From assembly GCF_057098645.1 (NCBI RefSeq), contig NZ_CM169472.1: a stretch of 64,000 nucleotides of DNA, one strand, 5' to 3'. The position numbers were made by a program, and so were the translations under genes. Positions 1 to 64,000 of the stretch are shown piece by piece. Numbering within the stretch: the first letter of the stretch is position 1; the number at the start of each line of letters is the position of its first letter. The notes under the pieces are model-generated. The model did no database searches. It had not been told where the DNA came from and saw nothing but the letters and a program-made list of their open reading frames with translations.

Positions 1-8585: not shown

Positions 8586-9923
8586 ATGCACTCTCAAATC
8601 TGGGTTGTGAGCACGCTGCTTATCAGCATCGTGTTAATTGTACTGACCATCGTGAAGTTCAAATTCCACCCGTTTCTGGCGCTGTTGCTGGCCAGCTTCT
8701 TCGTGGGAACGATGATGGGTATGGGACCACTGGATATGGTAAATGCTATTGAAAGTGGAATTGGCGGAACGCTGGGGTTCCTTGCTGCGGTTATCGGCCT
8801 GGGCACGATACTGGGAAAAATGATGGAAGTATCCGGGGCCGCAGAAAGAATTGGTCTGACACTTCAACGCTGTCGCTGGCTTTCAGCTGATGTCATTATG
8901 GTGCTGGTTGGCCTGATTTGCGGCATCACGCTATTTGTTGAAGTGGGCGTCGTGCTATTGATTCCTCTGGCTTTTTCAATTGCCAAAAAAACCAATACCT
9001 CATTGTTAAAGCTGGCCATTCCGCTATGTACCGCATTGATGGCAGTGCACTGCGTGGTTCCCCCACATCCGGCTGCTTTATATGTTGCCAATAAGCTGGG
9101 CGCAGATATCGGTTCGGTGATCGTCTACGGTTTGCTGGTTGGGCTGATGGCATCACTGATCGGTGGCCCACTTTTCCTTAAATTTCTGGGGCAACGACTG
9201 CCCTTTAAACCTGTACCCACAGAGTTTGCCGATCTCAAAGTTCGCGATGAAAAAACACTACCGTCATTAGGCGCAACGTTATTCACCATACTGCTACCCA
9301 TTGCGCTGATGTTGGTTAAAACGATTGCCGAATTGAATATGGCGCGTGAGAGTGGTTTGTATACCTTGCTTGAGTTTATTGGCAACCCTATCACTGCCAT
9401 GTTTATCGCCGTGTTTGTCGCCTATTATGTGTTGGGTATACGCCAGCATATGAGCATGGGGACGATGCTCACACATACGGAAAATGGCTTCGGTTCTATT
9501 GCTAATATTTTGCTGATTATCGGGGCCGGAGGCGCATTCAACGCCATTTTAAAAAGCAGCAGTCTCGCTGATACGCTGGCAGTTATTCTCTCCAATATGC
9601 ATATGCACCCGATTCTTCTGGCCTGGTTAGTGGCTCTTATTCTGCATGCGGCAGTGGGCTCCGCTACCGTGGCAATGATGGGGGCAACGGCAATTGTTGC
9701 ACCCATGCTGCCGCTGTATCCCGACATCAGCCCGGAAATTATTGCGATTGCTATCGGTTCAGGCGCGATTGGCTGCACTATCGTTACGGACTCGCTTTTC
9801 TGGCTGGTGAAGCAATATTGCGGCGCTACGCTCAATGAAACATTTAAATACTATACGACAGCGACATTTATCGCTTCAGTCGTCGCTCTGGCGGGCACAT
9901 TCCTGCTGTCATTTATCATCTAA
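8586..9923 (+). CDS. dsdX: DsdX D-serine transporter (GntP family), 445 aa
   Basis: Polytopic membrane ORF upstream of dsdA; synteny. Confidence 0.9.
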
Positions 9924-9940
9924 GCGCAAAGAGACGTACT

Positions 9941-11269
9941 ATGGAAAACGCTAAAATGAACTCGCTCATCGCCCAGTATCCGTTGGTAAAGGATCTGGTT
10001 GCTCTTAAAGAAACCACCTGGTTTAATCCTGGCACGACCTCATTGGCTGAAGGTTTACCTTATGTTGGCCTGACCGAACAGGATGTTCAGGACGCCCATG
10101 CGCGCTTATCCCGTTTTGCACCCTATCTGGCAAAAGCATTTCCTGAAACTGCTGCCACTGGGGGGATTATTGAATCAGAACTGGTTGCCATTCCGGCTAT
10201 GCAAAAACGGCTGGAAAAGGAATATCAACAACCGATCAGCGGGCAACTGTTACTGAAAAAAGATAGCCATTTGCCCATTTCCGGCTCCATAAAAGCACGC
10301 GGCGGGATTTATGAAGTCCTGGCACACGCAGAAAAACTGGCTCTGGAAGCGGGGTTGCTGACGCTTGATGATGACTACAGCAAACTGCTTTCTCCGGAGT
10401 TTAAACAGTTCTTTAGCCAATACAGCATTGCTGTGGGCTCAACCGGAAATCTGGGGTTATCAATCGGCATTATGAGCGCCCGCATTGGCTTTGAGGTGAC
10501 AGTTCATATGTCTGCTGATGCCCGGGCATGGAAAAAAGCGAAACTGCGCAGCCATGGCGTTACGGTCGTGGAATATGAGCAAGATTATGGTGTTGCCGTC
10601 GAGGAAGGACGTAAAGCAGCGCAGTCTGACCCGAACTGTTTCTTTATTGATGACGAAAATTCCCGCACGTTGTTCCTTGGGTATTCCGTCGCTGGCCAGC
10701 GTCTTAAAGCGCAATTTGCCGAGCAAGGTCGTATTGTCGATGCTGATAACCCTCTGTTTGTCTATCTGCCGTGTGGTGTTGGCGGTGGTCCTGGTGGCGT
10801 CGCATTCGGGCTTAAACTGGCGTTTGGCGATCATGTTCACTGCTTTTTTGCCGAACCAACGCACTCCCCTTGTATGCTGTTAGGCATCCATACAGGGTTA
10901 CACGATCAGATTTCTGTTCAGGATATTGGTATCGACAACCTTACCGCAGCTGATGGCCTTGCAGTTGGTCGCGCATCAGGCTTTGTCGGGCGGGCAATGG
11001 AGCGTCTGCTGGATGGCTTCTATACCCTTAGCGATCAAACCATGTATGACATGCTTGGCTGGCTAGCGCAGGAAGAAGGTATTCGTCTTGAACCTTCGGC
11101 ACTGGCGGGTATGACCGGACCTCAGCGCGTGTGTGCATCAGTAAGTTACCAACAGATGCACGGTTTCAGCGCAGAACAACTGCGTAATGCCACTCATCTG
11201 GTGTGGGCGACGGGAGGCGGAATGGTGCCGGAAGAAGAGATGGAGCAATATCTGGCAAAAGGCCGTTAA
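9941..11269 (+). CDS. dsdA: D-serine dehydratase (ammonia-lyase), 442 aa
   Basis: PLP-enzyme motif SGSIKARGG; synteny with dsdC-dsdX. Confidence 0.92.
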
Positions 11270-11376
11270 TAACGTTTCAACGCAGCATCGCAATCCTTTC
11301 CCTGGGTGAGCGATGCTGCCGATGGCGCAGACTTAAGATCCCCGGTCTTACCCGCTATAACCCCCTGCTTTTACCA

Positions 11377-12915
11377 TCACCCAACGCCTTTCGCTGTAAA
11401 CGGCGGTTTCGCAAACCAAACCAAAACCGTAAGTAAGATAAAAGCAATAGCCGCCATACGGAAAATCTCATTTGCAGAAATAGAAAGTGACTGCTGGGTT
11501 ATTTCATTATTAATTTCATTAAGAACTCCTGAAAGCGAACCATAGTATTTATCCATAATTTGTGACGATGAATTAAATACAGGGTTAAATTGATCGATGG
11601 TTGCTGTCAACTGACTATGGTGTAACGATTCGCGTCGCCCCCACAGCGTCATTGTCAACGATGTACCAACTGATCCTGACAAGGTACGAAAAAAATTACT
11701 CATACTCGAGGCATTGGCAAATTTATTATCTGGCAAGCCTGAAAACGAAATCGTTGTTAAGGGTAAAAAGAAACAGGCAACGGCGAATCCCTGAAAAAAC
11801 TGCGGCAAAATGATACCTGTAAAATCAATCGTTGGCATAAATGTCACAGAACGCCAGTAATAGCAAACCGCATACATCAAAAAACTAAATGTCACTAACA
11901 ACCGCATGTCTATTTTGTTGCCATAACGTCCTATCAAAGGTGAAATTAATAGTGGCATGATGCCGATGGGCGCATAAGCAAGTCCGGCCCATATCGCATT
12001 ATACCCCATCGTTTCCTGGAGTAACTGCGGCATAAGGACGATCGCTCCAGAGTAAAATAAATACGCGCATGTGATACTCACAATACCAATGGTGAAATTA
12101 CGGGACTTAAACAAACTGAGATCAAGAATCGGGTTCTCTGAGGTCGACTCCCAAATGACTAAAGAGATCAGAGAAATAACTGATACTACTGTTAATATTA
12201 TTATTGTACTCGAGTTGAACCAATCCAGATCGCGCCCTTTATCAAGCATAATTTGCAAGCCACCAACACCGAGCACTAACAGGGTCAGTCCTGGTAGATT
12301 CATTTTGACCGGTGAAGTCTCAGTTTCTCTTCCTTTAAGTAAGGTTAAGCATAATGTCAGGACGATAATCCCCATAGGGACATTGATTAAAAATATCCAA
12401 CCCCAGCTAAAGTTATCACAAATATAGCCGCCCAATATCGGCCCACATATCGGAGCGATAATCACGGTCATTGACCATAATGCCAGAGCAAATGTCCTTT
12501 TTTCTGGTGGATAATTCCTTAATAATAAACTCTGTGACAGTGGAATTAACGGCCCCGCCATTAACCCCTGAACGACTCTAAAAAATATCAGCACATCAAG
12601 ATTGGTCGATAAACTACACATTAAGGAAGACAGCGAAAAAAAAGTGACTGAAAGTAAAAATAACCTTAATTCGCCTATTCTTTGTGCCAGCCTGCCGGTA
12701 ACAGGGATCGCAATGGCATTTGCTACGCCAAACGAAGTGATAACCCAGGTACCTTCGTCTGTTGATGCTCCCAGAAAGCCAGATATTGTCGGTATTGCGA
12801 CGTTAGAAATAGTGGAATCCAACATTTGCATAAACGTCGCTAATGACAATGCAATAGTGACGCACCATAACGTCCCACCGGTTAATGGTGCCGGAGTTGA
12901 TTTAGTGATTGCCAT
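11377..12915 (-). CDS. emrY: EmrY MFS multidrug efflux pump, 512 aa
   Basis: 14-TMS MFS-like ORF directly downstream of emrK. Confidence 0.9.
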   Translation of the reverse strand: MAITKSTPAPLTGGTLWCVTIALSLATFMQMLDSTISNVAIPTISGFLGASTDEGTWVITSFGVANAIAIPVTGRLAQRIGELRLFLLSVTFFSLSSLMCSLSTNLDVLIFFRVVQGLMAGPLIPLSQSLLLRNYPPEKRTFALALWSMTVIIAPICGPILGGYICDNFSWGWIFLINVPMGIIVLTLCLTLLKGRETETSPVKMNLPGLTLLVLGVGGLQIMLDKGRDLDWFNSSTIIILTVVSVISLISLVIWESTSENPILDLSLFKSRNFTIGIVSITCAYLFYSGAIVLMPQLLQETMGYNAIWAGLAYAPIGIMPLLISPLIGRYGNKIDMRLLVTFSFLMYAVCYYWRSVTFMPTIDFTGIILPQFFQGFAVACFFLPLTTISFSGLPDNKFANASSMSNFFRTLSGSVGTSLTMTLWGRRESLHHSQLTATIDQFNPVFNSSSQIMDKYYGSLSGVLNEINNEITQQSLSISANEIFRMAAIAFILLTVLVWFAKPPFTAKGVG

Positions 12916-14078
12916 TAAAGTTGTCCATTATGCGAAATAATGTTGCTAATTTCTTTTTCTATCGGACTGGTATCGATAACTAAAGCCTTACTGGTATAAG
13001 CAGGCATGGAGGTCACGGTTGAAGCCAGATCAGGCATCTCAGCAATGTCTTCGTCCTTCGTATCAATAGTTGCAGTCATCGATAAACCAATGCGCAAGGG
13101 GTGTTCCATGAGTTCTTTTGGATCAAGAGAAACTTCAACCGGTACACGCTGAACGATTTTGATCCAGTTCCCTGTCGCATTTTGTGCAGGTAATAAGGAG
13201 AACGCATTGCCGGTTCCCATATTGATCCCTGTCACCCGACCATGAAACACAACATTTTCACCATAAAGATCGCTGATAATATTGACCGATTGACCAATCC
13301 GTACATCCGTGAGTTGTGTTTCTTTAAAGTTGGCATTAACCCACATTTGACGTGCCGGTACGACAGCCATTAACGATTGTCCGGGGCTCACTGTTTCGCC
13401 GACCTGAACACTTCTCTGGGCAATATAGCCGGTAACCGGACTCTTAATATCCGTACGTTTAAGCGCCAACCAGGCTTCTTTAGTTGCATCCGCCGCTTCA
13501 ACGACTTGTGGCTGACGGTTTAATGGTGTGTTCATTACTAAAGCTTTATTCGCTTTATAAGCCTGGATAGCGGCATTCAATGCCGCTTTGCTACTTATTA
13601 ACGTATCTTTGGTATGCTCCAGCGTTTCTTTTGAAATAACCCCCTGCTTCGCTAACGGCACTCGACGGTTATAATCTTCTAAAGATTGTTGATACTGAAT
13701 ACGTGCTGAAGCGACTTCGGCACTGTATTGTTTATCCTGTAAGTATAGTTTATTCGTTTGCCGAACAATATTTGCCAGATTATTTTTAGCTTTATTGAGT
13801 GCGGTAGTGGCATCAGTTTTATCCAGTGAAACTAAAATGTCACCCTGTCGAACATAGTTCGTATCTTTATGATTAACTACAGTGACACTACCTGAGACTT
13901 GTGCAGAAATTGGATCTGCATTCCCCGTGACATAGGCGTCATCTGTACTAATCATGTCTTCTAATTCCATTGACCAATAGGCATAGGCACCTGAAAACGC
14001 AATAAATAAAACTACCGCCAATAAAGAAAAGTATTTTCTTCTGTTAGAATGTTTTTTATTTGAATTAATCTGTTCCAC
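12915..14078 (-). CDS. emrK: EmrK membrane fusion protein, 387 aa
   Basis: HlyD-family ORF divergent from evgAS. Confidence 0.9.
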   Translation of the reverse strand: MEQINSNKKHSNRRKYFSLLAVVLFIAFSGAYAYWSMELEDMISTDDAYVTGNADPISAQVSGSVTVVNHKDTNYVRQGDILVSLDKTDATTALNKAKNNLANIVRQTNKLYLQDKQYSAEVASARIQYQQSLEDYNRRVPLAKQGVISKETLEHTKDTLISSKAALNAAIQAYKANKALVMNTPLNRQPQVVEAADATKEAWLALKRTDIKSPVTGYIAQRSVQVGETVSPGQSLMAVVPARQMWVNANFKETQLTDVRIGQSVNIISDLYGENVVFHGRVTGINMGTGNAFSLLPAQNATGNWIKIVQRVPVEVSLDPKELMEHPLRIGLSMTATIDTKDEDIAEMPDLASTVTSMPAYTSKALVIDTSPIEKEISNIISHNGQL

Positions 14079-14251
14079 TTTTATCTCTCATTTCGCATAG
14101 ATGAAATTTATGAATTGAATGAAAAGAGTATTCATTCTTCATATCAAACACAGTGCATGTGTTGCACATTATCCCAGGAACGTTGGAGGCCTAATTTAAA
14201 TGAGGTGCAAAAAAAACAACAGAGGACTAAACCGTGGCTTTTGCAATACAA

Positions 14252-14269
14252 TTCTTACGCCTGTAGGAT
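14252..14269. promoter_or_regulatory. putative EvgA box (TTCTTACGCCTGTAGGAT) in emrK-evgA divergent promoter region
   Basis: Inverted repeat resembling the TTCYTACA half-site consensus described for EvgA. Confidence 0.5.
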
Positions 14270-14493
14270 TAGTGAGAAGACTTATAGTGCTAATGTGAAA
14301 CTATAAATCATCGGTACAATCCCTGATTTTATTGTTGACATTTCATATATGCCGACTATTTATATGGTATACTTATCGAATTATCTTAACGGAAGCTCAA
14401 ATTTTCTTATTTTTATTGAGAAAATGAGATGATGCCTTATGTCTGTATTACTACAGGGAGAAGGGAGATGCTTCATTGCAAAGGGAATAATCT

Positions 14494-15108
14494 ATGAACG
14501 CAATAATTATTGATGACCATCCTCTTGCTATCGCAGCAATTCGTAATTTATTGATCAAAAACGATATTGAAATCTTAGCAGAGTTGACTGAAGGCGGAAG
14601 TGCCGTTCAGCGGGTGGAAACACTTAAGCCTGATATCGTCATCATTGATGTCGATATCCCCGGAGTTAACGGTATCCAGGTGTTAGAAACGCTGAGGAAG
14701 CGCCAATATAGCGGAATTATTATTATCGTCTCCGCTAAAAATGACCATTTTTACGGGAAACATTGTGCTGATGCTGGCGCTAATGGTTTCGTGAGTAAAA
14801 AAGAAGGCATGAACAATATCATTGCGGCTATTGAAGCTGCAAAAAATGGCTACTGCTATTTCCCCTTCTCTCTCAACCGGTTTGTTGGAAGTTTAACGTC
14901 CGACCAGCAAAAACTCGACTCCTTATCGAAACAAGAAATTAGTGTCATGCGGTATATTCTTGATGGCAAGGATAATAATGACATTGCTGAAAAAATGTTC
15001 ATCAGCAACAAAACTGTCAGCACTTATAAAAGTCGCCTGATGGAAAAATTAGAATGTAAATCACTGATGGATCTTTACACATTCGCACAACGTAACAAAA
15101 TCGGCTAA
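14494..15108 (+). CDS. evgA: EvgA response regulator (NarL/FixJ family), 204 aa
   Basis: Receiver domain plus LuxR-type HTH; followed by evgS. Confidence 0.93.
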   Translation: MNAIIIDDHPLAIAAIRNLLIKNDIEILAELTEGGSAVQRVETLKPDIVIIDVDIPGVNGIQVLETLRKRQYSGIIIIVSAKNDHFYGKHCADAGANGFVSKKEGMNNIIAAIEAAKNGYCYFPFSLNRFVGSLTSDQQKLDSLSKQEISVMRYILDGKDNNDIAEKMFISNKTVSTYKSRLMEKLECKSLMDLYTFAQRNKIG

Positions 15109-15112
15109 CCAC

Positions 15113-18100
15113 ATGAAGTTTTTACCCTATATTTTTCTTCTCTGTTGTGGTCTTTGGTCGACCATAAGTTTCGCAGACGAAGATTACATCGAATATCGTG
15201 GCATCAGTAGTAACAACCGTGTCACACTTGATCCACTACGTCTGAGCAACAAGGAATTACGTTGGTTAGCGAGCAAAAAAAATCTTGTGATTGCAGTACA
15301 CAAGTCTCAAACGGCTACGTTGTTGCATACCGATTCGCAGCAACGGGTTCGTGGTATTAATGCTGATTATTTAAATCTTTTAAAAAGAGCGTTAAATATC
15401 AAATTAACACTCCGGGAATACGCCGATCATCAAAAAGCAATGGACGCGCTGGAAGAAGGTGAAGTCGATATAGTGTTATCACATTTAGTTGCTTCGCCGC
15501 CTCTTAATGATGACATTGCTGCAACCAAACCACTGATAATTACCTTTCCGGCGCTGGTCACCACCCTTCACGATTCAATGCGACCGCTTACCTCATCAAA
15601 ACCAGTAAATATTGCTCGAGTAGCAAATTATCCCCCTGACGAGGTAATTCATCAATCATTTCCAAAAGCAACAATTATCTCTTTTACAAATTTATATCAG
15701 GCATTAGCATCCGTCTCAGCCGGACAGAATGATTACTTTATTGGTAGTAACATCATTACCAGCAGTATGATTTCCCGCTATTTCACTCACTCCTTAAATG
15801 TAGTGAAATATTATAACTCACCGCGTCAATATAACTTCTTCTTAACCAGAAAAGAATCTGTCATTCTTAATGAAGTACTCAATCGATTTGTTGATGCTTT
15901 AACAAATGAAGTTCGCTATGAAGTATCACAAAATTGGCTTGATACAGGAAACCTGGCCTTTCTGAACAAGCCATTAGAACTCACTGAACATGAAAAACAG
16001 TGGATTAAGCAGCATCCCGATTTAAAGGTGCTGGAAAATCCTTACTCCCCTCCCTATTCTATGACGGATGAAAATGGCTCGGTTCGGGGCGTTATGGGGG
16101 ATATTCTTAATATTATTACTTTGCAAACAGGTTTAAATTTTTCTCCGATCACCGTTTCACACAATATCCATGCTGGAACACAGCTGAATCCCGGCGGATG
16201 GGATATATTACCCGGTGCTATTTATAGTGAAGATAGAGAAAATAATGTTTTATTTGCTGAAGCCTTCATAACAACGCCTTACGTTTTTGTCATGCAAAAA
16301 GCGCCTGACAGTGAACAAACATTAAAAAAAGGAATGAAAGTTGCCATTCCATATTATTATGAGCTGCATTCGCAATTAAAAGAGATGTATCCGGAGGTAG
16401 AGTGGATAAAAGTCGATAACGCCAGCGCTGCATTTCACAAGGTCAAGGAAGGTGAACTTGATGCTCTGGTCGCGACACAGCTAAATTCGCGTTACATGAT
16501 CGACCATTACTATCCTAATGAACTTTATCATTTTCTTATTCCCGGCGTTCAGAATGCATCACTTTCGTTCGCTTTTCCTCGCGGAGAACCGGAACTTAAG
16601 GATATTATTAATAAAGCACTGAATGCAATTCCCCCAAGCGAAGTTCTGCGCCTGACGGAAAAATGGATTAAAATGCCCAATGTGACCATTGACACATGGG
16701 ACCTCTATAGCGAGCAATTTTATATTGTTACGACATTATCCATTTTATTAGTTGGCAGTAGCCTTTTATGGGGATTCTACCTGTTACGCTCAGTTCGTCG
16801 TCGTAAAGTCATTCAGGGTGATTTAGAAAACCAAATATCATTCCGGAAAGCGCTCTCGGACTCCTTACCGAATCCAACTTATGTTGTAAACTGGCAAGGT
16901 AATGTCATTAGTCACAATAGTGCATTTGAACATTATTTCACTGCTGATTACTACAAAAATGCAATGTTGCCATTAGAAAACAGTGAATCACCCTTTAAAG
17001 ATGTTTTTTCTAATACGCATGAAGTCACAGCAGAGACGAAAGAAAACCGAACAATATACACACAGGTATTTGAAATTGATAATGGCATCGAGAAAAGATG
17101 CATTAATCACTGGCATACATTATGTAATCTGCCAGCCAGCGAACATGCTGTTTATATTTGTGGTTGGCAAGATATTACCGAGACGCGTGATTTAATTCAT
17201 GCACTCGAAGTAGAGAGAAATAAAGCGATCAATGCAACTGTCGCAAAAAGTCAGTTTCTGGCAACAATGAGTCACGAAATAAGAACACCAATAAGCTCCA
17301 TTATGGGCTTCCTGGAACTTCTGTCGGGTTCTGGTCTTAGCAAGGAACAACGGGTGGAGGCGATTTCACTTGCCTACGCCACCGGACAATCACTCCTCGG
17401 CTTAATTGGTGAAATCCTTGATGTCGACAAAATTGAATCGGGTAACTATCAACTTCAACCACAATGGGTCGATATTCCTACTTTAGTCCAGAACACTTGT
17501 CACTCTTTCGGTGCGATTGCTGCAAGCAAATCGATCGCATTAAGTTGCAGCAGTACGTTTCCTGAACATTACCTGGTTAAGATCGACCCTCAGGCGTTTA
17601 AGCAGGTCTTATCAAATTTACTGAGTAATGCTCTCAAATTTACCACCGAGGGGGCAGTAAAAATTACGACCTCCATGGTTCACATTGATGACAACCACGC
17701 TGTAATCAAAATGACGATTATGGATTCTGGAAGTGGATTATCACAGGAAGAACAACAACAACTGTTTAAACGTTATAGCCAAACAAGTGCAGGTCGCCAG
17801 CAAACAGGTTCTGGTTTAGGCTTAATGATCTGCAAAGAATTAATTAAAAACATGCAGGGCGATTTGTCATTAGAAAGTCATCCAGGCATAGGAACAACAT
17901 TTACGATCACAATCCCGGTAGAAATTATCCAACAAGTGGCGACTGTCGAGGCAAAAGCAGAACAACCCATCACACTACCTGAAAAGTTGAGCATATTGAT
18001 CGCGGATGATCATCCGACCAACAGGCTATTACTCAAACGCCAGCTAAATCTATTAGGATATGATGTTGATGAAGCCACTGATGGTGTGCAAGCGCTACAC

Positions 18101-18706
18101 AAAGTCAGTATGCAACATTATGATCTGCTTATTACTGACGTTAATATGCCGAATATGGATGGTTTTGAGTTGACTCGCAAACTCCGTGAGCAAAAATCTT
18201 CCTTACCTATCTGGGGGCTTACAGCCAACGCACAGGCTAACGAACGTGAAAAAGGGTTAAATTGCGGCATGAACTTATGTTTGTTCAAACCGTTGACCCT
18301 GGATGTACTGAAAACACATTTAAGTCAGTTACACCAGGTTGCGCATATTGCACCTCAGTATCGCCACCTTGATATCGAAGCCCTGAAAAATAATACGGCG
18401 AACGATCTACAACTGATGCAGGAGATTCTCATGACTTTCCAGCATGAAACGCATAAAGATCTACCCGCTGCGTTTCATGCACTAGAAGCTGGCGATAATA
18501 GAACTTTCCATCAGTGTATTCATCGCATCCACGGTGCGGCTAACATCCTGAATTTGCAAAAGTTGATTAATATTAGCCATCAGTTAGAAATAACACCTGT
18601 TTCAGATGACAGTAAGCCTGAAATTCTTCAGCTGCTGAACTCTGTAAAAGAACACATTGCAGAGCTGGACCAAGAGATTGCTGTTTTCTGTCAGCAAAAT
18701 GACTAA
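15113..18706 (+). CDS. evgS: EvgS hybrid sensor kinase, 1197 aa
   Basis: Periplasmic solute-binding-like domains, HisKA (MSHEIRTP), receiver and HPt domains. Confidence 0.93.
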   Translation: MKFLPYIFLLCCGLWSTISFADEDYIEYRGISSNNRVTLDPLRLSNKELRWLASKKNLVIAVHKSQTATLLHTDSQQRVRGINADYLNLLKRALNIKLTLREYADHQKAMDALEEGEVDIVLSHLVASPPLNDDIAATKPLIITFPALVTTLHDSMRPLTSSKPVNIARVANYPPDEVIHQSFPKATIISFTNLYQALASVSAGQNDYFIGSNIITSSMISRYFTHSLNVVKYYNSPRQYNFFLTRKESVILNEVLNRFVDALTNEVRYEVSQNWLDTGNLAFLNKPLELTEHEKQWIKQHPDLKVLENPYSPPYSMTDENGSVRGVMGDILNIITLQTGLNFSPITVSHNIHAGTQLNPGGWDILPGAIYSEDRENNVLFAEAFITTPYVFVMQKAPDSEQTLKKGMKVAIPYYYELHSQLKEMYPEVEWIKVDNASAAFHKVKEGELDALVATQLNSRYMIDHYYPNELYHFLIPGVQNASLSFAFPRGEPELKDIINKALNAIPPSEVLRLTEKWIKMPNVTIDTWDLYSEQFYIVTTLSILLVGSSLLWGFYLLRSVRRRKVIQGDLENQISFRKALSDSLPNPTYVVNWQGNVISHNSAFEHYFTADYYKNAMLPLENSESPFKDVFSNTHEVTAETKENRTIYTQVFEIDNGIEKRCINHWHTLCNLPASEHAVYICGWQDITETRDLIHALEVERNKAINATVAKSQFLATMSHEIRTPISSIMGFLELLSGSGLSKEQRVEAISLAYATGQSLLGLIGEILDVDKIESGNYQLQPQWVDIPTLVQNTCHSFGAIAASKSIALSCSSTFPEHYLVKIDPQAFKQVLSNLLSNALKFTTEGAVKITTSMVHIDDNHAVIKMTIMDSGSGLSQEEQQQLFKRYSQTSAGRQQTGSGLGLMICKELIKNMQGDLSLESHPGIGTTFTITIPVEIIQQVATVEAKAEQPITLPEKLSILIADDHPTNRLLLKRQLNLLGYDVDEATDGVQALHKVSMQHYDLLITDVNMPNMDGFELTRKLREQKSSLPIWGLTANAQANEREKGLNCGMNLCLFKPLTLDVLKTHLSQLHQVAHIAPQYRHLDIEALKNNTANDLQLMQEILMTFQHETHKDLPAAFHALEAGDNRTFHQCIHRIHGAANILNLQKLINISHQLEITPVSDDSKPEILQLLNSVKEHIAELDQEIAVFCQQND

Positions 18707-18761
18707 ATAGCGGCTCCCACAATGTTCAAATGTGGGAGCTATTTACCAGCACATCTTACAT

Positions 18762-19907
18762 TTATGATGAGAACTCCTGGCGAATTTGCTCCCCATGCTG
18801 GTCGAGCGTTGCCGCTCCCGGCATAACATGCGGGTCCGCGCAGCCACTGATTTTTATCGGATTACCCGGCATCATTATTCCCCCGGCTTCAATCAACATA
18901 TTTCTCGCCTGAGTTTGTGGCAAATTAATGGCCTCAGCCACACTTAATAACGGCGCGACGGGCACACCAACTTCATGTATTCTGGCTAACCAAACTTCAG
19001 CTGCCTGTGTTTTTAACGTCCGCTCAATATATTGTTTAAGAATAGCCTGGTTTTGTACGCGTAAAATATTGCTGCTAAATCTGGGATCATTAACCAGTTC
19101 CGTAAGCTCCAGTGCCTGGCATAACGCAGAGAAAAGCTTGTCATTACCACAACAAATCGTAATCGGCTTATCCTGAGTATCGAAAACATCAAAAGGTGCC
19201 ATGTAGGGGTGGCGATTTCCCAAACGTTGTGGTGACTTCCCTGTCGCAATATATGCCATCAGACCATGCTCCAGAAAACTCAGCGTGGCATCAAACATCG
19301 CTATATCGACATGCGCCCCTCTCTGGCTTTTTTCGCGGCCATAAAGTGCACTCACTATTCCGCTGAATAAATAGACACCGCCGCATAGATCCGCAAGAGA
19401 GGTACCAACACGCACTGGCGGAGCATCAGGGTACCCTGTTTCCATCATTATCCCGCTCATTACCTGAATGATGGTATCGTAGGCAGGAGCATCTTTTAGC
19501 GGACCGGTATGTCCGAAACCTGACGATGAAGCATATATGAGGCGCGGGTTGATTTCTTGTAACCTTTCCCATGAAAACCCCAGTTTTTCCATTGTACCTG
19601 GGCGAAAATTCTCAGCTAATACATCAGCTTGTTTAAGCATATTTATAAATATACTTTTATCGTGATCATTCTTTAAATCAAGAACCACACTCTCTTTACC
19701 ATGATTAATAAAACTGTAATAGAGTGACTGTCCATCCACATAGGGACCAAATGTGCGGGTATCATCACCATGACCTGGTGGCTCAACTTTAATTACCCTT
19801 GCGCCCATATTACAAAGAAGTTGAGTTCCGAAAGGTCCATTAAGGACATGTGTCATATCGATAACTAATAAGCCTTCAAACGGCCCTTTGCTTTCATTAT
19901 TTGTCAT
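18762..19907 (-). CDS. yfdE: YfdE acetyl-CoA:oxalate CoA-transferase (family III CoA transferase)
   Basis: Start taken at MTNNESKGPFEGL; paralogous to frc; synteny. Confidence 0.85.
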   Translation of the reverse strand: MTNNESKGPFEGLLVIDMTHVLNGPFGTQLLCNMGARVIKVEPPGHGDDTRTFGPYVDGQSLYYSFINHGKESVVLDLKNDHDKSIFINMLKQADVLAENFRPGTMEKLGFSWERLQEINPRLIYASSSGFGHTGPLKDAPAYDTIIQVMSGIMMETGYPDAPPVRVGTSLADLCGGVYLFSGIVSALYGREKSQRGAHVDIAMFDATLSFLEHGLMAYIATGKSPQRLGNRHPYMAPFDVFDTQDKPITICCGNDKLFSALCQALELTELVNDPRFSSNILRVQNQAILKQYIERTLKTQAAEVWLARIHEVGVPVAPLLSVAEAINLPQTQARNMLIEAGGIMMPGNPIKISGCADPHVMPGAATLDQHGEQIRQEFSS

Positions 19908-19980
19908 TTGCTTATGCCTTGAAAAAAGCCGAAGGTGAAAAGACACTTCGGCATTTATGTAAAATCAATAACATGATTAA

Positions 19981-20925
19981 TTATGAAACCAGTCGACTGA
20001 CATAAATCCACAAGGGAGCCGTGACGACAAATCCCAGTACGCTCACAGCCAATGACGCTGTACCAGTGCGGGTGTAGACATTAAACCGGCTGGCAATAAT
20101 GATTCCGGAGAATGCCGGCGGTAATGCGCCTGCCAGTACCATCATCTGCAGATGTTCGCTGTTCAAATGACATGCCATACCAACAAGAAGCAGCGCCAGT
20201 GGCATCAGAATCAGCTTCAGGAAGGTGTTATAAGCAATTTCGGCACTGAACTCGAATTTATGTGCAGCCAGAGTCAACCCCGCAGCGAATACCGCTACCC
20301 CTGAGTTAGCCTTCGCAATCAGATTAAAGGTTGGGTCCCATGCTGCCGGAATTTTTACCCCAACCAGCACCAGGATCGTTGCCAGAACAGGTGCCCATAC
20401 TACAGGCTCCTTTGCCGCAGAAATTAATGCGCTCAGATTACTATTCTTCTTACCATCCGCTCCTGAGGAAGGATTCAGCAAATACAGACCAATAGGAATA
20501 GTAACTGCGTTAACAATAATAGAAATAATTGCTACTACTAAACCTGTTGATACGGAATCACCATAAATAGGATCGAGAACTGCAAATCCCAGGAATCCAA
20601 TGGTAGGTGAACCAGCAATTAATGCACATACAGCTGCTTCTGCATGGGTACGTTTAAAAAATTTGTAGCAACCAAACCAGGAGAAAAAGAAACATCCGAC
20701 AATAACCACAAGTGATACAAGGGTCAGACGAGTGTCCGCAAAAATCATTTCCCTGTTTGCCCGGGTAATAGAAACAAATAGAGCCGCAGGAAGAGCGTAG
20801 TTTAATACCAGTTTATTAAATGCCCGGGCTTGATCTTCTGAAAAAGTTTCTCGTCTGCCGCTAAAATAACCCAACAGCATGATTACGATAATAGGCAATA
20901 AATCGCCAATAAAAAATGTTAGCAT
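19981..20925 (-). CDS. yfdV: YfdV AEC-family transporter, 314 aa
   Basis: Membrane ORF between yfdE and oxc. Confidence 0.85.
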
Positions 20926-20994
20926 AATAGTATTTCCGATAAGGGTCCCCTCACCTTCGCATAATGAGTTGGCAAGAGGAGACGATGTCAGTAT

Positions 20995-22689
20995 TTAATT
21001 ACCAGCGACTTGTTTTGGGTTAAGTTTGGTAATATGGCCACTTTCAGTTCCTGCTGCAGGGTCGATGACCACATTAATAATGGTCGGTTTGCGCGACTGA
21101 ATACCGGTGGTTAAAGCATGACGAAGTTCATCTGTCGTGGTGACGTTATAGCCAACACCACGAAACGCATCCATTAATTTGTCATACCTTGCATGGTGCA
21201 ACAGATCTGTTGGTGATGGTGCACCAGCGCCACTGAGATCAACACCGTCTCCTCTGTAGATGCCGCCATTATTAAAAATAACGATCGTCACCGGCAGGTT
21301 ATATCGACAAATCGTTTCAATTTCCATCCCACTGAAACCAAAAGCACTATCACCTTCAATGGCGACAACCGGAGAACCAGAGGTCACGCTAGCACCGATG
21401 GCATACCCCATACCGATGCCCATGACACCCCAGGTACCACAATCCAGACGACGACGTGGTTTATACATATCAATAATATTTCGTGCATTATCCAGGGTAT
21501 TTGCACCTTCATTAACTAAATAAATATCCTGGTTCTCACGCAATACATCGCGCACAGCACTTAATGCATTAAAGTAATTTAATGGTTGGGTATCTGTACT
21601 TAATTTTTCATGCATTTTTTGTGCATTTTGCTGCTTGTGAATATTTAAAATATCGCGCCATACCAGTGGAGTCGTAAATGTGTTTTGTTTCAGTTCTGCC
21701 AGCATACCTTGCATACTGGATGCAATATCGCCAACGACTGGCACAGCAATGGGGCGGTTGCTGTCAATTTCCTGCGGTTCAATATCCAGTTGAATAAACT
21801 GTGTATCTGCCGCCCATCCTTTTTTACCGTGTGCCAGTAACCAATTCAGTCGTGCACCAACAAGCATGACAACGTCAGCATTTGCCAGGGCAAACGAACG
21901 CGCAGCTGCCGCAGAAAGTGGATGCGTATCTTCGAGGATCCCTTTCGCCATAGACATTGGCAGGAATGGAATCTGGGCACTTTCAATAAATTCACGAAGC
22001 TGTTCGTCAGCTTGTGAATACGCCGCGCCTTTGCCAAGGATAATTAATGGCCGTTCAGCTTTTGCTAAAAGCGAAATTGCGCTAGTGACTGACTTCGGGC
22101 ATGGCAATAATGCTGGCGACGGATTTTCAACTTTTACAATCGTGGTTAACGCTTCGTCTTTTTCCATCGTCGCGGCCAGGACATTTGCTGGCAAATCAAG
22201 ATAAACTCCGCCAGGGCGACCCGATACTGAGACTCGGATAGCGCGTGCCAATGCAATGCCAAGATCCTGCGGCTGATTAACGCGAAATGCTGCTTTGGCA
22301 TACGGTTTTGCCGCATTCATTTGGTCCAGCTCTTCATAATCACCTTGCTGTAGGTCGACGATCGCGCGGTCGCTGGAGCCGCTAATCATGATCATCGGAA
22401 AACCATTTACCGTTGCGTTGGCCAATGCGGTCAAACCATTGAGGAATCCTGGCGCAGACACTGTCAGGCAGATCCCTGGTTTTTGGGTAAGAAAACCGCT
22501 TGCCGCAGCGGCATAGCCTGCCGACTGCTCATGACGAAAACCAATATAACGAATGCCTTCCGCCTGGGCATGGCGCGCCATATCCGTCACAGGAATACCT
22601 ACAACACCATAAATAGTGTCAATATTATTCTGTTTTAATGCTTCAACGATGATATGCATACCATCTGTCATTTGAAGTTGATCTGACAT
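20995..22689 (-). CDS. oxc: oxalyl-CoA decarboxylase (ThDP-dependent), 564 aa
   Basis: ThDP-binding motif GDSAFGFSGMEIETICRYNLPVTIVIFNNGG. Confidence 0.92.
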   Translation of the reverse strand: MSDQLQMTDGMHIIVEALKQNNIDTIYGVVGIPVTDMARHAQAEGIRYIGFRHEQSAGYAAAASGFLTQKPGICLTVSAPGFLNGLTALANATVNGFPMIMISGSSDRAIVDLQQGDYEELDQMNAAKPYAKAAFRVNQPQDLGIALARAIRVSVSGRPGGVYLDLPANVLAATMEKDEALTTIVKVENPSPALLPCPKSVTSAISLLAKAERPLIILGKGAAYSQADEQLREFIESAQIPFLPMSMAKGILEDTHPLSAAAARSFALANADVVMLVGARLNWLLAHGKKGWAADTQFIQLDIEPQEIDSNRPIAVPVVGDIASSMQGMLAELKQNTFTTPLVWRDILNIHKQQNAQKMHEKLSTDTQPLNYFNALSAVRDVLRENQDIYLVNEGANTLDNARNIIDMYKPRRRLDCGTWGVMGIGMGYAIGASVTSGSPVVAIEGDSAFGFSGMEIETICRYNLPVTIVIFNNGGIYRGDGVDLSGAGAPSPTDLLHHARYDKLMDAFRGVGYNVTTTDELRHALTTGIQSRKPTIINVVIDPAAGTESGHITKLNPKQVAGN

Positions 22690-22742
22690 GATTAATAACC
22701 TCGAAATTTTTATAAATTGGGAGCCAGAAGCCCCCGTTAATA

Positions 22743-23993
22743 TCAGATGGCGTGGTTTTGCTCCATTGCAGCAATTTCATCGTCGCTATAACCCAGCTCC
22801 TGCAATACAGCAGCGGTATGTTCACCTAATAGCGGCGCAGCTTTAATATCTGGCGTAAAGGCAGAGAATTTCATTGGACAACCAACTGTCAGATATTTTC
22901 CACGCAACGGTTGTTCCACTTCGACAACACTGCCACTTTGGCGTAAAGAGGGATCAAGTGAAATTTCTTTCATACTTAAAACCGGTGCACAAGGAATATC
23001 AAACTGAGTCAAATAGGCCACCGCTTCATGTTTATCAATAGTGACAGTGTATTTTTCGATTTCAGCAAAAATATCGAAAATATGTGGCTGTCGGGCATGG
23101 GCTGTACTGTATGCCGGATCGGTAATCCAATCTGGTTTGCCGATGGCTTTACAGGTGTTTTCCCAGTTTTGCTCCTGAATAGTGAAATAAATATAGGCGT
23201 TAGGATCTGTTTCCCAGCCTTTACATTTCAGGATCCATCCAGGTTGACCGCCACCACCCGCATTACCACCACGGGGAACTGCATCACCAAATGTACCATT
23301 CGGATACTGCGGGTATTCTTCCAGATAACCCAATTTATCGAGACGCTGCTGGTCGCGTAATTTCACGCGGCAAAGGTTCAATACGGCATCCTGCATTGAC
23401 ATGGTGACTCGTTGCCCACGCCCCGTTTTTTCGCGATGCAGCAAAGCAGCAAGTAAACCGATCAGCAAATGCATTCCGGTGTTGCTGTCTCCTAACGCTG
23501 CAGCGCTTACCAGCGGCGGACCGTCCCAAAAACCCGTAGTGGATGCCGCGCCACCCGCTGCCTGAGCAACGTTTTCATAGGCTTTTACATTCACATAAGG
23601 CGAACACTCATCAAACCCTTTGATCGAACCAAAAATCAGACGTGGATTGATTTCTTGAATATGCTCCCAGGTGAAACCCATGTGATCAATGGCCCCTGGA
23701 TGAAAGTTCTCGACTAAGATATCAGCTTCGCGGATCAGCTTTTCCATTACCTCTTTGCCTTCCGCTGTTTTGGTATTTAACTCAATAGAACGTTTGTTAC
23801 TGTTAAGCATGGTGAAGTAAAGCGCATCGATATCAGGAATATCTCGCAGCTGGTGACGCGTTACGTCACCAACGCCGGGACGTTCAATTTTAATAACGTC
23901 AGCGCCAAACCAGGCCAGCATTTGAGTACAAGATGGGCCAGATTGCACACCGGTGAAATCGAGAACTTTAATTCCTTGAAGTGGAGTTGACAT
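22743..23993 (-). CDS. frc: formyl-CoA:oxalate CoA-transferase, 416 aa
   Basis: Family III CoA-transferase ORF upstream of oxc. Confidence 0.92.
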
Positions 23994-24505
23994 AGCAATA
24001 CCTATTAGTTAATTAAATATGTGTTAATTTAGCGTTTATTTAAGGCATAACGCCCTCTATAAATAATCCGCAAAATATCTTCGTAGCGGCACTCGATATT
24101 TTCACATTCCTGTATCAAGTGCTGAAAATCATTTCATCGCTACTTCCAATTCCTTTCTGCATGGTAAGTAGTGAGGACGAAAAGAAGAATATGATAAATA
24201 TTGGTTCGTGGTAATCAGAGAGAGTCGCGACATTTGTGATGTTATTCTTACAACTGTAAGAAGCGCCGGTGATTTACAAGTAAGGGTATGATTACGCTTT
24301 TTAAAGCGTACCATAAAATATAACATATTAAATGATTTGTGATGACACGGGATTATTGCGGTTTACTTTGAGGAATATAAAATGCGAGTTTATAGAACCG
24401 CGAGCGCCAAATAATTTTATGACCACAACCTGTCGTATTGTGGTCATAAAAAATTGTCGGCTGGAGGGAGTTAAATCCTTTACCTCAATATACTGCCTGT
24501 CAGCA

Positions 24506-25138
24506 TTAGTTCACAAACAGTGCTTCGCTATCGACGATGATTCCATCTTCCGCACCTTTAAGCGCCAGGTTTGCCTCGTAGTATTGCTTTTTATCAAGCA
24601 GTTTCTGCGTATCAGCAAGTGCATTACGAGTCTGTTTAAGCGGCATCAGATATTGGTTTTCCATTACACCAACACCGGCCAGGCGAAGCTCTTCCATTGC
24701 GCCCTTTTTATCCCCTTTCGCCATTTTTTCATTGGCAATTTTTATCGCGGCTTCTTTTTCTGGTGTCGCTACATAACTCTCAGAAATTCCGACAGATGCA
24801 TTAATGACAATATATTGGTCATCATTGAGATTGGTCTTTTTACCTGGCTTAGCGAACTTTGCCCATTCGGTACTGTCATCTGACAACAAAGCGGAAGCTT
24901 CATTGGTCAGTTCTTTTGCCTTTTCCGGATCGCCATGAAACAGAGCCAGGCGCGCTACCTGCACGTCACGCATCGCATATAAACCTTGTTCAGAGATACG
25001 CTCTGCTGCTGCCGTTTTCTGGGTTTGCTGAACTTGCTGAGTTTGCTGTTGTGCCGCTACCGGTGCATTATCAGCAGCCCATACAGTTGAAGATGCCAGA
25101 ATTGCTGTGACCATCGTAGCCATAATTAAACGTTTCAT
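24506..25138 (-). CDS. yfdX: YfdX periplasmic protein (EvgA-regulated), 210 aa
   Basis: Signal peptide [21 protein letters not shown]; synteny. Confidence 0.88.
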
Positions 25139-25273
25139 ACTTACCTCATTCTTTAACAGTTTTAGAAAACGCCGCCATCATATTGGGTGAGCATGAAATG
25201 AGAAATCAGAGAGCAACGGTCATTTTGAAAGGGTTATCTTACAGTTGTAGTTATTATCGCAAGAAGTATTTTA

Positions 25274-25291
25274 GTCTTACAATCGTAGGAA
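25274..25291. promoter_or_regulatory. putative EvgA box (GTCTTACAATCGTAGGAA) upstream of yfdX
   Basis: Inverted repeat similar to the emrK site about 140 bp upstream of yfdX start. Confidence 0.4.
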
Positions 25292-25433
25292 TATGCTTCC
25301 TGTCACAGAGAACTATTCTTATATACCACAAAGAGATGTCATTTATTATATCGATGTAAATACTGATTAATTAAATGTAAATACAGCTATAACATCGTAT
25401 GTTCTCAGTGAACCATTTTCAGGATAACTTTCT

Positions 25434-25709
25434 ATGAAAGTAAACTTAATAGTTTTTAGCTTATTTTTATTGGTCTCTATTATGGCATGCAATGTTTTTG
25501 CATTTTCCATTTCTGGTGGTGGAAGTGAGAGGAGCTATAAAGAGACGGAAAAAACATCAGCGATGACGACAACTCACTCTACAAAACTTCAGCCATCACA
25601 GGCAATTTTGTTTAAGATGAGAGAAGATGCGCCACCATTAAACCTCACAGAAGAAACCACGCCCCCTTTTCCGACAAAGGCGAGTTATCTTATTCATCCT
25701 GTGCGATAG
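25434..25709 (+). CDS. ypdI: YpdI small lipoprotein-like protein, 91 aa
   Basis: Signal peptide with lipobox-like MAC; synteny. Confidence 0.8.
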
Positions 25710-25814
25710 CGTCTGTCACATGGTAGACTGGCCCCCTGAATCTCCAGACAACCAGTATCACTTAAATAAGTGATAGTCTTAATACTAGTTTTTAGACTAG
25801 TCATTGGAGAACAG

Positions 25815-26180
25815 ATGATTGATGTCTTAGGGCCGGAGAAACGCAGACGGCGTACCACACAGGAAAAGATCGCAATTGTTCAGCAGAGCTTTGAACCGGG
25901 GATGACGGTCTCCCTCGTTGCCCGGCAACATGGTGTAGCAGCCAGCCAGTTATTTCTCTGGCGTAAGCAATACCAGGAAGGAAGTCTTACTGCTGTGGCC
26001 GCCGGAGAACAGGTTGTTCCTGCCTCTGAACTTGCTGCCGCCATGAAGCAGATTAAAGAACTCCAGCGCCTGCTCGGCAAGAAAACGATGGAAAATGAAC
26101 TCCTCAAAGAAGCCGTTGAATATGGACGGGCAAAAAAGTGGATAGCGCACGCGCCCTTATTGCCCGGGGATGGGGAGTAA
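25815..26180 (+). CDS. insC: IS2 InsC (OrfA) transposase component, 121 aa
   Basis: [52 protein letters not shown]... Confidence 0.92.
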
Positions 26181-27043
26181 GCTTAGTCAGCCGTTGTCTC
26201 CGGGTGTCGCGTGCGCAGTTGCACGTCATTCTCAGACGAACCGATGACTGGATGGATGGCCGCCGCAGTCGTCACACTGATGATACGGATGTGCTTCTCC
26301 GTATACACCATGTTATCGGAGAGCTGCCCACGTATGGTTATCGTCGGGTATGGGCGCTGCTTCGCAGACAGGCAGAACTTGATGGTATGCCTGCGATCAA
26401 TGCCAAACGTGTTTACCGGATCATGCGCCAGAATGCGCTGTTGCTTGAGCGAAAACCTGCTGTACCGCCATCGAAACGGGCACATACAGGCAGAGTGGCC
26501 GTGAAAGAAAGCAATCAGCGATGGTGCTCTGACGGGTTCGAGTTCTGCTGTGATAACGGAGAGAGACTGCGTGTCACGTTCGCGCTGGACTGCTGTGATC
26601 GTGAGGCACTGCACTGGGCGGTGACTACCGGCGGCTTCAACAGTGAAACAGTACAGGACGTCATGCTGGGAGCGGTGGAACGCCGCTTCGGCAACGATCT
26701 TCCGTCGTCTCCAGTGGAGTGGCTGACGGATAATGGTTCATGCTACCGGGCTAATGAAACACGCCAGTTCGCCCGGATGTTGGGACTTGAACCGAAGAAC
26801 ACGGCGGTGCGGAGTCCGGAGAGTAACGGAATAGCAGAGAGCTTCGTGAAAACGATAAAGCGTGACTACATCAGTATCATGCCCAAACCAGACGGGTTAA
26901 CGGCAGCAAAGAACCTTGCAGAGGCGTTCGAGCATTATAACGAATGGCATCCGCATAGTGCGCTGGGTTATCGCTCGCCACGGGAATATCTGCGGCAGCG
27001 GGCTTGTAATGGGTTAAGTGATAACAGATGTCTGGAAATATAG
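26138..27043 (+). CDS. insD: IS2 InsD (OrfB) transposase catalytic component, 301 aa
   Basis: DDE integrase-core ORF overlapping insC in the -1 frame. Confidence 0.92.
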
Positions 27044-27121
27044 GGGCAAATCCACATGGCAGGTGAGCAATCATGTCTGATGCTGATGTGAACACCTGCC
27101 CAAATGAGCCATCCTGACCCA

Positions 27122-27364
27122 CTACCGCCTGCCATACCCCACCATAAAGCGAATCATCAAGCCACAAGCCGGGGCAAGAAACATAAATATCCCCGTCACC
27201 AGTTCATTACCGCCTGTTAACCACATGGTGAAGTAATAAATGAGTGCAGCGAGGATCACCATGCCGAAGAAAGAAGAGACCGCCGATACCACGTTCAGTA
27301 CCTGACCGATGTAGCCGCTTACGCAGACAATACACAGGGCGAGAAACATCCATAAATAAATCAT
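27122..27364 (-). CDS. yfdY: YfdY small membrane protein, 80 aa
   Basis: Two-TMS ORF between IS2 and lpxP; synteny. Confidence 0.8.
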   Translation of the reverse strand: MIYLWMFLALCIVCVSGYIGQVLNVVSAVSSFFGMVILAALIYYFTMWLTGGNELVTGIFMFLAPACGLMIRFMVGYGRR

Positions 27365-27716
27365 AGCTCAACCTCCTGCCGCGCTAAAAAACCTGTAACT
27401 TCAGTCACTTTAATAGTAAGACAATCCTTAACCTCTGGCAATTTTTGCTAAGCATCAATGAAAACAGCATGTTAAATGCAAGACTGTTGTGTACGGAAAA
27501 ATATTTACTTTGCACGATTAATAATCAGTAGCTGAAAGCAGTCAGCGAGTGATAAAGTACAGATACCGCATTCATGCTCCTCGTGGTTATGTCCTGACTA
27601 GTCTTTACACTCTTTACAGGAACCATTGTCGTACATGATGGCCTAATCAATTGAGTGTACCGCTGTCGACATGGAATCTTCTGCGATACAACAATTCGTA
27701 TCTACAGAAGGTAACT

Positions 27717-28637
27717 ATGTTTCCACAATGCAAATTTTCCCGCGAGTTTCTGCATCCTCGCTACTGGCTCACATGGTTTGGGCTTGGTGTACTCTGGCTT
27801 TGGGTACAGCTTCCTTATCCTGTTCTCTGCTTTCTCGGCACGCGTATCGGCGCAATGGCGCGACCATTCCTGAAACGGCGTGAATCTATCGCCCGTAAAA
27901 ATCTGGAACTTTGCTTCCCGCAGCATTCTGCGGAAGAACGCGAGAAGATGATTGCCGAAAACTTTTGTTCACTCGGCATGGCGCTGGTAGAAACCGGCAT
28001 GGCGTGGTTCTGGCCCGACAGTCGCGTACGTAAATGGTTTGATGTTGAAGGGCTGGATAACCTTAAACGCGCACAAATGCAAAATCGCGGCGTAATGGTT
28101 GTCGGCGTCCATTTTATGTCGCTGGAACTGGGCGGCCGCGTGATGGGACTTTGTCAGCCAATGATGGCTACCTATCGTCCACATAATAATCAGCTGATGG
28201 AATGGGTGCAGACCCGTGGTCGCATGCGCTCTAACAAAGCGATGATCGGCAGAAATAATCTGCGCGGCATTGTCAGTGCACTGAAGAAAGGTGAAGCGGT
28301 ATGGTTTGCTCCCGATCAGGATTATGGTCGTAAAGGCAGCTCCTTCGCGCCGTTCTTTGCGGTAGAAAATGTCGCCACAACCAATGGCACCTATGTTCTC
28401 TCCCGTCTCTCTGGCGCAGCCATGTTGACCGTAACGATGGTAAGAAAAGCGGATTACAGCGGATATCGTTTGTTCATCACCCCAGAGATGGAAGGCTACC
28501 CGACAGATGAAAATCAAGCCGCTGCCTATATGAACAAGATTATCGAGAAAGAGATCATGCGCGCACCGGAGCAGTACCTCTGGATCCACCGTCGCTTTAA
28601 AACGCGCCCGGTGGGAGAATCGTCGTTATACATTTAA
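27717..28637 (+). CDS. lpxP: LpxP lipid A palmitoleoyltransferase (cold-induced), 306 aa
   Basis: LpxL/LpxM-family ORF, start taken at MFPQCKFSREFLHPRYWLTW. Confidence 0.9.
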   Translation: MFPQCKFSREFLHPRYWLTWFGLGVLWLWVQLPYPVLCFLGTRIGAMARPFLKRRESIARKNLELCFPQHSAEEREKMIAENFCSLGMALVETGMAWFWPDSRVRKWFDVEGLDNLKRAQMQNRGVMVVGVHFMSLELGGRVMGLCQPMMATYRPHNNQLMEWVQTRGRMRSNKAMIGRNNLRGIVSALKKGEAVWFAPDQDYGRKGSSFAPFFAVENVATTNGTYVLSRLSGAAMLTVTMVRKADYSGYRLFITPEMEGYPTDENQAAAYMNKIIEKEIMRAPEQYLWIHRRFKTRPVGESSLYI

Positions 28638-28668
28638 CAAACTGCTCTGACTCTTTACCTCCTCACAT

Positions 28669-28706
28669 AAGCCATAATAACCTCATGGTTTTTATGGCTT
28701 TTTTCT
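28669..28706 (+). terminator. rho-independent terminator downstream of lpxP
   Basis: AAGCCATAATAACC / GGTTTTTATGGCTT hairpin followed by TTTT. Confidence 0.55.
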
Positions 28707-28992
28707 TAAGGTTTTTTCCTTCGCTGAACATCTAATTATTACCGTCAGAAATTAAACTGTCGCCGATATGAGACACCTGTAAGTTACTAAAAGTAAATAA
28801 GAAAATGCCTCTTGTCTCGTTTCAGTTTTAGGCGTACATTAGCGCCGTCTCGAGCAGTTTAGCTCAGAATTCTGGGGTGATGCCCACGGTAAAATACAGG
28901 ACTTTTAAGGTCGTTTTGCCCGGTGTCAACTCACTGTATCAGGTGTAATGAAGTCATTCAGGCGTAACAGCAATTACGCGGAGAGATGTAAA

Positions 28993-29064
28993 GTGAAATA
29001 TTTCTTTATGGGCATTTCTTTTATGGTCATCGTTTGGGCCGGTACTTTTGCCCTGATGATCTAA
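28993..29064 (+). CDS. ypdK: YpdK small membrane protein (23 aa, GTG start)
   Basis: VKYFFMGISFMVIVWAGTFALMI read directly; matches known K-12 small protein. Confidence 0.7.
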   Translation: MKYFFMGISFMVIVWAGTFALMI

Positions 29065-29081
29065 AAGCAAACTGTGCAATG

Positions 29082-29109
29082 AAAAACAGGAGCCATCAGG
29101 CTCCTGTTT
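29082..29109. terminator. bidirectional terminator hairpin between ypdK and alaC
   Basis: CAGGAGCC-atca-GGCTCCTG flanked by A-run and T-run. Confidence 0.6.
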
Positions 29110-29128
29110 GCATTTCTGAGGTCGGTGT

Positions 29129-30367
29129 TTATTCCGCGTTTTCGTGAATGTGTTTGCTGCTGGCGGGTAGTAAACCGTCGGCACGGAACATCGCTTTAAT
29201 CCCACGAATCGCCTGACGAATACGGTCGCGGTTTTCAATCAGTGCAAAGCGCACATGCGTATCACCATAGTCGCCAAAGCCAATCCCCGGAGAGACACAG
29301 ACCTTCGCTTCGTTAAGCAATTTCTTGGCAAATTCCAGCGAGCCCATGGCAGCATACGGTTCCGGTATTTTCGCCCAGACATACATCGAAGCCTTCGGCA
29401 TTTCGACCATCCAGCCCGCTTCATGCAGCCCTTTAACCAATACATCACGGCGGCGTTTGTACTGTTCGGCAATGTCGCGCACACACTGTTGATCGCCCTC
29501 GAGTGCCGCAATCGCCGCCACCTGCAACGGCGTAAAGGTGCCGTAATCGTGATAGCTTTTAATACGTGCCAGGGCGCTGACCAGCGTTTTGTTGCCAACC
29601 ATAAAGCCGATACGCCAGCCCGCCATGTTGTAGCTTTTCGACAGCGTAAAGAACTCGACCGCCACATCGCGTGCACCTGGCACCTGCATGATTGACGGCG
29701 CTTTCCAACCATCGTAGACGATGTCCGCATAGGCCAGGTCGTGGACCACCAGCACATCGTAGCGTTTCGCCAGCGCCACAACCTTTTCGAAGAACTCCAG
29801 TTCCACGCATTGCGCGGTTGGGTTCGACGGGAAGCCGAGGATCATCATCTTCGGTTTCGGATAACTTTCACGAATGGCGCGCTCCAGTTCGTTGAAGAAA
29901 TCGACACCTTCCACCAGCGGCACTGAGCGTACCTGCGCCCCGGCAATCACCGCGCCATAAATATGAATGGGGTAGCTTGGATTCGGCACCAGCACCGTGT
30001 CACCATGATCCAGCGTCGCCAACATCAGGTGTGCCAGCCCCTCTTTCGAACCAATGGTGACGATGGCTTCTGATTCCGGGTCGATTTCAACGTCGTAGCG
30101 ATCCTGATACCAGCGGGAAATGGCGCGACGTAACCGCGGAATGCCGCGTGAAGTGGAGTAACCATGCGTGTCCGGGCGCTGGGCCACAGTACATAATTTT
30201 TCGACGATATGCGGCGGAGTCGCACCGTCCGGGTTACCCATACTGAAATCGATAATATCTTCGCCGCGCCGACGCGCAGCCATTTTCAGTTCAGCGGTAA
30301 TGTTAAAAACATAGGGCGGGAGACGATCAATGCGCGTAAAGCGACGTTCAGGGCGAGTGTCAGCCAT
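29129..30367 (-). CDS. alaC: AlaC glutamate-pyruvate aminotransferase, 412 aa
   Basis: Class I aminotransferase ORF with PLP-lysine region [12 protein letters not shown]. Confidence 0.92.
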
Positions 30368-30743
30368 AATTTCCTCAGATTAACGTTAGCGCCCGGACCG
30401 TCCGAGCGACGCTGCCACGATGGTGGCTGTTTTGAAAATAGCCTGATTAATTTCTGTCTGTCCAGCGTTTTAGAACATTTTTATTAATGACGTTAAATGA
30501 GGAACTCTGCTTTAAAAACAGGAAATTTATCTGCGCTAACAAGAAAGTTACCACTCATTTTATTAACATAATAATTTCAATAAATTTACTAACCAGAAGT
30601 GCATTATCAAGAGATGCATTGCTAATACACCATTTATCTATCAATCCCCTTTTAAAATTGTGGTTTTTCCTCAAAAACGGCCTGCTGGTCATCAGCCTTC
30701 AGGTTACCTATCATAGAGGTTTAATCCTTATTCAGAGTCACCC

Positions 30744-32441
30744 GTGCACGAAATATTCAACATGCTGCTGGCGGTCTTCGATCGGGCAGCGTTAATGCTT
30801 ATCTGCCTGTTCTTTCTCATCCGTATCCGCCTGTTTCGCGAACTGTTGCACAAGTCGGCACACTCACCGAAAGAGTTGCTCGCCGTTACCGCCATTTTCT
30901 CGCTGTTCGCCCTGTTCAGCACCTGGTCCGGCGTTCCCGTAGAAGGCTCGCTGGTGAACGTACGTATTATCGCGGTGATGTCAGGCGGGATTCTGTTTGG
31001 CCCGTGGGTGGGCATCATTACCGGCGTGATTGCGGGTATTCATCGTTATTTAATTGATATCGGCGGCGTGACGGCGATCCCCTGCTTTATCACCAGCATT
31101 CTGGCGGGTTGTATATCGGGCTGGATCAACCTGAAAATCCCCAAAGCACAGCGCTGGCGCGTCGGTATTCTCGGCGGCATGTTGTGTGAAACGTTGACCA
31201 TGATTCTGGTGATTGTCTGGGCACCAACTACCGCGTTGGGGATCGATATCGTCTCTAAAATCGGGATTCCAATGATCCTCGGCAGCGTCTGTATCGGCTT
31301 TATTGTGCTTCTGGTGCAAAGCGTTGAGGGCGAAAAAGAGGCCAGCGCCGCGCGGCAGGCCAAGTTGGCGCTGGATATCGCCAACAAAACGCTACCTCTG
31401 TTTCGCCATGTCAATAGCGAGTCATTACGCAAGGTCTGCGAAATTATCCGCGATGACATTCACGCCGATGCGGTGGCAATTACCAATACCGATCATGTGC
31501 TGGCCTATGTTGGCGTGGGTGAACATAACTATCAGAATGGCGATGACTTCATTAGCCCGACTACCCGTCAGGCGATGAATTACGGAAAAATCATCATTAA
31601 AAACAATGATGAAGCCCACCGCACACCAGAGATTCATTCCATGCTGGTGATCCCATTGTGGGAGAAAGGCGTTGTGACCGGAACGCTGAAAATTTACTAC
31701 TGCCACGCGCATCAGATAACCTCGTCATTACAGGAAATGGCGGTTGGTCTGTCGCAAATCATCTCCACGCAACTGGAGGTTTCACGCGCCGAGCAGCTAC
31801 GTGAAATGGCAAATAAGGCAGAGCTTCGCGCCCTGCAAAGCAAAATTAATCCCCATTTCCTGTTTAACGCTTTGAACGCTATTTCATCGTCAATCCGTCT
31901 GAATCCGGATACCGCTCGCCAGCTGATCTTTAATCTGTCGCGTTATCTGCGCTATAACATTGAATTAAAAGACGATGAGCAAATCGATATCAAAAAAGAG
32001 CTGTATCAAATTAAAGACTATATTGCCATTGAGCAGGCCCGCTTTGGCGACAAGCTGACGGTTATCTATGATATTGATGAAGAGGTGAATTGCTGCATTC
32101 CCAGCCTGCTGATCCAGCCGTTGGTGGAGAATGCCATTGTCCACGGTATCCAGCCTTGCAAAGGTAAAGGCGTTGTCACCATCAGCGTTGCAGAGTGCGG
32201 CAATCGGGTACGCATTGCGGTGCGGGATACCGGGCACGGCATCGATCCAAAGGTGATTGAGCGGGTCGAAGCGAATGAAATGCCGGGCAATAAAATTGGC
32301 CTGCTGAATGTCCATCATCGCGTGAAGTTATTGTATGGCGAGGGGCTGCATATCCGCCGCCTGGAACCAGGAACGGAAATTGCGTTTTACATTCCTAACC
32401 AACGCACCCCAGTCGCCTCACAGGCTACGTTATTGCTTTGA
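30744..32441 (+). CDS. ypdA: YpdA (PyrS) LytS-family sensor histidine kinase, 565 aa
   Basis: 5TM Lyt domain, GAF-like region, His kinase with [10 protein letters not shown] motif. Confidence 0.92.
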
Positions 32442-32455
32442 GCCGGAGTGATATT

Positions 32456-33190
32456 GTGAAAGTCATCATTGTTGAAGACGAATTCCTGGCACAACAGGAA
32501 CTGAGCTGGCTAATTAAAGAGCACAGCCAGATGGAGATTGTCGGCACCTTTGACGACGGTCTGGACGTGTTGAAGTTTTTGCAGCATAACCGCGTCGACG
32601 CCATTTTTCTGGATATCAATATTCCGTCGCTGGATGGTGTGTTGCTGGCGCAAAACATCAGCCAGTTCGCCCATAAACCGTTTATTGTGTTCATCACCGC
32701 GTGGAAAGAACATGCGGTAGAAGCGTTTGAACTTGAGGCGTTTGACTACATTCTCAAACCGTATCAGGAGTCACGCATTACCGGGATGCTGCAAAAACTG
32801 GAAACGGCCTGGCAGCAACAGCAGACCAGCAGTACGCCTGCCGCGACGGTAACGCGTGAGAATGACACCATTAATCTGGTGAAAGATGAGCGAATAATCG
32901 TCACCCCCATTAACGATATCTATTACGCCGAAGCGCACGAGAAAATGACCTTTGTTTATACGCGGCGTGAATCCTACGTAATGCCGATGAACATTACCGA
33001 ATTTTGCAGCAAACTGCCGCCGTCGCATTTTTTCCGCTGCCATCGCTCATTTTGTGTCAATCTGAACAAAATCCGCGAGATCGAACCGTGGTTTAATAAC
33101 ACCTACATTCTGCGACTGAAAGATCTGGATTTTGAAGTGCCGGTCAGCCGCAGCAAAGTTAAAGAATTCCGCCAGTTAATGCATCTTTAA
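32456..33190 (+). CDS. ypdB: YpdB (PyrR) LytTR-family response regulator, 244 aa
   Basis: Receiver plus LytTR domain; GTG start VKVIIVEDEF. Confidence 0.9.
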   Translation: MKVIIVEDEFLAQQELSWLIKEHSQMEIVGTFDDGLDVLKFLQHNRVDAIFLDINIPSLDGVLLAQNISQFAHKPFIVFITAWKEHAVEAFELEAFDYILKPYQESRITGMLQKLETAWQQQQTSSTPAATVTRENDTINLVKDERIIVTPINDIYYAEAHEKMTFVYTRRESYVMPMNITEFCSKLPPSHFFRCHRSFCVNLNKIREIEPWFNNTYILRLKDLDFEVPVSRSKVKEFRQLMHL

Positions 33191-33202
33191 TCGGGAACTT
33201 TC

Positions 33203-34060
33203 ATGAAAGCACCAGGCTTGCCCGCCGATCAACAATTTTTCGCCGATCTGTTCAGCGGCCTGGTGCTTAACCCGCAACTACTGGGGCGGGTCTGGTTTGC
33301 CAGCCAGCCTGCCTCGTTGCCGGTGGGCAGTTTATGTATTGATTTTCCCCGTCTGGATATCGTGCTGCGCGGCGAATACGGCAATCTGCTGGAAGCAAAG
33401 CAGCAACGTTTGGTGGAAGGAGAAATGCTGTTTATTCCGGCGCGCGCGGCTAATTTACCGGTCAACAACAAACCGGTGATGCTGTTAAGCCTGGTGTTCG
33501 CTCCGACCTGGCTTGGGTTATCGTTTTACGATAGCCGCACCACGTCGTTGTTGCATCCTGCTCGCCAGATCCAGCTTCCCAGCCTGCAACGCGGTGAAGG
33601 TGAAGCGATGCTTACCGCCCTCACCCATCTTAGCCGTTCGCCGCTGGAGCAAAATATCATTCAGCCGCTGGTGTTAAGTTTGCTGCATCTTTGCCGTAAC
33701 GTGGTGAATATGCCGCCGGGCAATTCGCAGCCGCGCGGCAATTTTCTCTATCACAGCATTTGTAACTGGGTTCAGGATAATTATGCCCAGCCGCTCACCC
33801 GCGAGAGCGTGGCGCAGTTTTTTAATATCACGCCCAATCATCTGTCAAAACTGTTTGCTCAGCATGGAACGATGCGTTTTATCGAGTATGTGCGTTGGGT
33901 GCGAATGGCGAAGGCGAGGATGATTTTGCAGAAATATCATCTGTCGATTCATGAAGTGGCACAGCGTTGCGGTTTTCCGGATAGCGACTATTTTTGTCGC
34001 GTTTTCCGGCGTCAGTTTGGTCTGACGCCGGGAGAGTACAGCGCCCGCTTTCAGGGCTAA
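33203..34060 (+). CDS. ypdC: YpdC AraC-family transcriptional regulator, 285 aa
   Basis: C-terminal AraC HTH; synteny. Confidence 0.9.
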   Translation: MKAPGLPADQQFFADLFSGLVLNPQLLGRVWFASQPASLPVGSLCIDFPRLDIVLRGEYGNLLEAKQQRLVEGEMLFIPARAANLPVNNKPVMLLSLVFAPTWLGLSFYDSRTTSLLHPARQIQLPSLQRGEGEAMLTALTHLSRSPLEQNIIQPLVLSLLHLCRNVVNMPPGNSQPRGNFLYHSICNWVQDNYAQPLTRESVAQFFNITPNHLSKLFAQHGTMRFIEYVRWVRMAKARMILQKYHLSIHEVAQRCGFPDSDYFCRVFRRQFGLTPGEYSARFQG

Positions 34061-34062
34061 CG

Positions 34063-36558
34063 TCAGAAGGTTAATTCCGTTTCCAGCAGCGTCAGGATAC
34101 TTTGTGCATCTTGCGCGGCAAACAACGACTGGCGGAAGTTTTTATTCACCAGTTTACGCGCCAGCTGCGAGAAGACTTTCACATGATTCATCCCTTCGTT
34201 AGCACCCAGCGTCAGCATGATCACCAGTTCGACTTCGCCCATTTCTGACTGCCAGTCAACCGGTTTCGCCAGCCGGGCAATGCTGATACTGGAATGACGG
34301 ATCCACTGAGATTTGGTGTGCGGGATCGCCACGCCAAAACCAACGCCAGTGGTGACAATCTCTTCCCGCTGCCAGACATCCTCTTCCAGCTCGAACGGAT
34401 GTTCAGTGCGCCCGTTAACGCCGAGGTTACCGCACAGGAACTGGATCGCCTGCTCTTTATTGCTAAAGGCCTGATCAACGAAGATATTCTCCAGCGCCAG
34501 CAGCGGGCGAACGTCTTCTTCCGGCGTAAAGGCGGTGAGTAACGCTTCAATTTCCTGCGCGCTGCGACATTCACACGCCTGACGTGCCAGTTCCCGACAC
34601 GCCTCGCTATCCAGTTGACGAAGCTGGCTTTTCACCGCCGGAATGCGCGGGCTACTCATACTCAGCTCATCCAGGCCCAGCCCAAGCAGTAGCGGCAGAT
34701 AACGGCTTTCACCGCCCAGTTCACCGCAAATGCCTACCCATTTGCCCCGCTGATGCGCAGTGGTAACTATTTGCTGCAACATGCGCAGGAACGATGGCGT
34801 AATCGGGTTATACAGCGGCGATACGCGCGGGTTATTACGATCGACCGCATAAAGATACTGGGTCATATCGTTGGAGCCGATACTGAAGAAATCGACCTCA
34901 TCGCAGAAGTGATCGATGATGTAGCACACCGACGGCACTTCCACCATGATACCCAGCGTAATCGTCTCTGCATGACGCAGGCCATCGCGCTTAAGCTCAA
35001 CGATCGCTTTTTGGATCTCGCCCTTCACCCATAAGATCTGATCGAGGCTGTGGACCATCGGGATCATCAACTGGGCGTTGCCGAAACTGGCGGCGCGCAA
35101 AATGGCCCGCAGTTGAGTGCGGAACAGGTCAGCAAATTCCGGGTAAATACGTACCGCGCGATAGCCGAGGAACGGGTTCTCTTCCTGGGGAATATTCAGA
35201 TAAGGAATGCTTTTATCGCCTCCGATGTCCATTGTGCGGAAGATAATCGGCTTGTCGCCCGCTGCCAGTAGCACCTGCTGGTAGGCTTCAAATTGCTCCT
35301 GCTCGTCCGGCGCGCTGTCGCGATCCATATAGAGCATTTCGGTACGGAACAGCCCGACGCCTTCCGCGCCGTTGGCAAACGCGCCAGGCGCTTCCAGAGC
35401 GGTGCCAATATTCGCCGCGATATCAATACGCTTGTTATCACGGGAATAAGCCAGCTGCGCGGCAGCCTGCGCCTGTTGTTTTTGGCGTTTATCCGCCAGC
35501 GTCTGCGCGACCTGATAATAACCGCTCACCGCGTCATTCGGGTTAATCGCCAGCACGCCGCACTGGGCGTCAAGCACTGCAGGTTGCCCGGCATAACGGG
35601 CAATCGCATCCAGCGGCAGGCCGCTCAGTACCGGGATCGCCGAGGCGCGGGCCAGAATCAGGGTATGCGAGGTGCGCCCGGTTTTCTCCAGAATCATGCC
35701 CGCAAGATTTTTTAAATCCAGGCTTAAAAACTGGCTTGGGGTTAAATCCTCGGCCACCAGAATAGTCGGTTTTTCCAGCACCAGATTGTTGCGCGGCTTC
35801 AGTTCCGGCCAGGTGATATGCAGTAACTGTTCGCTGATATCGCGAATGTCGCTAACACGTTCGCGCAGATAATCACTGGCAGAAGCAGAAAGTTTGGCGC
35901 AAACCTGCTCCATATTGCTGATGATCGCCGCCCCCAGCCCCTGATGCTGTTCTGTCATCAGGCGACGGATATTGCCTGCAAATTCATCATCCTGAATCAG
36001 CGACAAATGGGCGCTGAGGATAGTTTTGCTTTCGCCGTCACGCTCACGCAATTGCTGGTTCAGTTGCTCGGCAAGCGTTGCCAGGCTGTGCTCCAGCCGG
36101 GTGGAATCTTGCGCACTGGCGGGGATTGCCCGATAACTGTCGAGGCTGTCGCTTTGTAACAGGGTCAGCGTACCCACGCCGACGCCGCTTGCCAGCACAT
36201 TGCCGTACAGTAAATCCGGGTTAAGGCGGCTTAATGAACGCGGCAGCGGATGCGCCGTCAGTTCTGCCTGCGTAGGCTGAACGCTGTCGCTGTCGATAAA
36301 GCGCACCTGGATGTACTCTTCCAGCACGCGCCGCGCCTGCTCTTCATCGCTGCCGCTAATGTTCAGGCTGCAACTGTCATTAAATAGGGTGCCGGTGCCA
36401 ATCAGCGCCAGCGAGCTTTTGGCATCGGCCTTTGCGTTCTGGCGATGGTTAATAAAAGTGATTTCGCTTTGCCACTGGCTGGACTGTTCTTTAAGTTCCC
36501 ACGCCGGACGAGCATGTAGACCGTTAGGCAAAGGACAGAGAAATTGAATCGTTAACAT
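34063..36558 (-). CDS. fryA: FryA PTS multiphosphoryl transfer protein (HPr-EI-IIA fusion), 831 aa
   Basis: EI-like PEP-utilising domain and IIA(Fru) domain; synteny. Confidence 0.92.
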   Translation of the reverse strand: MLTIQFLCPLPNGLHARPAWELKEQSSQWQSEITFINHRQNAKADAKSSLALIGTGTLFNDSCSLNISGSDEEQARRVLEEYIQVRFIDSDSVQPTQAELTAHPLPRSLSRLNPDLLYGNVLASGVGVGTLTLLQSDSLDSYRAIPASAQDSTRLEHSLATLAEQLNQQLRERDGESKTILSAHLSLIQDDEFAGNIRRLMTEQHQGLGAAIISNMEQVCAKLSASASDYLRERVSDIRDISEQLLHITWPELKPRNNLVLEKPTILVAEDLTPSQFLSLDLKNLAGMILEKTGRTSHTLILARASAIPVLSGLPLDAIARYAGQPAVLDAQCGVLAINPNDAVSGYYQVAQTLADKRQKQQAQAAAQLAYSRDNKRIDIAANIGTALEAPGAFANGAEGVGLFRTEMLYMDRDSAPDEQEQFEAYQQVLLAAGDKPIIFRTMDIGGDKSIPYLNIPQEENPFLGYRAVRIYPEFADLFRTQLRAILRAASFGNAQLMIPMVHSLDQILWVKGEIQKAIVELKRDGLRHAETITLGIMVEVPSVCYIIDHFCDEVDFFSIGSNDMTQYLYAVDRNNPRVSPLYNPITPSFLRMLQQIVTTAHQRGKWVGICGELGGESRYLPLLLGLGLDELSMSSPRIPAVKSQLRQLDSEACRELARQACECRSAQEIEALLTAFTPEEDVRPLLALENIFVDQAFSNKEQAIQFLCGNLGVNGRTEHPFELEEDVWQREEIVTTGVGFGVAIPHTKSQWIRHSSISIARLAKPVDWQSEMGEVELVIMLTLGANEGMNHVKVFSQLARKLVNKNFRQSLFAAQDAQSILTLLETELTF

Positions 36559-36582
36559 AACCGCTCCGGGTTAATCAGGAGA

Positions 36583-37620
36583 TCATCTGAAATCCGTCAG
36601 TTGAACAACCGTCTCACGCGTAAGACGTTGAATAAGGGCAGATAAAAGTTGCTCCATCTGCAAAATGTCGCGGCAATCGGCAATCGACGCGGCGCAATGT
36701 CCGTGGCGGGTGGCAGACCCCATCACCACTGTGGGTACGCCAGTACCGGTTAAGTGCACCGCTCCACCGTCCGTGCCGCCGTTACTGAACATATCTGCCT
36801 GCAACGGCACGCCAATTTCTGCCGCCACGGTTTCGACCCAGGCGGTAAGTTTTGGCGGCGCAATCAGCGACTTGTCGCTTAACACCAGCATCGGCCCGTT
36901 ACCAATCTGGCGATGGTTAGCCGCGCCATAATCAAAGTTTTTCGCCCAGCAGGCGGTATCAAGCACAATGGCGACGTCCGGCGACACCGCGCGGGTGGCA
37001 GTTTGCCCGCCGCGTAATCCCACCTCTTCGCTGGAACTTGCCACCAGCCACACTTCCGCAGGCAGTTCGGCGTCGTGCAGCTCACGTAGTAACGTCACCA
37101 GCAGATAGCAACCGAGGCGGTCATCAAAGGCTTTCCCCATCACTCGCTGGTGGGGGAGAACCTGAAAAGTGGTATCGAACGTGACGCGATCGCCTGGACG
37201 AATTCCCGCCTGCATCACTTCGTCATACGAGCGCGCGCCAATATCCACGCGCATGGTGCTGACGTCATTCCCCTGCCGGTCGCCGTCAAGCAGGCCTGGA
37301 ATTTTGCACTCTTCACGGGTGGTGATGCGCACCGGCTGCAGCTGGCGGGCAGCCATGCGCACGTTGCCAACCGGCAGCACATCAATTGCGCCTTCGCGGG
37401 AGATACTGCGCACCATAAATCCAACTTCGTCCATATGCGCACAGATCATCACTTTCGGACCTGTCGATTCATTGAGGCGGATCAGCACCGATCCCAGCCC
37501 ATCAAATCGCACTTCTTTTTGCAGGCGATCCGCTTCTTCCAGCAGGATCTGCCGCACTTCCTGTTCCGAGGAGGCGATCGCATCTGCCTCGCTCAACGCT
37601 TTCAATAGCGATAAATCCAT
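36583..37620 (-). CDS. ypdE: YpdE aminopeptidase (M42 family), 345 aa
   Basis: Synteny and size. Confidence 0.9.
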
Positions 37621-38705
37621 TATGCCTCTCCCGTGAGCAACACTGTTTTCGGCATGGCGTAGAGCACTTCTGCGCCTTGCGGGGTGACCAGCACAACATC
37701 CTCGATGCGCACACCCCCTTGCCCTGGAAAATAAATCCCCGGCTCCACGGTCAGTAACATGCCTGGCTGTAGCGTCGTGGTATCCCGCGGTGAAAAGCGC
37801 GGATCTTCGTGTACTTCAATGCCAATAGCATGACCGGTGTTGTGACCAAAATAGTCGCCAAATCCTGCCTCGGTAATCACCCGACGCGCGGCGTCGTCAA
37901 CCTGCTGGCAGCGCACGCCGGGGCGAATTGCAGAGATTGCTGCGAGCTGTGCCTGCAAAACAATCTGATAGACGTTAAACAGCGGATGAGATTCGGCGCT
38001 CACCCCTTCGCCATTCACCAGCAAGGTGCGCGTCATATCAGAGCAGTAGCCCTGATACAGCGCACCGAAATCGAGAGTGACAAACTCGCCCGCTGCAACA
38101 ATCTTGTCGCTGGCTTTGCCGTGCGGCAGCGCCCCACGCCAGCCACTGGCGACAATGGTGTCAAAAGCGGCTTTTTCTGCGCCCTGCTGGCGCATAAACC
38201 ACTCCAGTTCAGCGGCTATCTCGCGCTCGCTCATCCCCGCCTGAATAAAGCGGCGAATATGCTCTGCACCGCGATCGGCAATCCCACAGGCAAGGCGGAT
38301 TTTCTCCACCTCCTCTGGCGTTTTGATTTGCCGCAGCACATCCGGCGTGGCGCTAACCAGTTTCGCATTGAGTTCAGACTGCCAGCGGTGCGCGGTTTCC
38401 CAACTCACCTGCTGGCCTTCAAAACCGAGCGTTTGCAACTGCTCATCGGCAATGATTTGCCTGGCGATGGTTGTAAGCGTGTGCGTCGCGTCAAGCAAAT
38501 GCAGCTGGTAACCTTGCGTGCGGGCTTCTACATCCGCGTAATAGCGCGAGTCCACCAGAATGTGCGCACTTTCACGGCTAATCAGCACATAGCCTGATCC
38601 GGTGGAGATCCCCAGATGCGGCTGTTTGTTCTGCCGTGAGGAGAGAAGCACCGCATCCAGTTGTTGCGCCTTAAGCCAGTCGCGCAGCGAAGCGAGTAAT
38701 GTCAT
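37620..38705 (-). CDS. ypdF: YpdF Xaa-Pro aminopeptidase (M24 family), 361 aa
   Basis: M24 peptidase signature [13 protein letters not shown]. Confidence 0.9.
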
Positions 38706-38719
38706 CTGGATTTTCCTTC

Positions 38720-39967
38720 TTACAGGCTATCGATTAACAATTTGCCTTTACGGAACATCATCAGACGCAGGAACACCACCATCAGCGCAGTTATGACTGC
38801 CCCCAGCGCGATCCCCGCCATATAGACGCCCAGGTTAGTGACCAGCGGCCATGCCCAGATAGCGGATTCCGGGAACCATTGCACTGCGCCCAGCCAGACA
38901 GCGGCGGTTGAGCCGACAATCGCGCCGACCATATACGACGGAATGGCGGTGATGGGGCTTTCCAGCGCAAACGGAATCGCACCCTCACTGATCCCCATAA
39001 AGGCAAGGAACATCGCGGTCTTACCCTGCGGATAAAGTTGTGCGCTGAACAGGCGTTTGCCGGTTAAACGACGGTCGATAATGGTCGCCAGACCCAGACC
39101 AATCGGCGGAATAACGATAGCGATAGAACGTGCGGTGACCGGTAATACGTGGTCAGTGGTAAAGCTGAAGGCAACAAAACCTGCGGCTTTGTTGATCGGG
39201 CCACCAAGGTCGATTGCTGTCGCCGCGGCGATCCCCATTGCGTACATCAGCGCGCCCTTCTCACCTGCGGCAGTCAGCACGGTACGGATACCGCCGTTGA
39301 TCCAGCCACCAAAGGGGGTGATGACGTAGTACATCGCCAGCATGACAAAAATAGCGGAAAGAATCGGTAGCAAAAATGTGGTTTTGAACGCTAACAGGAA
39401 ATCCGGTAACTGGATTTTCTGGTTCATCCATTTCACAAGGTAACCGGCAACGATAGAAATAATCAGCGCACCAATGAAGGTGGACGGCACCGGCGAAGAG
39501 GTCGCCCATTGCATAGTGCTGGGATCGAAGTTCAGCAGTTGCGTCGGCTGGGTAGACATCAAGCCGCCGATAAAACCAGCCGGGAACGCCAGTTTGCCAC
39601 CGATAGAGTTCGCCACAAATGCAGCAAACATCGGAATGGCAAAACCAAACAACACGCCGCCGAAGGACTGCGACAACCAGGCAAATTTAAGTAAGGAGAG
39701 GTCGAAACCGGAGAATTTCCCGCTATTAAGAGCATCCATGATGCCGATCTCAGCAGGAATTTTAAGCCAGCTATAAGCAATCAACTGGCTGAAAGCGAGG
39801 ATCACACCGCCCATAATTAAGGTCGGCACCATGCGTGAAATCCCTGACATCACATGCTGCGGGAGTTCACCCCAGAAGCTGGTTTTAGAGGCCTGCGGAT
39901 TCTTAACTGCCGCTGCCGCACCGGATGCGCCAGGCACAACGGTTGCACTGCGTTTTTTAATGGCCAT
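38720..39967 (-). CDS. fryC: FryC PTS fructose-like IIC component, 415 aa
   Basis: Polytopic IIC ORF; synteny. Confidence 0.9.
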
Positions 39968-39988
39968 AACAATTATCCCTGTCGAATA

Positions 39989-40315
39989 TTACTGTTGTTC
40001 AGAGGCAATCATCTCTTCGATTTCTTTGATGATGCCCGCAGCGTTTTTAATTGCGTCCTGCAAAGTGATTTCATAAACGTCGTGTGATTCGAAACGTTCG
40101 TTATCTTCCGGGGTAACTGCCACGGAGTGGATGATGATGGTCGCTTCGGCGATATCCTGCGCCGTCAGGCGATTCTGGATACCGTCCGCGCCCTGGGTTT
40201 CAATTTTCACTTCATAACCGGCTTCTACCGCCGCTTCTTCCAGCGCCTGAGCGGCCATAAAAGTGTGAGCCAGGCCCATTGGGCAGGCACATAAGGCAAT
40301 CAGTTTCTTACTCAT
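39989..40315 (-). CDS. fryB: FryB PTS fructose-like IIB component, 108 aa
   Basis: MSKKLIALCACPMGLAHTF... with active-site Cys; listed ORF has 17-aa upstream extension. Confidence 0.88.
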   Translation of the reverse strand: MSKKLIALCACPMGLAHTFMAAQALEEAAVEAGYEVKIETQGADGIQNRLTAQDIAEATIIIHSVAVTPEDNERFESHDVYEITLQDAIKNAAGIIKEIEEMIASEQQ

Positions 40316-40534
40316 CGTTAATTCCTCGTTCAGTGATAGTTGACGAGTGAAATTATGAACGTGCAAAACAAATCGCCGTTACCAGACAAATAATGCATTT
40401 ACTGGAGAATTAATCCCGCTGTACGGAAGTGTGACGCAGGTCGGCCTGGTGAGGAGGACACAAAGAAAAGTTGAATTAACTGTATGATTTAAAAGATTAT
40501 CGGGAGAGTTACCTCCCGATATAACAGGAAGGAT

Positions 40535-41500
40535 TTACAGAATGTGACCTAAGGTCTGGCGTAAATGTGCACCGGAACCGAGAAGACCCGGATTGTCATG
40601 GACGATGAGATACACCGGAATATCATGGACATATTCTTTAAAGCGCCCTTTATCTTCAAATGCGGCACGGAAACCAGAGGCTTTGAAGAACTCAAGGAAG
40701 CGCGGCACGATACCGCCCGCAATAAACACGCCGCCAAATGTCCCGAGATTGAGCGCCAGATTGCCGCCAAAACGGCCCATAATGACGCAAAACAGCGACA
40801 ACGCACGGCGGCAATCGGTGCAGCTGTCAGCCAGCGCGCGTTCGGTAATATCTTTTGGCTTGAGATTTTCTGGCAGGCGGTTGTCGGCTTTAACAATTGC
40901 GCGATACAAATTCACAAGTCCTGGGCCAGAAAGCACACGTTCCGCCGAAACATGACCAATTTCCGCACGCAATATTTCGAGGATAATGGCCTCTTCTTCA
41001 CTATTCGGCGCAAAATCAACGTGACCGCCTTCGCCTGGCAAGCTTACCCAACGCTTATCGACATGGACCAGATGCGCAACCCCAAGCCCCGTTCCGGCAC
41101 CGTAAACCGCAATAGGCTTACCTTCTATCGGCTCTGCGCCACCAAACTGAATCAGATGCTCTTTTTTCAGCATCGGAATCGCCATCGATACAGCGGTAAA
41201 ATCGTTAATAATTTCCAGATGGCTAAAACCGAGATTCTTTTTCATTTCGGCAATTGAGAACGCCCAGGTATGGTTGGTCATTGCCACCCAGTCACCGGTA
41301 ATTGGGCAAGCGATGGCAATACAGCCGTCTTTCACCTCGACCTTATGTTCTTCAAGATAAACGCGAATGACCGCTTCGAGGCTTGGGTAATCAAGCCCTG
41401 AATAGGTCTTAGCCTGCGAGATTTCACCACTGGCAATATCACACAGAGCAAGACGTGCGTTGGTGCCGCCCACATCACCGACTAATGCATACTTTGTCAT
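40535..41500 (-). CDS. glk: glucokinase, 321 aa
   Basis: [21 protein letters not shown]... ROK/glucokinase N-terminus. Confidence 0.93.
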
Positions 41501-41703
41501 TCTTCAACTGCTCCGCTAAAGTCAAAATAATTCTTTCTCACACTGTAAATACCTGGGGGCATAACAACAACGCCGGAAAGGCAGGCTCCCTGTAAATATC
41601 GATCTGGGTCACACAATTACTTTATCGTTTCAGCACCAATTGCAGCGATGCCTTTTTGCAAGCTGGGCAAACTAAGTATCTGACCCCGCATAAGGAATAG
41701 AAC

Positions 41704-42960
41704 ATGCTCCATCCGCGAGCCAGAACCATGTTGTTATTATCGCTCCCCGCTGTGGCAATTGGGATTGCGTCCAGTCTTATTCTGATTGTGGTGATGAAAA
41801 TCGCCTCGGTATTACAGAATTTGCTCTGGCAACGACTGCCGGGAACTCTGGGGATAGCCCAGGATTCACCTTTCTGGATCATCGGTGTATTAACGCTAAC
41901 GGGTATTGCGGTGGGGTTGGTTATCCGTTTCAGCCAGGGTCATGCCGGACCAGACCCCGCCAGTGAACCGCTGATCGGCGCACCGGTTCCGCCCTCTGCG
42001 CTACCAGGACTTATCGTAGCATTAATTCTCGGTCTTGCTGGCGGCGTCAGCCTGGGGCCGGAACATCCGATCATGACCGTCAATATCGCCCTTGCCGTCG
42101 CCATTGGCGCTCGTCTGTTACCGCGCGTCAACCGAATGGAGTGGACTATTTTAGCCTCTGCCGGAACCATCGGCGCACTGTTTGGCACACCTGTTGCGGC
42201 GGCGTTGATATTTTCGCAAACCTTAAATGGCAGTAGTGAAGTTCCGCTATGGGATCGTCTCTTTGCGCCGTTAATGGCGGCAGCAGCTGGTGCACTTACT
42301 ACCGGATTATTTTTCCATCCTCATTTTTCACTGCCCATTGCGCATTACGGACAGATGGAAATGACCGATATTCTCAGCGGTGCAATTGTCGCGGCGATTG
42401 CCATCGCAGCAGGGATGGTCGCCGTATGGTGCTTACCACGATTGCACGCGATGATGCATCAAATGAAAAATCCGGTGCTCGTGCTGGGTATTGGCGGATT
42501 TATTCTCGGTATTCTGGGGGTTATTGGTGGGCCGGTTTCGCTGTTTAAAGGGCTGGATGAGATGCAGCAGATGGTGGCAAATCAGGCTTTCAGCACCAGC
42601 GATTACTTTTTGCTGGCGGTGATTAAACTTACCGCCCTGGTCGTTGCTGCCGCCAGTGGCTTTCGCGGTGGACGAATTTTCCCGGCAGTGTTCGTCGGCG
42701 TGGCATTAGGGTTGATGCTGCATGAGCACGTCCCCGCCGTTCCAGCGGCAATAACCGTTTCCTGCGCTATTCTCGGCATCGTGCTGGTGGTAACACGCGA
42801 TGGCTGGTTAAGCCTTTTTATGGCGGCAGTCGTTGTACCCAATACCACATTGCTACCGCTGCTCTGTATCGTCATGCTTCCGGCATGGCTGTTATTAGCA
42901 GGTAAGCCGATGATGATGGTCAATCGTCCGAAGCAACAGCCACCCAACGATAACGTTTAG
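41704..42960 (+). CDS. yfeO: YfeO ClC-family ion channel/transporter-like protein, 418 aa
   Basis: Polytopic membrane ORF; synteny. Confidence 0.9.
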
Positions 42961-43074
42961 CAAAAAATGCTCTCCTTTATGATTTAAGAGTTATGGCGAT
43001 GATACGGGGCTTTACCTCCCCGTAATATTGCGTTAACAGGCCGCTGACGGCTTCGATCGTGAAGGAGAATAACA

Positions 43075-43401
43075 ATGTTCAGGTCACTGTTTCTGGCGGC
43101 CGCCCTGATGGCATTTACCCCGCTTGCGGCAAACGCAGGCGAAATCACCCTACTGCCATCAATCAAATTACAAATTGGCGATCGCGATCATTACGGTAAT
43201 TACTGGGACGGTGGTCACTGGCGAGATCGTGATTACTGGCATCGCAATTATGAGTGGCGCAAAAACCGCTGGTGGCGTCATGATAATGGCTACCACCGTG
43301 GCTGGGATAAGCGTAAAGCGTATGAGCGTGGCTATCGTGAAGGCTGGCGCGATCGTGACGATCATCGCGGAAAAGGCCGCGGACATGGGCACCGCCATTA
43401 A
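43075..43401 (+). CDS. ypeC: YpeC periplasmic protein (DUF2502), 108 aa
   Basis: Signal peptide, W/R/H/D-rich repeats; synteny. Confidence 0.85.
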
Positions 43402-43423
43402 ACACATTTGCCAATGGAGCACA

Positions 43424-43536
<113 letters not shown>

Positions 43537-43541
43537 TTCAA

Positions 43542-44789
<1,248 letters not shown>

Positions 44790-44792
44790 CTA

Positions 44793-44814
44793 AAACATAG
44801 CCTTTGCTATGTTT
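44793..44814. promoter_or_regulatory. MntR operator palindrome (AAACATAGCCTTTGCTATGTTT) in mntH promoter
   Basis: Perfect inverted repeat 13 bp upstream of mntH start codon; matches known MntR box. Confidence 0.75.
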
Positions 44815-45115
44815 CATGCTATGCCAAACGAGAATGATTATCAAATTCATTTAAATGGGTTGTGGTGATTTCTCTGATAGACCAGGATGATGACTACGAA
44901 AAGATTGATGACTTGAATGTTATGGTTATGTTTAATGTTAGCACATTTACATAACTTTCAGCTTCCATACACAACATAGCAGAAATGTATGACAGCTCAC
45001 TATTTTTGAAGCTTGTCACAGGACGTCATTATAGTGTGTGTCAGATCTCGTTTTCCTTAACCATGTTACATAGAATGTGCACGGAAATTTAACCTGCCTC
45101 ATATTTGGAGCAAAT

Positions 45116-46318
45116 ATGGACCGCGTCCTTCATTTTGTACTGGCACTTGCCGTTGTTGCGATTCTCGCACTGCTGGTAAGCAGCGACCGCAAAAAAATTC
45201 GTATCCGTTATGTTATTCAACTGCTTGTTATCGAAGTGTTACTGGCGTGGTTCTTCCTGAACTCCGACGTTGGTTTAGGCTTCGTGAAAGGCTTCTCCGA
45301 AATGTTCGAAAAACTGCTCGGATTTGCCAACGAAGGGACTAACTTCGTCTTTGGTAGCATGAATGATCAAGGCCTGGCATTCTTCTTCCTGAAAGTGCTG
45401 TGCCCAATCGTCTTTATCTCTGCACTGATCGGTATTCTCCAGCACATTCGCGTGTTGCCGGTAATTATCCGCGCAATTGGTTTCCTGCTCTCCAAAGTCA
45501 ACGGTATGGGCAAACTGGAATCCTTTAACGCCGTCAGCTCCCTGATTCTGGGTCAGTCTGAAAACTTTATTGCCTATAAAGACATCCTCGGCAAAATCTC
45601 CCGTAATCGTATGTACACCATGGCAGCAACGGCGATGTCCACCGTGTCGATGTCCATCGTTGGTGCATACATGACCATGCTGGAGCCGAAATATGTCGTT
45701 GCGGCGCTGGTACTGAACATGTTCAGCACCTTTATCGTGCTGTCGCTGATCAACCCTTACCGTGTTGATGCCAGTGAAGAAAACATTCAGATGTCCAACC
45801 TGCACGAAGGTCAGAGCTTCTTCGAAATGCTGGGTGAATACATTCTGGCAGGTTTCAAAGTTGCCATTATCGTTGCCGCAATGCTGATCGGCTTTATCGC
45901 CCTGATCGCCGCGCTGAACGCACTGTTTGCCACCGTGACTGGCTGGTTTGGCTACAGCATCTCCTTCCAGGGCATCCTGGGCTACATCTTCTATCCGATT
46001 GCATGGGTGATGGGTGTTCCTTCCAGTGAAGCACTGCAAGTGGGCAGTATCATGGCGACCAAACTGGTTTCCAACGAGTTCGTTGCGATGATGGATCTGC
46101 AGAAAATTGCTTCCACGCTCTCTCCGCGTGCTGAAGGCATCATCTCTGTGTTCCTGGTTTCCTTCGCTAACTTCTCTTCAATCGGGATTATCGCAGGTGC
46201 AGTTAAGGGCCTGAATGAAGAGCAAGGTAACGTGGTTTCTCGCTTCGGTCTGAAACTGGTTTACGGCTCTACCCTGGTGAGTGTGCTGTCTGCGTCAATC
46301 GCAGCACTGGTGCTGTAA
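45116..46318 (+). CDS. nupC: NupC nucleoside:H+ symporter, 400 aa
   Basis: CNT-family ORF starting [14 protein letters not shown]. Confidence 0.92.
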
Positions 46319-46329
46319 GACCATACATA

Positions 46330-46360
46330 AAAAAGCCGGGGATAATTCCCCGGCTTTTTT
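46330..46360. terminator. bidirectional rho-independent terminator between nupC and pdeA
   Basis: AAAAA-GCCGGGGA-taat-TCCCCGGC-TTTTTT. Confidence 0.75.
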
Positions 46361-46367
46361 ACGCCTG

Positions 46368-48557
46368 TTAATCAGCTAATGGCTGCGGGCGACCAATCAA
46401 ATACCCTTGCAGATATTGCACCCCGAGCTTATGCAATAGCGCCTGTTGCTGTTGCGTCTCGACAAACTCCGCGACCACACTCAATGACTTCGCTTTCGCC
46501 AGATCGGTAATTGATCTAACAATCATCGCATCCAGCGTGTTCGTGACGATATCTTTCACAAAGACGCCATCAATTTTGATGATATCAGCCTGCAAACGCT
46601 TTAACCGTTCGTAGTTGGCATAGCCGGTGCCAAAGTCATCAATCGCAATCCGGAAACCAAACTTATGCAGCTGCTCGATGTTGTACATGCTGCTTTCTGC
46701 GTTAGAAAACGCCTGCTCCTCGGTGATCTCAAGAATGACCGCCTGCGGGGAGATGTGATAACGCTTAAATAGACGAATAATCCGCCCGGCAATATTCTTT
46801 TGCAGCAGCGTGAGCGGCATTAAATTAACTGAAAAGCGCGGGCCTTTTTTGTCGCAAGGGTGTGTTGCCAGCCACTTCAACAAGGATTCCAGCACTTGCA
46901 AATCAAAACGCGCGCTAAGGTTAAACTGAGCAATAAGGGGCAGAAACTTATCCGGGGTCATAATGCCGCCGTCATATTTCAGTCGCGCGAGGATCTCATC
47001 ATAACCTTCACCTTCTTTGTTGCGAATTGGCTGGGCGTAGAGCAGCAAATCACCCTGATCTAACGCCGTGCGAATGGTATTCAGCAATAGCACCTGTTTA
47101 GTGGTCTGCCCGGAAACCATCTCCTCTCTGCTATCCAGCGCCAGCACATGATGATGTGCGCAGGATTGCTCCGCCAGCCAGCTTAACTGCCCCAACAAGG
47201 GTTGCAGGGTTTCCTGATTTCCATCAAAACGCCCCCAGGCAGCACCATAGCCCATATCCAGCCCGGTATTGTTCCAGTGAATTTGCCGACTATTCAGGAT
47301 GTTAACCATATGCTGGAGTCGCCCTTCCGTTTCCGGCCCGCTCAGCACTAACAGCAGTTCACTACCCGGCAATTGATACAACTTTTCGTTTTCCTGCATC
47401 AACGGCAGCAGCGTACGGTAGATTGAGCGGATACAGTGAACGCGCATCATTAAGCCGTAATGACGACTCATAAACTCAAGATTATCAATGCGCAGGCAGC
47501 AAAAACTCTTGCCCACCTCTTGCTCCGGTGCTTGTTCCAACGCACGAAAGTTGGGTAGGAGCGTTAACGGATCAGTCAGCGCCTGCAAATGCCAGCGGCG
47601 ATTAAGCCATTCACTGCGATGATAAATGCGCACCATATAGAGCAGGCAAACGCTAAAGGAAATCAGCACCGCAAGAATAAATGCCAGCGAATATTCGGTT
47701 TCCCCCCCTTGCAAAAAGTTCTGGTTGTAATTCAGCAGGCAAAGCGTTGAAACAGCCCAGGTGAGATTTAAAAACGGATAGCGAAGCTTACCGACCCCGA
47801 GGGTAAAGATGATGAAGAAAACGGGTACCAGGTAACCGGCAATAAAGTCGTTTTCATAAGGTGTGCACAACAGAAGTAGCAGCACGCTTAACGCTGCCAG
47901 CCAGCTTAAGGTAAATGCGCGTTTCTCTTTGCCCAACGACGGAGCGATATCCCTGCGCCACAATATCTGCGCAAAGTGGGGACTTACAATCATGCGAGTG
48001 AGATAGTAGAAAAGCATGTTGTAAATCAGCACAGCGGTGAAAAGGCTTAGCAAATCAACGACCGTGAAAATGGCATCCGCATCGCCGAAAAAGGTGGATA
48101 TCTTTAGCGGGAAATCAAAGAAGCTCCCCACAAGATACATGCTGCATTTGATGCCGATCGGCGTCACCAAACCAAGCCAGAACAGACGTTGCCAGACATA
48201 TCGGCTGGTCAATCCATAACGCCAACGCGTCCCCAGCTGCCAGCGCAATATTGCGCAGGCACACAACACGACAAACGTCTGGCTACCGAGCATGACCGCA
48301 GTCTGTAAAAAAGAGAGATGAAAGTTCCACAGATTGGTGCAAAACATCCCGCATAAAACGGGAACGACACCGCGCCAGCCAAAGATAAACAAGATTGACA
48401 GCATTACGCACAGTGGCATCCACGCCAGAAAGATATAACTGGAATGGATAATGGCAAGTGGCGAAATAAAACGGGAAAGCTGAATAAGTACCACGGTGAG
48501 CGTAAACGCTAGTGTGAATATCTTGATATTTTTTATCAGGTTATGCTCCACAAACAT
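46368..48557 (-). CDS. pdeA: PdeA (YfeA) membrane-anchored EAL-domain c-di-GMP phosphodiesterase, 729 aa
   Basis: MASE1-like membrane region, degenerate GGDEF, EAL domain; start taken at MFVEHNLIK. Confidence 0.88.
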   Translation of the reverse strand: MFVEHNLIKNIKIFTLAFTLTVVLIQLSRFISPLAIIHSSYIFLAWMPLCVMLSILFIFGWRGVVPVLCGMFCTNLWNFHLSFLQTAVMLGSQTFVVLCACAILRWQLGTRWRYGLTSRYVWQRLFWLGLVTPIGIKCSMYLVGSFFDFPLKISTFFGDADAIFTVVDLLSLFTAVLIYNMLFYYLTRMIVSPHFAQILWRRDIAPSLGKEKRAFTLSWLAALSVLLLLLCTPYENDFIAGYLVPVFFIIFTLGVGKLRYPFLNLTWAVSTLCLLNYNQNFLQGGETEYSLAFILAVLISFSVCLLYMVRIYHRSEWLNRRWHLQALTDPLTLLPNFRALEQAPEQEVGKSFCCLRIDNLEFMSRHYGLMMRVHCIRSIYRTLLPLMQENEKLYQLPGSELLLVLSGPETEGRLQHMVNILNSRQIHWNNTGLDMGYGAAWGRFDGNQETLQPLLGQLSWLAEQSCAHHHVLALDSREEMVSGQTTKQVLLLNTIRTALDQGDLLLYAQPIRNKEGEGYDEILARLKYDGGIMTPDKFLPLIAQFNLSARFDLQVLESLLKWLATHPCDKKGPRFSVNLMPLTLLQKNIAGRIIRLFKRYHISPQAVILEITEEQAFSNAESSMYNIEQLHKFGFRIAIDDFGTGYANYERLKRLQADIIKIDGVFVKDIVTNTLDAMIVRSITDLAKAKSLSVVAEFVETQQQQALLHKLGVQYLQGYLIGRPQPLAD

Positions 48558-48764
48558 GAGTACACTACTCTCACTGATCGGGGTTTTCAGGCACACAAAT
48601 AATAAGTTTATTCGCATCGCGAAGCAAACAGGGGCCATCCTGTTGCCGATTTTTCATCCAATGATGCTTTCACCAGGCGGCGCTAACCCGGACGTAGACT
48701 GTATTACAAAAGCGGCAAAAAGCAGAGACAAAAAACCCCCGCTTTGCAGCGAGGGTTGGAAATT

Positions 48765-48840
<76 letters not shown>

Positions 48841-48879
48841 ACGATGCGTTTACGTACCAAATTTGCTGGGTGCAAAATT

Positions 48880-48955
<76 letters not shown>

Positions 48956-49190
48956 GTCACGTAAAGCTTGTCGAGTTGACGGGCGGCATCATATGAATTC
49001 CGCCCGAATGTGTCAACGGCAAATTGCAGCGTGTAGTTTCAATCGCTGAAAAATCAGGCAAATGAACAATTTTGGAAAACCGCTCGCATTCAGTAGTTAT
49101 TCATGTCACGGTTTCCTGTAAAGTGGTGCTATAAAATGAACTACTAATAGACCCACATACATTCAGGGAATTGTTATGTTCAAGGAGAGG

Positions 49191-49535
49191 ATGACGCCAG
49201 ATGAACTTGCCAGACTGACCGGCTATAGCCGCCAGACCATTAATAAATGGGTACGCAAGGAAGGCTGGACGACGTCACCAAAACCAGGCGTCCAGGGTGG
49301 CAAAGCCCGACTGGTTCACGTCAATGAACAGGTTCGTGAATATATTCGTAATGCTGAACGTCCAGAAGGTCAGGGAGAAGCGCCTGCCCTTTCTGGTGAT
49401 GCGCCGCTTGAAGTATTGCTGGTGACACTGGCGAAAGAGATGACGCCAGTTGAACAAAAACAGTTTACATCCTTGCTTCTGCGGGAAGGGATTATCGGAT
49501 TGTTACAACGCTTAGGGATTCGCGATAGCAAATAA
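49191..49535 (+). CDS. yfeC: YfeC DNA-binding protein, 114 aa
   Basis: HTH N-terminus; paralogous tandem with yfeD. Confidence 0.85.
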   Translation: MTPDELARLTGYSRQTINKWVRKEGWTTSPKPGVQGGKARLVHVNEQVREYIRNAERPEGQGEAPALSGDAPLEVLLVTLAKEMTPVEQKQFTSLLLREGIIGLLQRLGIRDSK

Positions 49536-49536
49536 T

Positions 49537-49929
49537 ATGAAAAGATTACGCAATAAAATGACCACCGAAGAACTGGCTGAATGCCTCGGTGTGGCTAAAC
49601 AAACAGTTAACCGTTGGATCAGAGAAAAAGGCTGGAAAACGGAAAAATTTCCCGGCGTGAAAGGCGGTCGTGCCAGACTTATTCTGGTCGATACGCAAGT
49701 TTGCGAGTTTATTCAGAACACGCCAGCCTTCCATAACACACCGATGCTTCTGGAAGCCGAAGAACCCCTTGCCGAATACGCACCGGGGATTCGCACTCCT
49801 GCTTATCGGCAAATCATAAGCGCAATAGACAACATGACTCACAGTGAGCAGGAAAAAGTTGCGCAATTTTTGTCACGCGAAGGAATTCGTAATTTCCTTG
49901 CTCGTCTCGACATAGATGAATCAGCTTGA
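49537..49929 (+). CDS. yfeD: YfeD DNA-binding protein, 130 aa
   Basis: Paralog of yfeC with the same TTEELAECLGVAKQTVNRWIREKGW HTH. Confidence 0.85.
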   Translation: MKRLRNKMTTEELAECLGVAKQTVNRWIREKGWKTEKFPGVKGGRARLILVDTQVCEFIQNTPAFHNTPMLLEAEEPLAEYAPGIRTPAYRQIISAIDNMTHSEQEKVAQFLSREGIRNFLARLDIDESA

Positions 49930-49968
49930 CATCCTCCACGCCCTGAATGACGAGGATCCCTGCTACGT

Positions 49969-51177
49969 TCAGGCTGTCGCCTGAATCATTTCGGTGGGTT
50001 CCTGCTTCAACGAGTGGCCTGACTGCACCATCTCTCCACAGGCAAGAACGGCGTGCCCCGCCGCTAAAATGTTACGAGCGCCGTTTACATCGGCGCTCGC
50101 TGTATATCCACATACCTGGCATCTGAATTTACTTTGTGACAGGCGATTTTCTTTCGCTGTATGACCACAGCACGCGCAACGCTGGCTTGTGTACGCTGGC
50201 GGAACAGCAAGCACCTGACCGCCTCGCCAGAGCTGCTTGTACTCAAGCTGGCGGCGCATTTCATACCAGCCCTGATCCAGTATCGAACGGTTTAAACCTG
50301 ATTTTGCCCGGACATTGCGCCCCGGCTGGCTGACCGTACCCGCTGCTGACTTTGACATGTTGCTGACCTTCAAATCCTCAATGACTATCATTGCGTGGTT
50401 TTTGCTGACGGTCGTTGTGACTTTGTGAAGGTAGTCTCTGCGGATATTTGCGGTACAGGAATGCAGTCGCTGTATTTTGCGTTTCTGCTTCTGCCAGTTA
50501 TTGCTGAATTTGACCTTGCGGCTTAACTGTCGCTGAAGTCTCGCCAGCGTCTTCTGGTTTTTCTGAAAACTGTTTACAGGCTCAAAGACTGTGCCATCTG
50601 ACAGCGTGGCGAGTTTAGCCACGCCAGCATCCAGTCCGACCATTGATGCTGAAGGGTGAACCGGAGTTGATACTTCACTTTCTGTCTGAATACTGATGTA
50701 CCACTTACCGCAGGACTGGCTGACAGTGACATTTTTCACAACACCCGTGACCTGACGGCTGTTCCGGTAGCGCATCCAGCCAAGTTTCGGCAGAAAAATA
50801 CGGCTGTTTTCCTGATCGAGCTTAACGCCCTGCTGGTAGCGGAATGCATCATTCTGTCCCCGCTTTTTGAATCGGGGAAAAGCAGCCCGCTTCTGGAAGA
50901 AGTTTTTGTAAGCCCGCTCAAGGTCTTTCAGTGACTGTTGCAATGGCTGTGAGGGCGAATCTTTAAGCCATTGCGTTTCAGTGGCGTTTTTCCACTCAAC
51001 CAGCCAGGAAGCCATTTTCCCGTAAGGGATGTGTTTATTACCGGCCTCATGATTCTCATTCTGACGTGCCAGAGCACGATTGAAAACGAAACGACATGCA
51101 CCTGCGAAGCGCCTCATTTCACGCTCCTGTTGACCACCGGGTCTTAACTGGAATTTAAATGCCTGTAGTCGTTTCAC
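49969..51177 (-). CDS. tnpB: TnpB (IS605 OrfB family; RuvC-like RNA-guided nuclease fold), 402 aa, apparently intact
   Basis: RuvC motifs ([23 protein letters not shown]) and zinc finger CACCGH...CQVCG. Confidence 0.85.
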
Positions 51178-51184
51178 AGGCCAA

Positions 51185-51615
51185 ATGATACTTTGGTCTG
51201 TGAAAAAAGAAACCGATATCCGGCGTGGAAGGCATTGTGTTTTCCTGATGCATGTTCACCTGGTCTTTGTCCCAAATACTGACGCCAGGTTTTTGACCAT
51301 GACGCGACAGAAAAACTACGCACTTACTTTTCAAATGTATGTGCTGATTTTGAAGCTGAACTGGTTGAAATGGATGGCGAACCAGATCACGTCCATTTGT
51401 TAATTAACTATCCTCCCAAACTGGCGATATTCAGTCTGGTAAACAGCCTCAAAGGCATATCGAATAGGTTACTGCGACGAGATCGACCAGATATTGCAGT
51501 CAGGTATTACTACAAAGGCGTTATGTGGAGTCCTGGCTATTTTGCCAGTAGCTGCGGAGGTGCGCCAATATCCGTCATCCGCCAATACATTGAACAACAG
51601 CAAACACCTGGTTAG
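51185..51615 (+). pseudogene. IS200-type Y1 (HUH) transposase TnpA, disrupted by frameshift
   Basis: N-terminal part (HCVFLMHVHLVFVP) in one frame and C-terminal part (MDGEPDHVHLLINYPPKLAIFSLVNSLKG...WSPGYFASSCGGAPISVIRQYIEQQ) in another. Confidence 0.75.
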
Positions 51616-51676
51616 GTGGAAAACCGCGCCTTATATCCCCGCCCTGAAGGACGGGGTTTTACGGCGCACCGGATAA

Positions 51677-51712
51677 ATAAAAAACGGCAGGGGTATTTCT
51701 CCTGCCGTTTAT
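51677..51712 (-). terminator. gltX rho-independent terminator
   Basis: AACGGCAGG-ggtatttct-CCTGCCGTT followed on minus strand by U-run. Confidence 0.7.
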
Positions 51713-51726
51713 CTTTTATGCGCTAA

Positions 51727-53142
51727 TTACTGCTGGTTTTCACGTTCCGCAATAAAAGACAGCGCTTTGTTGATACGCTCGATACTGCGGGTCTTACCGA
51801 TTGCGTGAACGGTAACATCCAGTGCTGGAGACTGCCCCGCACCGGTTACGGCGACACGCAGCGGCATACCAACTTTACCCATACCCACTTCCAGCTCATC
51901 CGCCGTCGCCTGAATAGCGTGATGAACGTTTTCAGCGGTCCAGTCAGTAATCGCGGCCAGTTTGTCACGAACCACTTCCAGCGGCTGACGCGCTACCGGA
52001 CGCAGATGTTTTTTCGCCGCATCGGCATCGAACTCAGCAAAATCTTCGTAGAAATAACGGCAGCTCTGTGCCATCTCTTTCAGCGTCTTGCAGCGTTCGC
52101 CCAGCAGTTTCACCAGATCAGCCAGCTGCGGGCCGTTACGGGTATCGATATTTTCCTGCTCAATGTGCCACTGTAAGTGAGTAGCAACATACTCCGGCGG
52201 CAGCGCGTTAATGTAGTGATGGTTCAGCCACAGCAGCTTGTCGGTGTTGAACGCACTGGCAGATTTGCTGACGGCATTCAAAGTGAAGTATTTGATCATC
52301 TCTTCACGAGTGAAGATTTCCTGATCGCCGTGGGACCAGCCCAGACGCACCAGATAGTTCAGCAGTGCTTCTGGCAAATAACCGTCATCACGATACTGCA
52401 TTACGCTGACTGCCCCGTGACGTTTGGACAGTTTTTTGCCGTCATCGCCGTTGATCATAGAAACGTGCGCGTAAACCGGTACCGGCGCTTTCAGGGCTTT
52501 AAGAATGTTGATCTGGCGTGGCGTGTTGTTGATATGGTCTTCGCCACGGATAACGTGGGTGATTTCCATATCCCAGTCATCGACAACCACACAGAAGTTA
52601 TAGGTTGGGGAACCATCGGTACGGCGGATAATAAGATCGTCCAGTTCCTGGTTGCTGAACTCGATCGGACCACGGATCTGATCGTCAAAAACAACAGAAC
52701 CTTCCTGCGGGTTAGCAAAACGTACGACACACGGCTCATCATCAGCGTGATGCTCATGACTGTGGCGGCAGCGACCGTCATAACGCGGCTTCTCACCTTT
52801 CGCCATTTGCTCTTCACGCAGCGCTTCCAGGCGCTCTTTAGAGCAATAGCATTTATAAGCTGTGCCCTCTTCCAGCATCTGATCGATCACCGCGTTGTAG
52901 CGATCAAAACGTTTGGTCTGGAAGTACGGACCTTCATCCCACTCCAGGCTCAGCCAGTTCATGCCATCCATAATGGCTTCGATAGCTTCCGGCGTGGAAC
53001 GCTCAAGATCGGTGTCTTCAATACGCAGCACGAACTCACCGCCGTGATTACGTGCAAAAAGCCAGGAGTAAAGAGCAGTACGCGCGCCGCCAACGTGCAG
53101 ATAGCCTGTTGGGCTTGGCGCGAAGCGAGTTTTGATTTTCAT
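51727..53142 (-). CDS. gltX: glutamyl-tRNA synthetase, 471 aa
   Basis: [27 protein letters not shown]... HIGH motif, KLSKR motif. Confidence 0.95.
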
Positions 53143-53355
53143 GAAATGGCCTTACGTTTAGAAAGATGCCGACAACCGGCAAATCCTGGAAAAATTGAGT
53201 GGGCGATATTCTATCACTCCCGCCTGATTCCTCAATGTAGTTCGGGTTGCAACCTTACGCATTATTGTTTTCGTTGAGAAATTGCGCAACACGGTCTGTT
53301 TTGCGATCATCTTGCTTAAATTTACGACGAACGAACAATTTCTTTAGAAAATGCG

Positions 53356-53384
53356 TTGACTCATTTTGAACTCTCCCTATAATG
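53356..53384 (+). promoter_or_regulatory. sigma70-type promoter of the valU-valX-valY-lysV tRNA operon (TTGACT-N16-TATAAT)
   Basis: Consensus -35 and -10 hexamers about 16 nt upstream of first tRNA. Confidence 0.6.
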
Positions 53385-53400
53385 CGACTCCACACAGCGG

Positions 53401-53476
53401 GGGGGATTAGCTCAGCTGGGAGAGCACCTCCCTTACAAGGAGGGGGTCGGCGGTTCGATCCCGTCATCACCCACCA
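53401..53476 (+). tRNA. valU: tRNA-Val (UAC), copy 1, with G at position 4
   Basis: 76-nt tRNA; differs from copies 2 and 3 only at position 4 (GGGGGATTAG vs GGGTGATTAG). Confidence 0.85.
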
Positions 53477-53520
53477 ACTACTTTATGTAGTCTCCGCCGT
53501 GTAGCAAGAAATTGAGAAGT

Positions 53521-53596
53521 GGGTGATTAGCTCAGCTGGGAGAGCACCTCCCTTACAAGGAGGGGGTCGGCGGTTCGATCCCGTCATCACCCACCA
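53521..53596 (+). tRNA. valX: tRNA-Val (UAC), copy 2
   Basis: GGGTGATTAGCTCAGCTGGGAGAGCACCTCCCTTACAAGGAGGGGGTCGGCGGTTCGATCCCGTCATCACCCACCA. Confidence 0.93.
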
Positions 53597-53642
53597 CTTT
53601 CTCGCCAGCTAAATTTCTTGTAAAAATGTGAAGTACCGAAGT

Positions 53643-53718
53643 GGGTGATTAGCTCAGCTGGGAGAGCACCTCCCTTACAAGGAGGGGGTCGGCGGTTCGA
53701 TCCCGTCATCACCCACCA
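53643..53718 (+). tRNA. valY: tRNA-Val (UAC), copy 3
   Basis: Identical to copy 2. Confidence 0.93.
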
Positions 53719-53722
53719 CTTC

Positions 53723-53798
53723 GGGTCGTTAGCTCAGTTGGTAGAGCAGTTGACTTTTAATCAATTGGTCGCAGGTTCGAATCCTGCACGACCCACCA
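53723..53798 (+). tRNA. lysV: tRNA-Lys (UUU)
   Basis: GGGTCGTTAGCTCAGTTGGTAGAGCAGTTGACTTTTAATCAATTGGTCGCAGGTTCGAATCCTGCACGACCCACCA. Confidence 0.93.
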
Positions 53799-53802
53799 AT
53801 GT

Positions 53803-53829
53803 AAAAAGGCGCCCTAAAGGCGCTTTTTT
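53803..53829 (+). terminator. rho-independent terminator of the tRNA operon (GGCGCC-ctaaa-GGCGC + T6)
   Basis: Hairpin and T-run directly after lysV. Confidence 0.75.
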
Positions 53830-53862
53830 GCTATCTGCGATTTGTAAGATTGATTTTTCTTC

Positions 53863-53889
53863 TCAAGTTCCTTGTTCTTCTGCCGATAT
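53863..53889 (+). promoter_or_regulatory. putative sigma28 (FliA) promoter: TCAAGTTC-N11-GCCGATAT
   Basis: Matches TAAAGTTT-N11-GCCGATAA at 13 of 16 positions with exact 11-nt spacer, about 29 nt upstream of ORF 53918. Confidence 0.5.
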
Positions 53890-53917
53890 TACCTCGTACA
53901 GTGACGAGGACTGAACA

Positions 53918-54259
53918 ATGGCCACTATCTCTTCAACTTCAATTCCTTCCATACAAACACAGAGTAGTAACAGGGCATCACAAGGTAGCGATGTTGCTTC
54001 ACAAATCGCGCGGATAAGTCAGCAAATCATCAAACTCACTCAACAAATTAAAGAGATTGTAGACACTAGCGGCAGTGCTGAAGACAAACAAAAACAGGCC
54101 GAATTGATTCAACAGCAAATCACCCTACTGGAAACACAACTGGCGCAGTTGCAGAGACAGCAGGCAGAAAAGGCGCAGGAGAAAGAGCAGCGTTTGTCTC
54201 TGAATATATCCCTTCTAAATCCTGTTGAAAATACGACTCATATCGATATCTATATCTGA
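53918..54259 (+). CDS. small Q-rich coiled-coil protein, FlxA-like (113 aa)
   Basis: Ser/Thr-rich N-terminus then Q/K/E coiled-coil ([11 protein letters not shown]...[27 protein letters not shown]); GAGGA RBS; occupies the position of xapR-xapB-xapA-yfeN in K-12. Confidence 0.6.
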
Positions 54260-55176
54260 TACAACGGATCCCCTTCCCGACCAGCCATTAGCGCATTGCC
54301 CTGGTCTCGTACCACGTCCCATAACGCTTCAGCGGCGGTGGAAAGTGAACGGTTCTTCCTGCGCACCAGCATCAACTGCCGTTCAACAACCGGCGTAATG
54401 CGCTTTACCACCAGTGGGCTACCTTCAGGCAATGGTAGCGCCAGTGCGGGAAGAATACTGATGCCGATGCCTGCGGCTACCATCGGGAACAGCGTCGCCG
54501 GATGTCCAATCTCCTGCACAATATTCGCCTGAATACCATTGCGCGCCAGCGCTGCGTCAATCAGCGGTCGGCTGCCTGACGCGTAATCCTGCAACACCAA
54601 TTTCGCTCCCTGTAATGCCTGCCAGGGTACATAATCTTCCACGGCCAAAGCGCTATCGCGATGGCAAAGCAGAAAGAAAGGCTCGGAAAGAATCGCTTCA
54701 CATTGCAGATCGCCCACTGGGCCTGGATCGATGACGATGCCAAAGTCGACATCTCCCTGGCGAATACTTTCCATCACCCACTGCTGCGGACGATCGTGCA
54801 GGACAAACTGAATATCTGGATAGCGGCGATGGCTTTCAGCAATGCATTGCGGAATAAGATGCGCGGAAATGGTCTGGCTGGCAGCGACCCGAACTTTTCC
54901 GCTCAGTTGTTGCCCCATACGCCCGGTATCGCGCAACGTGCTGTTAAGTTCATCCAGCAGTCGCTCAAGACGCAAAGCCAACTGCTGCCCTGCATCTGTA
55001 AGCACCACTTCACGCGTGGTTCTGTCCAGCAGGCGAACACCAGTATGATTTTCCAGCTCCTTCACACTGTGACTTACTGCCGACTGGCTCAGGCCGATAC
55101 GCTCTCCTGCACGACTAAAACTTTTCTCCTGCGCTACTGTGACGAAAACCTTTAATTGTTTTAAAGAATAATTCAT
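54250..55176 (-). CDS. yfeR: YfeR LysR-family transcriptional regulator, 308 aa
   Basis: LysR HTH N-terminus; divergent from yfeH. Confidence 0.9.
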
Positions 55177-55265
55177 CTGTTTTCTTCATGAATGGATGCA
55201 ATAAATCAATTTTATTTCTCAAACTGGAAGAAGCACAATAGAACCATCGATCATCTGGAGTCTTT

Positions 55266-56264
55266 ATGAAACTTTTTCGTATCCTCGATCCTTTCACCTT
55301 AACCCTGATCACGGTGGTGTTGCTGGCCTCTTTCTTTCCGGCCAGAGGCGATTTCGTCCCCTTCTTTGAAAATCTGACCACCGCAGCTATTGCCCTGCTG
55401 TTCTTTATGCACGGCGCGAAGTTGTCGCGTGAGGCGATTATTGCTGGCGGTGGTCACTGGCGACTGCATTTGTGGGTAATGTGCAGCACCTTCGTGCTGT
55501 TTCCGATTCTGGGTGTACTGTTTGCCTGGTGGAAACCGGTAAATGTCGACCCGATGCTCTACTCCGGTTTTCTCTACTTGTGCATTCTCCCGGCTACCGT
55601 GCAGTCTGCAATCGCCTTCACGTCAATGGCGGGCGGTAACGTCGCGGCGGCGGTCTGTTCTGCGTCAGCATCCAGCCTGCTGGGGATTTTCCTTTCACCA
55701 TTGCTGGTTGGTCTGGTGATGAATGTTCACGGTGCAGGGGGCAGCCTTGAGCAGGTCGGTAAAATTATGCTGCAACTGCTGCTGCCGTTTGTGTTGGGGC
55801 ATCTTTCCCGGCCGTGGATTGGTGACTGGGTGTCGCGCAATAAAAAATGGATTGCGAAAACTGACCAGACGTCCATTCTGTTGGTGGTTTATACAGCGTT
55901 CAGCGAAGCCGTCGTTAATGGTATCTGGCATAAAGTTGGCTGGGGATCATTGCTGTTTATCGTGGTGGTCAGCTGCGTTCTTCTGGCTATCGTGATTGTA
56001 GTTAACGTCTTTATGGCACGCCGACTAGGCTTCAATAAAGCAGATGAAATTACTATCGTCTTTTGTGGTTCGAAAAAGAGTCTGGCAAATGGCATCCCGA
56101 TGGCAAACATTCTTTTCCCCACATCGGTGATCGGTATGATGGTGCTGCCCCTGATGATTTTCCATCAGATCCAATTGATGGTCTGTGCGGTGCTGGCGCG
56201 TCGATACAAACGCCAGACCGAACAGTTACAGGCGCAGCAGGAAAGCAGCACCGATAAAGCTTAA
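55266..56264 (+). CDS. yfeH: YfeH bile acid:sodium symporter-family transporter, 332 aa
   Basis: Polytopic membrane ORF; synteny. Confidence 0.9.
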   Translation: MKLFRILDPFTLTLITVVLLASFFPARGDFVPFFENLTTAAIALLFFMHGAKLSREAIIAGGGHWRLHLWVMCSTFVLFPILGVLFAWWKPVNVDPMLYSGFLYLCILPATVQSAIAFTSMAGGNVAAAVCSASASSLLGIFLSPLLVGLVMNVHGAGGSLEQVGKIMLQLLLPFVLGHLSRPWIGDWVSRNKKWIAKTDQTSILLVVYTAFSEAVVNGIWHKVGWGSLLFIVVVSCVLLAIVIVVNVFMARRLGFNKADEITIVFCGSKKSLANGIPMANILFPTSVIGMMVLPLMIFHQIQLMVCAVLARRYKRQTEQLQAQQESSTDKA

Positions 56265-56479
56265 AGCGGACGCTTCAGGGGCTGGACCAGTTGCGTCAGC
56301 CCCTCGGTTTTAATCAGCAGCGTGATTTGCATTAGCTCACCGAGCTTCCCTGCCGGAAACTCATCTTTGCGGGTAAACCACAGCAGATACTCCTCCGGCA
56401 GGTCGATTAAGCGACGCCCTTTGTATTTGCCAAACGGCATTATCGTATTGGCTATTTCAATCAGCTGCTCTTTTTCCAT
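56261..56479 (-). CDS. ypeB: YpeB (DUF3820), 72 aa
   Basis: MEKEQLIEIANTIMPFGKYKGRRLIDLPEEYLLWF...; immediately downstream of ligA. Confidence 0.8.
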   Translation of the reverse strand: MEKEQLIEIANTIMPFGKYKGRRLIDLPEEYLLWFTRKDEFPAGKLGELMQITLLIKTEGLTQLVQPLKRPL

Positions 56480-56480
56480 C

Positions 56481-58505
<2,025 letters not shown>

Positions 58506-58566
58506 TCAATGCTAAAAACCCCCGACAAGCGGGGGTTCGAAGAGGAGTTAATTTGCCTTAAGTGTA

Positions 58567-59565
58567 TCAGGCGTTGGCGTCTTTGACTTCGCGGATGATG
58601 TCCTGGTTCTCACGCAATTTCTGCGGAGTCATCATACGGCGCTGATCGTCAAGCACGACACCGCCCACTTCATCGGCAATATGCTGCGCAGATTGCAGCA
58701 TCAGCTTGAAGTTCTGCAGCTCGTCACCGTAAGACGGTACCTGCATAAAGATAGTGACACCCGGAGTAGTGAAATCCTTCATTTCAGGATCAAAGGTTCC
58801 CGGTTTCACCATATTCGCCAGGCTGAATAACGCCGGGCCGCTGCCATCCGGGCTAAGATGACGATGGTAAATATTCATATCGCCAAAAATGAAGCCCGCT
58901 TGTTGAATGCTGTTAAGAAGCAGTTCACCATTTAGCTCGCTACCGTGATGCGCCGCGACGTTCATGATAATCACCGCTTCTTTGCGCTTCGGTTTATCCA
59001 TAACTGGAGCCGGTTCCGCTACAGGCTCAGGCTGTGGTGCCGCTACGGGTTCTGCAGGCTGGAAAGCCTGTTGTGCCGGTTGCGGTGTTGAATGCACTGG
59101 CTGCGGCGCTGGCGCGACCTGTGGCGAAACTGGCTGCTGCAACGGCTGTTCAGGCTGCGGCTGATAGGCAGGCTGCTGCACGGGCTGCTGCACCGGCTGC
59201 GCTGGACGCGGAGCATGTTGCAGCGGTACCTGCGCTTCAGGCGGCTGCTGGACCGGTTGACGCGGCTGCGCAGACGCATAAGGCGGTTGGTACTGGTGTT
59301 GCGGCGACGGACGAGCAGCCTCATGCTCCTGGGCGTTAGCCGGGGCATGATTCACGCGGTGAACACGAACCTCACCAACGCCCTCATCATCTTCGACATC
59401 CTCGTCATAAGAATCGTCGTCACGTTTTGACTTCATTCGTTTTAATGGCCGATCGCGGAACATAGAAGATCGTTCTTTACGGCTGGTCCAGAAACCATGT
59501 ACCAGTAAAGCGATTATGGCGATCGCGCCAACAATGATTAATATCAGACGCAAATCCTGCATCAT
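58567..59565 (-). CDS. zipA: ZipA cell division protein (FtsZ-interacting), P/Q-rich linker
   Basis: N-terminal TM ([22 protein letters not shown]), long P/Q-rich linker, C-terminal FtsZ-binding domain. Confidence 0.9.
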
Positions 59566-59794
59566 TATATTCTCTGTTGTTCTAACACCTTGCCACCACG
59601 GCAAACATTTACTCACTAAGAGTATTTGCCGATTACCTCAAGTGCAAGTGCACTATTAACTTTCACAGCACAAAGATAGATGAAATCGTGCTTTTTGCTG
59701 TTTTTTCGAACATATCCTAACTGTCCATTGCGCAATTACCCGGTAAAATACGCACAATTTTCCTGGGATTGGTCAAAAGGAGCTCATCCTGATT

Positions 59795-60556
59795 ATGGTT
59801 TCATCATTCACATCTGCCCCACGCAGCGGTTTTTACTATTTTGCGCAAGGCTGGAAGCTCGTCTCGCAACCTGGGATTCGGCGTTTCGTTATTTTACCGC
59901 TGCTGGTCAATATTTTGTTGATGGGGGGCGCATTCTGGTGGCTCTTTACGCAACTCGATGTCTGGATCCCGACTCTCATGAGTTATGTTCCGGACTGGTT
60001 ACAATGGCTGAGCTATCTGTTGTGGCCTCTGGCTGTCATCTCTGTGCTGTTAGTGTTTGGCTATTTCTTCTCCACGATTGCTAACTGGATTGCCGCTCCG
60101 TTTAACGGTTTATTGGCTGAACAACTGGAAGCACGATTGACTGGCGCTACACCGCCAGATACCGGGATTTTCGGTATCATGAAAGATGTGCCGCGAATCA
60201 TGAAACGCGAATGGCAAAAATTTGCCTGGTATCTGCCGCGCGCAATTGTATTACTAATTCTTTACTTCATCCCTGGTATTGGGCAAACCGTCGCGCCGGT
60301 ACTGTGGTTCCTGTTTAGCGCCTGGATGTTAGCCATCCAGTATTGCGATTACCCCTTCGATAACCACAAAGTGCCGTTTAAAGAGATGCGCACCGCCCTG
60401 CGCACACGCAAAATCACCAATATGCAGTTTGGTGCTTTAACCAGTCTGTTTACGATGATCCCGCTGCTTAATCTGTTCATTATGCCCGTTGCCATTTGTG
60501 GCGCGACGGCGATGTGGGTCGATTGCTATCGCGATAAACACGCGATGTGGCGGTAA
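59795..60556 (+). CDS. cysZ: CysZ sulfate transporter, 253 aa
   Basis: Membrane ORF upstream of cysK. Confidence 0.9.
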
Positions 60557-60740
60557 CAATCTACCGGTTATTTTGTAAACCGTTTGTGTGAAACAGGGGT
60601 GGCTTATGCCGCCCCTTATTCCATCTTGCATGTCATTATTTCCCTTCTGTATATAGATATGCTAAATCCTTACTTCCGCATATTCTCTGAGCGGGTATGC
60701 TACCTGTTGTATCCCAATTTCATACAGTTAAGGACAGGCC

Positions 60741-61712
60741 ATGAGTAAGATTTTTGAAGATAACTCGCTGACTATCGGTCACACGCCGCTGGTTCGCCTG
60801 AATCGCATCGGTAACGGACGCATTCTGGCGAAGGTGGAATCTCGTAACCCCAGCTTCAGCGTTAAGTGCCGTATCGGTGCCAACATGATTTGGGATGCCG
60901 AAAAGCGCGGCGTGCTGAAACCAGGCGTTGAACTGGTTGAACCGACCAGCGGTAATACCGGGATTGCACTGGCCTATGTAGCTGCCGCTCGCGGTTACAA
61001 ACTCACCCTGACCATGCCAGAAACCATGAGTATTGAACGCCGCAAGCTGCTGAAAGCGTTAGGTGCAAACCTGGTGCTGACCGAAGGTGCTAAAGGCATG
61101 AAAGGCGCAATCCAAAAAGCAGAAGAAATTGTCGCCAGCAATCCAGAGAAATACCTGCTGCTGCAACAATTCAGCAATCCGGCAAACCCTGAAATTCACG
61201 AAAAGACCACCGGTCCGGAGATCTGGGAAGATACCGACGGTCAGGTTGATGTATTTATTGCTGGCGTTGGGACTGGCGGTACGCTGACTGGCGTCAGCCG
61301 CTACATTAAAGGCACCAAAGGAAAGACCGATCTTATCTCTGTCGCCGTTGAGCCAACCGATTCTCCAGTTATCGCCCAGGCGCTGGCAGGTGAAGAGATT
61401 AAACCTGGCCCGCATAAAATTCAGGGTATTGGCGCTGGTTTTATCCCGGCTAACCTCGATCTCAAGCTGGTCGATAAAGTCATTGGCATCACCAATGAAG
61501 AAGCCATTTCTACCGCCCGTCGTCTAATGGAAGAAGAAGGTATTCTTGCAGGTATCTCTTCTGGAGCAGCTGTTGCCGCGGCGTTGAAACTACAAGAAGA
61601 TGAAAGCTTTACCAACAAGAATATTGTGGTTATTCTACCATCATCGGGTGAGCGTTATTTAAGCACCGCATTGTTTGCCGATCTCTTCACTGAGAAAGAA
61701 TTGCAACAGTAA
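60741..61712 (+). CDS. cysK: cysteine synthase A (O-acetylserine sulfhydrylase A), 323 aa
   Basis: PLP-lysine motif PSFSVKCR, glycine loop GTGGT. Confidence 0.95.
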
Positions 61713-61735
61713 TGCCAGCTTGTTAAAAATGCGTA

Positions 61736-61762
61736 AAAAAGCACCTTTTTAGGTGCTTTTTT
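61736..61762 (+). terminator. rho-independent terminator after cysK
   Basis: AAAAAAGCACC-ttttt-AGGTGCTTTTTT. Confidence 0.75.
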
Positions 61763-62095
61763 GTGGCCTGCTTCAAACTTTCGCCCCACCTGGCATTGAT
61801 TCAGCCTGTCGGAACTGGTATTTAACCAGACTAATTATTTTGATGCGCGAAATTAATCGTTACAGGAAAAGCCAAAGCTGAATCGATTTTATGATTTGGT
61901 TCAATTCTTCCTTTAGCGGCATAATGTTTAATGACGTACGAAACGTCAGCGGTCAACACCCGCCAGCAATGGACTGTATTGCGCTCTTCGTGCGTCGCGT
62001 CTGTTAAAAACTGGCGCTAACAATACAGGCTAAAGTCGAACCGCCAGGCTAGACTTTAGTTCCACAACACTAAACCTATAAGTTGGGGAAATACA

Positions 62096-62353
62096 ATGTT
62101 CCAGCAAGAAGTTACCATTACCGCTCCGAACGGTCTGCACACCCGCCCTGCTGCCCAGTTTGTAAAAGAAGCTAAGGGCTTCACTTCTGAAATTACTGTG
62201 ACTTCCAACGGCAAAAGCGCCAGCGCGAAAAGCCTGTTTAAACTGCAGACTCTGGGCCTGACTCAAGGTACCGTTGTGACTATCTCCGCAGAAGGCGAAG
62301 ACGAGCAGAAAGCGGTTGAACATCTGGTTAAACTGATGGCGGAACTCGAGTAA
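62096..62353 (+). CDS. ptsH: HPr phosphocarrier protein, 85 aa
   Basis: [23 protein letters not shown]... with active-site His15. Confidence 0.97.
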
Positions 62354-62397
62354 TTTCCCGGGTTCTTTTAAAAATCAGTCACAAGTAAGGTAGGGTT

Positions 62398-64000
62398 ATG
62401 ATTTCAGGCATTTTAGCATCCCCGGGTATCGCTTTCGGTAAAGCTCTGCTTCTGAAAGAAGACGAAATTGTCATTGACCGGAAAAAAATTTCTGCCGACC
62501 AGGTTGATCAGGAAGTTGAACGTTTTCTGAGCGGTCGTGCCAAGGCATCAGCCCAGCTGGAAACGATCAAAACGAAAGCTGGTGAAACGTTCGGTGAAGA
62601 AAAAGAAGCCATCTTTGAAGGGCATATTATGCTGCTCGAAGATGAGGAGCTGGAGCAGGAAATCATAGCCCTGATTAAAGATAAGCACATGACAGCTGAC
62701 GCAGCTGCTCATGAAGTTATCGAAGGTCAGGCTTCTGCCCTGGAAGAGCTGGATGATGAATACCTGAAAGAACGTGCGGCTGACGTACGTGATATCGGTA
62801 AGCGCCTGCTGCGCAACATCCTGGGCCTGAAGATTATCGACCTGAGCGCCATTCAGGATGAAGTCATTCTGGTTGCCGCTGACCTGACGCCGTCCGAAAC
62901 CGCACAGCTGAACCTGAAGAAGGTGCTGGGTTTCATCACCGACGCGGGTGGCCGTACTTCCCACACCTCTATCATGGCGCGTTCTCTGGAACTGCCTGCT
63001 ATCGTGGGTACCGGTAGCGTCACCTCTCAGGTGAAAAATGACGACTATCTGATTCTGGATGCCGTAAATAATCAGGTTTACGTCAATCCAACCAACGAAG
63101 TTATTGATAAAATGCGCGCTGTTCAGGAGCAAGTGGCTTCTGAAAAAGCAGAGCTTGCTAAACTGAAAGATCTGCCAGCTATTACGCTGGACGGTCACCA
63201 GGTAGAAGTATGCGCTAACATTGGTACGGTTCGTGACGTTGAAGGTGCAGAGCGTAACGGCGCTGAAGGCGTTGGTCTGTATCGTACTGAGTTCCTGTTC
63301 ATGGACCGCGACGCGCTGCCCACTGAAGAAGAACAGTTTGCTGCTTACAAAGCAGTGGCTGAAGCGTGTGGCTCGCAGGCGGTTATCGTTCGTACCATGG
63401 ACATCGGCGGCGACAAAGAGCTGCCATACATGAACTTCCCGAAAGAAGAGAACCCGTTCCTCGGCTGGCGCGCTATCCGTATCGCGATGGATCGTAAAGA
63501 GATCCTGCGCGATCAGCTCCGCGCTATCCTGCGTGCCTCGGCTTTCGGTAAATTGCGCATTATGTTCCCGATGATCATCTCTGTTGAAGAAGTGCGTGCA
63601 CTGCGCAAAGAGATCGAAATCTACAAACAGGAACTGCGCGACGAAGGTAAAGCGTTTGACGAGTCAATTGAAATCGGCGTAATGGTGGAAACACCGGCTG
63701 CCGCAACAATTGCGCGTCATTTAGCCAAAGAAGTTGATTTCTTTAGTATCGGCACCAATGATTTAACGCAGTACACTCTGGCAGTTGACCGTGGTAATGA
63801 TATGATTTCACACCTTTACCAGCCAATGTCACCGTCCGTGCTGAACTTGATCAAGCAAGTTATTGATGCTTCTCATGCTGAAGGCAAATGGACTGGCATG
63901 TGTGGTGAGCTTGCTGGCGATGAACGTGCTACACTTCTGTTGCTGGGGATGGGTCTGGACGAATTCTCTATGAGCGCCATTTCTATCCCGCGCATTAAGA
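62398..64000 (+). CDS. ptsI: PTS enzyme I, N-terminal about 534 aa (runs off window end)
   Basis: [30 protein letters not shown]...; active-site region [21 protein letters not shown]; no stop before window end. Confidence 0.95.

Follow-up and report, generated by a model that had tools for sequence, protein, structure and literature searches.

A complete IS2 element between the convergent genes ypdI and yfdY in an Escherichia coli strain of O145:H28-like background

The window, which is the whole 64,000-nucleotide stretch of DNA analysed here, carries a complete 1,331-bp IS2 element (positions 25724..27054, + strand) in the short spacer between ypdI and yfdY. With high confidence, this is a bona fide and apparently functional IS2 of the IS3 family (IS2 group), which entered the site by normal copy-out/paste-in transposition, recently and in one strain, and which is most probably a passenger without selective effect. 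The element itself is already known; the site is new, and the insertion there is without evident consequence.

Both borders of the element are exact. The left terminus (TAGACTGGCC...) begins at 25724 and the right terminus (...GGGGCAAATCCA) ends at 27054, each of them having a single exact match in the 64-kb window against a shuffle expectation of 0.00, and the canonical IS2 termini are read as TAGACTGGCCCCCTGAATC... from 25724 and ...ATATAGGGGCAAATCCA to 27054. Compared with IS2A of E. coli K-12 MG1655 (NC_000913.3 381260-382590), 1,327 of the 1,331 nucleotides are identical and there are no indels. The four substitutions, at IS positions 32, 274, 606 and 900, are all silent at the protein level, where InsC (121 aa) and InsD (301 aa) do not differ from their K-12 counterparts at any residue. 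A copy with 100% identity is present in strain FDAARGOS_943, copies with 99.9% identity are very numerous in other E. coli chromosomes and plasmids, and at least one near-full-length IS2 is found in 4,058 of 5,426 complete E. coli genomes.

The terminal inverted repeats are imperfect, as defined for IS2 (PMC3299598, PMC3219604), with the left one starting 5'-TA(GACTGG) and the right one finishing (AATC)CA-3'. The left inverted repeat, IRL (25724..25765, +), is 42 bp long and begins with TA, a length and a terminus which are those described for IS2 (PMC3299598, PMC3219604), while the right inverted repeat, IRR (27014..27054, +), with which it forms a pair, is 41 bp long and ends in CA-3'. One of the four substitutions (A→G relative to K-12 IS2A at IS position 32, window 25755) falls in the transposase-binding part of IRL; the G is shared with the 100%-identical copy of FDAARGOS_943 and is therefore a circulating variant.

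Inside IRL and just beyond it, at 25763..25779 on the + strand, are a docking site for OrfA (TAAATAA, 25763-25769) and P_IRL, a weak internal promoter of the extended -10 type (TGATAGTCT, 25771-25779). In IS2, P_IRL has been described as a weak extended -10 promoter with TGAT... at bp 48-51 that is repressed by OrfA, whose operator covers bp 39-48 (PMC3299598), and the segment TTAAATAAGTGATAGTCT (25762-25779, IS positions 39-56) matches the published operator and promoter. The presence of both sites is thus established by sequence, and their function in this copy is presumed from identity to the known IS2. They are followed by insC (orfA; 25815..26180, +), which encodes a 121-aa protein with an HTH_Tnp_1 domain (Pfam E=1.8e-19) identical to K-12 InsC1, and by insD (orfB; 26138..27043, +), which encodes a 301-aa protein with HTH_21, rve and rve_3 domains (the DDE integrase core; Pfam E=1e-18) identical to K-12 InsD1. 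The two genes overlap in the architecture typical of IS2 and the IS3 family, where an A6G window (AAAAAAG, 26132..26138, +) directs programmed -1 frameshifting from orfA into orfB (PMC3219604, PMC3299598), and a -1 slip at this window yields an uninterrupted OrfAB of 409 aa.

Every defining feature that can be checked in the sequence is present, and the element is IS2 itself, not a relative of it. The initial annotation had described the IS2 as complete, comprising insC, insD and the two ends, a description borne out by the exact termini, the 1,327 identical nucleotides and the Pfam domains, and it had named a failure of the ends to match the IS2 termini as the observation that would overturn it, whereas both ends match exactly. 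The identical proteins and intact ends suggest that the copy is apparently functional and may be active and competent for transposition at present. K-12 IS2A agrees with it in length, termini, InsC and InsD, the A6G window, the P_IRL/OrfA site and a 5-bp target duplication; it differs by the four substitutions and by its chromosomal site, as it interrupts yaiX whereas the copy studied here is intergenic.

IS2 is bordered on both sides by a perfect CATGG, the left copy at 25719..25723 and the right copy at 27055..27059, with IS/flank junctions that read GCGTCTGTCACATGGTAGACTGGCCCCC and GGGGCAAATCCACATGGCAGGTGAGCAA. The IS-free allele of E. coli O145:H28 RM12581 has colinear flanks with 3 mismatches in 6.6 kb and contains a single CATGG, so that the repeat is a true duplication and no chance repeat, and a simple insertion is proven. 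The length of 5 bp is the one expected of IS2 and is shared by the duplications of other copies, namely ATTAC for K-12 IS2A, CTGGT at another locus compared (L004) and GGAGT for the copy of strain ZF34. The CATGG repeat had been recognised in the initial annotation, which also proposed the comparison with IS-free alleles that proved decisive here. Its interval, 25720-27059, ends correctly at the last base of the right repeat and starts one base inside the left CATGG, the duplication beginning at 25719 and IS2 at 25724.

The element is located in a spacer which is 76 bp long in the empty allele and on which two intact genes converge. To the left is ypdI (25434..25709, +), a colanic acid biosynthesis lipoprotein gene identified from its ORF, the reference annotation and 100% nucleotide identity. 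Its stop codon ends at 25709, leaving 9 nt to the duplication, which begins at the tenth base as had been noted before, and 14 nt to IS2. To the right is yfdY (27122..27364, -), a DUF2545 gene (PF10810, E=3e-42; reference annotation) whose stop codon, at 27122-27124, is 67 nt from the right end of IS2, in agreement with the earlier estimate of about 70 bp. The next gene, lpxP (27717..28637, +; coordinates mapped from the IS-free reference annotation), has its start codon 662 nt past the right end of IS2, with the whole of yfdY in between. IS2 therefore lies downstream (3') of both convergent genes, and the earlier placement of the insertion upstream of yfdY and lpxP has to be corrected accordingly. 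Structurally, the insertion changes only one thing: transcripts of ypdI now enter IS2 14 nt past the stop codon, in the sense orientation relative to the transposase genes; polarity of ypdI is not an issue, as no co-oriented gene follows it.

The possibility that deserves most attention besides a neutral insertion is a regulatory one, in which a fusion promoter built on the -35 of IRR, or transcription from P_IRL or from ypdI reading through IS2, would run antisense through yfdY and/or into lpxP and change expression there, for example by altering cold-induced lipid A palmitoleoylation. This is considered very unlikely. It has a mechanistic basis in the IS2 minicircle junction, where an outward -35 in IRR and a Pribnow box (TAGACT) at the TA-starting tip of IRL combine into a strong promoter, with a spacer of exactly 17 bp which is given by the 1-bp spacer of the junction (PMC3219604, PMC3299598). 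By this published rule the outward -35 of the present copy is TGGAAA (27033..27038, +), and the IRR end that carries it does face yfdY and lpxP (PMC3219604). Moreover, fusion promoters formed by IS2 have been documented for ampC (Jaurin & Normark 1983), acrEF and neoR (PMC9330008), involving the same element with the same IRR end facing the genes, and a terminator scan found no intrinsic-terminator-like site between insD and lpxP.

An IS-derived fusion promoter, however, works only if the flank supplies a suitably spaced -10 (PMC9330008), and the junction promoter of IS2 strictly requires 17 bp (PMC3299598). The flank hexamers at spacers of 15-19 bp from the IRR -35 are ACATGG, CATGGC, ATGGCA, TGGCAG and GGCAGG, which match TATAAT at 0-2 of 6 positions (2, 0 and 2 for CATGGC, ATGGCA and TGGCAG, respectively), and none of them has both A2 and T6. 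The flank thus offers no -10 at 16-18 bp (17 bp for IS2), and no co-oriented gene lies directly downstream. In the ampC, acrEF and neoR cases, in contrast, a -10 at optimal spacing is situated directly upstream of the activated gene. A generic σ70 consensus scan was likewise blank at both junctions, with 3 promoter-like sites in total against a shuffle expectation of 3.2; the sites near the insertion are confined to the divergent yfdY/lpxP spacer, where those of yfdY (27441-27413, -) and lpxP (27666-27695, +) are both untouched. A -10-like hexamer, AATCAT at 27069, was also considered and was set aside, having no acceptable -35 upstream. A hybrid promoter at the right junction was consequently rejected, as there is no usable -10 at 15-19 bp and the first gene, yfdY, is on the opposite strand. 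IS911 and IS3 form a comparable minicircle-junction promoter, transient and strong, from an IRR -35 and an IRL -10 (PMC9330008, PMC3299598), and IS2 follows the same logic; it is unlike them in its TA-ending IRL, 1-bp junction spacer and 5-bp duplication, so the parallel is limited to the outward -35.

With respect to read-through, P_IRL is described as a weak promoter that OrfA represses (PMC3299598), and the 662 bp between IS2 and lpxP contain a gene transcribed in the opposite direction. Low-level transcription from P_IRL, or from ypdI through IS2, may still proceed antisense to yfdY. A more specific scenario, in which outward transcription from the right end would extend as yfdY antisense RNA to the control region of lpxP and alter its cold-shock induction as an adaptive regulatory mutation, is judged even less likely than the regulatory possibility as a whole; if it were true, lipid A palmitoleoylation would be changed in this O145:H28-like strain via lpxP and the insertion would be no passenger. 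The earlier suggestion of an outward hybrid promoter was accordingly right in its choice of end, since IRR carries an outward -35, and its extension to altered expression of the neighbours is not upheld, the flank having no -10 to go with it.

Loss of function at the target is equally little indicated. An Rfam search of the IS-free allele gave no family at the spacer (its match elsewhere was a spurious plastid one, E=0.41), and the predicted fold of the target was no better than shuffles on either strand (z = -1.27 and -0.73). Directly to the right of the insertion point is an 8-bp inverted repeat (GGCAGGTG...CACCTGCC, 27058-27104) with a 31-nt loop and no T-tract, which is not a canonical terminator. 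On the yfdY side the stem has survived whole, its first two bases being provided by the right copy of CATGG, and it is now 1.3 kb further from ypdI. The loss of a terminator, an sRNA or a structure at the target was thus rejected in view of the absence of a terminator-like site, the absence of an Rfam family and the insignificant folds, and the insertion leaves coding sequences, promoters, known RNAs and recognisable terminators uninterrupted.

The distribution of the insertion was surveyed in complete RefSeq E. coli genomes only, using 600-bp queries with the left or the right IS/flank junction at their centre and a 600-bp empty-site query reconstructed by deleting IS2 and one CATGG. Each junction was found in 0 of 5,426 complete E. 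coli genomes, no genome covering both halves of a query, while the empty site is 100% identical in many O145:H28 genomes and is present at a coverage of at least 80% in 5,400 of the 5,426. Over the right flank (27060-47000) and on to the end of the window (47001-64000), the sequence is colinear with genomes of the O145:H28 lineage and shows 100% identity to them. Relatives that cannot be distinguished over 37 kb lack the insertion, which is hence younger than that split, and among complete genomes it is judged to be recent and private to one strain with an O145:H28-like background; draft assemblies of sister isolates may carry it as well. The initial reading of a simple and relatively recent transposition agrees well with the single-CATGG empty allele, the absence of the junctions from the 5,426 genomes and the identical flanks. 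An origin in Shigella or another IS-rich background was ruled out as an explanation, the flanks being 100% identical to O145:H28-lineage genomes. Some IS2 hits reach up to 27 bp into the left flank, and they were considered as possible signs of target-site similarity or of an extended element. The resemblance is a short gapped chance likeness (TCCTGTG..CGATA) at a single unrelated site and has no parallel in the K-12 flank.

The absence of the junctions from all 5,426 genomes is also what would be expected if a repeated IS2 had been misplaced by the assembly between ypdI and yfdY while the real chromosome has an empty site, and IS copies are a classic source of misassembly. A misjoin, however, would hardly be expected to leave a perfect 5-bp repeat of exactly the bases that the empty allele contains once, and here both IS2 ends are complete to the last base within flanks that are otherwise colinear, which makes an artefact of this kind extremely improbable. 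An ancestral insertion lost elsewhere by precise excision can practically be dismissed, as it would require many independent precise excisions to leave the empty site in 5,400 of 5,426 genomes from every lineage, among them relatives whose flanks are 100% identical, and as this IS2 has identical copies elsewhere and an undecayed duplication.

Other IS2 copies are known from the same chromosomal neighbourhood. E. coli ZF31 and ZF34 (NZ_CP047461.1), which are from swine, carry a complete 1,331-bp IS2 in the same orientation, likewise intergenic and with a 5-bp duplication (GGAGT), which occupies positions 2243-3573 of the ZF34 locus (L008). Its insertion point, 1.25 kb to the left of the present site (corresponding to window 24467-24471), separates frc from the 3' end of yfdX. 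The element differs from the copy studied here at 3 positions, and the strain background is unrelated, the flanks being about 98% identical; the insertion is thus an independent event. IS2 is also found about 6 kb to the left in strains 2015C-3121, STEC2018-553, 2012EL-2448 and SCU-204. An IS2 hotspot was considered in view of six records with a same-orientation IS2 within about 6 kb, which is no more than a rough copy-number expectation, and no such claim is made.

Close relatives of the O145:H28 lineage have 0-3 IS2-like places per chromosome after the flank match is subtracted, and in C325, Z1323HEC0422 and Z1323HEC0399 the flank match is the only one. The lineage is therefore not in an IS2 expansion. 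The donor of the present copy may have been a plasmid or one of the very few chromosomal copies.

Taken as a normal transposition, the insertion can be accommodated by the published biochemistry of IS2 (PMC3299598, PMC3219604). OrfAB produced by -1 frameshifting would have cleaved IRR and joined it beside IRL to give a figure-of-eight, which would then have been converted into a minicircle through host replication. The promoter at the minicircle junction would have raised the level of transposase, after which both IS2 ends would have attacked the target with a 5-bp stagger, whose repair would leave the CATGG repeats. The resulting insertion is probably selectively neutral.

Several other features of the window were noted. 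Positions 1-7338 (the boundary is approximate) belong to a lambdoid prophage, or to what remains of one, whose end adjoins dsdC (7433-8374, -), with ORFs encoding RecT/Bet (2386-3171), YqaJ/Exo (3168-3848), Ead/Ea22 (4800-5570) and a DUF551 protein (5410-6642). A scan of these four ORFs revealed no integrase domain, there is no tRNA at the prophage boundary, and no complete E. coli genome covers at least 80% of window 1-8500, the best ones covering about 65-70% at 97-98% identity. Apart from this prophage end, the window is 100% colinear with O145:H28. A 402-aa ORF (49969-51177, -) contains HTH_OrfB_IS605, OrfB_IS605 and Cas12f1-like TNB domains, which identify a TnpB/InsQ-type RNA-guided nuclease gene, and it is kept in place in O145:H28 relatives. 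The tRNA clusters at 48765-48955 (-; two tRNA-Ala(GGC)) and 53401-53798 (+; three tRNA-Val(TAC) and one tRNA-Lys(TTT)) correspond to the ordinary E. coli arrangement.

Few bacterial insertion sequences are as well characterised as IS2, and the present copy is a standard one, so that the finding is of low importance in itself. It provides a negative example, in that an IS near lpxP need not affect lpxP, since an effect is made unlikely by the geometry and by the missing -10. The junctions, found in none of 5,426 complete E. coli genomes, constitute a strain marker for typing and tracking within the O145:H28-like lineage, and the insertion shows recent IS2 activity in a lineage whose close relatives contain very few copies (0-3 per chromosome).

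Follow-up and report, generated by a model that had tools for sequence, protein, structure and literature searches.

Unoccupied IS186 target within a predicted bidirectional terminator between nupC and pdeA in an Escherichia coli genome of the O145:H28 lineage

Results

The nupC-pdeA spacer and its hairpin

In the window, meaning the whole 64-kb stretch of DNA that was analysed, nupC and pdeA converge on a short intergenic spacer with the sequence GACCATACATAAAAAAGCCGGGGATAATTCCCCGGCTTTTTTACGCCTG (Table 1). The gene names were taken from the RefSeq annotation of the O145 strain RM9872, which is collinear with the window in this part and has identical coordinates. According to the sequence and the list of open reading frames, the stop codon of nupC (TAA) occupies positions 46316-46318, and that of pdeA, which reads TTA on the + strand, positions 46368-46370. 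The site carries no IS186, as neither the insL transposase gene nor the 23-bp inverted repeats of the element were found there; moreover, the 23-bp terminal repeat of IS186 and an internal 30-mer had no exact match anywhere within the 64-kb window. A preliminary description of this DNA had claimed a 49-bp spacer free of IS186 between the two genes, and both points were borne out by the sequence, the open reading frames and the match searches.

Table 1. Coordinates of the genes and sequence features at the nupC-pdeA site (positions in the window)
Feature	Position	Strand	Remarks
nupC (nucleoside:H+ symporter), 3′ end at the spacer	45116-46318	+	ORF 45077-46318; same CDS coordinates in RefSeq RM9872
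nupC-pdeA intergenic spacer, convergent genes	46319-46367		49 bp; sequence and ORF list
Bidirectional intrinsic-terminator-like hairpin (predicted)	46329-46360		folding on both strands; terminator scan on + strand
A-run (A6)	46329-46334		gives U6 on - strand RNA
Left stem arm, GCCGGGGA	46335-46342		
Unoccupied IS186 target motif GGGG(ATAATT)CCCC, hairpin core, GGGGATAATTCCCC	46338-46351		motif match
Bases duplicated around IS186 in occupied genomes	46339-46350		10 bp GGATAATTCC (46340-46349), up to 12 bp
Loop TAAT	46343-46346		4 nt
Right stem arm, TCCCCGGC	46347-46354		
T-run (T6)	46355-46360		serves + strand
pdeA (yfeA), c-di-GMP phosphodiesterase gene, 3′ end at the spacer	46368-48557	-	ORF 46368-48638; RefSeq CDS in RM9872

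The spacer contains a single hairpin, located directly downstream of both convergent genes, between the stop codon of nupC, ending at 46318, and that of pdeA, beginning at 46368. Its stem comprises 8 bp, with seven G-C pairs and one A-T pair. RNA folding of 66 nt gave free energies of -26.8 kcal/mol for the + strand and -31.9 kcal/mol for the - strand, corresponding to z-scores of -5.6 and -6.9, respectively, and none of 200 shuffled sequences was as stable. A consensus terminator scan reported the site on the + strand only; despite this call, the RNA of the - strand presents the same stem followed by UUUUUU, so that the transcript of either strand has a U-tract immediately after the stem. Furthermore, an Rfam scan of positions 45900-46800 gave no match above the gathering threshold; the weaker ones all centre on the hairpin, belong to unrelated families (Thr_leader, at 28 bits where 55 are required, SpF25, ar35 and others) and reflect the terminator hairpin alone. 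The arrangement is that of bidirectional intrinsic (Rho-independent) terminators, with a G+C-rich hairpin between an A-run and a T-run placed 10-13 bp from each stop codon, and no difference from them is apparent by sequence. Thus, the hairpin is predicted to be a bidirectional intrinsic terminator common to nupC and pdeA, in line with the one bidirectional terminator that had previously been proposed for the spacer and with its A6 and T6 runs and strong folding on both strands.

The occupied locus of MG1655

The preliminary description had placed an IS186 copy at this site in K-12 MG1655, and NC_000913.3 indeed annotates 'insertion sequence:IS186C' at 2514273-2515617 with insL3 (b2394), between nupC (b2393) and pdeA (b2395); the element is therefore present at the site in the reference genome. 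Alignment with NC_000913 around nupC-yfeA placed the window on both sides of IS186C. In particular, BLAST yielded two alignments, covering window positions 43574-46350 and 46339-49925, while the IS186 part of the MG1655 locus remained unaligned. Positions 46339-46350 belong to both alignments, and these 12 shared bp are the target duplication. The MG1655 junctions read ...AAAAAAGCCGGGGATAATTCC / CATAAGCGCTAACTTAAGGGTTG...CAACCCTTAAGTTAGCGCTTATG / GGATAATTCCCCGGTTTTTTT..., and the element, with its two 23-bp inverted repeats included, is 1339 bp long. It is located inside the hairpin and flanked by a direct duplication of GGATAATTCC. This duplication comprises 10 bp, but as the terminal bases of the element are C...G, it can be read as up to 12 bp. 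Only one arm of the former terminator is left to each gene. The MG1655 locus has the same flanking genes, the same spacer sequence and the same position in the hairpin as the window, which differs in having neither the 1339-bp element nor the duplication. That the strain is not MG1655, as had also been claimed, was confirmed by the identity of nupC (98.6%) and pdeA (99.2%) to that genome, the closest identity being to the O145:H28 group.

A single base of the stem also differs between both genomes, the equivalent of window position 46354 being T in MG1655 and C in the window. This outermost stem base is C in 'ST-131' as well, and T in KLY, STECUZB006, 720632, HS and O121 201805972. With a T at this position, the outer pair of the stem would be G-U instead of G-C on one strand and a mismatch on the other.

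The IS186 target motif and the states of the site in E. coli

The motif GGGG(N6/N7)CCCC has its sole match in the 64-kb window at position 46338, in the exact N6 version. The first consensus for IS186 insertion is reportedly due to SaiSree et al. 2001. In mutation-accumulation lines, the target of IS186 was found to be 5′-GGGG(N6/N7)CCCC-3′ (Lee et al. 2016, PMC5009759), with only 19 N6 and 35 N7 sites in the K-12 genome, some of which were struck many times, repeatedly and independently, and either orientation was found at one site because the motif is palindromic (PMC5009759). The site described here has the same exact N6 motif in non-coding DNA and, in natural genomes, receives the element in either orientation, as those published target sites do, while its copy in the window is unoccupied. 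As this exact and only N6 motif forms the core of the hairpin, the empty spacer combines the predicted terminator with an intact IS186 target. Literature searches combining IS186 with nupC or yfeA did not retrieve the nupC-pdeA site in the searchable literature.

A total of 5426 complete E. coli genomes were considered for the population counts. The site was contiguous, that is, empty, in 4460 of them (82%). Another 472 genomes carry IS186 oriented as in K-12, and 465 have it reversed at the identical position, the latter count being derived from a synthetic junction query. The remaining genomes, about 28 by subtraction, have something else at the site, an example being Stbl4, with an IS2 under the match at the junction. 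Annotation confirmed that the transposase gene is flipped in 720632, STECUZB006 and HS with respect to the MG1655 strand, and ATCC 8739 also belongs to the class with the opposite orientation. Altogether, 937 genomes (472 + 465) were occupied, which represents about 17%. Moreover, a query joining a fryC segment with an internal IS186 segment had a median of one matching place per genome, so more than half of the genomes lack IS186, and the 937 occupied genomes would amount to at least about a third of those carrying the element. The absence of IS186 is thus the majority state, which excludes K-12 and about 17% of genomes and identifies nothing else. Regarding the use for strain identification that the preliminary description had seen in it, the empty site does tell the strain apart from K-12, but it is a weak marker, being shared by 4460 of the 5426 genomes.

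These counts also bear on the reading that the absence of IS186 is an assembly artefact, with the repeat collapsed out of the window. We consider this extremely improbable, given that the same contiguous arrangement is found in the finished O145 genome RM9872 and in the 4460 complete genomes, and that the empty site has a single copy of the 10-12 bp that are duplicated in the occupied genomes.

Apart from these states, two strains showed further changes at or near the site. In 2020CK-00188 (NZ_ABACVG020000001.1, compared locus 620-760), the nupC-pdeA spacer is 142 bp long and comprises, in this order, the hairpin, a REP-like palindrome (GCCTGATAAGCGTAGCGCATCAGGC) and the hairpin once more in a slightly degraded form (GCCGGGGATAATTCCCTGC), an arrangement suggestive of the insertion of a small element that duplicated the terminator. 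In strain 720632, an ISKpn26-like element of the IS5 family interrupts pdeA (compared locus 4518-6300), besides the reverse IS186 downstream.

Flanking haplotypes of the occupied sites

Seven occupied loci (MG1655, KLY, 720632, STECUZB006, HS, O121 201805972 and 'ST-131') were compared with the window over 2.1 kb of the left and 1.6 kb of the right flank. All seven have identical junctions, ...GGATAATTCC/IS186/GGATAATTCC..., and at least three flank haplotypes were found among them. MG1655, with the element in forward orientation, and STECUZB006, with the element reversed, differ by one SNP in the 3.7 kb of flank and have identical IS copies. HS (reverse) and O121 201805972 (forward) have a second haplotype in common, one SNP apart from each other and 25 SNPs from K-12 on the left. 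The third haplotype is that of 'ST-131' (forward), with 40 and 38 SNPs from K-12, and these differences reach to within 95 bp of the element on the left and 15 bp on the right. Since the occupied sites lie on at least three haplotypes, two of which carry both orientations, the nupC-pdeA site is a natural hot spot of IS186.

Between K-12 and HS, the 25 SNPs fall in the 2.1 kb of the left flank, none closer than 461 bp, and one SNP was found in the 1.6 kb of the right flank, which suggests a recombination boundary in or near nupC. As for 'ST-131', import of the K-12 insertion by recombination was considered and found unlikely, given its own SNPs at 15-95 bp from the element.

Both orientations could also go back to a single ancient insertion, which subsequently underwent inversion at the site and was spread by homologous recombination. 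None of the seven occupied loci deviates in its junctions or duplication, and their IS186 copies differ by only 0-2 SNPs, as a single old insertion would leave them, and the perfect 23-bp terminal inverted repeats could in principle recombine to invert the element. Nevertheless, we regard this history as rather unlikely: with SNPs of 'ST-131' as near as 95 bp and 15 bp, its import would need crossovers almost at the ends of the element, and a cut placed precisely relative to the motif would yield identical duplications in independent events. In addition, single motif sites in the mutation-accumulation lines received IS186 more than once, in independent events and in either orientation (PMC5009759). 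The identical junctions are most simply accounted for by recurrent insertion at a precisely defined hot spot, and such recurrence fits the experimental behaviour of the element (PMC5009759).

The O145:H28 lineage of the window

Positions 34000-58000 of the window were 100.0% identical (to one decimal place) to UTME-3, Z1323HEC0399 and Z1323HEC0422, which group with O145:H28 genomes. Identity was 99.9% with named O145:H28 strains and fell to about 98.9% with O55:H7 and O157:H7. On this sequence identity, the window is assigned to the O145:H28 lineage. The presence of IS186 elsewhere in the lineage was checked with a distant 900-bp fryC segment and one 400-bp internal IS186 segment, at megablast sensitivity and on chromosomes only. 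A total of 25 chromosomes, most of them named O145 or O145:H28, were 100% identical to the window in the fryC segment, and none of the 25 had a match to the internal IS186 segment, with a single matching place each. The internal segment also had no match on the O157:H7 chromosomes among the matches listed. Therefore, the lineage appears to hold no element to fill the site.

Past occupation has to be weighed against these results, namely that the site of an ancestor once held IS186, which was lost by precise excision or replaced by an empty allele via recombination. Such a past retains a small probability because precise excision of IS186 leaves no trace; moreover, IS186 is found at this hot spot in 937 genomes and on several haplotypes, and recombination is visible nearby in the uneven flanks of K-12 and HS (25 SNPs on the left, only one on the right). 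Yet no IS186 match was found on the 25 lineage chromosomes or on the O157:H7 chromosomes listed, the empty site is the majority state, and motif and hairpin are perfect in the window, without any footprint. We thus hold past occupation in this lineage to be very unlikely.

Several other differences were observed in the window. RM9872 is 100% identical over 1.1 kb around the site, yet it is not collinear with the whole window, which carries 1.33 kb more (about 25724-27052) and has other DNA ahead of 7324. UTME-3 is collinear over about 6944-64000 except for the same 1.33 kb, and the earlier DNA matches it in two short stretches only. The segment of about 1.33 kb (25724-27052), absent from both RM9872 and UTME-3, is inserted between ypdI and yfdY according to the RM9872 annotation, and it contains two + strand open reading frames that overlap, one of 136 aa (25770-26180) and one of 301 aa (26138-27043), in keeping with a putative IS2. 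Positions 1-6944 differ from the fadJ-fadL-yfdC region found upstream of dsdC in RM9872, and the two short stretches of 96-98% identity match the lambdoid prophage beside dsdC in UTME-3; with only these two stretches in common, the window has a different prophage variant. Furthermore, the annotation of the collinear UTME-3 places an element of the IS200/IS605 type between yfeD and gltX (49969-51615), with a TnpB-family gene and a frameshifted tnpA, while gltX directly follows yfeD in MG1655 without such an element. Finally, a gene for a 'FlxA-like family protein' lies at 53918-54259, between the tRNA-Lys/Val cluster and yfeR, by reference to the collinear UTME-3. K-12 presumably has xapR-xapB-xapA-yfeN near tRNA-Lys/Val-yfeR, which would make this the 'xap replacement' of the window.

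Discussion

The empty nupC-pdeA site of the window is very probably the ancestral form, with the predicted terminator and an intact IS186 target, which stays unfilled for want of IS186 in the lineage. In the mechanism that we propose, the hairpin should end transcription of both convergent genes, while its core, GGGG-ATAATT-CCCC, also serves the IS186 transposase as recognition sequence. Insertion of IS186 into the hairpin, with a duplication of 10-12 bp, has split the predicted terminator in K-12 and in about 17% of sequenced E. coli. In the O145:H28 lineage, where the site was probably never occupied, the ancestral terminator would have survived as no element was there to fill the site.

Both the IS186C locus of K-12 and the target motif of IS186 are already documented, and the empty site is an ordinary strain difference. 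The modest addition made here is that IS186 uses the predicted terminator between nupC and pdeA as a natural hot spot, in either orientation. It is conceivable, though we assign it a low probability, that this terminator has been struck by IS186 repeatedly, independently and in both orientations in wild E. coli with a high occupancy, of at least about a third of the genomes bearing IS186, that reflects selection on read-through into pdeA or nupC and not target preference alone. If that is true, each insertion of IS186 would remove the common terminator of the genes for a nucleoside transporter and a c-di-GMP phosphodiesterase.

The presence and orientation of IS186 at the site provide a cheap marker on the scale of a PCR, and this marker varies even within phylogroup A (K-12 vs. 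HS and ATCC 8739). Moreover, K-12 represents the atypical state at this locus, so that what is measured there for the 3′ ends and the expression of nupC and pdeA may not hold in wild strains.

Follow-up and report, generated by a model that had tools for sequence, protein, structure and literature searches.

An IS609 insertion between yfeD and gltX of Escherichia coli O145 with a frameshifted tnpA, an intact tnpB and a predicted guide-RNA scaffold

Why should an insertion sequence with a broken transposase gene still carry an intact gene for an RNA-guided nuclease, and what would that nuclease cut? The question arises at the yfeD-gltX intergenic site, where an IS200/IS605-family element is found in the window (the whole 64,000-nucleotide stretch analysed here, from contig NZ_CM169472.1 of RefSeq assembly GCF_057098645.1). 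Judged by its sequence, this is an ordinary and already annotated copy of IS609. An initial annotation had assigned it to the IS200/IS605 family and profile searches agree: its TnpB matches NF040570 (guided_TnpB; 378.1 bits, cutoff 100) and the intact TnpA of a relative (locus L004) matches NF033573 (147.6 bits, cutoff 55, 2e-43). Subterminal imperfect hairpins are present on one strand and terminal inverted repeats are lacking, as in that family. The name IS609 comes by proxy, from the 97.4% identity shared with the K-12 insQ copy (45 differences) and 97.7% identity to one of the copies in the 97–98% range, whose tnpA is named 'IS200/IS605-like element IS609 family transposase' by PGAP. In RM9872, a near-identical O145 genome, the RefSeq labels read 'RNA-guided endonuclease InsQ/TnpB family protein' and 'tnpA, IS200/IS605 family transposase, frameshifted'. 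IS609, TnpB (InsQ) and the yfeD-gltX insertion itself are already recorded in RefSeq, such that nothing in the identity of the element is new. With these annotated, and with the biology of TnpB and omega RNAs established, the locus carries little weight as a discovery.

The ends of the element were set by comparing the occupied site with an empty one (locus L003) and by alignment with copies at other sites. The comparison reveals a clean 1747-bp insertion after TTTAT with no target duplication, one base pair shorter than canonical IS609 copies (1748 bp). The element does lie between yfeD and gltX as had been proposed, but the span originally given (49930–51675) is displaced by the one which the empty site yields (49926–51672; Table 1). 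The right end was likewise correctly placed at the yfeD stop codon, but it does more than abut the gene. The insertion struck the last sense codon of yfeD, of which the element now supplies the third base together with the stop: its TTGA restores both (GCA TAA becomes GCT TGA) and the YfeD protein is unaffected, carrying accession WP_000826499.1 at occupied and empty sites alike. Along the minus strand come the left end (LE), tnpA (reversed), tnpB and the right end (RE), in that order, with tnpA and tnpB divergent and their start codons 7 bp apart. The junctions on the tnpB strand read ...TTTAT|CCGGTGCGCC... and ...GGAGGATGTCAA|GCTGATTCATC. Relatives were collected as 67 related loci from a scan of species-representative genomes, and in every full-length one of them homology ends exactly after GGAGGATGTCAA.

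Two elements provide the closest comparisons for these ends. The K-12 copy of IS609 (1748 bp) agrees with the window copy in its divergent genes, in both its LE and its RE terminus and in the TTTAT flanking its LE. However, it occupies another site, between ydcL and ydcO, in agreement with the earlier statement that K-12 has no such element at yfeD, and its tnpA lesion is an internal stop with a stop-loss as opposed to a 1-bp deletion. IS608 of Helicobacter pylori inserts 3' of a TTAC-type tetranucleotide, has an RE ending in TCAA and makes no target duplication; it has subterminal imperfect hairpins on one strand and its tnpA and tnpB are co-directional and overlapping. IS609 resembles it in the TTTAY flank, the RE ending in TCAA, the one-strand hairpins and the absence of a target duplication, but differs in host, in sequence and in having divergent genes.

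Table 1. Features at the yfeD-gltX insertion site, in window positions.
Feature	Position	Strand	Remarks
Whole IS609 element	49926..51672	-	1747 bp; from alignment with an empty site (L003) and with copies inserted elsewhere
yfeD	49537..49929	+	final 4 nt (49926-49929) are element sequence: third base of last Ala codon and TGA stop
Predicted 16-nt guide GCUGAUUCAUCUAUGU	49925..49910	-	directly 3' of RE boundary; antisense to last yfeD codons
Right-end terminus GGAGGATGTCAA	49926..49937	-	identical in 27/27 aligned relatives, divergence right after; cleavage site follows TCAA
Right-end subterminal hairpin (H7)	49935..49956	-	49935-49943 with 49948-49956; broken at 49953:49938 (T/T) and 49948:49943 (A/G)
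tnpB (insQ-type)	49969..51177	-	402 aa, GTG start, no internal stop
Predicted omega RNA scaffold, seven helices	49926..50095	-	covariation on 22 relatives; sub-threshold Rfam matches
Predicted helix H1	50095-50079	-	
Predicted helix H2	50072-50067 with 49934-49929	-	
Predicted helix H3	50064-50048	-	
Predicted helix H4	50042-50038 with 50005-50001	-	
Predicted helix H5	50034-50012	-	
Predicted helix H6	49984-49969	-	includes tnpB stop codon
Predicted helix H7	49956-49935	-	the RE hairpin
tnpA pseudogene (Y1/HUH transposase)	51185..51615	+	frames split 51185-51403 and 51370-51615; 1-bp deletion
Left-end subterminal hairpin CCCCGTCC-TTCA-GGGCGGGG	51637..51656	-	DNA fold -9.6 kcal/mol; conserved in relatives
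Target/TAM 5'-TTTAT-3'	51673..51677	-	directly 5' of left end
gltX terminator hairpin	51682..51710	.	once also directly 3' of yfeD, now 1.75 kb away

Alignment with the intact tnpA of L004 (positions 2125–2556, 143 aa; 11 nucleotide differences from the window tnpA region) bears out the claim that the transposase gene is split across two frames. The lesion is a single-base deletion (A4 to A3) at about 51274–51276, downstream of which lie five more lineage-specific amino-acid changes. IS609 is found at only two places in RM9872. The second copy (5,136,369–5,138,012) is located within a TetR-family pseudogene between yjfZ and ytfB, and its tnpA is frameshifted by an independent 4-bp deletion; its tnpB is intact with canonical Y49, P115 and N361, and its RE hairpin is canonical. 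Since tnpA is dead in both copies, we conclude that RM9872, and by proxy the genome of the window, has no IS609 TnpA.

Damage is also evident in the right-end hairpin. This had first been placed at 49931–49957, where a 6-bp stem (49931–36 with 49952–57) can indeed form, but the hairpin that relatives keep, compensatory changes included, is the one given in Table 1. Among the aligned E. coli copies, only that of the window has lost two pairs of this helix, and when folded as DNA its hairpin reaches −3.1 kcal/mol compared to −7.7 kcal/mol for the K-12 copy. With tnpA dead in both O145 copies and the RE hairpin damaged, the element is therefore unable to move by means of its own IS609 transposase. 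A supply of TnpA from a non-IS609 IS200/IS605 element elsewhere in the genome would count against immobility.

The TnpB protein had been described as an intact product of 402 residues retaining its RuvC residues and zinc finger, and this description stands. The reading frame is uninterrupted, and a full-length alignment with ISDra2 TnpB (8EXA/8H1J; E=4.7e-55) positions the RuvC triad at D183/E267/D363, with the zinc-finger cysteines C334, C337, C353 and C356 all present. The triad aligns with the Asp, Glu and Asp of ISDra2 TnpB which we take to be its catalytic D191/E278/D361. The same D-E-D and CxxC..CxxC residues are thus shared by what are distant homologues, and tnpA is co-directional in ISDra2 whereas it is divergent in IS609. 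Pfam domains PF12323, PF01385 and PF07282 are found in close TnpB homologues, and the window protein shares 97–98% identity with the TnpB of ordinary IS609 copies elsewhere. Inactivating substitutions in TnpB had been named as grounds for abandoning the nuclease reading. The alignment shows the D-E-D residues and the cysteines to be kept, but it also shows N361S beside D363. This is one of three lineage-specific changes at conserved positions (Y49H, P115Q and N361S, as judged against 27 relatives and 4 other E. coli copies), and N361, two residues before D363, is invariant in the 26 relatives aligned there and in the 4 other E. coli copies. The K-12 copy keeps N361, Y49, P115 and the canonical RE hairpin; the window copy is changed at all of them. 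On account of N361S and the broken terminal stem of the RNA, we lean slightly against the window TnpB/omega RNA pair still being catalytically competent, as far as sequence allows this to be judged. An 'IS609' TnpB was purified in PMC12781874, the accessible part of which gives no cleavage result for that protein.

An omega RNA had been predicted on the minus strand at the 3' end of tnpB, and both covariation and sub-threshold Rfam matches support that placement. When the final 180 nt of 22 IS609-like elements are aligned without gaps, the seven-helix model leaves 97.7% of cells paired, as opposed to 38–49% when the partners are slid by 1–3 columns. Compensatory changes are seen in 7 pairs and 29 cells, compared to 1–2 in the slid controls, and the covariation score was reached by none of 500 shuffles. 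Helix 6 was taken as a TCAGRC/GYCTGA hairpin, which is 99% paired with G-U intermediates tolerated. For the helix 6 stretch, RNAalifold offers another pairing (columns 194–197 with 205–208). The minimum-energy fold of the K-12 copy gives the same seven-helix structure, and the A/C mismatch found in helix 5 of canonical E. coli copies is repaired in the window copy. These data support a structured guide-RNA scaffold which would overlap the 3' end of tnpB and stop at the RE boundary.

Rfam gave no match within the window IS609 at gathering thresholds. The covariance-model search suggested at the outset as a check does return HgcC and RAGATH-18 at the right place and on the right strand, but all of these matches fall below the gathering thresholds. 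RAGATH-18 (RF03064) matches 49999–50042, covering helices 4 and 5, with 29.5 bits (threshold 44.9), and HgcC (RF00062) matches 49915–50036, from helix 5 to past the right end, with 16.0 bits (threshold 50); its score is 22 bits for the K-12 copy and at most 35.6 among relatives. The RAGATH-18 consensus CCUguGGAG...UGAAgcAGgAA fits IS609 helices 4 and 5, and the 3' part of the HgcC consensus, CCccCGcccUUuAgggCGggGAGGAGGUCAG, mirrors the IS609 RE hairpin and terminus. Together with sot0042 (RF02656), these families have been linked to tnpB 3'-end or guide RNAs (PMC4615843, PMC11061315). One study connects HgcC and the archaeal 'sense overlapping transcripts' with the 3' ends of tnpB genes and describes a 3'-overlapping tnpB transcript in RNA-seq data from E. 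coli K12 (PMC4615843), while IS607 TnpB nucleases are guided by RAGATH-18 RNAs (PMC11061315). All three Rfam families were built from archaeal or IS607 elements, unlike IS609, and the predicted IS609 scaffold is best described as resembling HgcC and RAGATH-18, not as a formal member of either family. A simple sigma-70 scan of the minus strand found no convincing promoter for tnpB or the omega RNA. In relatives, a TATAAT box can be seen by eye 7–8 nt upstream of the start codon.

Karvelis and Meers, in 2021 and 2023 respectively, are said to have located the TnpB guide RNA at the tnpB 3' end and to have equated the TAM with the target site of the transposon. The ISDra2 TAM is TTGAT, and its IS609 counterpart would be TTTAY: all 11 independent insertions from relatives follow TTTAT or TTTAC, as does every E. 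coli copy examined. The empty yfeD-gltX allele reads TTTAT followed by GCTGATTCATCTATGT, that is, a match to the predicted guide placed right after TTTAT. Within the window the guide matches only the RE junction, where TCAA is found in place of a TAM. On the established model of TnpB action, the ribonucleoprotein would be expected to cut empty alleles and to spare its own locus. Because the predicted target exists only in the uninterrupted allele and TCAA replaces the TAM here, the nuclease would be latent, with no resident target. The data establish the identity, ends and lesions of the element, the conservation of its residues and TAM, the covariation of its RNA and the distribution of copies, and from these we infer expression, RNA processing, cleavage and guide length for the window copy.

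The distribution of the insertion was obtained by megablast of positions 49900–51700 against 5426 complete E. coli genomes. Of these, 24 are 100% identical over all 1801 nt and are mostly O145 or O145:H28, and IS609 copies with 97–98% identity are found in 4858 of the 5426 (about 90%). Roughly 3265 copies occupy the ydcO site. Junction queries against the same set detected the yfeD/gltX insertion junctions in 535 and 533 genomes, O157:H7 EDL933 included, and the remainder, about 90% of E. coli, have an empty yfeD-gltX site. All yfeD-site copies sampled have the A-to-T change in the RE hairpin, which therefore favours a single ancestral insertion; the second RE-hairpin change is common to the window, EDL933 and 14EC033 only. 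Orthologous copies at the site differ by 19–50 nt, such that the insertion must be old. The tnpA lesions differ by lineage, with a frameshift in O145, a stop-loss in EDL933 and 14EC033 and a wrecked gene in EC17GD31 and P19_598. One ancient insertion can be followed through about 535 genomes, where it takes at least four forms (with tnpA frameshifted, with the tnpA stop lost, with tnpB intact and with stops in tnpB), and the yfeD site offers a natural series for the decay or persistence of TnpB and its guide RNA after transposase loss.

We consider it highly probable that the window element is a fixed, non-autonomous and slowly decaying IS609 copy. Shared diagnostic substitutions suggest a single ancient insertion, which would have used the single-strand 'peel and paste' route to enter 3' of TTTAT, within the last yfeD sense codon and without target duplication. 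The Y1 transposase gene is dead and the RE hairpin required by the transposase is damaged, while the tnpB reading frame and most of the guide-RNA scaffold persist. If expressed, TnpB would bind an RNA that its own transcript supplies at the 3' end (scaffold about 50095–49926, guide 49925–49910), and the target that it would cut, TTTAT plus GCTGATTCATCTATGT, is predicted in the uninterrupted yfeD-gltX allele alone. Against pure decay, tnpB is kept in both O145 copies and substitutions are denser in tnpA, which could mean residual selection on tnpB. The repaired mismatch in helix 5 likewise speaks against pure decay.

Could tnpB and its omega RNA have been retained by selection after the loss of tnpA, either as a selfish anti-loss or drive device or for a host-level function? 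We regard this as unlikely. The two RM9872 copies were frameshifted in tnpA independently with tnpB left intact, and the K-12 copy is likewise a tnpA pseudogene with an intact insQ, as selection would have it; however, EC17GD31 and P19_598, with the insertion at the same site, each carry two stop codons in tnpB. The pN/pS ratios for tnpB between copies (0.16–0.5) point the same way as the intact frames, but ratios between paralogues mirror the active past of the element and not its state after fixation. Between the window tnpB and its closest orthologue, in 14EC033, the ratio is 0.86 (2 synonymous and 6 non-synonymous changes), and the changes of the window lineage are mostly non-synonymous and fall at conserved positions, N361S included. 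The density of window-specific substitutions is higher in tnpA, with 8 over 431 nt, than in tnpB, with 6 over 1209 nt (Fisher p=0.014), and the guide fits the empty allele of about 90% of E. coli genomes, both of which favour selection, whereas the broken terminal stem of the omega RNA speaks against it. The greater number and persistence of tnpB copies relative to tnpA are already widely reported. Although tnpB is 2.8 times longer than tnpA, it is intact in both O145 copies.

In the drive-like version, the guide of the fixed copy fits its own empty allele and the nuclease would destroy incoming empty alleles, brought by recombination or horizontal transfer. The odds are well against this too, but if it were true, the insertion would be a self-protecting allele of which the O145 genome is an example. 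Since about 535 genomes are occupied, in several states, and about 90% have a targetable empty allele, the anti-loss or drive idea is directly testable in a tractable organism.

A further alternative is domestication of TnpB into a TldR-like protein, dead as a nuclease, that would use its guide RNA to regulate the transcription of yfeD or gltX. The window protein resembles TldR in being a TnpB-family protein fixed beside host genes with no working transposase, and its guide reads antisense to the 3' end of yfeD. It differs in that the catalytic residues and C-terminus are intact, no dedicated target is apparent and the element ends are present. Moreover, it is 97–98% identical to the TnpB of ordinary IS609 copies elsewhere, its guide, like that of every copy, consists of the sequence that happens to adjoin the RE, and the window contains no TAM-flanked target, all of which makes this reading very improbable. 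Membership of the TldR group was rejected on the retained RuvC triad and full-length C-terminus.

Least tenable, to the point of being negligible, is an autonomous and active IS609 in which the tnpA break would stem from faulty sequencing or assembly or would represent programmed frameshifting: the deletion does sit in a short homopolymer, but 24 independently assembled complete genomes agree on it, PGAP marks tnpA as frameshifted, and the five lineage-specific amino-acid changes beyond the shift and the damaged RE hairpin are at odds with activity. The initial annotation had allowed that tnpA might prove to be in frame, the break being a sequencing error. The identical sequence of the 24 genomes and the RefSeq frameshift flag argue that it is not, and sequencing error is in practice refuted by the concordant assemblies. 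Programmed frameshifting is not known to us from tnpA genes of the IS200/IS605 family. The window is distinct from RM9872, differing at a few bases and having three tRNA-Val genes downstream of gltX where RM9872 has four.

A second copy of IS609 is present in RM9872, an O145 genome near-identical to that of the window (see table). Its tnpB is intact and canonical, and its tnpA is frameshifted through a 4-bp deletion that is independent of the lesion in the window copy. Strains 33E and ERL05-0623 have an IS609 with intact tnpA at the same yjfZ-ytfB site. A different tnpA change, loss of the stop codon by TAG to CAG, is common to the K-12, EDL933 and 14EC033 copies (loci L002, L005 and L073) and is absent from the window copy. 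By reading of the sequence, this stop-loss would lengthen the ORF across the left end into DNA beyond the element; PGAP labels these tnpA copies 'incomplete'.

Among more divergent relatives, the TnpB at locus L007 of Citrobacter amalonaticus is 93% identical to the window TnpB. Here the left-end hairpin lies directly 5' of tnpB, about 62 nt upstream, so the element is an IS1341-like derivative within the IS609 lineage that lacks tnpA. Loci L027-L034, from Photorhabdus and Klebsiella pneumoniae ATCC 13883, form a sister lineage with TnpB identity of 60-63%, in which the right-end hairpin is longer by 14 nt and helix 6 differs, with the terminal GGAGGATGTCAA of the right end unchanged. Three E. 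coli TnpB-like proteins of 452-563 aa (P0001-P0003), showing 97% identity across ~81-86% of the query among the matches listed, may be fusions or have mis-called starts.

Inspection by eye of tnpB starts at loci L009-L055 revealed a perfect TATAAT box 7-8 nt 5' of the ATG in most enterobacterial relatives, which points to tnpB transcripts with little or no leader in these elements. In the IS609 of E. coli this box reads TATCAT and the start codon is GTG; an inverted repeat spans that codon. At the other end of the gene, the terminator-like hairpin beyond the element could, by chance, stop read-through transcripts of tnpB or the omega RNA (the predicted guide RNA at the tnpB 3' end) that run antisense to yfeD.

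Features at the window IS609 locus and in RM9872
Feature	Coordinates	Strand	Context
Terminator-like hairpin, then T-run	49861-49878	minus	within yfeD, ~50 nt past right end on tnpB strand
tnpB start region (TATCAT, GTG)	51140-51215	minus	
Inverted repeat GCCTGT-N9-ACAGGC	51161-51181		
tnpA stop-loss position	51613		
tRNA genes beside the locus	53401-53798; 48765-48955		
Second IS609 copy, RM9872	NZ_CP028379.1 5,136,369-5,138,012 (L079 2313-4056)		in TetR/AcrR pseudogene, between yjfZ and ytfB
ampC (BlaEC), RM9872	L078 1572-2705		chromosomal, beyond the window

The number of tRNA genes beside the locus differs among strains (window and loci L001, L002, L073 and L075). There are three tRNA-Val genes downstream of gltX in the window and in 14EC033, four in RM9872 and two in P19_598, and two tRNA-Ala genes upstream of yfeC in the window as against one in the EDL933 assembly. 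Separately, the annotation of RM9872 lists ampC as a pseudogene because of an internal stop.

Follow-up and report, generated by a model that had tools for sequence, protein, structure and literature searches.

The valU-valX-valY-lysV operon of Escherichia coli K-12 has its transcription start mapped 9 nt 5′ of the mature valU end. Its tRNAs are separated by RNase P alone, in 3′ to 5′ order, and a terminator is reported 3′ of lysV (PMC4176162). The five tRNA-Val(UAC) genes of K-12 are identical (PMC4176162), and the entire valUXY-lysV unit can be deleted from that strain (PMC11480407). The valine identity elements of bacterial tRNAs are U4-A69, G3-C70, A73, A35 and C36 (reviewed in PMC9976931). 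A 4:69 pair that is not Watson-Crick impairs valylation, according to Liu et al. (1997) and Horowitz et al. (1999) as these studies are represented in the same review (PMC9976931). E. coli tRNAs with unstable acceptor stems receive a poly(A) or CCACCA tag and are then degraded by RNase R (PMC5824355). The allele described here, with G in place of T at position 4 of the first tRNA of this operon, is a natural variant not known before of a very well known gene. No relevant earlier description of it was found in the literature, where the query 'valU' also matches 'value'.

The stretch of DNA analysed, referred to as the window, is 64,000 nt long. Three tRNA-Val(UAC) genes followed by a tRNA-Lys(UUU) gene were identified in it by ARAGORN and correspond to the valU-valX-valY-lysV operon; all features of the operon given here lie on the + strand. 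The promoter (53356–53383) was located by a consensus scan as TTGACT and TATAAT separated by a 16-nt spacer, with 11 of 12 consensus matches, and is unchanged between K-12 and the O145 genomes. The 9-nt leader removed by RNase P, ACACAGCGG, is placed at 53392–53400 from its sequence identity to K-12. Since the promoter and the leader are intact, valU (53401–53476) is presumably still transcribed with the operon. Spacer 1 (44 nt, 53477–53520), which is invariant within the lineage, leads to the intact valX (53521–53596), and spacer 2 (46 nt, 53597–53642) leads to the intact valY (53643–53718). The last gene, lysV, lies at 53723–53798 with an Rfam score of 79.2 bits. It is followed by a Rho-independent terminator at 53809–53829, GCGCC-CTAAA-GGCGC plus TTTTTT, which the hairpin scan listed on the − strand and of which the T tract is read on the + strand. 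The annotation of strain RM13516 is colinear with window positions 12666–64000, from emrK/evgAS through ptsHI.

Several other features surround the operon. An FlxA-like ORF of 113 aa follows lysV at 53918–54259. The A at 54206 gives I97 in this ORF, while V97 is found in all 25 fetched complete O145 genomes; I97 is common to the window, some draft assemblies and an ENA contig discussed below. Two identical tRNA-Ala(GGC) genes of the alaX/alaW type, 40 nt apart, occupy 48765–48955 on the − strand upstream of yfeC. Between yfeD and gltX lies an IS200/IS605 remnant at about 49969–51615, with a frameshifted tnpA and a TnpB/InsQ gene (coordinates from the RM13516 annotation). An IS2-like element at 25724–27052 sits just 3′ of ypdI, where RM13516 has no element. 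It contains InsC- and InsD-type ORFs (25770–27043) and 33-nt imperfect terminal inverted repeats at 25733–25765 and 27014–27046.

The first tRNA-Val copy starts with GGGGGATTAG, while the second and the third start with GGGTGATTAG. Over 76 nt, the sole difference of valU from valX and valY is G, not T, at position 4 (53404). This is an exact difference between otherwise identical repeats, and chance is not at issue. The partner of position 4, A69 (53469), is A in all three copies, and its retention beside G4 yields a G4·A69 purine-purine mismatch in copy 1. Infernal flags the 4:69 pair of valU as non-canonical, and solely that pair; six of the seven acceptor-stem pairs are canonical, and the G53-C61 pair closing the T loop is intact. 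The mismatch had been claimed by an earlier sequence-only reading, and the copy comparison and the Infernal flag bear it out. The same reading had proposed comparing tRNA scores among the three copies; in the Rfam tRNA family (RF00005), copy 1 scores 61.1 bits and copies 2 and 3 score 65.9 bits each, with a gathering score of 29. In addition to a score above this threshold, valU retains the anticodon UAC at positions 34–36 and an encoded 3′ CCA. The change was also said to lie in a run of nine G at 53397–53405, which is wrong: 53397 is G and 53398 is C, and the run consists of seven G at 53399–53405, two from the leader and five from tRNA positions 1–5. At the same length, K-12 reads CAGC-GGGGG-T-G-ATTAG and the window reads CAGC-GGGGGGG-ATTAG. 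The equal length shows that the change is a plain T>G transversion with no insertion or deletion.

The distribution of the allele was determined in 5,426 complete E. coli genomes. A 60-mer spanning the leader and the tRNA start has exact matches in 20 of them, and a 57-mer comprising promoter, leader and the seven G and ending at tRNA position 12 has exact matches in 22. With four further O145 genomes that carry a T-less sequence with six G, the carriers number 26, and T is kept in 5,399 other genomes sharing the valU leader context. O145 is the serotype of every carrier for which one is stated (H28, non-motile, or with the H type not given). The carriers come from many laboratories in at least six countries (USA, Belgium, Japan, Canada, Spain and Korea), and include the ST6130 strain RM13516 as well as ST32 clades C, F and H (clades after PMC7067040). 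Because G4 is present in both ST6130 and ST32, the change dates from before their divergence. The draft assembly GCA_015672185.1, which likewise has G4, matches the window without a difference over 6.3 kb. None of the 26 complete carriers is the same as the window, which has a private A at 54206 and the IS2-like insertion.

A homopolymer error of sequencing or assembly in a true GGGTG, as the sequence-only reading had considered, is extremely improbable. The site does lie within a G run, and four long-read O145 assemblies disagree on its length, with six instead of seven G. This length difference, taken alone, looks like homopolymer noise, and could be either true slippage or long-read homopolymer error. 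Nevertheless, the T is missing in the six-G assemblies too, and relative to K-12 one base is exchanged with none gained or lost. The identical allele occurs in 26 independently assembled complete genomes across laboratories, platforms and years, plus drafts, and is confined to one lineage, whereas the 5,399 genomes with the same leader context have T. The artefact is therefore rejected. The comparison with valU of other E. coli genomes, also proposed by that reading, thus places the T-less allele in the O145 lineage. As for its suggestion of a real polymorphism affecting processing or charging, the allele is real and occurs in every lineage member examined, while an effect is deduced from the literature and from folding.

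The leader G run also varies in length among E. coli with T4, being 5 G in K-12 and 6 G in H9Ecoli and others. T4 is nevertheless present in one ENA metagenome contig (ERZ28749823:contig_13542) that shows 99.8% identity to the window over 6.3 kb, shares its I97 allele and has a split yfeR. The contig may represent a sister lineage from before the mutation, a reversion by gene conversion with valX or valY as donor, or an artefact of a mixed-strain consensus.

Position 4 and its partner are strongly conserved in other species. Searched for in species-representative genomes, the first 43 nt with U4 had at least 120 matching stretches, and the same 43 nt with G4 had none. The hosts of the U4 43-mer include Citrobacter, Klebsiella, Salmonella, Dickeya, Pectobacterium, Edwardsiella, insect endosymbionts and some non-enterobacterial Gammaproteobacteria. 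Among the matches listed, all 230 U4-type tRNA-Val copies from other species have both A69 and C61, and their T-stem changes are compensated. As in a pseudogene, the lesion of valU thus lies at a position conserved in homologues. Among metagenome contigs, the valU leader context was found with T4 in at least 120 and with G4 in none; these T4 hits are a control that the pattern is findable and not an E. coli baseline, and among the matches listed 49 of 90 full-length copies differ from E. coli in the tRNA body, being probably from other Enterobacteriaceae. Some metagenome tRNA-Val(UAC) genes behind the same leader have G69, giving a U4·G69 wobble; they differ from E. coli tRNA-Val at several other positions, and probably also belong to other Enterobacteriaceae.

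A single G·A mismatch between G-C pairs can fit into an RNA helix. Of the valine determinants, valU has A73, A35, C36 and G3-C70, while the U4-A69 element is missing. Nearest-neighbour folding gives cloverleaf energies of −29.8 kcal/mol with U4 (normal tRNA), −25.0 with G4 alone and −22.8 with both G4 and A61, and acceptor pair probabilities that fall from 1.0 to about 0.2–0.3 with G4, in predictions that leave aside tertiary contacts and modifications and in which the wild-type cloverleaf itself is not the minimum. Slipped registers are predicted for the G4 tRNA, one of them pairing G1-G2 with C75-C74, and its predicted minimum-energy fold has a refolded end in which the 5′ G run is re-paired with C74/C75. 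In the G4 precursor, a one-base slip that bulges A69 and pairs the leader G's with C74/C75 is predicted to be 2.9 kcal/mol better than the canonical register. G4 thus most probably reduces tRNA function. The gene is annotated as tRNA-Val everywhere. Pipelines that count it as a normal tRNA-Val would therefore overstate by one, in these strains, the gene-copy numbers used in codon-adaptation models.

Further changes have accumulated in valU among the relatives of the window. C61A, which breaks the conserved G53-C61 pair, is present in valU of 20 O145 carriers; C61 (53461) is intact in the window. Similarly, U17 (53417) is intact in the window and is A in at least one carrier, the Korean strain Z1323HEC0399. 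Strain Z1323HEC0422 matches the 57-mer but not the 60-mer, and must therefore differ somewhere in tRNA positions 13 to 30. The Rfam score falls to 55.6 bits with A61 alone and to 50.7 bits with G4 and A61 together; U17A is neutral to the Rfam model, the Z1323HEC0399 copy scoring 61.1 bits as with G4 alone. The other Val copies are intact in all 30 sequences compared (25 carriers, the window and four non-carrier E. coli genomes). Further lesions thus lie in valU only and its paralogues are intact, a pattern of pseudogenes, which supports the earlier suggestion of a decaying copy. Among the 25 fetched carrier genomes plus the window, two sites segregate in the 76 nt of valU vs one in 2,011 flanking nt (one-sided Fisher p = 0.004). 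The occurrence of G4 alone in ST6130 and of A61 in ST32 indicates that T4G came first and C61A second; G4 alone is found in RM13516/RM12761, UTME-3, C325 and the clade of the window. Imperfect matches to 88-nt queries numbered 206, 509 and 104 for valU, valX and valY, respectively, and are mostly spacer variants, uninformative on the tRNA bodies (99-nt queries were likewise tried).

C61A also occurs together with T4, in valU of two unrelated strains, 720632 (Pakistan) and MY1-8 (China). Their flanks are K-12-like and differ from one another. Second hits therefore need no prior inactivation by G4. C61A was seen in valU only and never in other Val copies, and its recurrence points to repeated mutation or selection at one site. 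Import of C61A from the attachment site of a phage or island was considered and found no support, with A61 in no viral contig vs seven viral contigs with a normal 3′ half.

The gene family is redundant, with a median of five tRNA-Val(UAC) genes per E. coli genome, and the array itself varies in size. Among the 26 carriers, the array holds three Val genes in 12, four in 13 and five in one. Across the genomes at large, array size was taken from the places of spacer 2, the copies of which equal the Val genes minus two; a 228-nt junction query was unfit for such counts, as it is fully covered in three-copy genomes too. Spacer 2 occupies 3,979 places in 3,919 genomes, with about 59 extra copies, of which 15 are in the O145 lineage. 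Thus 14 of 26 carriers have arrays of four or five Val genes; among about 3,893 other genomes sharing this spacer allele, the number is no higher than 45 (about 1%). This is a contrast of genome counts and not of events, suggestive and not a test since the carriers are one clone. The amplified unit is 122 bp, a tRNA-Val plus spacer 2 (window 53597–53718). MY1-8, with C61A and T4, likewise has four Val genes.

The reading we favor, with a probability of about 0.7, is that valU carries a T>G change fixed in O145:H28 that probably reduces function in a redundant gene, and that the gene is now decaying. The change would have arisen once, on the branch leading to E. coli O145:H28, and the conversion of GGGGG-T-G to seven G fits a misalignment (dislocation) error beside a homopolymer. 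It would replace U4-A69 by a G·A mismatch where the regularity of the acceptor helix is important to valyl-tRNA synthetase, and with G4 the 5′ strand could also shift its register against C70-C72/CCA. The likeliest outcome would be a tRNA that is poorly processed, poorly charged or unstable. Such damage may be tolerated since the genome retains at least four intact, identical tRNA-Val(UAC) genes. Under little constraint, valU would then decay, with C61A in ST32 and U17A in the Korean strain as putative signs of it.

Alternatively, G4 can be a neutral polymorphism in a gene that still functions, the G4·A69 tRNA being used about normally and the allele having hitch-hiked to fixation in a clonal pathogen. 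The four remaining valine determinants are present and the structure is otherwise undisturbed, the G4-only allele has stayed unchanged in several clades, and a clonal lineage makes neutral fixation easy. However, U4-A69 is invariant in the 230 homologous copies among the matches listed and is a listed identity element, the predicted loss of 4.8 kcal/mol comes with register ambiguity, and the clearly destructive C61A has been added in most of the lineage; we consider neutrality rather unlikely. A gain of function or altered identity, by mischarging or a regulatory role, has in its favour the capacity of acceptor-stem pairs to convey identity, and nothing more. The anticodon and the discriminator are unchanged, and the damage to G53-C61 in most carriers is the opposite of preserving a new role, which renders this proposal scarcely credible.

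A harmful allele would leave a different kind of record. If G4 were mildly toxic, for example through stalling of RNase P, unproductive binding of ValRS or a load on the decay machinery, silencing by C61A and compensation by tandem amplification would be favoured. In agreement with this, valU holds more of the polymorphism within the lineage than its flanks would lead one to expect, and large arrays are over-represented among carriers, on both the G4-only (C325) and the G4 plus A61 backgrounds. The unrelated C61A strain MY1-8 has four copies as well, and the title of a cited paper ascribes the birth of a new tRNA gene to large tandem duplications. Nevertheless, the numbers are tiny, with two second-site events, and the array-size contrast includes clonal relatedness. 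ST32 clade F has both lesions, yet three copies only; array size varies in unrelated genomes too, and heavy transcription may by itself raise the mutation rate of tRNA genes. A toxic G4 is thus doubtful. Equally doubtful is the fuller sequence of three events in O145:H28, a slippage-type G4, a selected C61A knock-out and a dosage restored by 122-bp amplification. If G4 is harmful, C61A in two unrelated strains would reflect a general selective or mutational peculiarity of the promoter-proximal gene.

On the favored reading, a probably function-reducing change in a redundant gene, valU may serve as a small natural example of the erosion of a redundant bacterial tRNA gene and of the expansion and contraction of a tandem array. 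Greater interest would attach to it only if selection had produced the second hits and the amplifications. As a practical outcome, G at 53404, present in 26 of the 5,426 complete genomes, cleanly marks the O145:H28 lineage by a single base, and in combination with C61A it sets every ST32 genome read (clades C, F and H) apart from those of ST6130.

In comparison with the K-12 operon, the locus, promoter, 9-nt leader, spacers, gene order and terminator are the same, and valU is identical in 75 of 76 nt. The difference is T4 there and the G4·A69 mismatch here; 3′ of lysV, an FlxA-like ORF follows in the O145 lineage whereas xapR follows in K-12. The engineered acceptor-stem variants of E. coli tRNA-Val, as far as they are described in the review, share with valU a disturbed 4:69 pair. 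They are laboratory G·U pairs studied in vitro, whereas the G·A of valU is natural and known from sequence. With the substrates of tRNA quality control (PMC5824355), valU would share a destabilised acceptor stem and a 5′ G run that can pair anew with C74/C75, a likeness that is purely predicted. In Pseudomonas fluorescens SBW25 (PMC7661048, PMC10954465), the lesions were laboratory deletions for which very large tandem duplications compensated, while here a natural point mutation is accompanied by a 122-bp unit, with a putative link between the two. Both systems nevertheless have in common a damaged member of a tRNA family and extra tandem copies of intact genes in its relatives.

Follow-up and report, generated by a model that had tools for sequence, protein, structure and literature searches.

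A chromosomal FlxA-family gene with a putative sigma-28 promoter between lysV and yfeR in Escherichia coli and related genera

FlxA of K-12 and its chromosomal relative

FlxA of Escherichia coli K-12 (b1566), which is carried by the Qin cryptic prophage, is the type member of the Pfam family PF14282. The gene has been known since the 1990s to be expressed in a FliA-dependent manner, from which its name is derived, and it has been treated as an oddity of a K-12 prophage. Ide and Kutsukake are said to have reported in 1997, and the Pfam description is likewise said to state, that flxA is dispensable for motility in K-12, and to our knowledge, the FlxA family has no known function. K-12 flxA is bound by FliA and depends on it, with 280 normalised units versus 2 in the delta-fliA background (PMC4183435, Table 2). 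The gene considered here lies in the window, i.e., the whole 64-kb stretch of DNA that was analysed (64,000 nt of contig NZ_CM169472.1, RefSeq assembly GCF_057098645.1), and we put the probability at roughly 0.85 that it is a chromosomal, syntenically conserved, stand-alone member of the FlxA family (PF14282) with its own sigma-28 promoter, and thus a late gene of the flagellar regulon. It is not newly discovered; databases already annotate it, its RefSeq/PGAP name being 'FlxA-like family protein' and its name in the Sakai genome flxA (ECs_3279), and the present outcome is mainly the correct annotation of a gene that had already been annotated. What is new is its fixed site across genera and the conservation of its promoter across genera.

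The variable site is anchored on the left by lysV, encoding tRNA-Lys(UUU) (53723–53798, +; ARAGORN; Rfam tRNA, 79 bits), which stands at the end of the operon valU-valX-valY-lysV (valU/X/Y, 53401–53718; ARAGORN and Rfam), and on the right by the convergent yfeR gene, encoding a LysR-type regulator (54250–55176, −). The allele-specific segment, with junctions read from the sequence, spans about 404 bp (about 53845–54248, +) that are absent from K-12, and its right breakpoint falls 1 base beyond the yfeR stop codon. According to the ORF list, the segment contains only a 113-aa ORF with an ATG start (53918–54259, +), and the last 10 nt of this ORF are shared with yfeR (54250 versus 54259); both the single ORF and the convergent overlap had been read correctly in the original prediction. 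An Rfam scan of 53100–54500 detected nothing beyond the four tRNAs. A hairpin terminating the tRNA operon (GCGCC-CTAAA-GGCGC, about 53803–53829), visible in the sequence and matched on the minus strand in a terminator scan, is also present in K-12. Because it is flanked by A/T runs on either side, it could serve as a bidirectional terminator, and it is predicted to shield the FlxA-like ORF from tRNA read-through.

The protein matched the Pfam FlxA model with an i-Evalue of 1.4e-13 (51.2 bits, model positions 4–82 of 101), and BLASTP aligned its helical core with K-12 FlxA at 43% identity over 74 aa (E = 2e-12), which bears out the FlxA-like assignment that had been proposed from the letters of the window. 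It also matched the FlxA phrog (PHROG 11044) with E = 5.6e-8, compared with 1.8e-71 for K-12 FlxA. The two proteins are similar in size (113 and 110 aa) and alike in layout, and the C-terminal ending IDIY[IV] is common to both. The 65 family members recovered by hmmsearch defined an architecture of about 100–125 aa, with a Ser/Thr/Gly-rich N-terminus, Gln-rich helices, and a C-terminal [IVL][DN][IVT]Y[IVA] motif, to which the window protein conforms. No NCBIfam family scored above its cut-off for this protein, no match to it was found in the phage collection, an exact-sequence look-up did not find it among the 15 billion entries searched, and a word-index homology search returned just 8 proteins. 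The substitutions at the three codon positions (12/11/31 relative to P. faecalis and 35/24/67 relative to K. georgiana) were in excess at the third position, and the ORF was uninterrupted in the diverged E. coli alleles. Judging from these patterns, the ORF appears to be a real coding gene whose protein is under purifying selection.

The K-12 gene and the window gene differ in their genomic setting. K-12 flxA is prophage-borne, was found in 1169 of the 5426 complete E. coli genomes, nearly always at ≥99% identity, and matched one phage record, whereas the window gene occupies a conserved core-chromosome site by lysV and yfeR, is represented by orthologues in other genera, and is allelically more diverse. 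K-12 flxA is the Qin-borne paralogue of the window gene, and the window gene appears to be the older, chromosomal form from which this prophage-borne copy derives. To judge from K-12 FlxA, motility under laboratory conditions probably does not require it; 75% of E. coli, motile strains included, lack the FlxA-like gene, and it is therefore dispensable. O157:H7, O145:H28, O121:H19, and E. coli W, which bear the chromosomal copy, would be better experimental models than K-12.

The candidate sigma-28 promoter

Upstream of the ORF lies the sequence TCAAGTTC-N11-GCCGATAT (53863–53889), which consists of a putative −35 element (53863–53870, +) that matches the sigma-28 (FliA) consensus TAAAGTTT at 6 of 8 positions, a spacer of 11 nt, and a putative −10 element (53882–53889, +) that matches the consensus GCCGATAA at 7 of 8 positions and ends 28 nt 5′ of the ATG. 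A Shine-Dalgarno sequence, GAGG (53906–53909, +), follows 8 nt upstream of the ATG. When the window was scored on both strands with a FliA matrix built from 49 ChIP-seq sites (Fitzgerald 2014; PMC4183435, Table 2), the site was the highest-scoring in the 64 kb, with 18.3 bits against a median of 16.8 for the 49 sites. Shuffled windows attained 18.3 bits in 2.5–5% of cases when a position upstream of an ORF was not required, and the string TCAAG-N14-GCCGATA occurred once in the window and in 0 of 100 shuffles. Validated K-12 sites, those of flgKL and modA, begin with the same TCAAG/TCAAC form (PMC4183435, Table 2). Both K-12 flxA and the window gene are stand-alone genes with a sigma-28 motif a short way before the start codon (22–27 nt from the motif end); their −35 elements differ in type, being TCAAG in the window gene and TAAAG in K-12 flxA.

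The motif was also conserved among orthologues. The TCAAG...-N11-GCCGATA motif was present, at a distance of 27–30 nt from the ATG, in almost all of some 18 orthologues representing five or more other genera; the Enterobacter and Scandinavium copies bear a sigma-28 motif as well, and the promoter sequence was the same in three diverged E. coli alleles. In an alignment of 14 upstream sequences from 5 genera, conservation was limited to the −35 and −10 elements, the ribosome-binding site, and the ATG, while the spacers and flanks diverged; TGCCGATA was invariant (its T nearly so), TCAAG was retained, and the AGG of the Shine-Dalgarno sequence was invariant. This conservation among orthologues strengthens the reading of the site as a sigma-28 promoter, and the near-consensus FliA promoter with exact spacing that had been proposed from the window alone now has the 11-nt spacer, the best score in 64 kb, and its maintenance across genera in its favour. 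Three distant family members, two of which have unrelated genomic neighbourhoods, were scored over their whole 7–10-kb loci, and in each case the top sigma-28 score lay just upstream of the FlxA gene. Many Enterobacteriaceae thus have, at one and the same chromosomal position, a FlxA-family gene whose sigma-28 promoter stands out by its conservation, and this constancy of position, together with the sigma-28 promoters on unrelated members, suggests that the FlxA family is a conserved component of the flagellar regulon and not an accident of phage carriage.

With a sigma-28 promoter of its own, the window gene would be expected to be transcribed late, as a class 3 gene of the flagellar regulon, after export of FlgM has freed FliA, and by analogy with K-12 flxA, its expression would be FliA-dependent. 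The transcript would start about 7–9 nt after position 53889, and changing GCCGATAT to GCCGCGAT would be predicted to abolish expression. In the O157 strain EDL933, Z3672, listed as 'Unknown', was down 4-fold in an rpoS mutant, alongside motAB and yhjH (PMC2907692, Table 1). Z3672 lies between gltX (Z3665) and ligA (Z3677) and is probably the O157 counterpart of the window gene, so that the O157 copy is possibly co-expressed with motAB and yhjH. The literature search returned no mention of 'FlxA-like' or ECs3279, and the neighbouring Z-numbers gave nothing direct. A hairpin in the 5′ region (CCTCGT-acagtg-ACGAGG, 53892–53909), which would sequester the Shine-Dalgarno sequence, was considered as a regulator and rejected because the expected start site falls in its left arm and because it is kept only in the near-identical Pseudocitrobacter sequences; it was not conserved in Kluyvera, Pluralibacter, or Enterobacter.

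Possible roles of the protein and its transcript

In the AlphaFold2 model, residues 1–21 were disordered (pLDDT below 50), helices 24–49 and 54–96 were predicted to form an antiparallel two-helix hairpin of about 70 residues, and residues 98–113 formed a disordered tail ending in HIDIYI. The Ser/Thr-rich N-terminus and the Gln-rich coiled coil attributed to the protein beforehand were both recovered, the latter as Gln-rich helices. Residues 2–22 of the 65 family members comprised 28% Ser, 13% Thr, and 6% charged residues and had no hydrophobic core, a composition that would suit an export signal but is not specific to one. A Foldseek search against the PDB gave no match below E = 0.26, and a PDB profile search retrieved nothing beyond designed coiled coils, PspA, and proteins of that kind; because the hairpin is generic and its fold match is weak, a specific molecular role is without support from the structure.

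The window protein resembles late flagellar export substrates of the FlgM kind in that it is small, has a putative class 3 sigma-28 promoter and a disordered, Ser/Thr-rich, charge-poor N-terminus, and ends in a conserved C-terminal region predicted to be a possible partner site, but it has no sequence homology to FlgM or the axial proteins in a Pfam scan. K-12 FlxA was found in the culture exoproteome, where it rose together with FlgK, FliD, FliC, FlgL, FlgM, and FlgE (PMC6391000, Table 1). The same exoproteome also contained cytoplasmic proteins such as CheY and AceE, and cell lysis could therefore explain the presence of FlxA there (PMC6391000). At 42 °C, a temperature at which the flagellar export apparatus is destabilised, one of the two levels of FlxA, protein or mRNA, rose while the other fell (PMC6551532). 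These two papers hint at the export of K-12 FlxA with late flagellar substrates. More speculatively, the window protein may itself be a late substrate of flagellar type III export, its Ser/Thr-rich N-terminus serving as export signal and the [IVL][DN][IVT]Y[IVA] motif binding a chaperone, partner, or target. The wider proposal, which we consider possible but doubtful, is that FlxA-family proteins are unrecognised late export substrates released with FlgM and the filament proteins, the lysV–yfeR gene being ancestral and a copy of it having been captured by a lambdoid phage (Qin). If true, a machine that has been studied in great depth would gain a new secreted product.

The predicted hairpin also lends itself to a reading in which the protein stays in the cytoplasm as a coiled-coil adaptor or chaperone-like protein, binding the export gate, the ATPase complex, or a late substrate in the manner of FliJ/CdsO, FlgN, or FliT. 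The antiparallel hairpin of the model, the size of about 110 aa typical of flagellar chaperones, and the class 3 timing inferred from the promoter would all suit such a role, and the best fold match in the PDB was CdsO, a stalk protein of the FliJ type, in complex with the FlhA homologue CdsV. However, this CdsO match was not significant, and LSD1, prefoldin, and designed proteins matched equally well; a Pfam scan, even at E ≤ 10, detected no similarity to the FliJ, FlgN, or FliT families; the disordered Ser/Thr-rich N-terminus conserved in the FlxA family is no feature of these chaperones; and K-12 FlxA has been found outside the cell. We therefore regard a cytoplasmic role of this kind as conceivable and on the unlikely side.

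Alternatively, the transcript rather than the protein may be what matters. Sigma-28 transcription would run into yfeR, and yfeR transcripts would run antisense to the ORF, so that transcriptional interference or antisense pairing would couple flagellar expression to yfeR, lowering yfeR and altering yfeH. The 10-nt convergent overlap with yfeR is retained in at least six genera, no intrinsic terminator was predicted on the + strand downstream of the ORF, and read-through from yfeR could be halted only at the two-sided hairpin behind lysV, which lies upstream of the ORF. Against this, the FlxA-like protein is subject to purifying selection and has motifs found throughout the family, one locus (L033) retains the gene and its promoter without any yfeR, and two further loci (L030 and L031) and the Qin copy have sigma-28 promoters in yfeR-free contexts. 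The antisense and protein readings are compatible, and antisense transcription could be a side effect of a protein-coding gene; as the main role of the locus, it seems improbable.

Occupants of the lysV–yfeR interval

As stated in the original prediction, the lysV–yfeR interval of K-12 (MG1655) is filled by a block of about 4.4 kb that comprises xapR, xapB, xapA, and yfeN. This cassette occupies the same interval as the FlxA-like segment, from the lysV terminator to the yfeR stop codon, and its content is unrelated: a xanthosine phosphorylase, a transporter, a regulator, and a Tsx-like porin, without a link to flagella. Among 5426 complete E. coli genomes, 1307 carried the FlxA-like gene and 4066 (75%) carried the xap block, and the two cassettes are mutually exclusive between lysV and yfeR in E. 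coli. The site thus presents a clean two-cassette polymorphism beside a tRNA gene, with a putative flagellar-regulon gene in one state and xanthosine utilisation in the other.

Beyond E. coli, the FlxA-like gene occurred at the identical position and orientation in many genera. The gltX-tRNAs-FlxA-yfeR arrangement was found in Pseudocitrobacter, Kluyvera, Pluralibacter, Enterobacter, and Scandinavium, and the 10-nt overlap with yfeR recurred in Pseudocitrobacter, a relative (L007), Enterobacter, and Scandinavium; the locus without yfeR (L033) has the order gltX-tRNA-FlxA-ypeB-ligA. Occupancy of the site by the FlxA-like gene is thus the widespread, syntenic condition across the Enterobacteriaceae. 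The xap cassette was found at the same site in Citrobacter freundii, without yfeN, and the E. coli xap block fell into two very diverged haplotypes (≥99% and about 93%). The original prediction had the xap block replaced by the FlxA-like ORF; because the latter is syntenic across genera, the replacement probably ran in the reverse direction, with the xap cassette as the later arrival. The E. coli FlxA-like alleles are diverged by up to 3.6%, suggesting long residence in this species.

This distribution and allelic divergence, together with the absence of an integrase or other mobility gene from the 404-bp segment, largely refute the reading of the segment as the cargo of a mobile genomic island, inserted beside tRNA-Lys and recently acquired by this strain from a foreign source, which we consider highly improbable even though the segment adjoins a tRNA gene, varies between strains, has a GC content of 42.7% against about 53% for the flanking genes, and shows graded nucleotide identity between E. 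coli and Pseudocitrobacter (92.7% for the FlxA-like segment, 87.4% for yfeR, and 80% for yfeH). The low GC content is due to the Gln/Lys/Ile/Ser-rich composition of the product, and the unusual closeness of the segment and yfeR to those of Pseudocitrobacter suggests an old recombinational exchange. The 3′ end of lysV was present in a single copy in the window, with up to 3 mismatches allowed, and there is therefore no att-like direct repeat. A 'third allele' in strain MLI104K2 (H70), in which fragments of xapB and the FlxA-like gene occur together, was rejected as an evolutionary intermediate because its sequence is riddled with homopolymer runs, as in a low-quality or mixed assembly. The duplication of the lysV end seen in K-12 is also present in Pseudocitrobacter, upstream of the FlxA-like gene; as it accompanies both occupants, it is tied to neither cassette.

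The FlxA-like gene and its sigma-28 promoter

The window carries gltX (51727-53142, minus strand) and, next to it, the valU-valX-valY-lysV tRNA operon (53401-53798), which ends in a terminator hairpin at approximately 53809-53829. The only ORF between this terminator and yfeR starts about 90 bp beyond it and encodes 113 amino acids (53918-54259, plus strand), with an ATG start codon and a GAGG ribosome-binding site. It converges with an intact yfeR gene (54250-55176, minus strand; 308 amino acids), which is followed by yfeH, and the final 10 nt of yfeR are shared with the ORF. All of the elements listed in the original prediction, including the single 113-amino-acid ORF and the 10-nt convergent overlap, were found at their positions. 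In O157:H7 Sakai, yfeR (L004 20445-21371) is annotated as a pseudogene (ECs_3280).

The ORF is preceded by a -35 element, TCAAGTTC (53863-53870), and, after an 11-nt spacer, by a -10 element, GCCGATAT (53882-53889). A position weight matrix was derived from 49 FliA sites mapped by ChIP-seq (Fitzgerald et al. 2014; PMC4183435, Table 2). Scored against it, this promoter reached 18.3 bits, the highest value on both strands of the 64-kb window (median of the 49 sites, 16.8), a value attained in 2.5-5% of whole-window shuffles when the site was allowed anywhere, ORF or not. The pattern TCAAG-N14-GCCGATA occurred once in the window and in none of 100 shuffles, and TCAA-type -35 elements are also present in the validated K-12 promoters of flgKL (TCAAGTCC...TGCCGATAAT) and modA (TCAACTTC...TGCCGATATT) (PMC4183435).

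The comparative evidence for the promoter is stronger than these matrix and shuffle statistics. The motif was located 27-30 nt before the ATG in nearly all of approximately 18 orthologous loci from Pseudocitrobacter, six Kluyvera species, Pluralibacter, Enterobacter hormaechei, Scandinavium goeteborgense, and other Enterobacteriaceae. When 14 upstream sequences were aligned, TGCCGATA, the ATG, and the ribosome-binding AGG were invariant or nearly so, and TCAAG was kept in nearly all; the rest had diverged (mean column identity, 56%). The promoters were identical in three E. coli alleles with up to approximately 4% divergence between their ORFs. Furthermore, the top sigma-28 score of the whole locus fell directly upstream of the FlxA gene in all three distant family members considered, one with the order gltX-tRNA-FlxA-ypeB-ligA and no yfeR (L033) and two in unrelated contexts (L030 and L031). 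Together with the footprint in the orthologues, this indicates that the sigma-28 promoter association is a property of the family. These results support the predicted sigma-28 promoter with exact spacing. The FlxA-like ORF stands alone, shielded by the terminator from the tRNA operon, and has a conserved sigma-28 promoter and a leader of roughly 20 nt.

The third-best matrix match in the window, TCAACTTCAACCACAATGGGTCGATATT (17449-17476, plus strand), is one base away from a weak intragenic FliA ChIP-seq site in K-12 evgS (PMC4183435, Table 2; FAT score 2), meaning that this site is conserved in the window strain.

Alternative cassettes at the lysV-yfeR site

In MG1655, the lysV-yfeR interval contains xapR, xapB, xapA, and yfeN, the gene order given in the original prediction. 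The left junction with K-12 comes directly after the terminator, which both genomes share, and gctatctgcgatttg, and the right junction lies one base beyond the yfeR stop codon, both genomes being common from tctatatctga on. The allele-specific DNA therefore spans approximately 53845-54248 (about 404 bp), and its K-12 counterpart about 4.4 kb. Among 5426 complete E. coli genomes, 1307 carried the FlxA-like segment at this site (388 at >=99% identity and 926 at 95-99%), including O157:H7, O145:H28, O121:H19, and E. coli W, and 4066 carried the xap-yfeN block; the two are alternatives at one site. The xap-yfeN block fell into two strongly diverged haplotypes: 2434 genomes matched K-12 (L002 3540-7930) at >=99% identity and 1642 at 90-95%, with B2 strains, among them ST131 and Nissle, at approximately 93%. 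The flanking core genes, approximately 99% identical, are far less diverged, hinting at separate imports. Qin-type prophage flxA was present in 1169 of the 5426 genomes, nearly always at >=99% identity, and in one phage record. An apparent third allele in MLI104K2 (NZ_CP116925.1, L005 3257-4468), in which degraded pieces of xapB and the FlxA-like gene occur together, was rejected because of long homopolymer runs throughout; it looks like a consensus artefact of mixed or low-quality long reads.

The order gltX-tRNAs-FlxA-like-yfeR-yfeH-ypeB-ligA, including the 10-nt overlap, is shared by Pseudocitrobacter, Kluyvera, Pluralibacter, Enterobacter, and Scandinavium, and the Citrobacter freundii site contained xapA-xapB-xapR without yfeN or FlxA. 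The FlxA-like gene is therefore the widespread state at the locus across genera, and the xap cassette is probably a secondary replacement, a reading that concerns the locus in the genera compared and not the cassette of the E. coli ancestor. The original prediction, in which the FlxA-like ORF had replaced the xap block, was otherwise correct in observation and interpretation, but its direction of replacement is reversed by this comparison. In a comparison with L008/L009, the nucleotide identity between E. coli and Pseudocitrobacter was 92.7% in the FlxA-like segment and 87.4% in yfeR (window 53840-55176), approximately 80% in the adjacent yfeH, and 82% in ligA; against Citrobacter, Kluyvera, and Enterobacter, yfeR identity was only approximately 75%. 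This local gradient is suggestive of an old inter-genus recombinational exchange centred on the site. A classical tRNA-linked island was rejected, because no integrase was found in the segment and no att-like repeat in the window.

The lysV 3' end and terminator are duplicated in K-12, with an RtT-like spacer of approximately 110 nt between the copies (L002 3363-3535), and the same duplication, spacer included, occurs upstream of the FlxA-like gene in Pseudocitrobacter (L006 5760-5905) but is missing from the window (53799-53860). It is therefore independent of the cassette type. In one E. coli record (H27), an "RtT sRNA" is annotated at this site.

The best matches to window 53700-54400 were O145:H28 genomes (99.9% identity). 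A 402-amino-acid ORF between yfeD and gltX (49969-51177, minus strand) occupies the position at which O145:H28 and O157:H7 Sakai carry a TnpB/InsQ gene of the IS200/IS605 family (IS609) and K-12 carries nothing, which suggests that the window derives from an O157/O145-like lineage.

The FlxA family and its possible export

The gene is already annotated, as "FlxA-like family protein" by PGAP and as flxA/ECs_3279 in Sakai, and the FlxA family and its FliA link are known. A literature search found no discussion of the chromosomal FlxA-like copy or of the lysV-yfeR cassette polymorphism; the present analysis adds a promoter footprint that spans genera, the placing of the gene as syntenic and ancestral, a family motif definition, and an explicit, testable export hypothesis.

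The proposed likeness to FlxA was supported by Pfam (PF14282, E=1.4e-13), by 43% identity to K-12 FlxA over 74 residues (E=2e-12), and by a match to the FlxA-containing PHROG; no NCBIfam model reached its cut-off. Substitutions relative to the orthologues were mostly at third codon positions, which marks the ORF as a genuine coding gene, although a fast-evolving one. Searching 1.84 billion representative proteins with a profile yielded only 191 clusters at E<=0.001, indicating a small family, with members of approximately 100-125 residues. The predicted Ser/Thr-rich N-terminus and Gln-rich helical region proved to be family architecture: the N-terminal 20 or so residues (28% Ser, 13% Thr, 12% Ala, 11% Gly, and just 6% charged) lack a hydrophobic core and hence a Sec signal, and the central region is helical and Gln-rich. 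The C-terminal end is conserved (-5 I/V/L, 65/65; -4 D/N, 65/65; -3 I/V/T; -2 Y, 57/65; -1 I/V/A), reading HIDIYI in the window protein and TIDIYV in K-12 FlxA. The AlphaFold2 model, run with a 65-sequence alignment, shows two helices (24-49 and 54-96) folded into a hairpin, with a core pLDDT of 85-90 and disordered ends (mean pLDDT, 68.6). In the PDB, neither fold nor sequence searches went beyond generic coiled coils; the top Foldseek hit was the FliJ-type protein CdsO (E=0.26).

In K-12, deleting fliA lowers flxA expression from 280 to 2 normalised units (PMC4183435, Table 2); by analogy, the FlxA-like gene would be transcribed as a class 3 gene once FliA is freed from FlgM. In EDL933, Z3672 ("Unknown") was down 4-fold in an exponential-phase rpoS mutant, along with motAB and yhjH (PMC2907692, Table 1). 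Z3672 is probably the FlxA-like gene, since this is the sole function-unassigned ORF between gltX (Z3665) and ligA (Z3677).

Our preferred hypothesis, to which we assign a probability of about 30%, is that the flagellar type III apparatus exports FlxA proteins among its late substrates. It draws on the N-terminus, with its disorder and its composition, on the predicted class 3 timing, and on the conservation of the C-terminal motif; it is through their C-terminal region that known late substrates bind their chaperones (FliC-FliS, FlgK/FlgL-FlgN, FliD-FliT). It also draws on two studies that were not on FlxA export. In one, K-12 FlxA was found in the culture exoproteome, rising with FlgK, FliD, FliC, FlgL, FlgM, and FlgE (PMC6391000, Table 1). 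In the other, the passages concerned describe FlxA protein and mRNA shifting oppositely at 42 C, without stating which went up, and an export apparatus that is destabilised, with FlgM retained (PMC6551532). The same exoproteome contained cytoplasmic proteins too (PMC6391000). An about equally probable alternative is that the FlxA-like protein is a cytoplasmic adaptor or chaperone-like factor.

No intrinsic terminator was found between the convergent genes (53803-54259, both strands), and the sole hairpin able to halt read-through from yfeR belongs to the two-sided terminator of lysV, approximately 430 nt past the yfeR stop; transcription of yfeR may therefore cover the entire FlxA-like gene in antisense, and vice versa. 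That the FlxA-like transcript acts mainly by antisense or interference against yfeR is nevertheless improbable, and family members that occur without yfeR weaken this reading.
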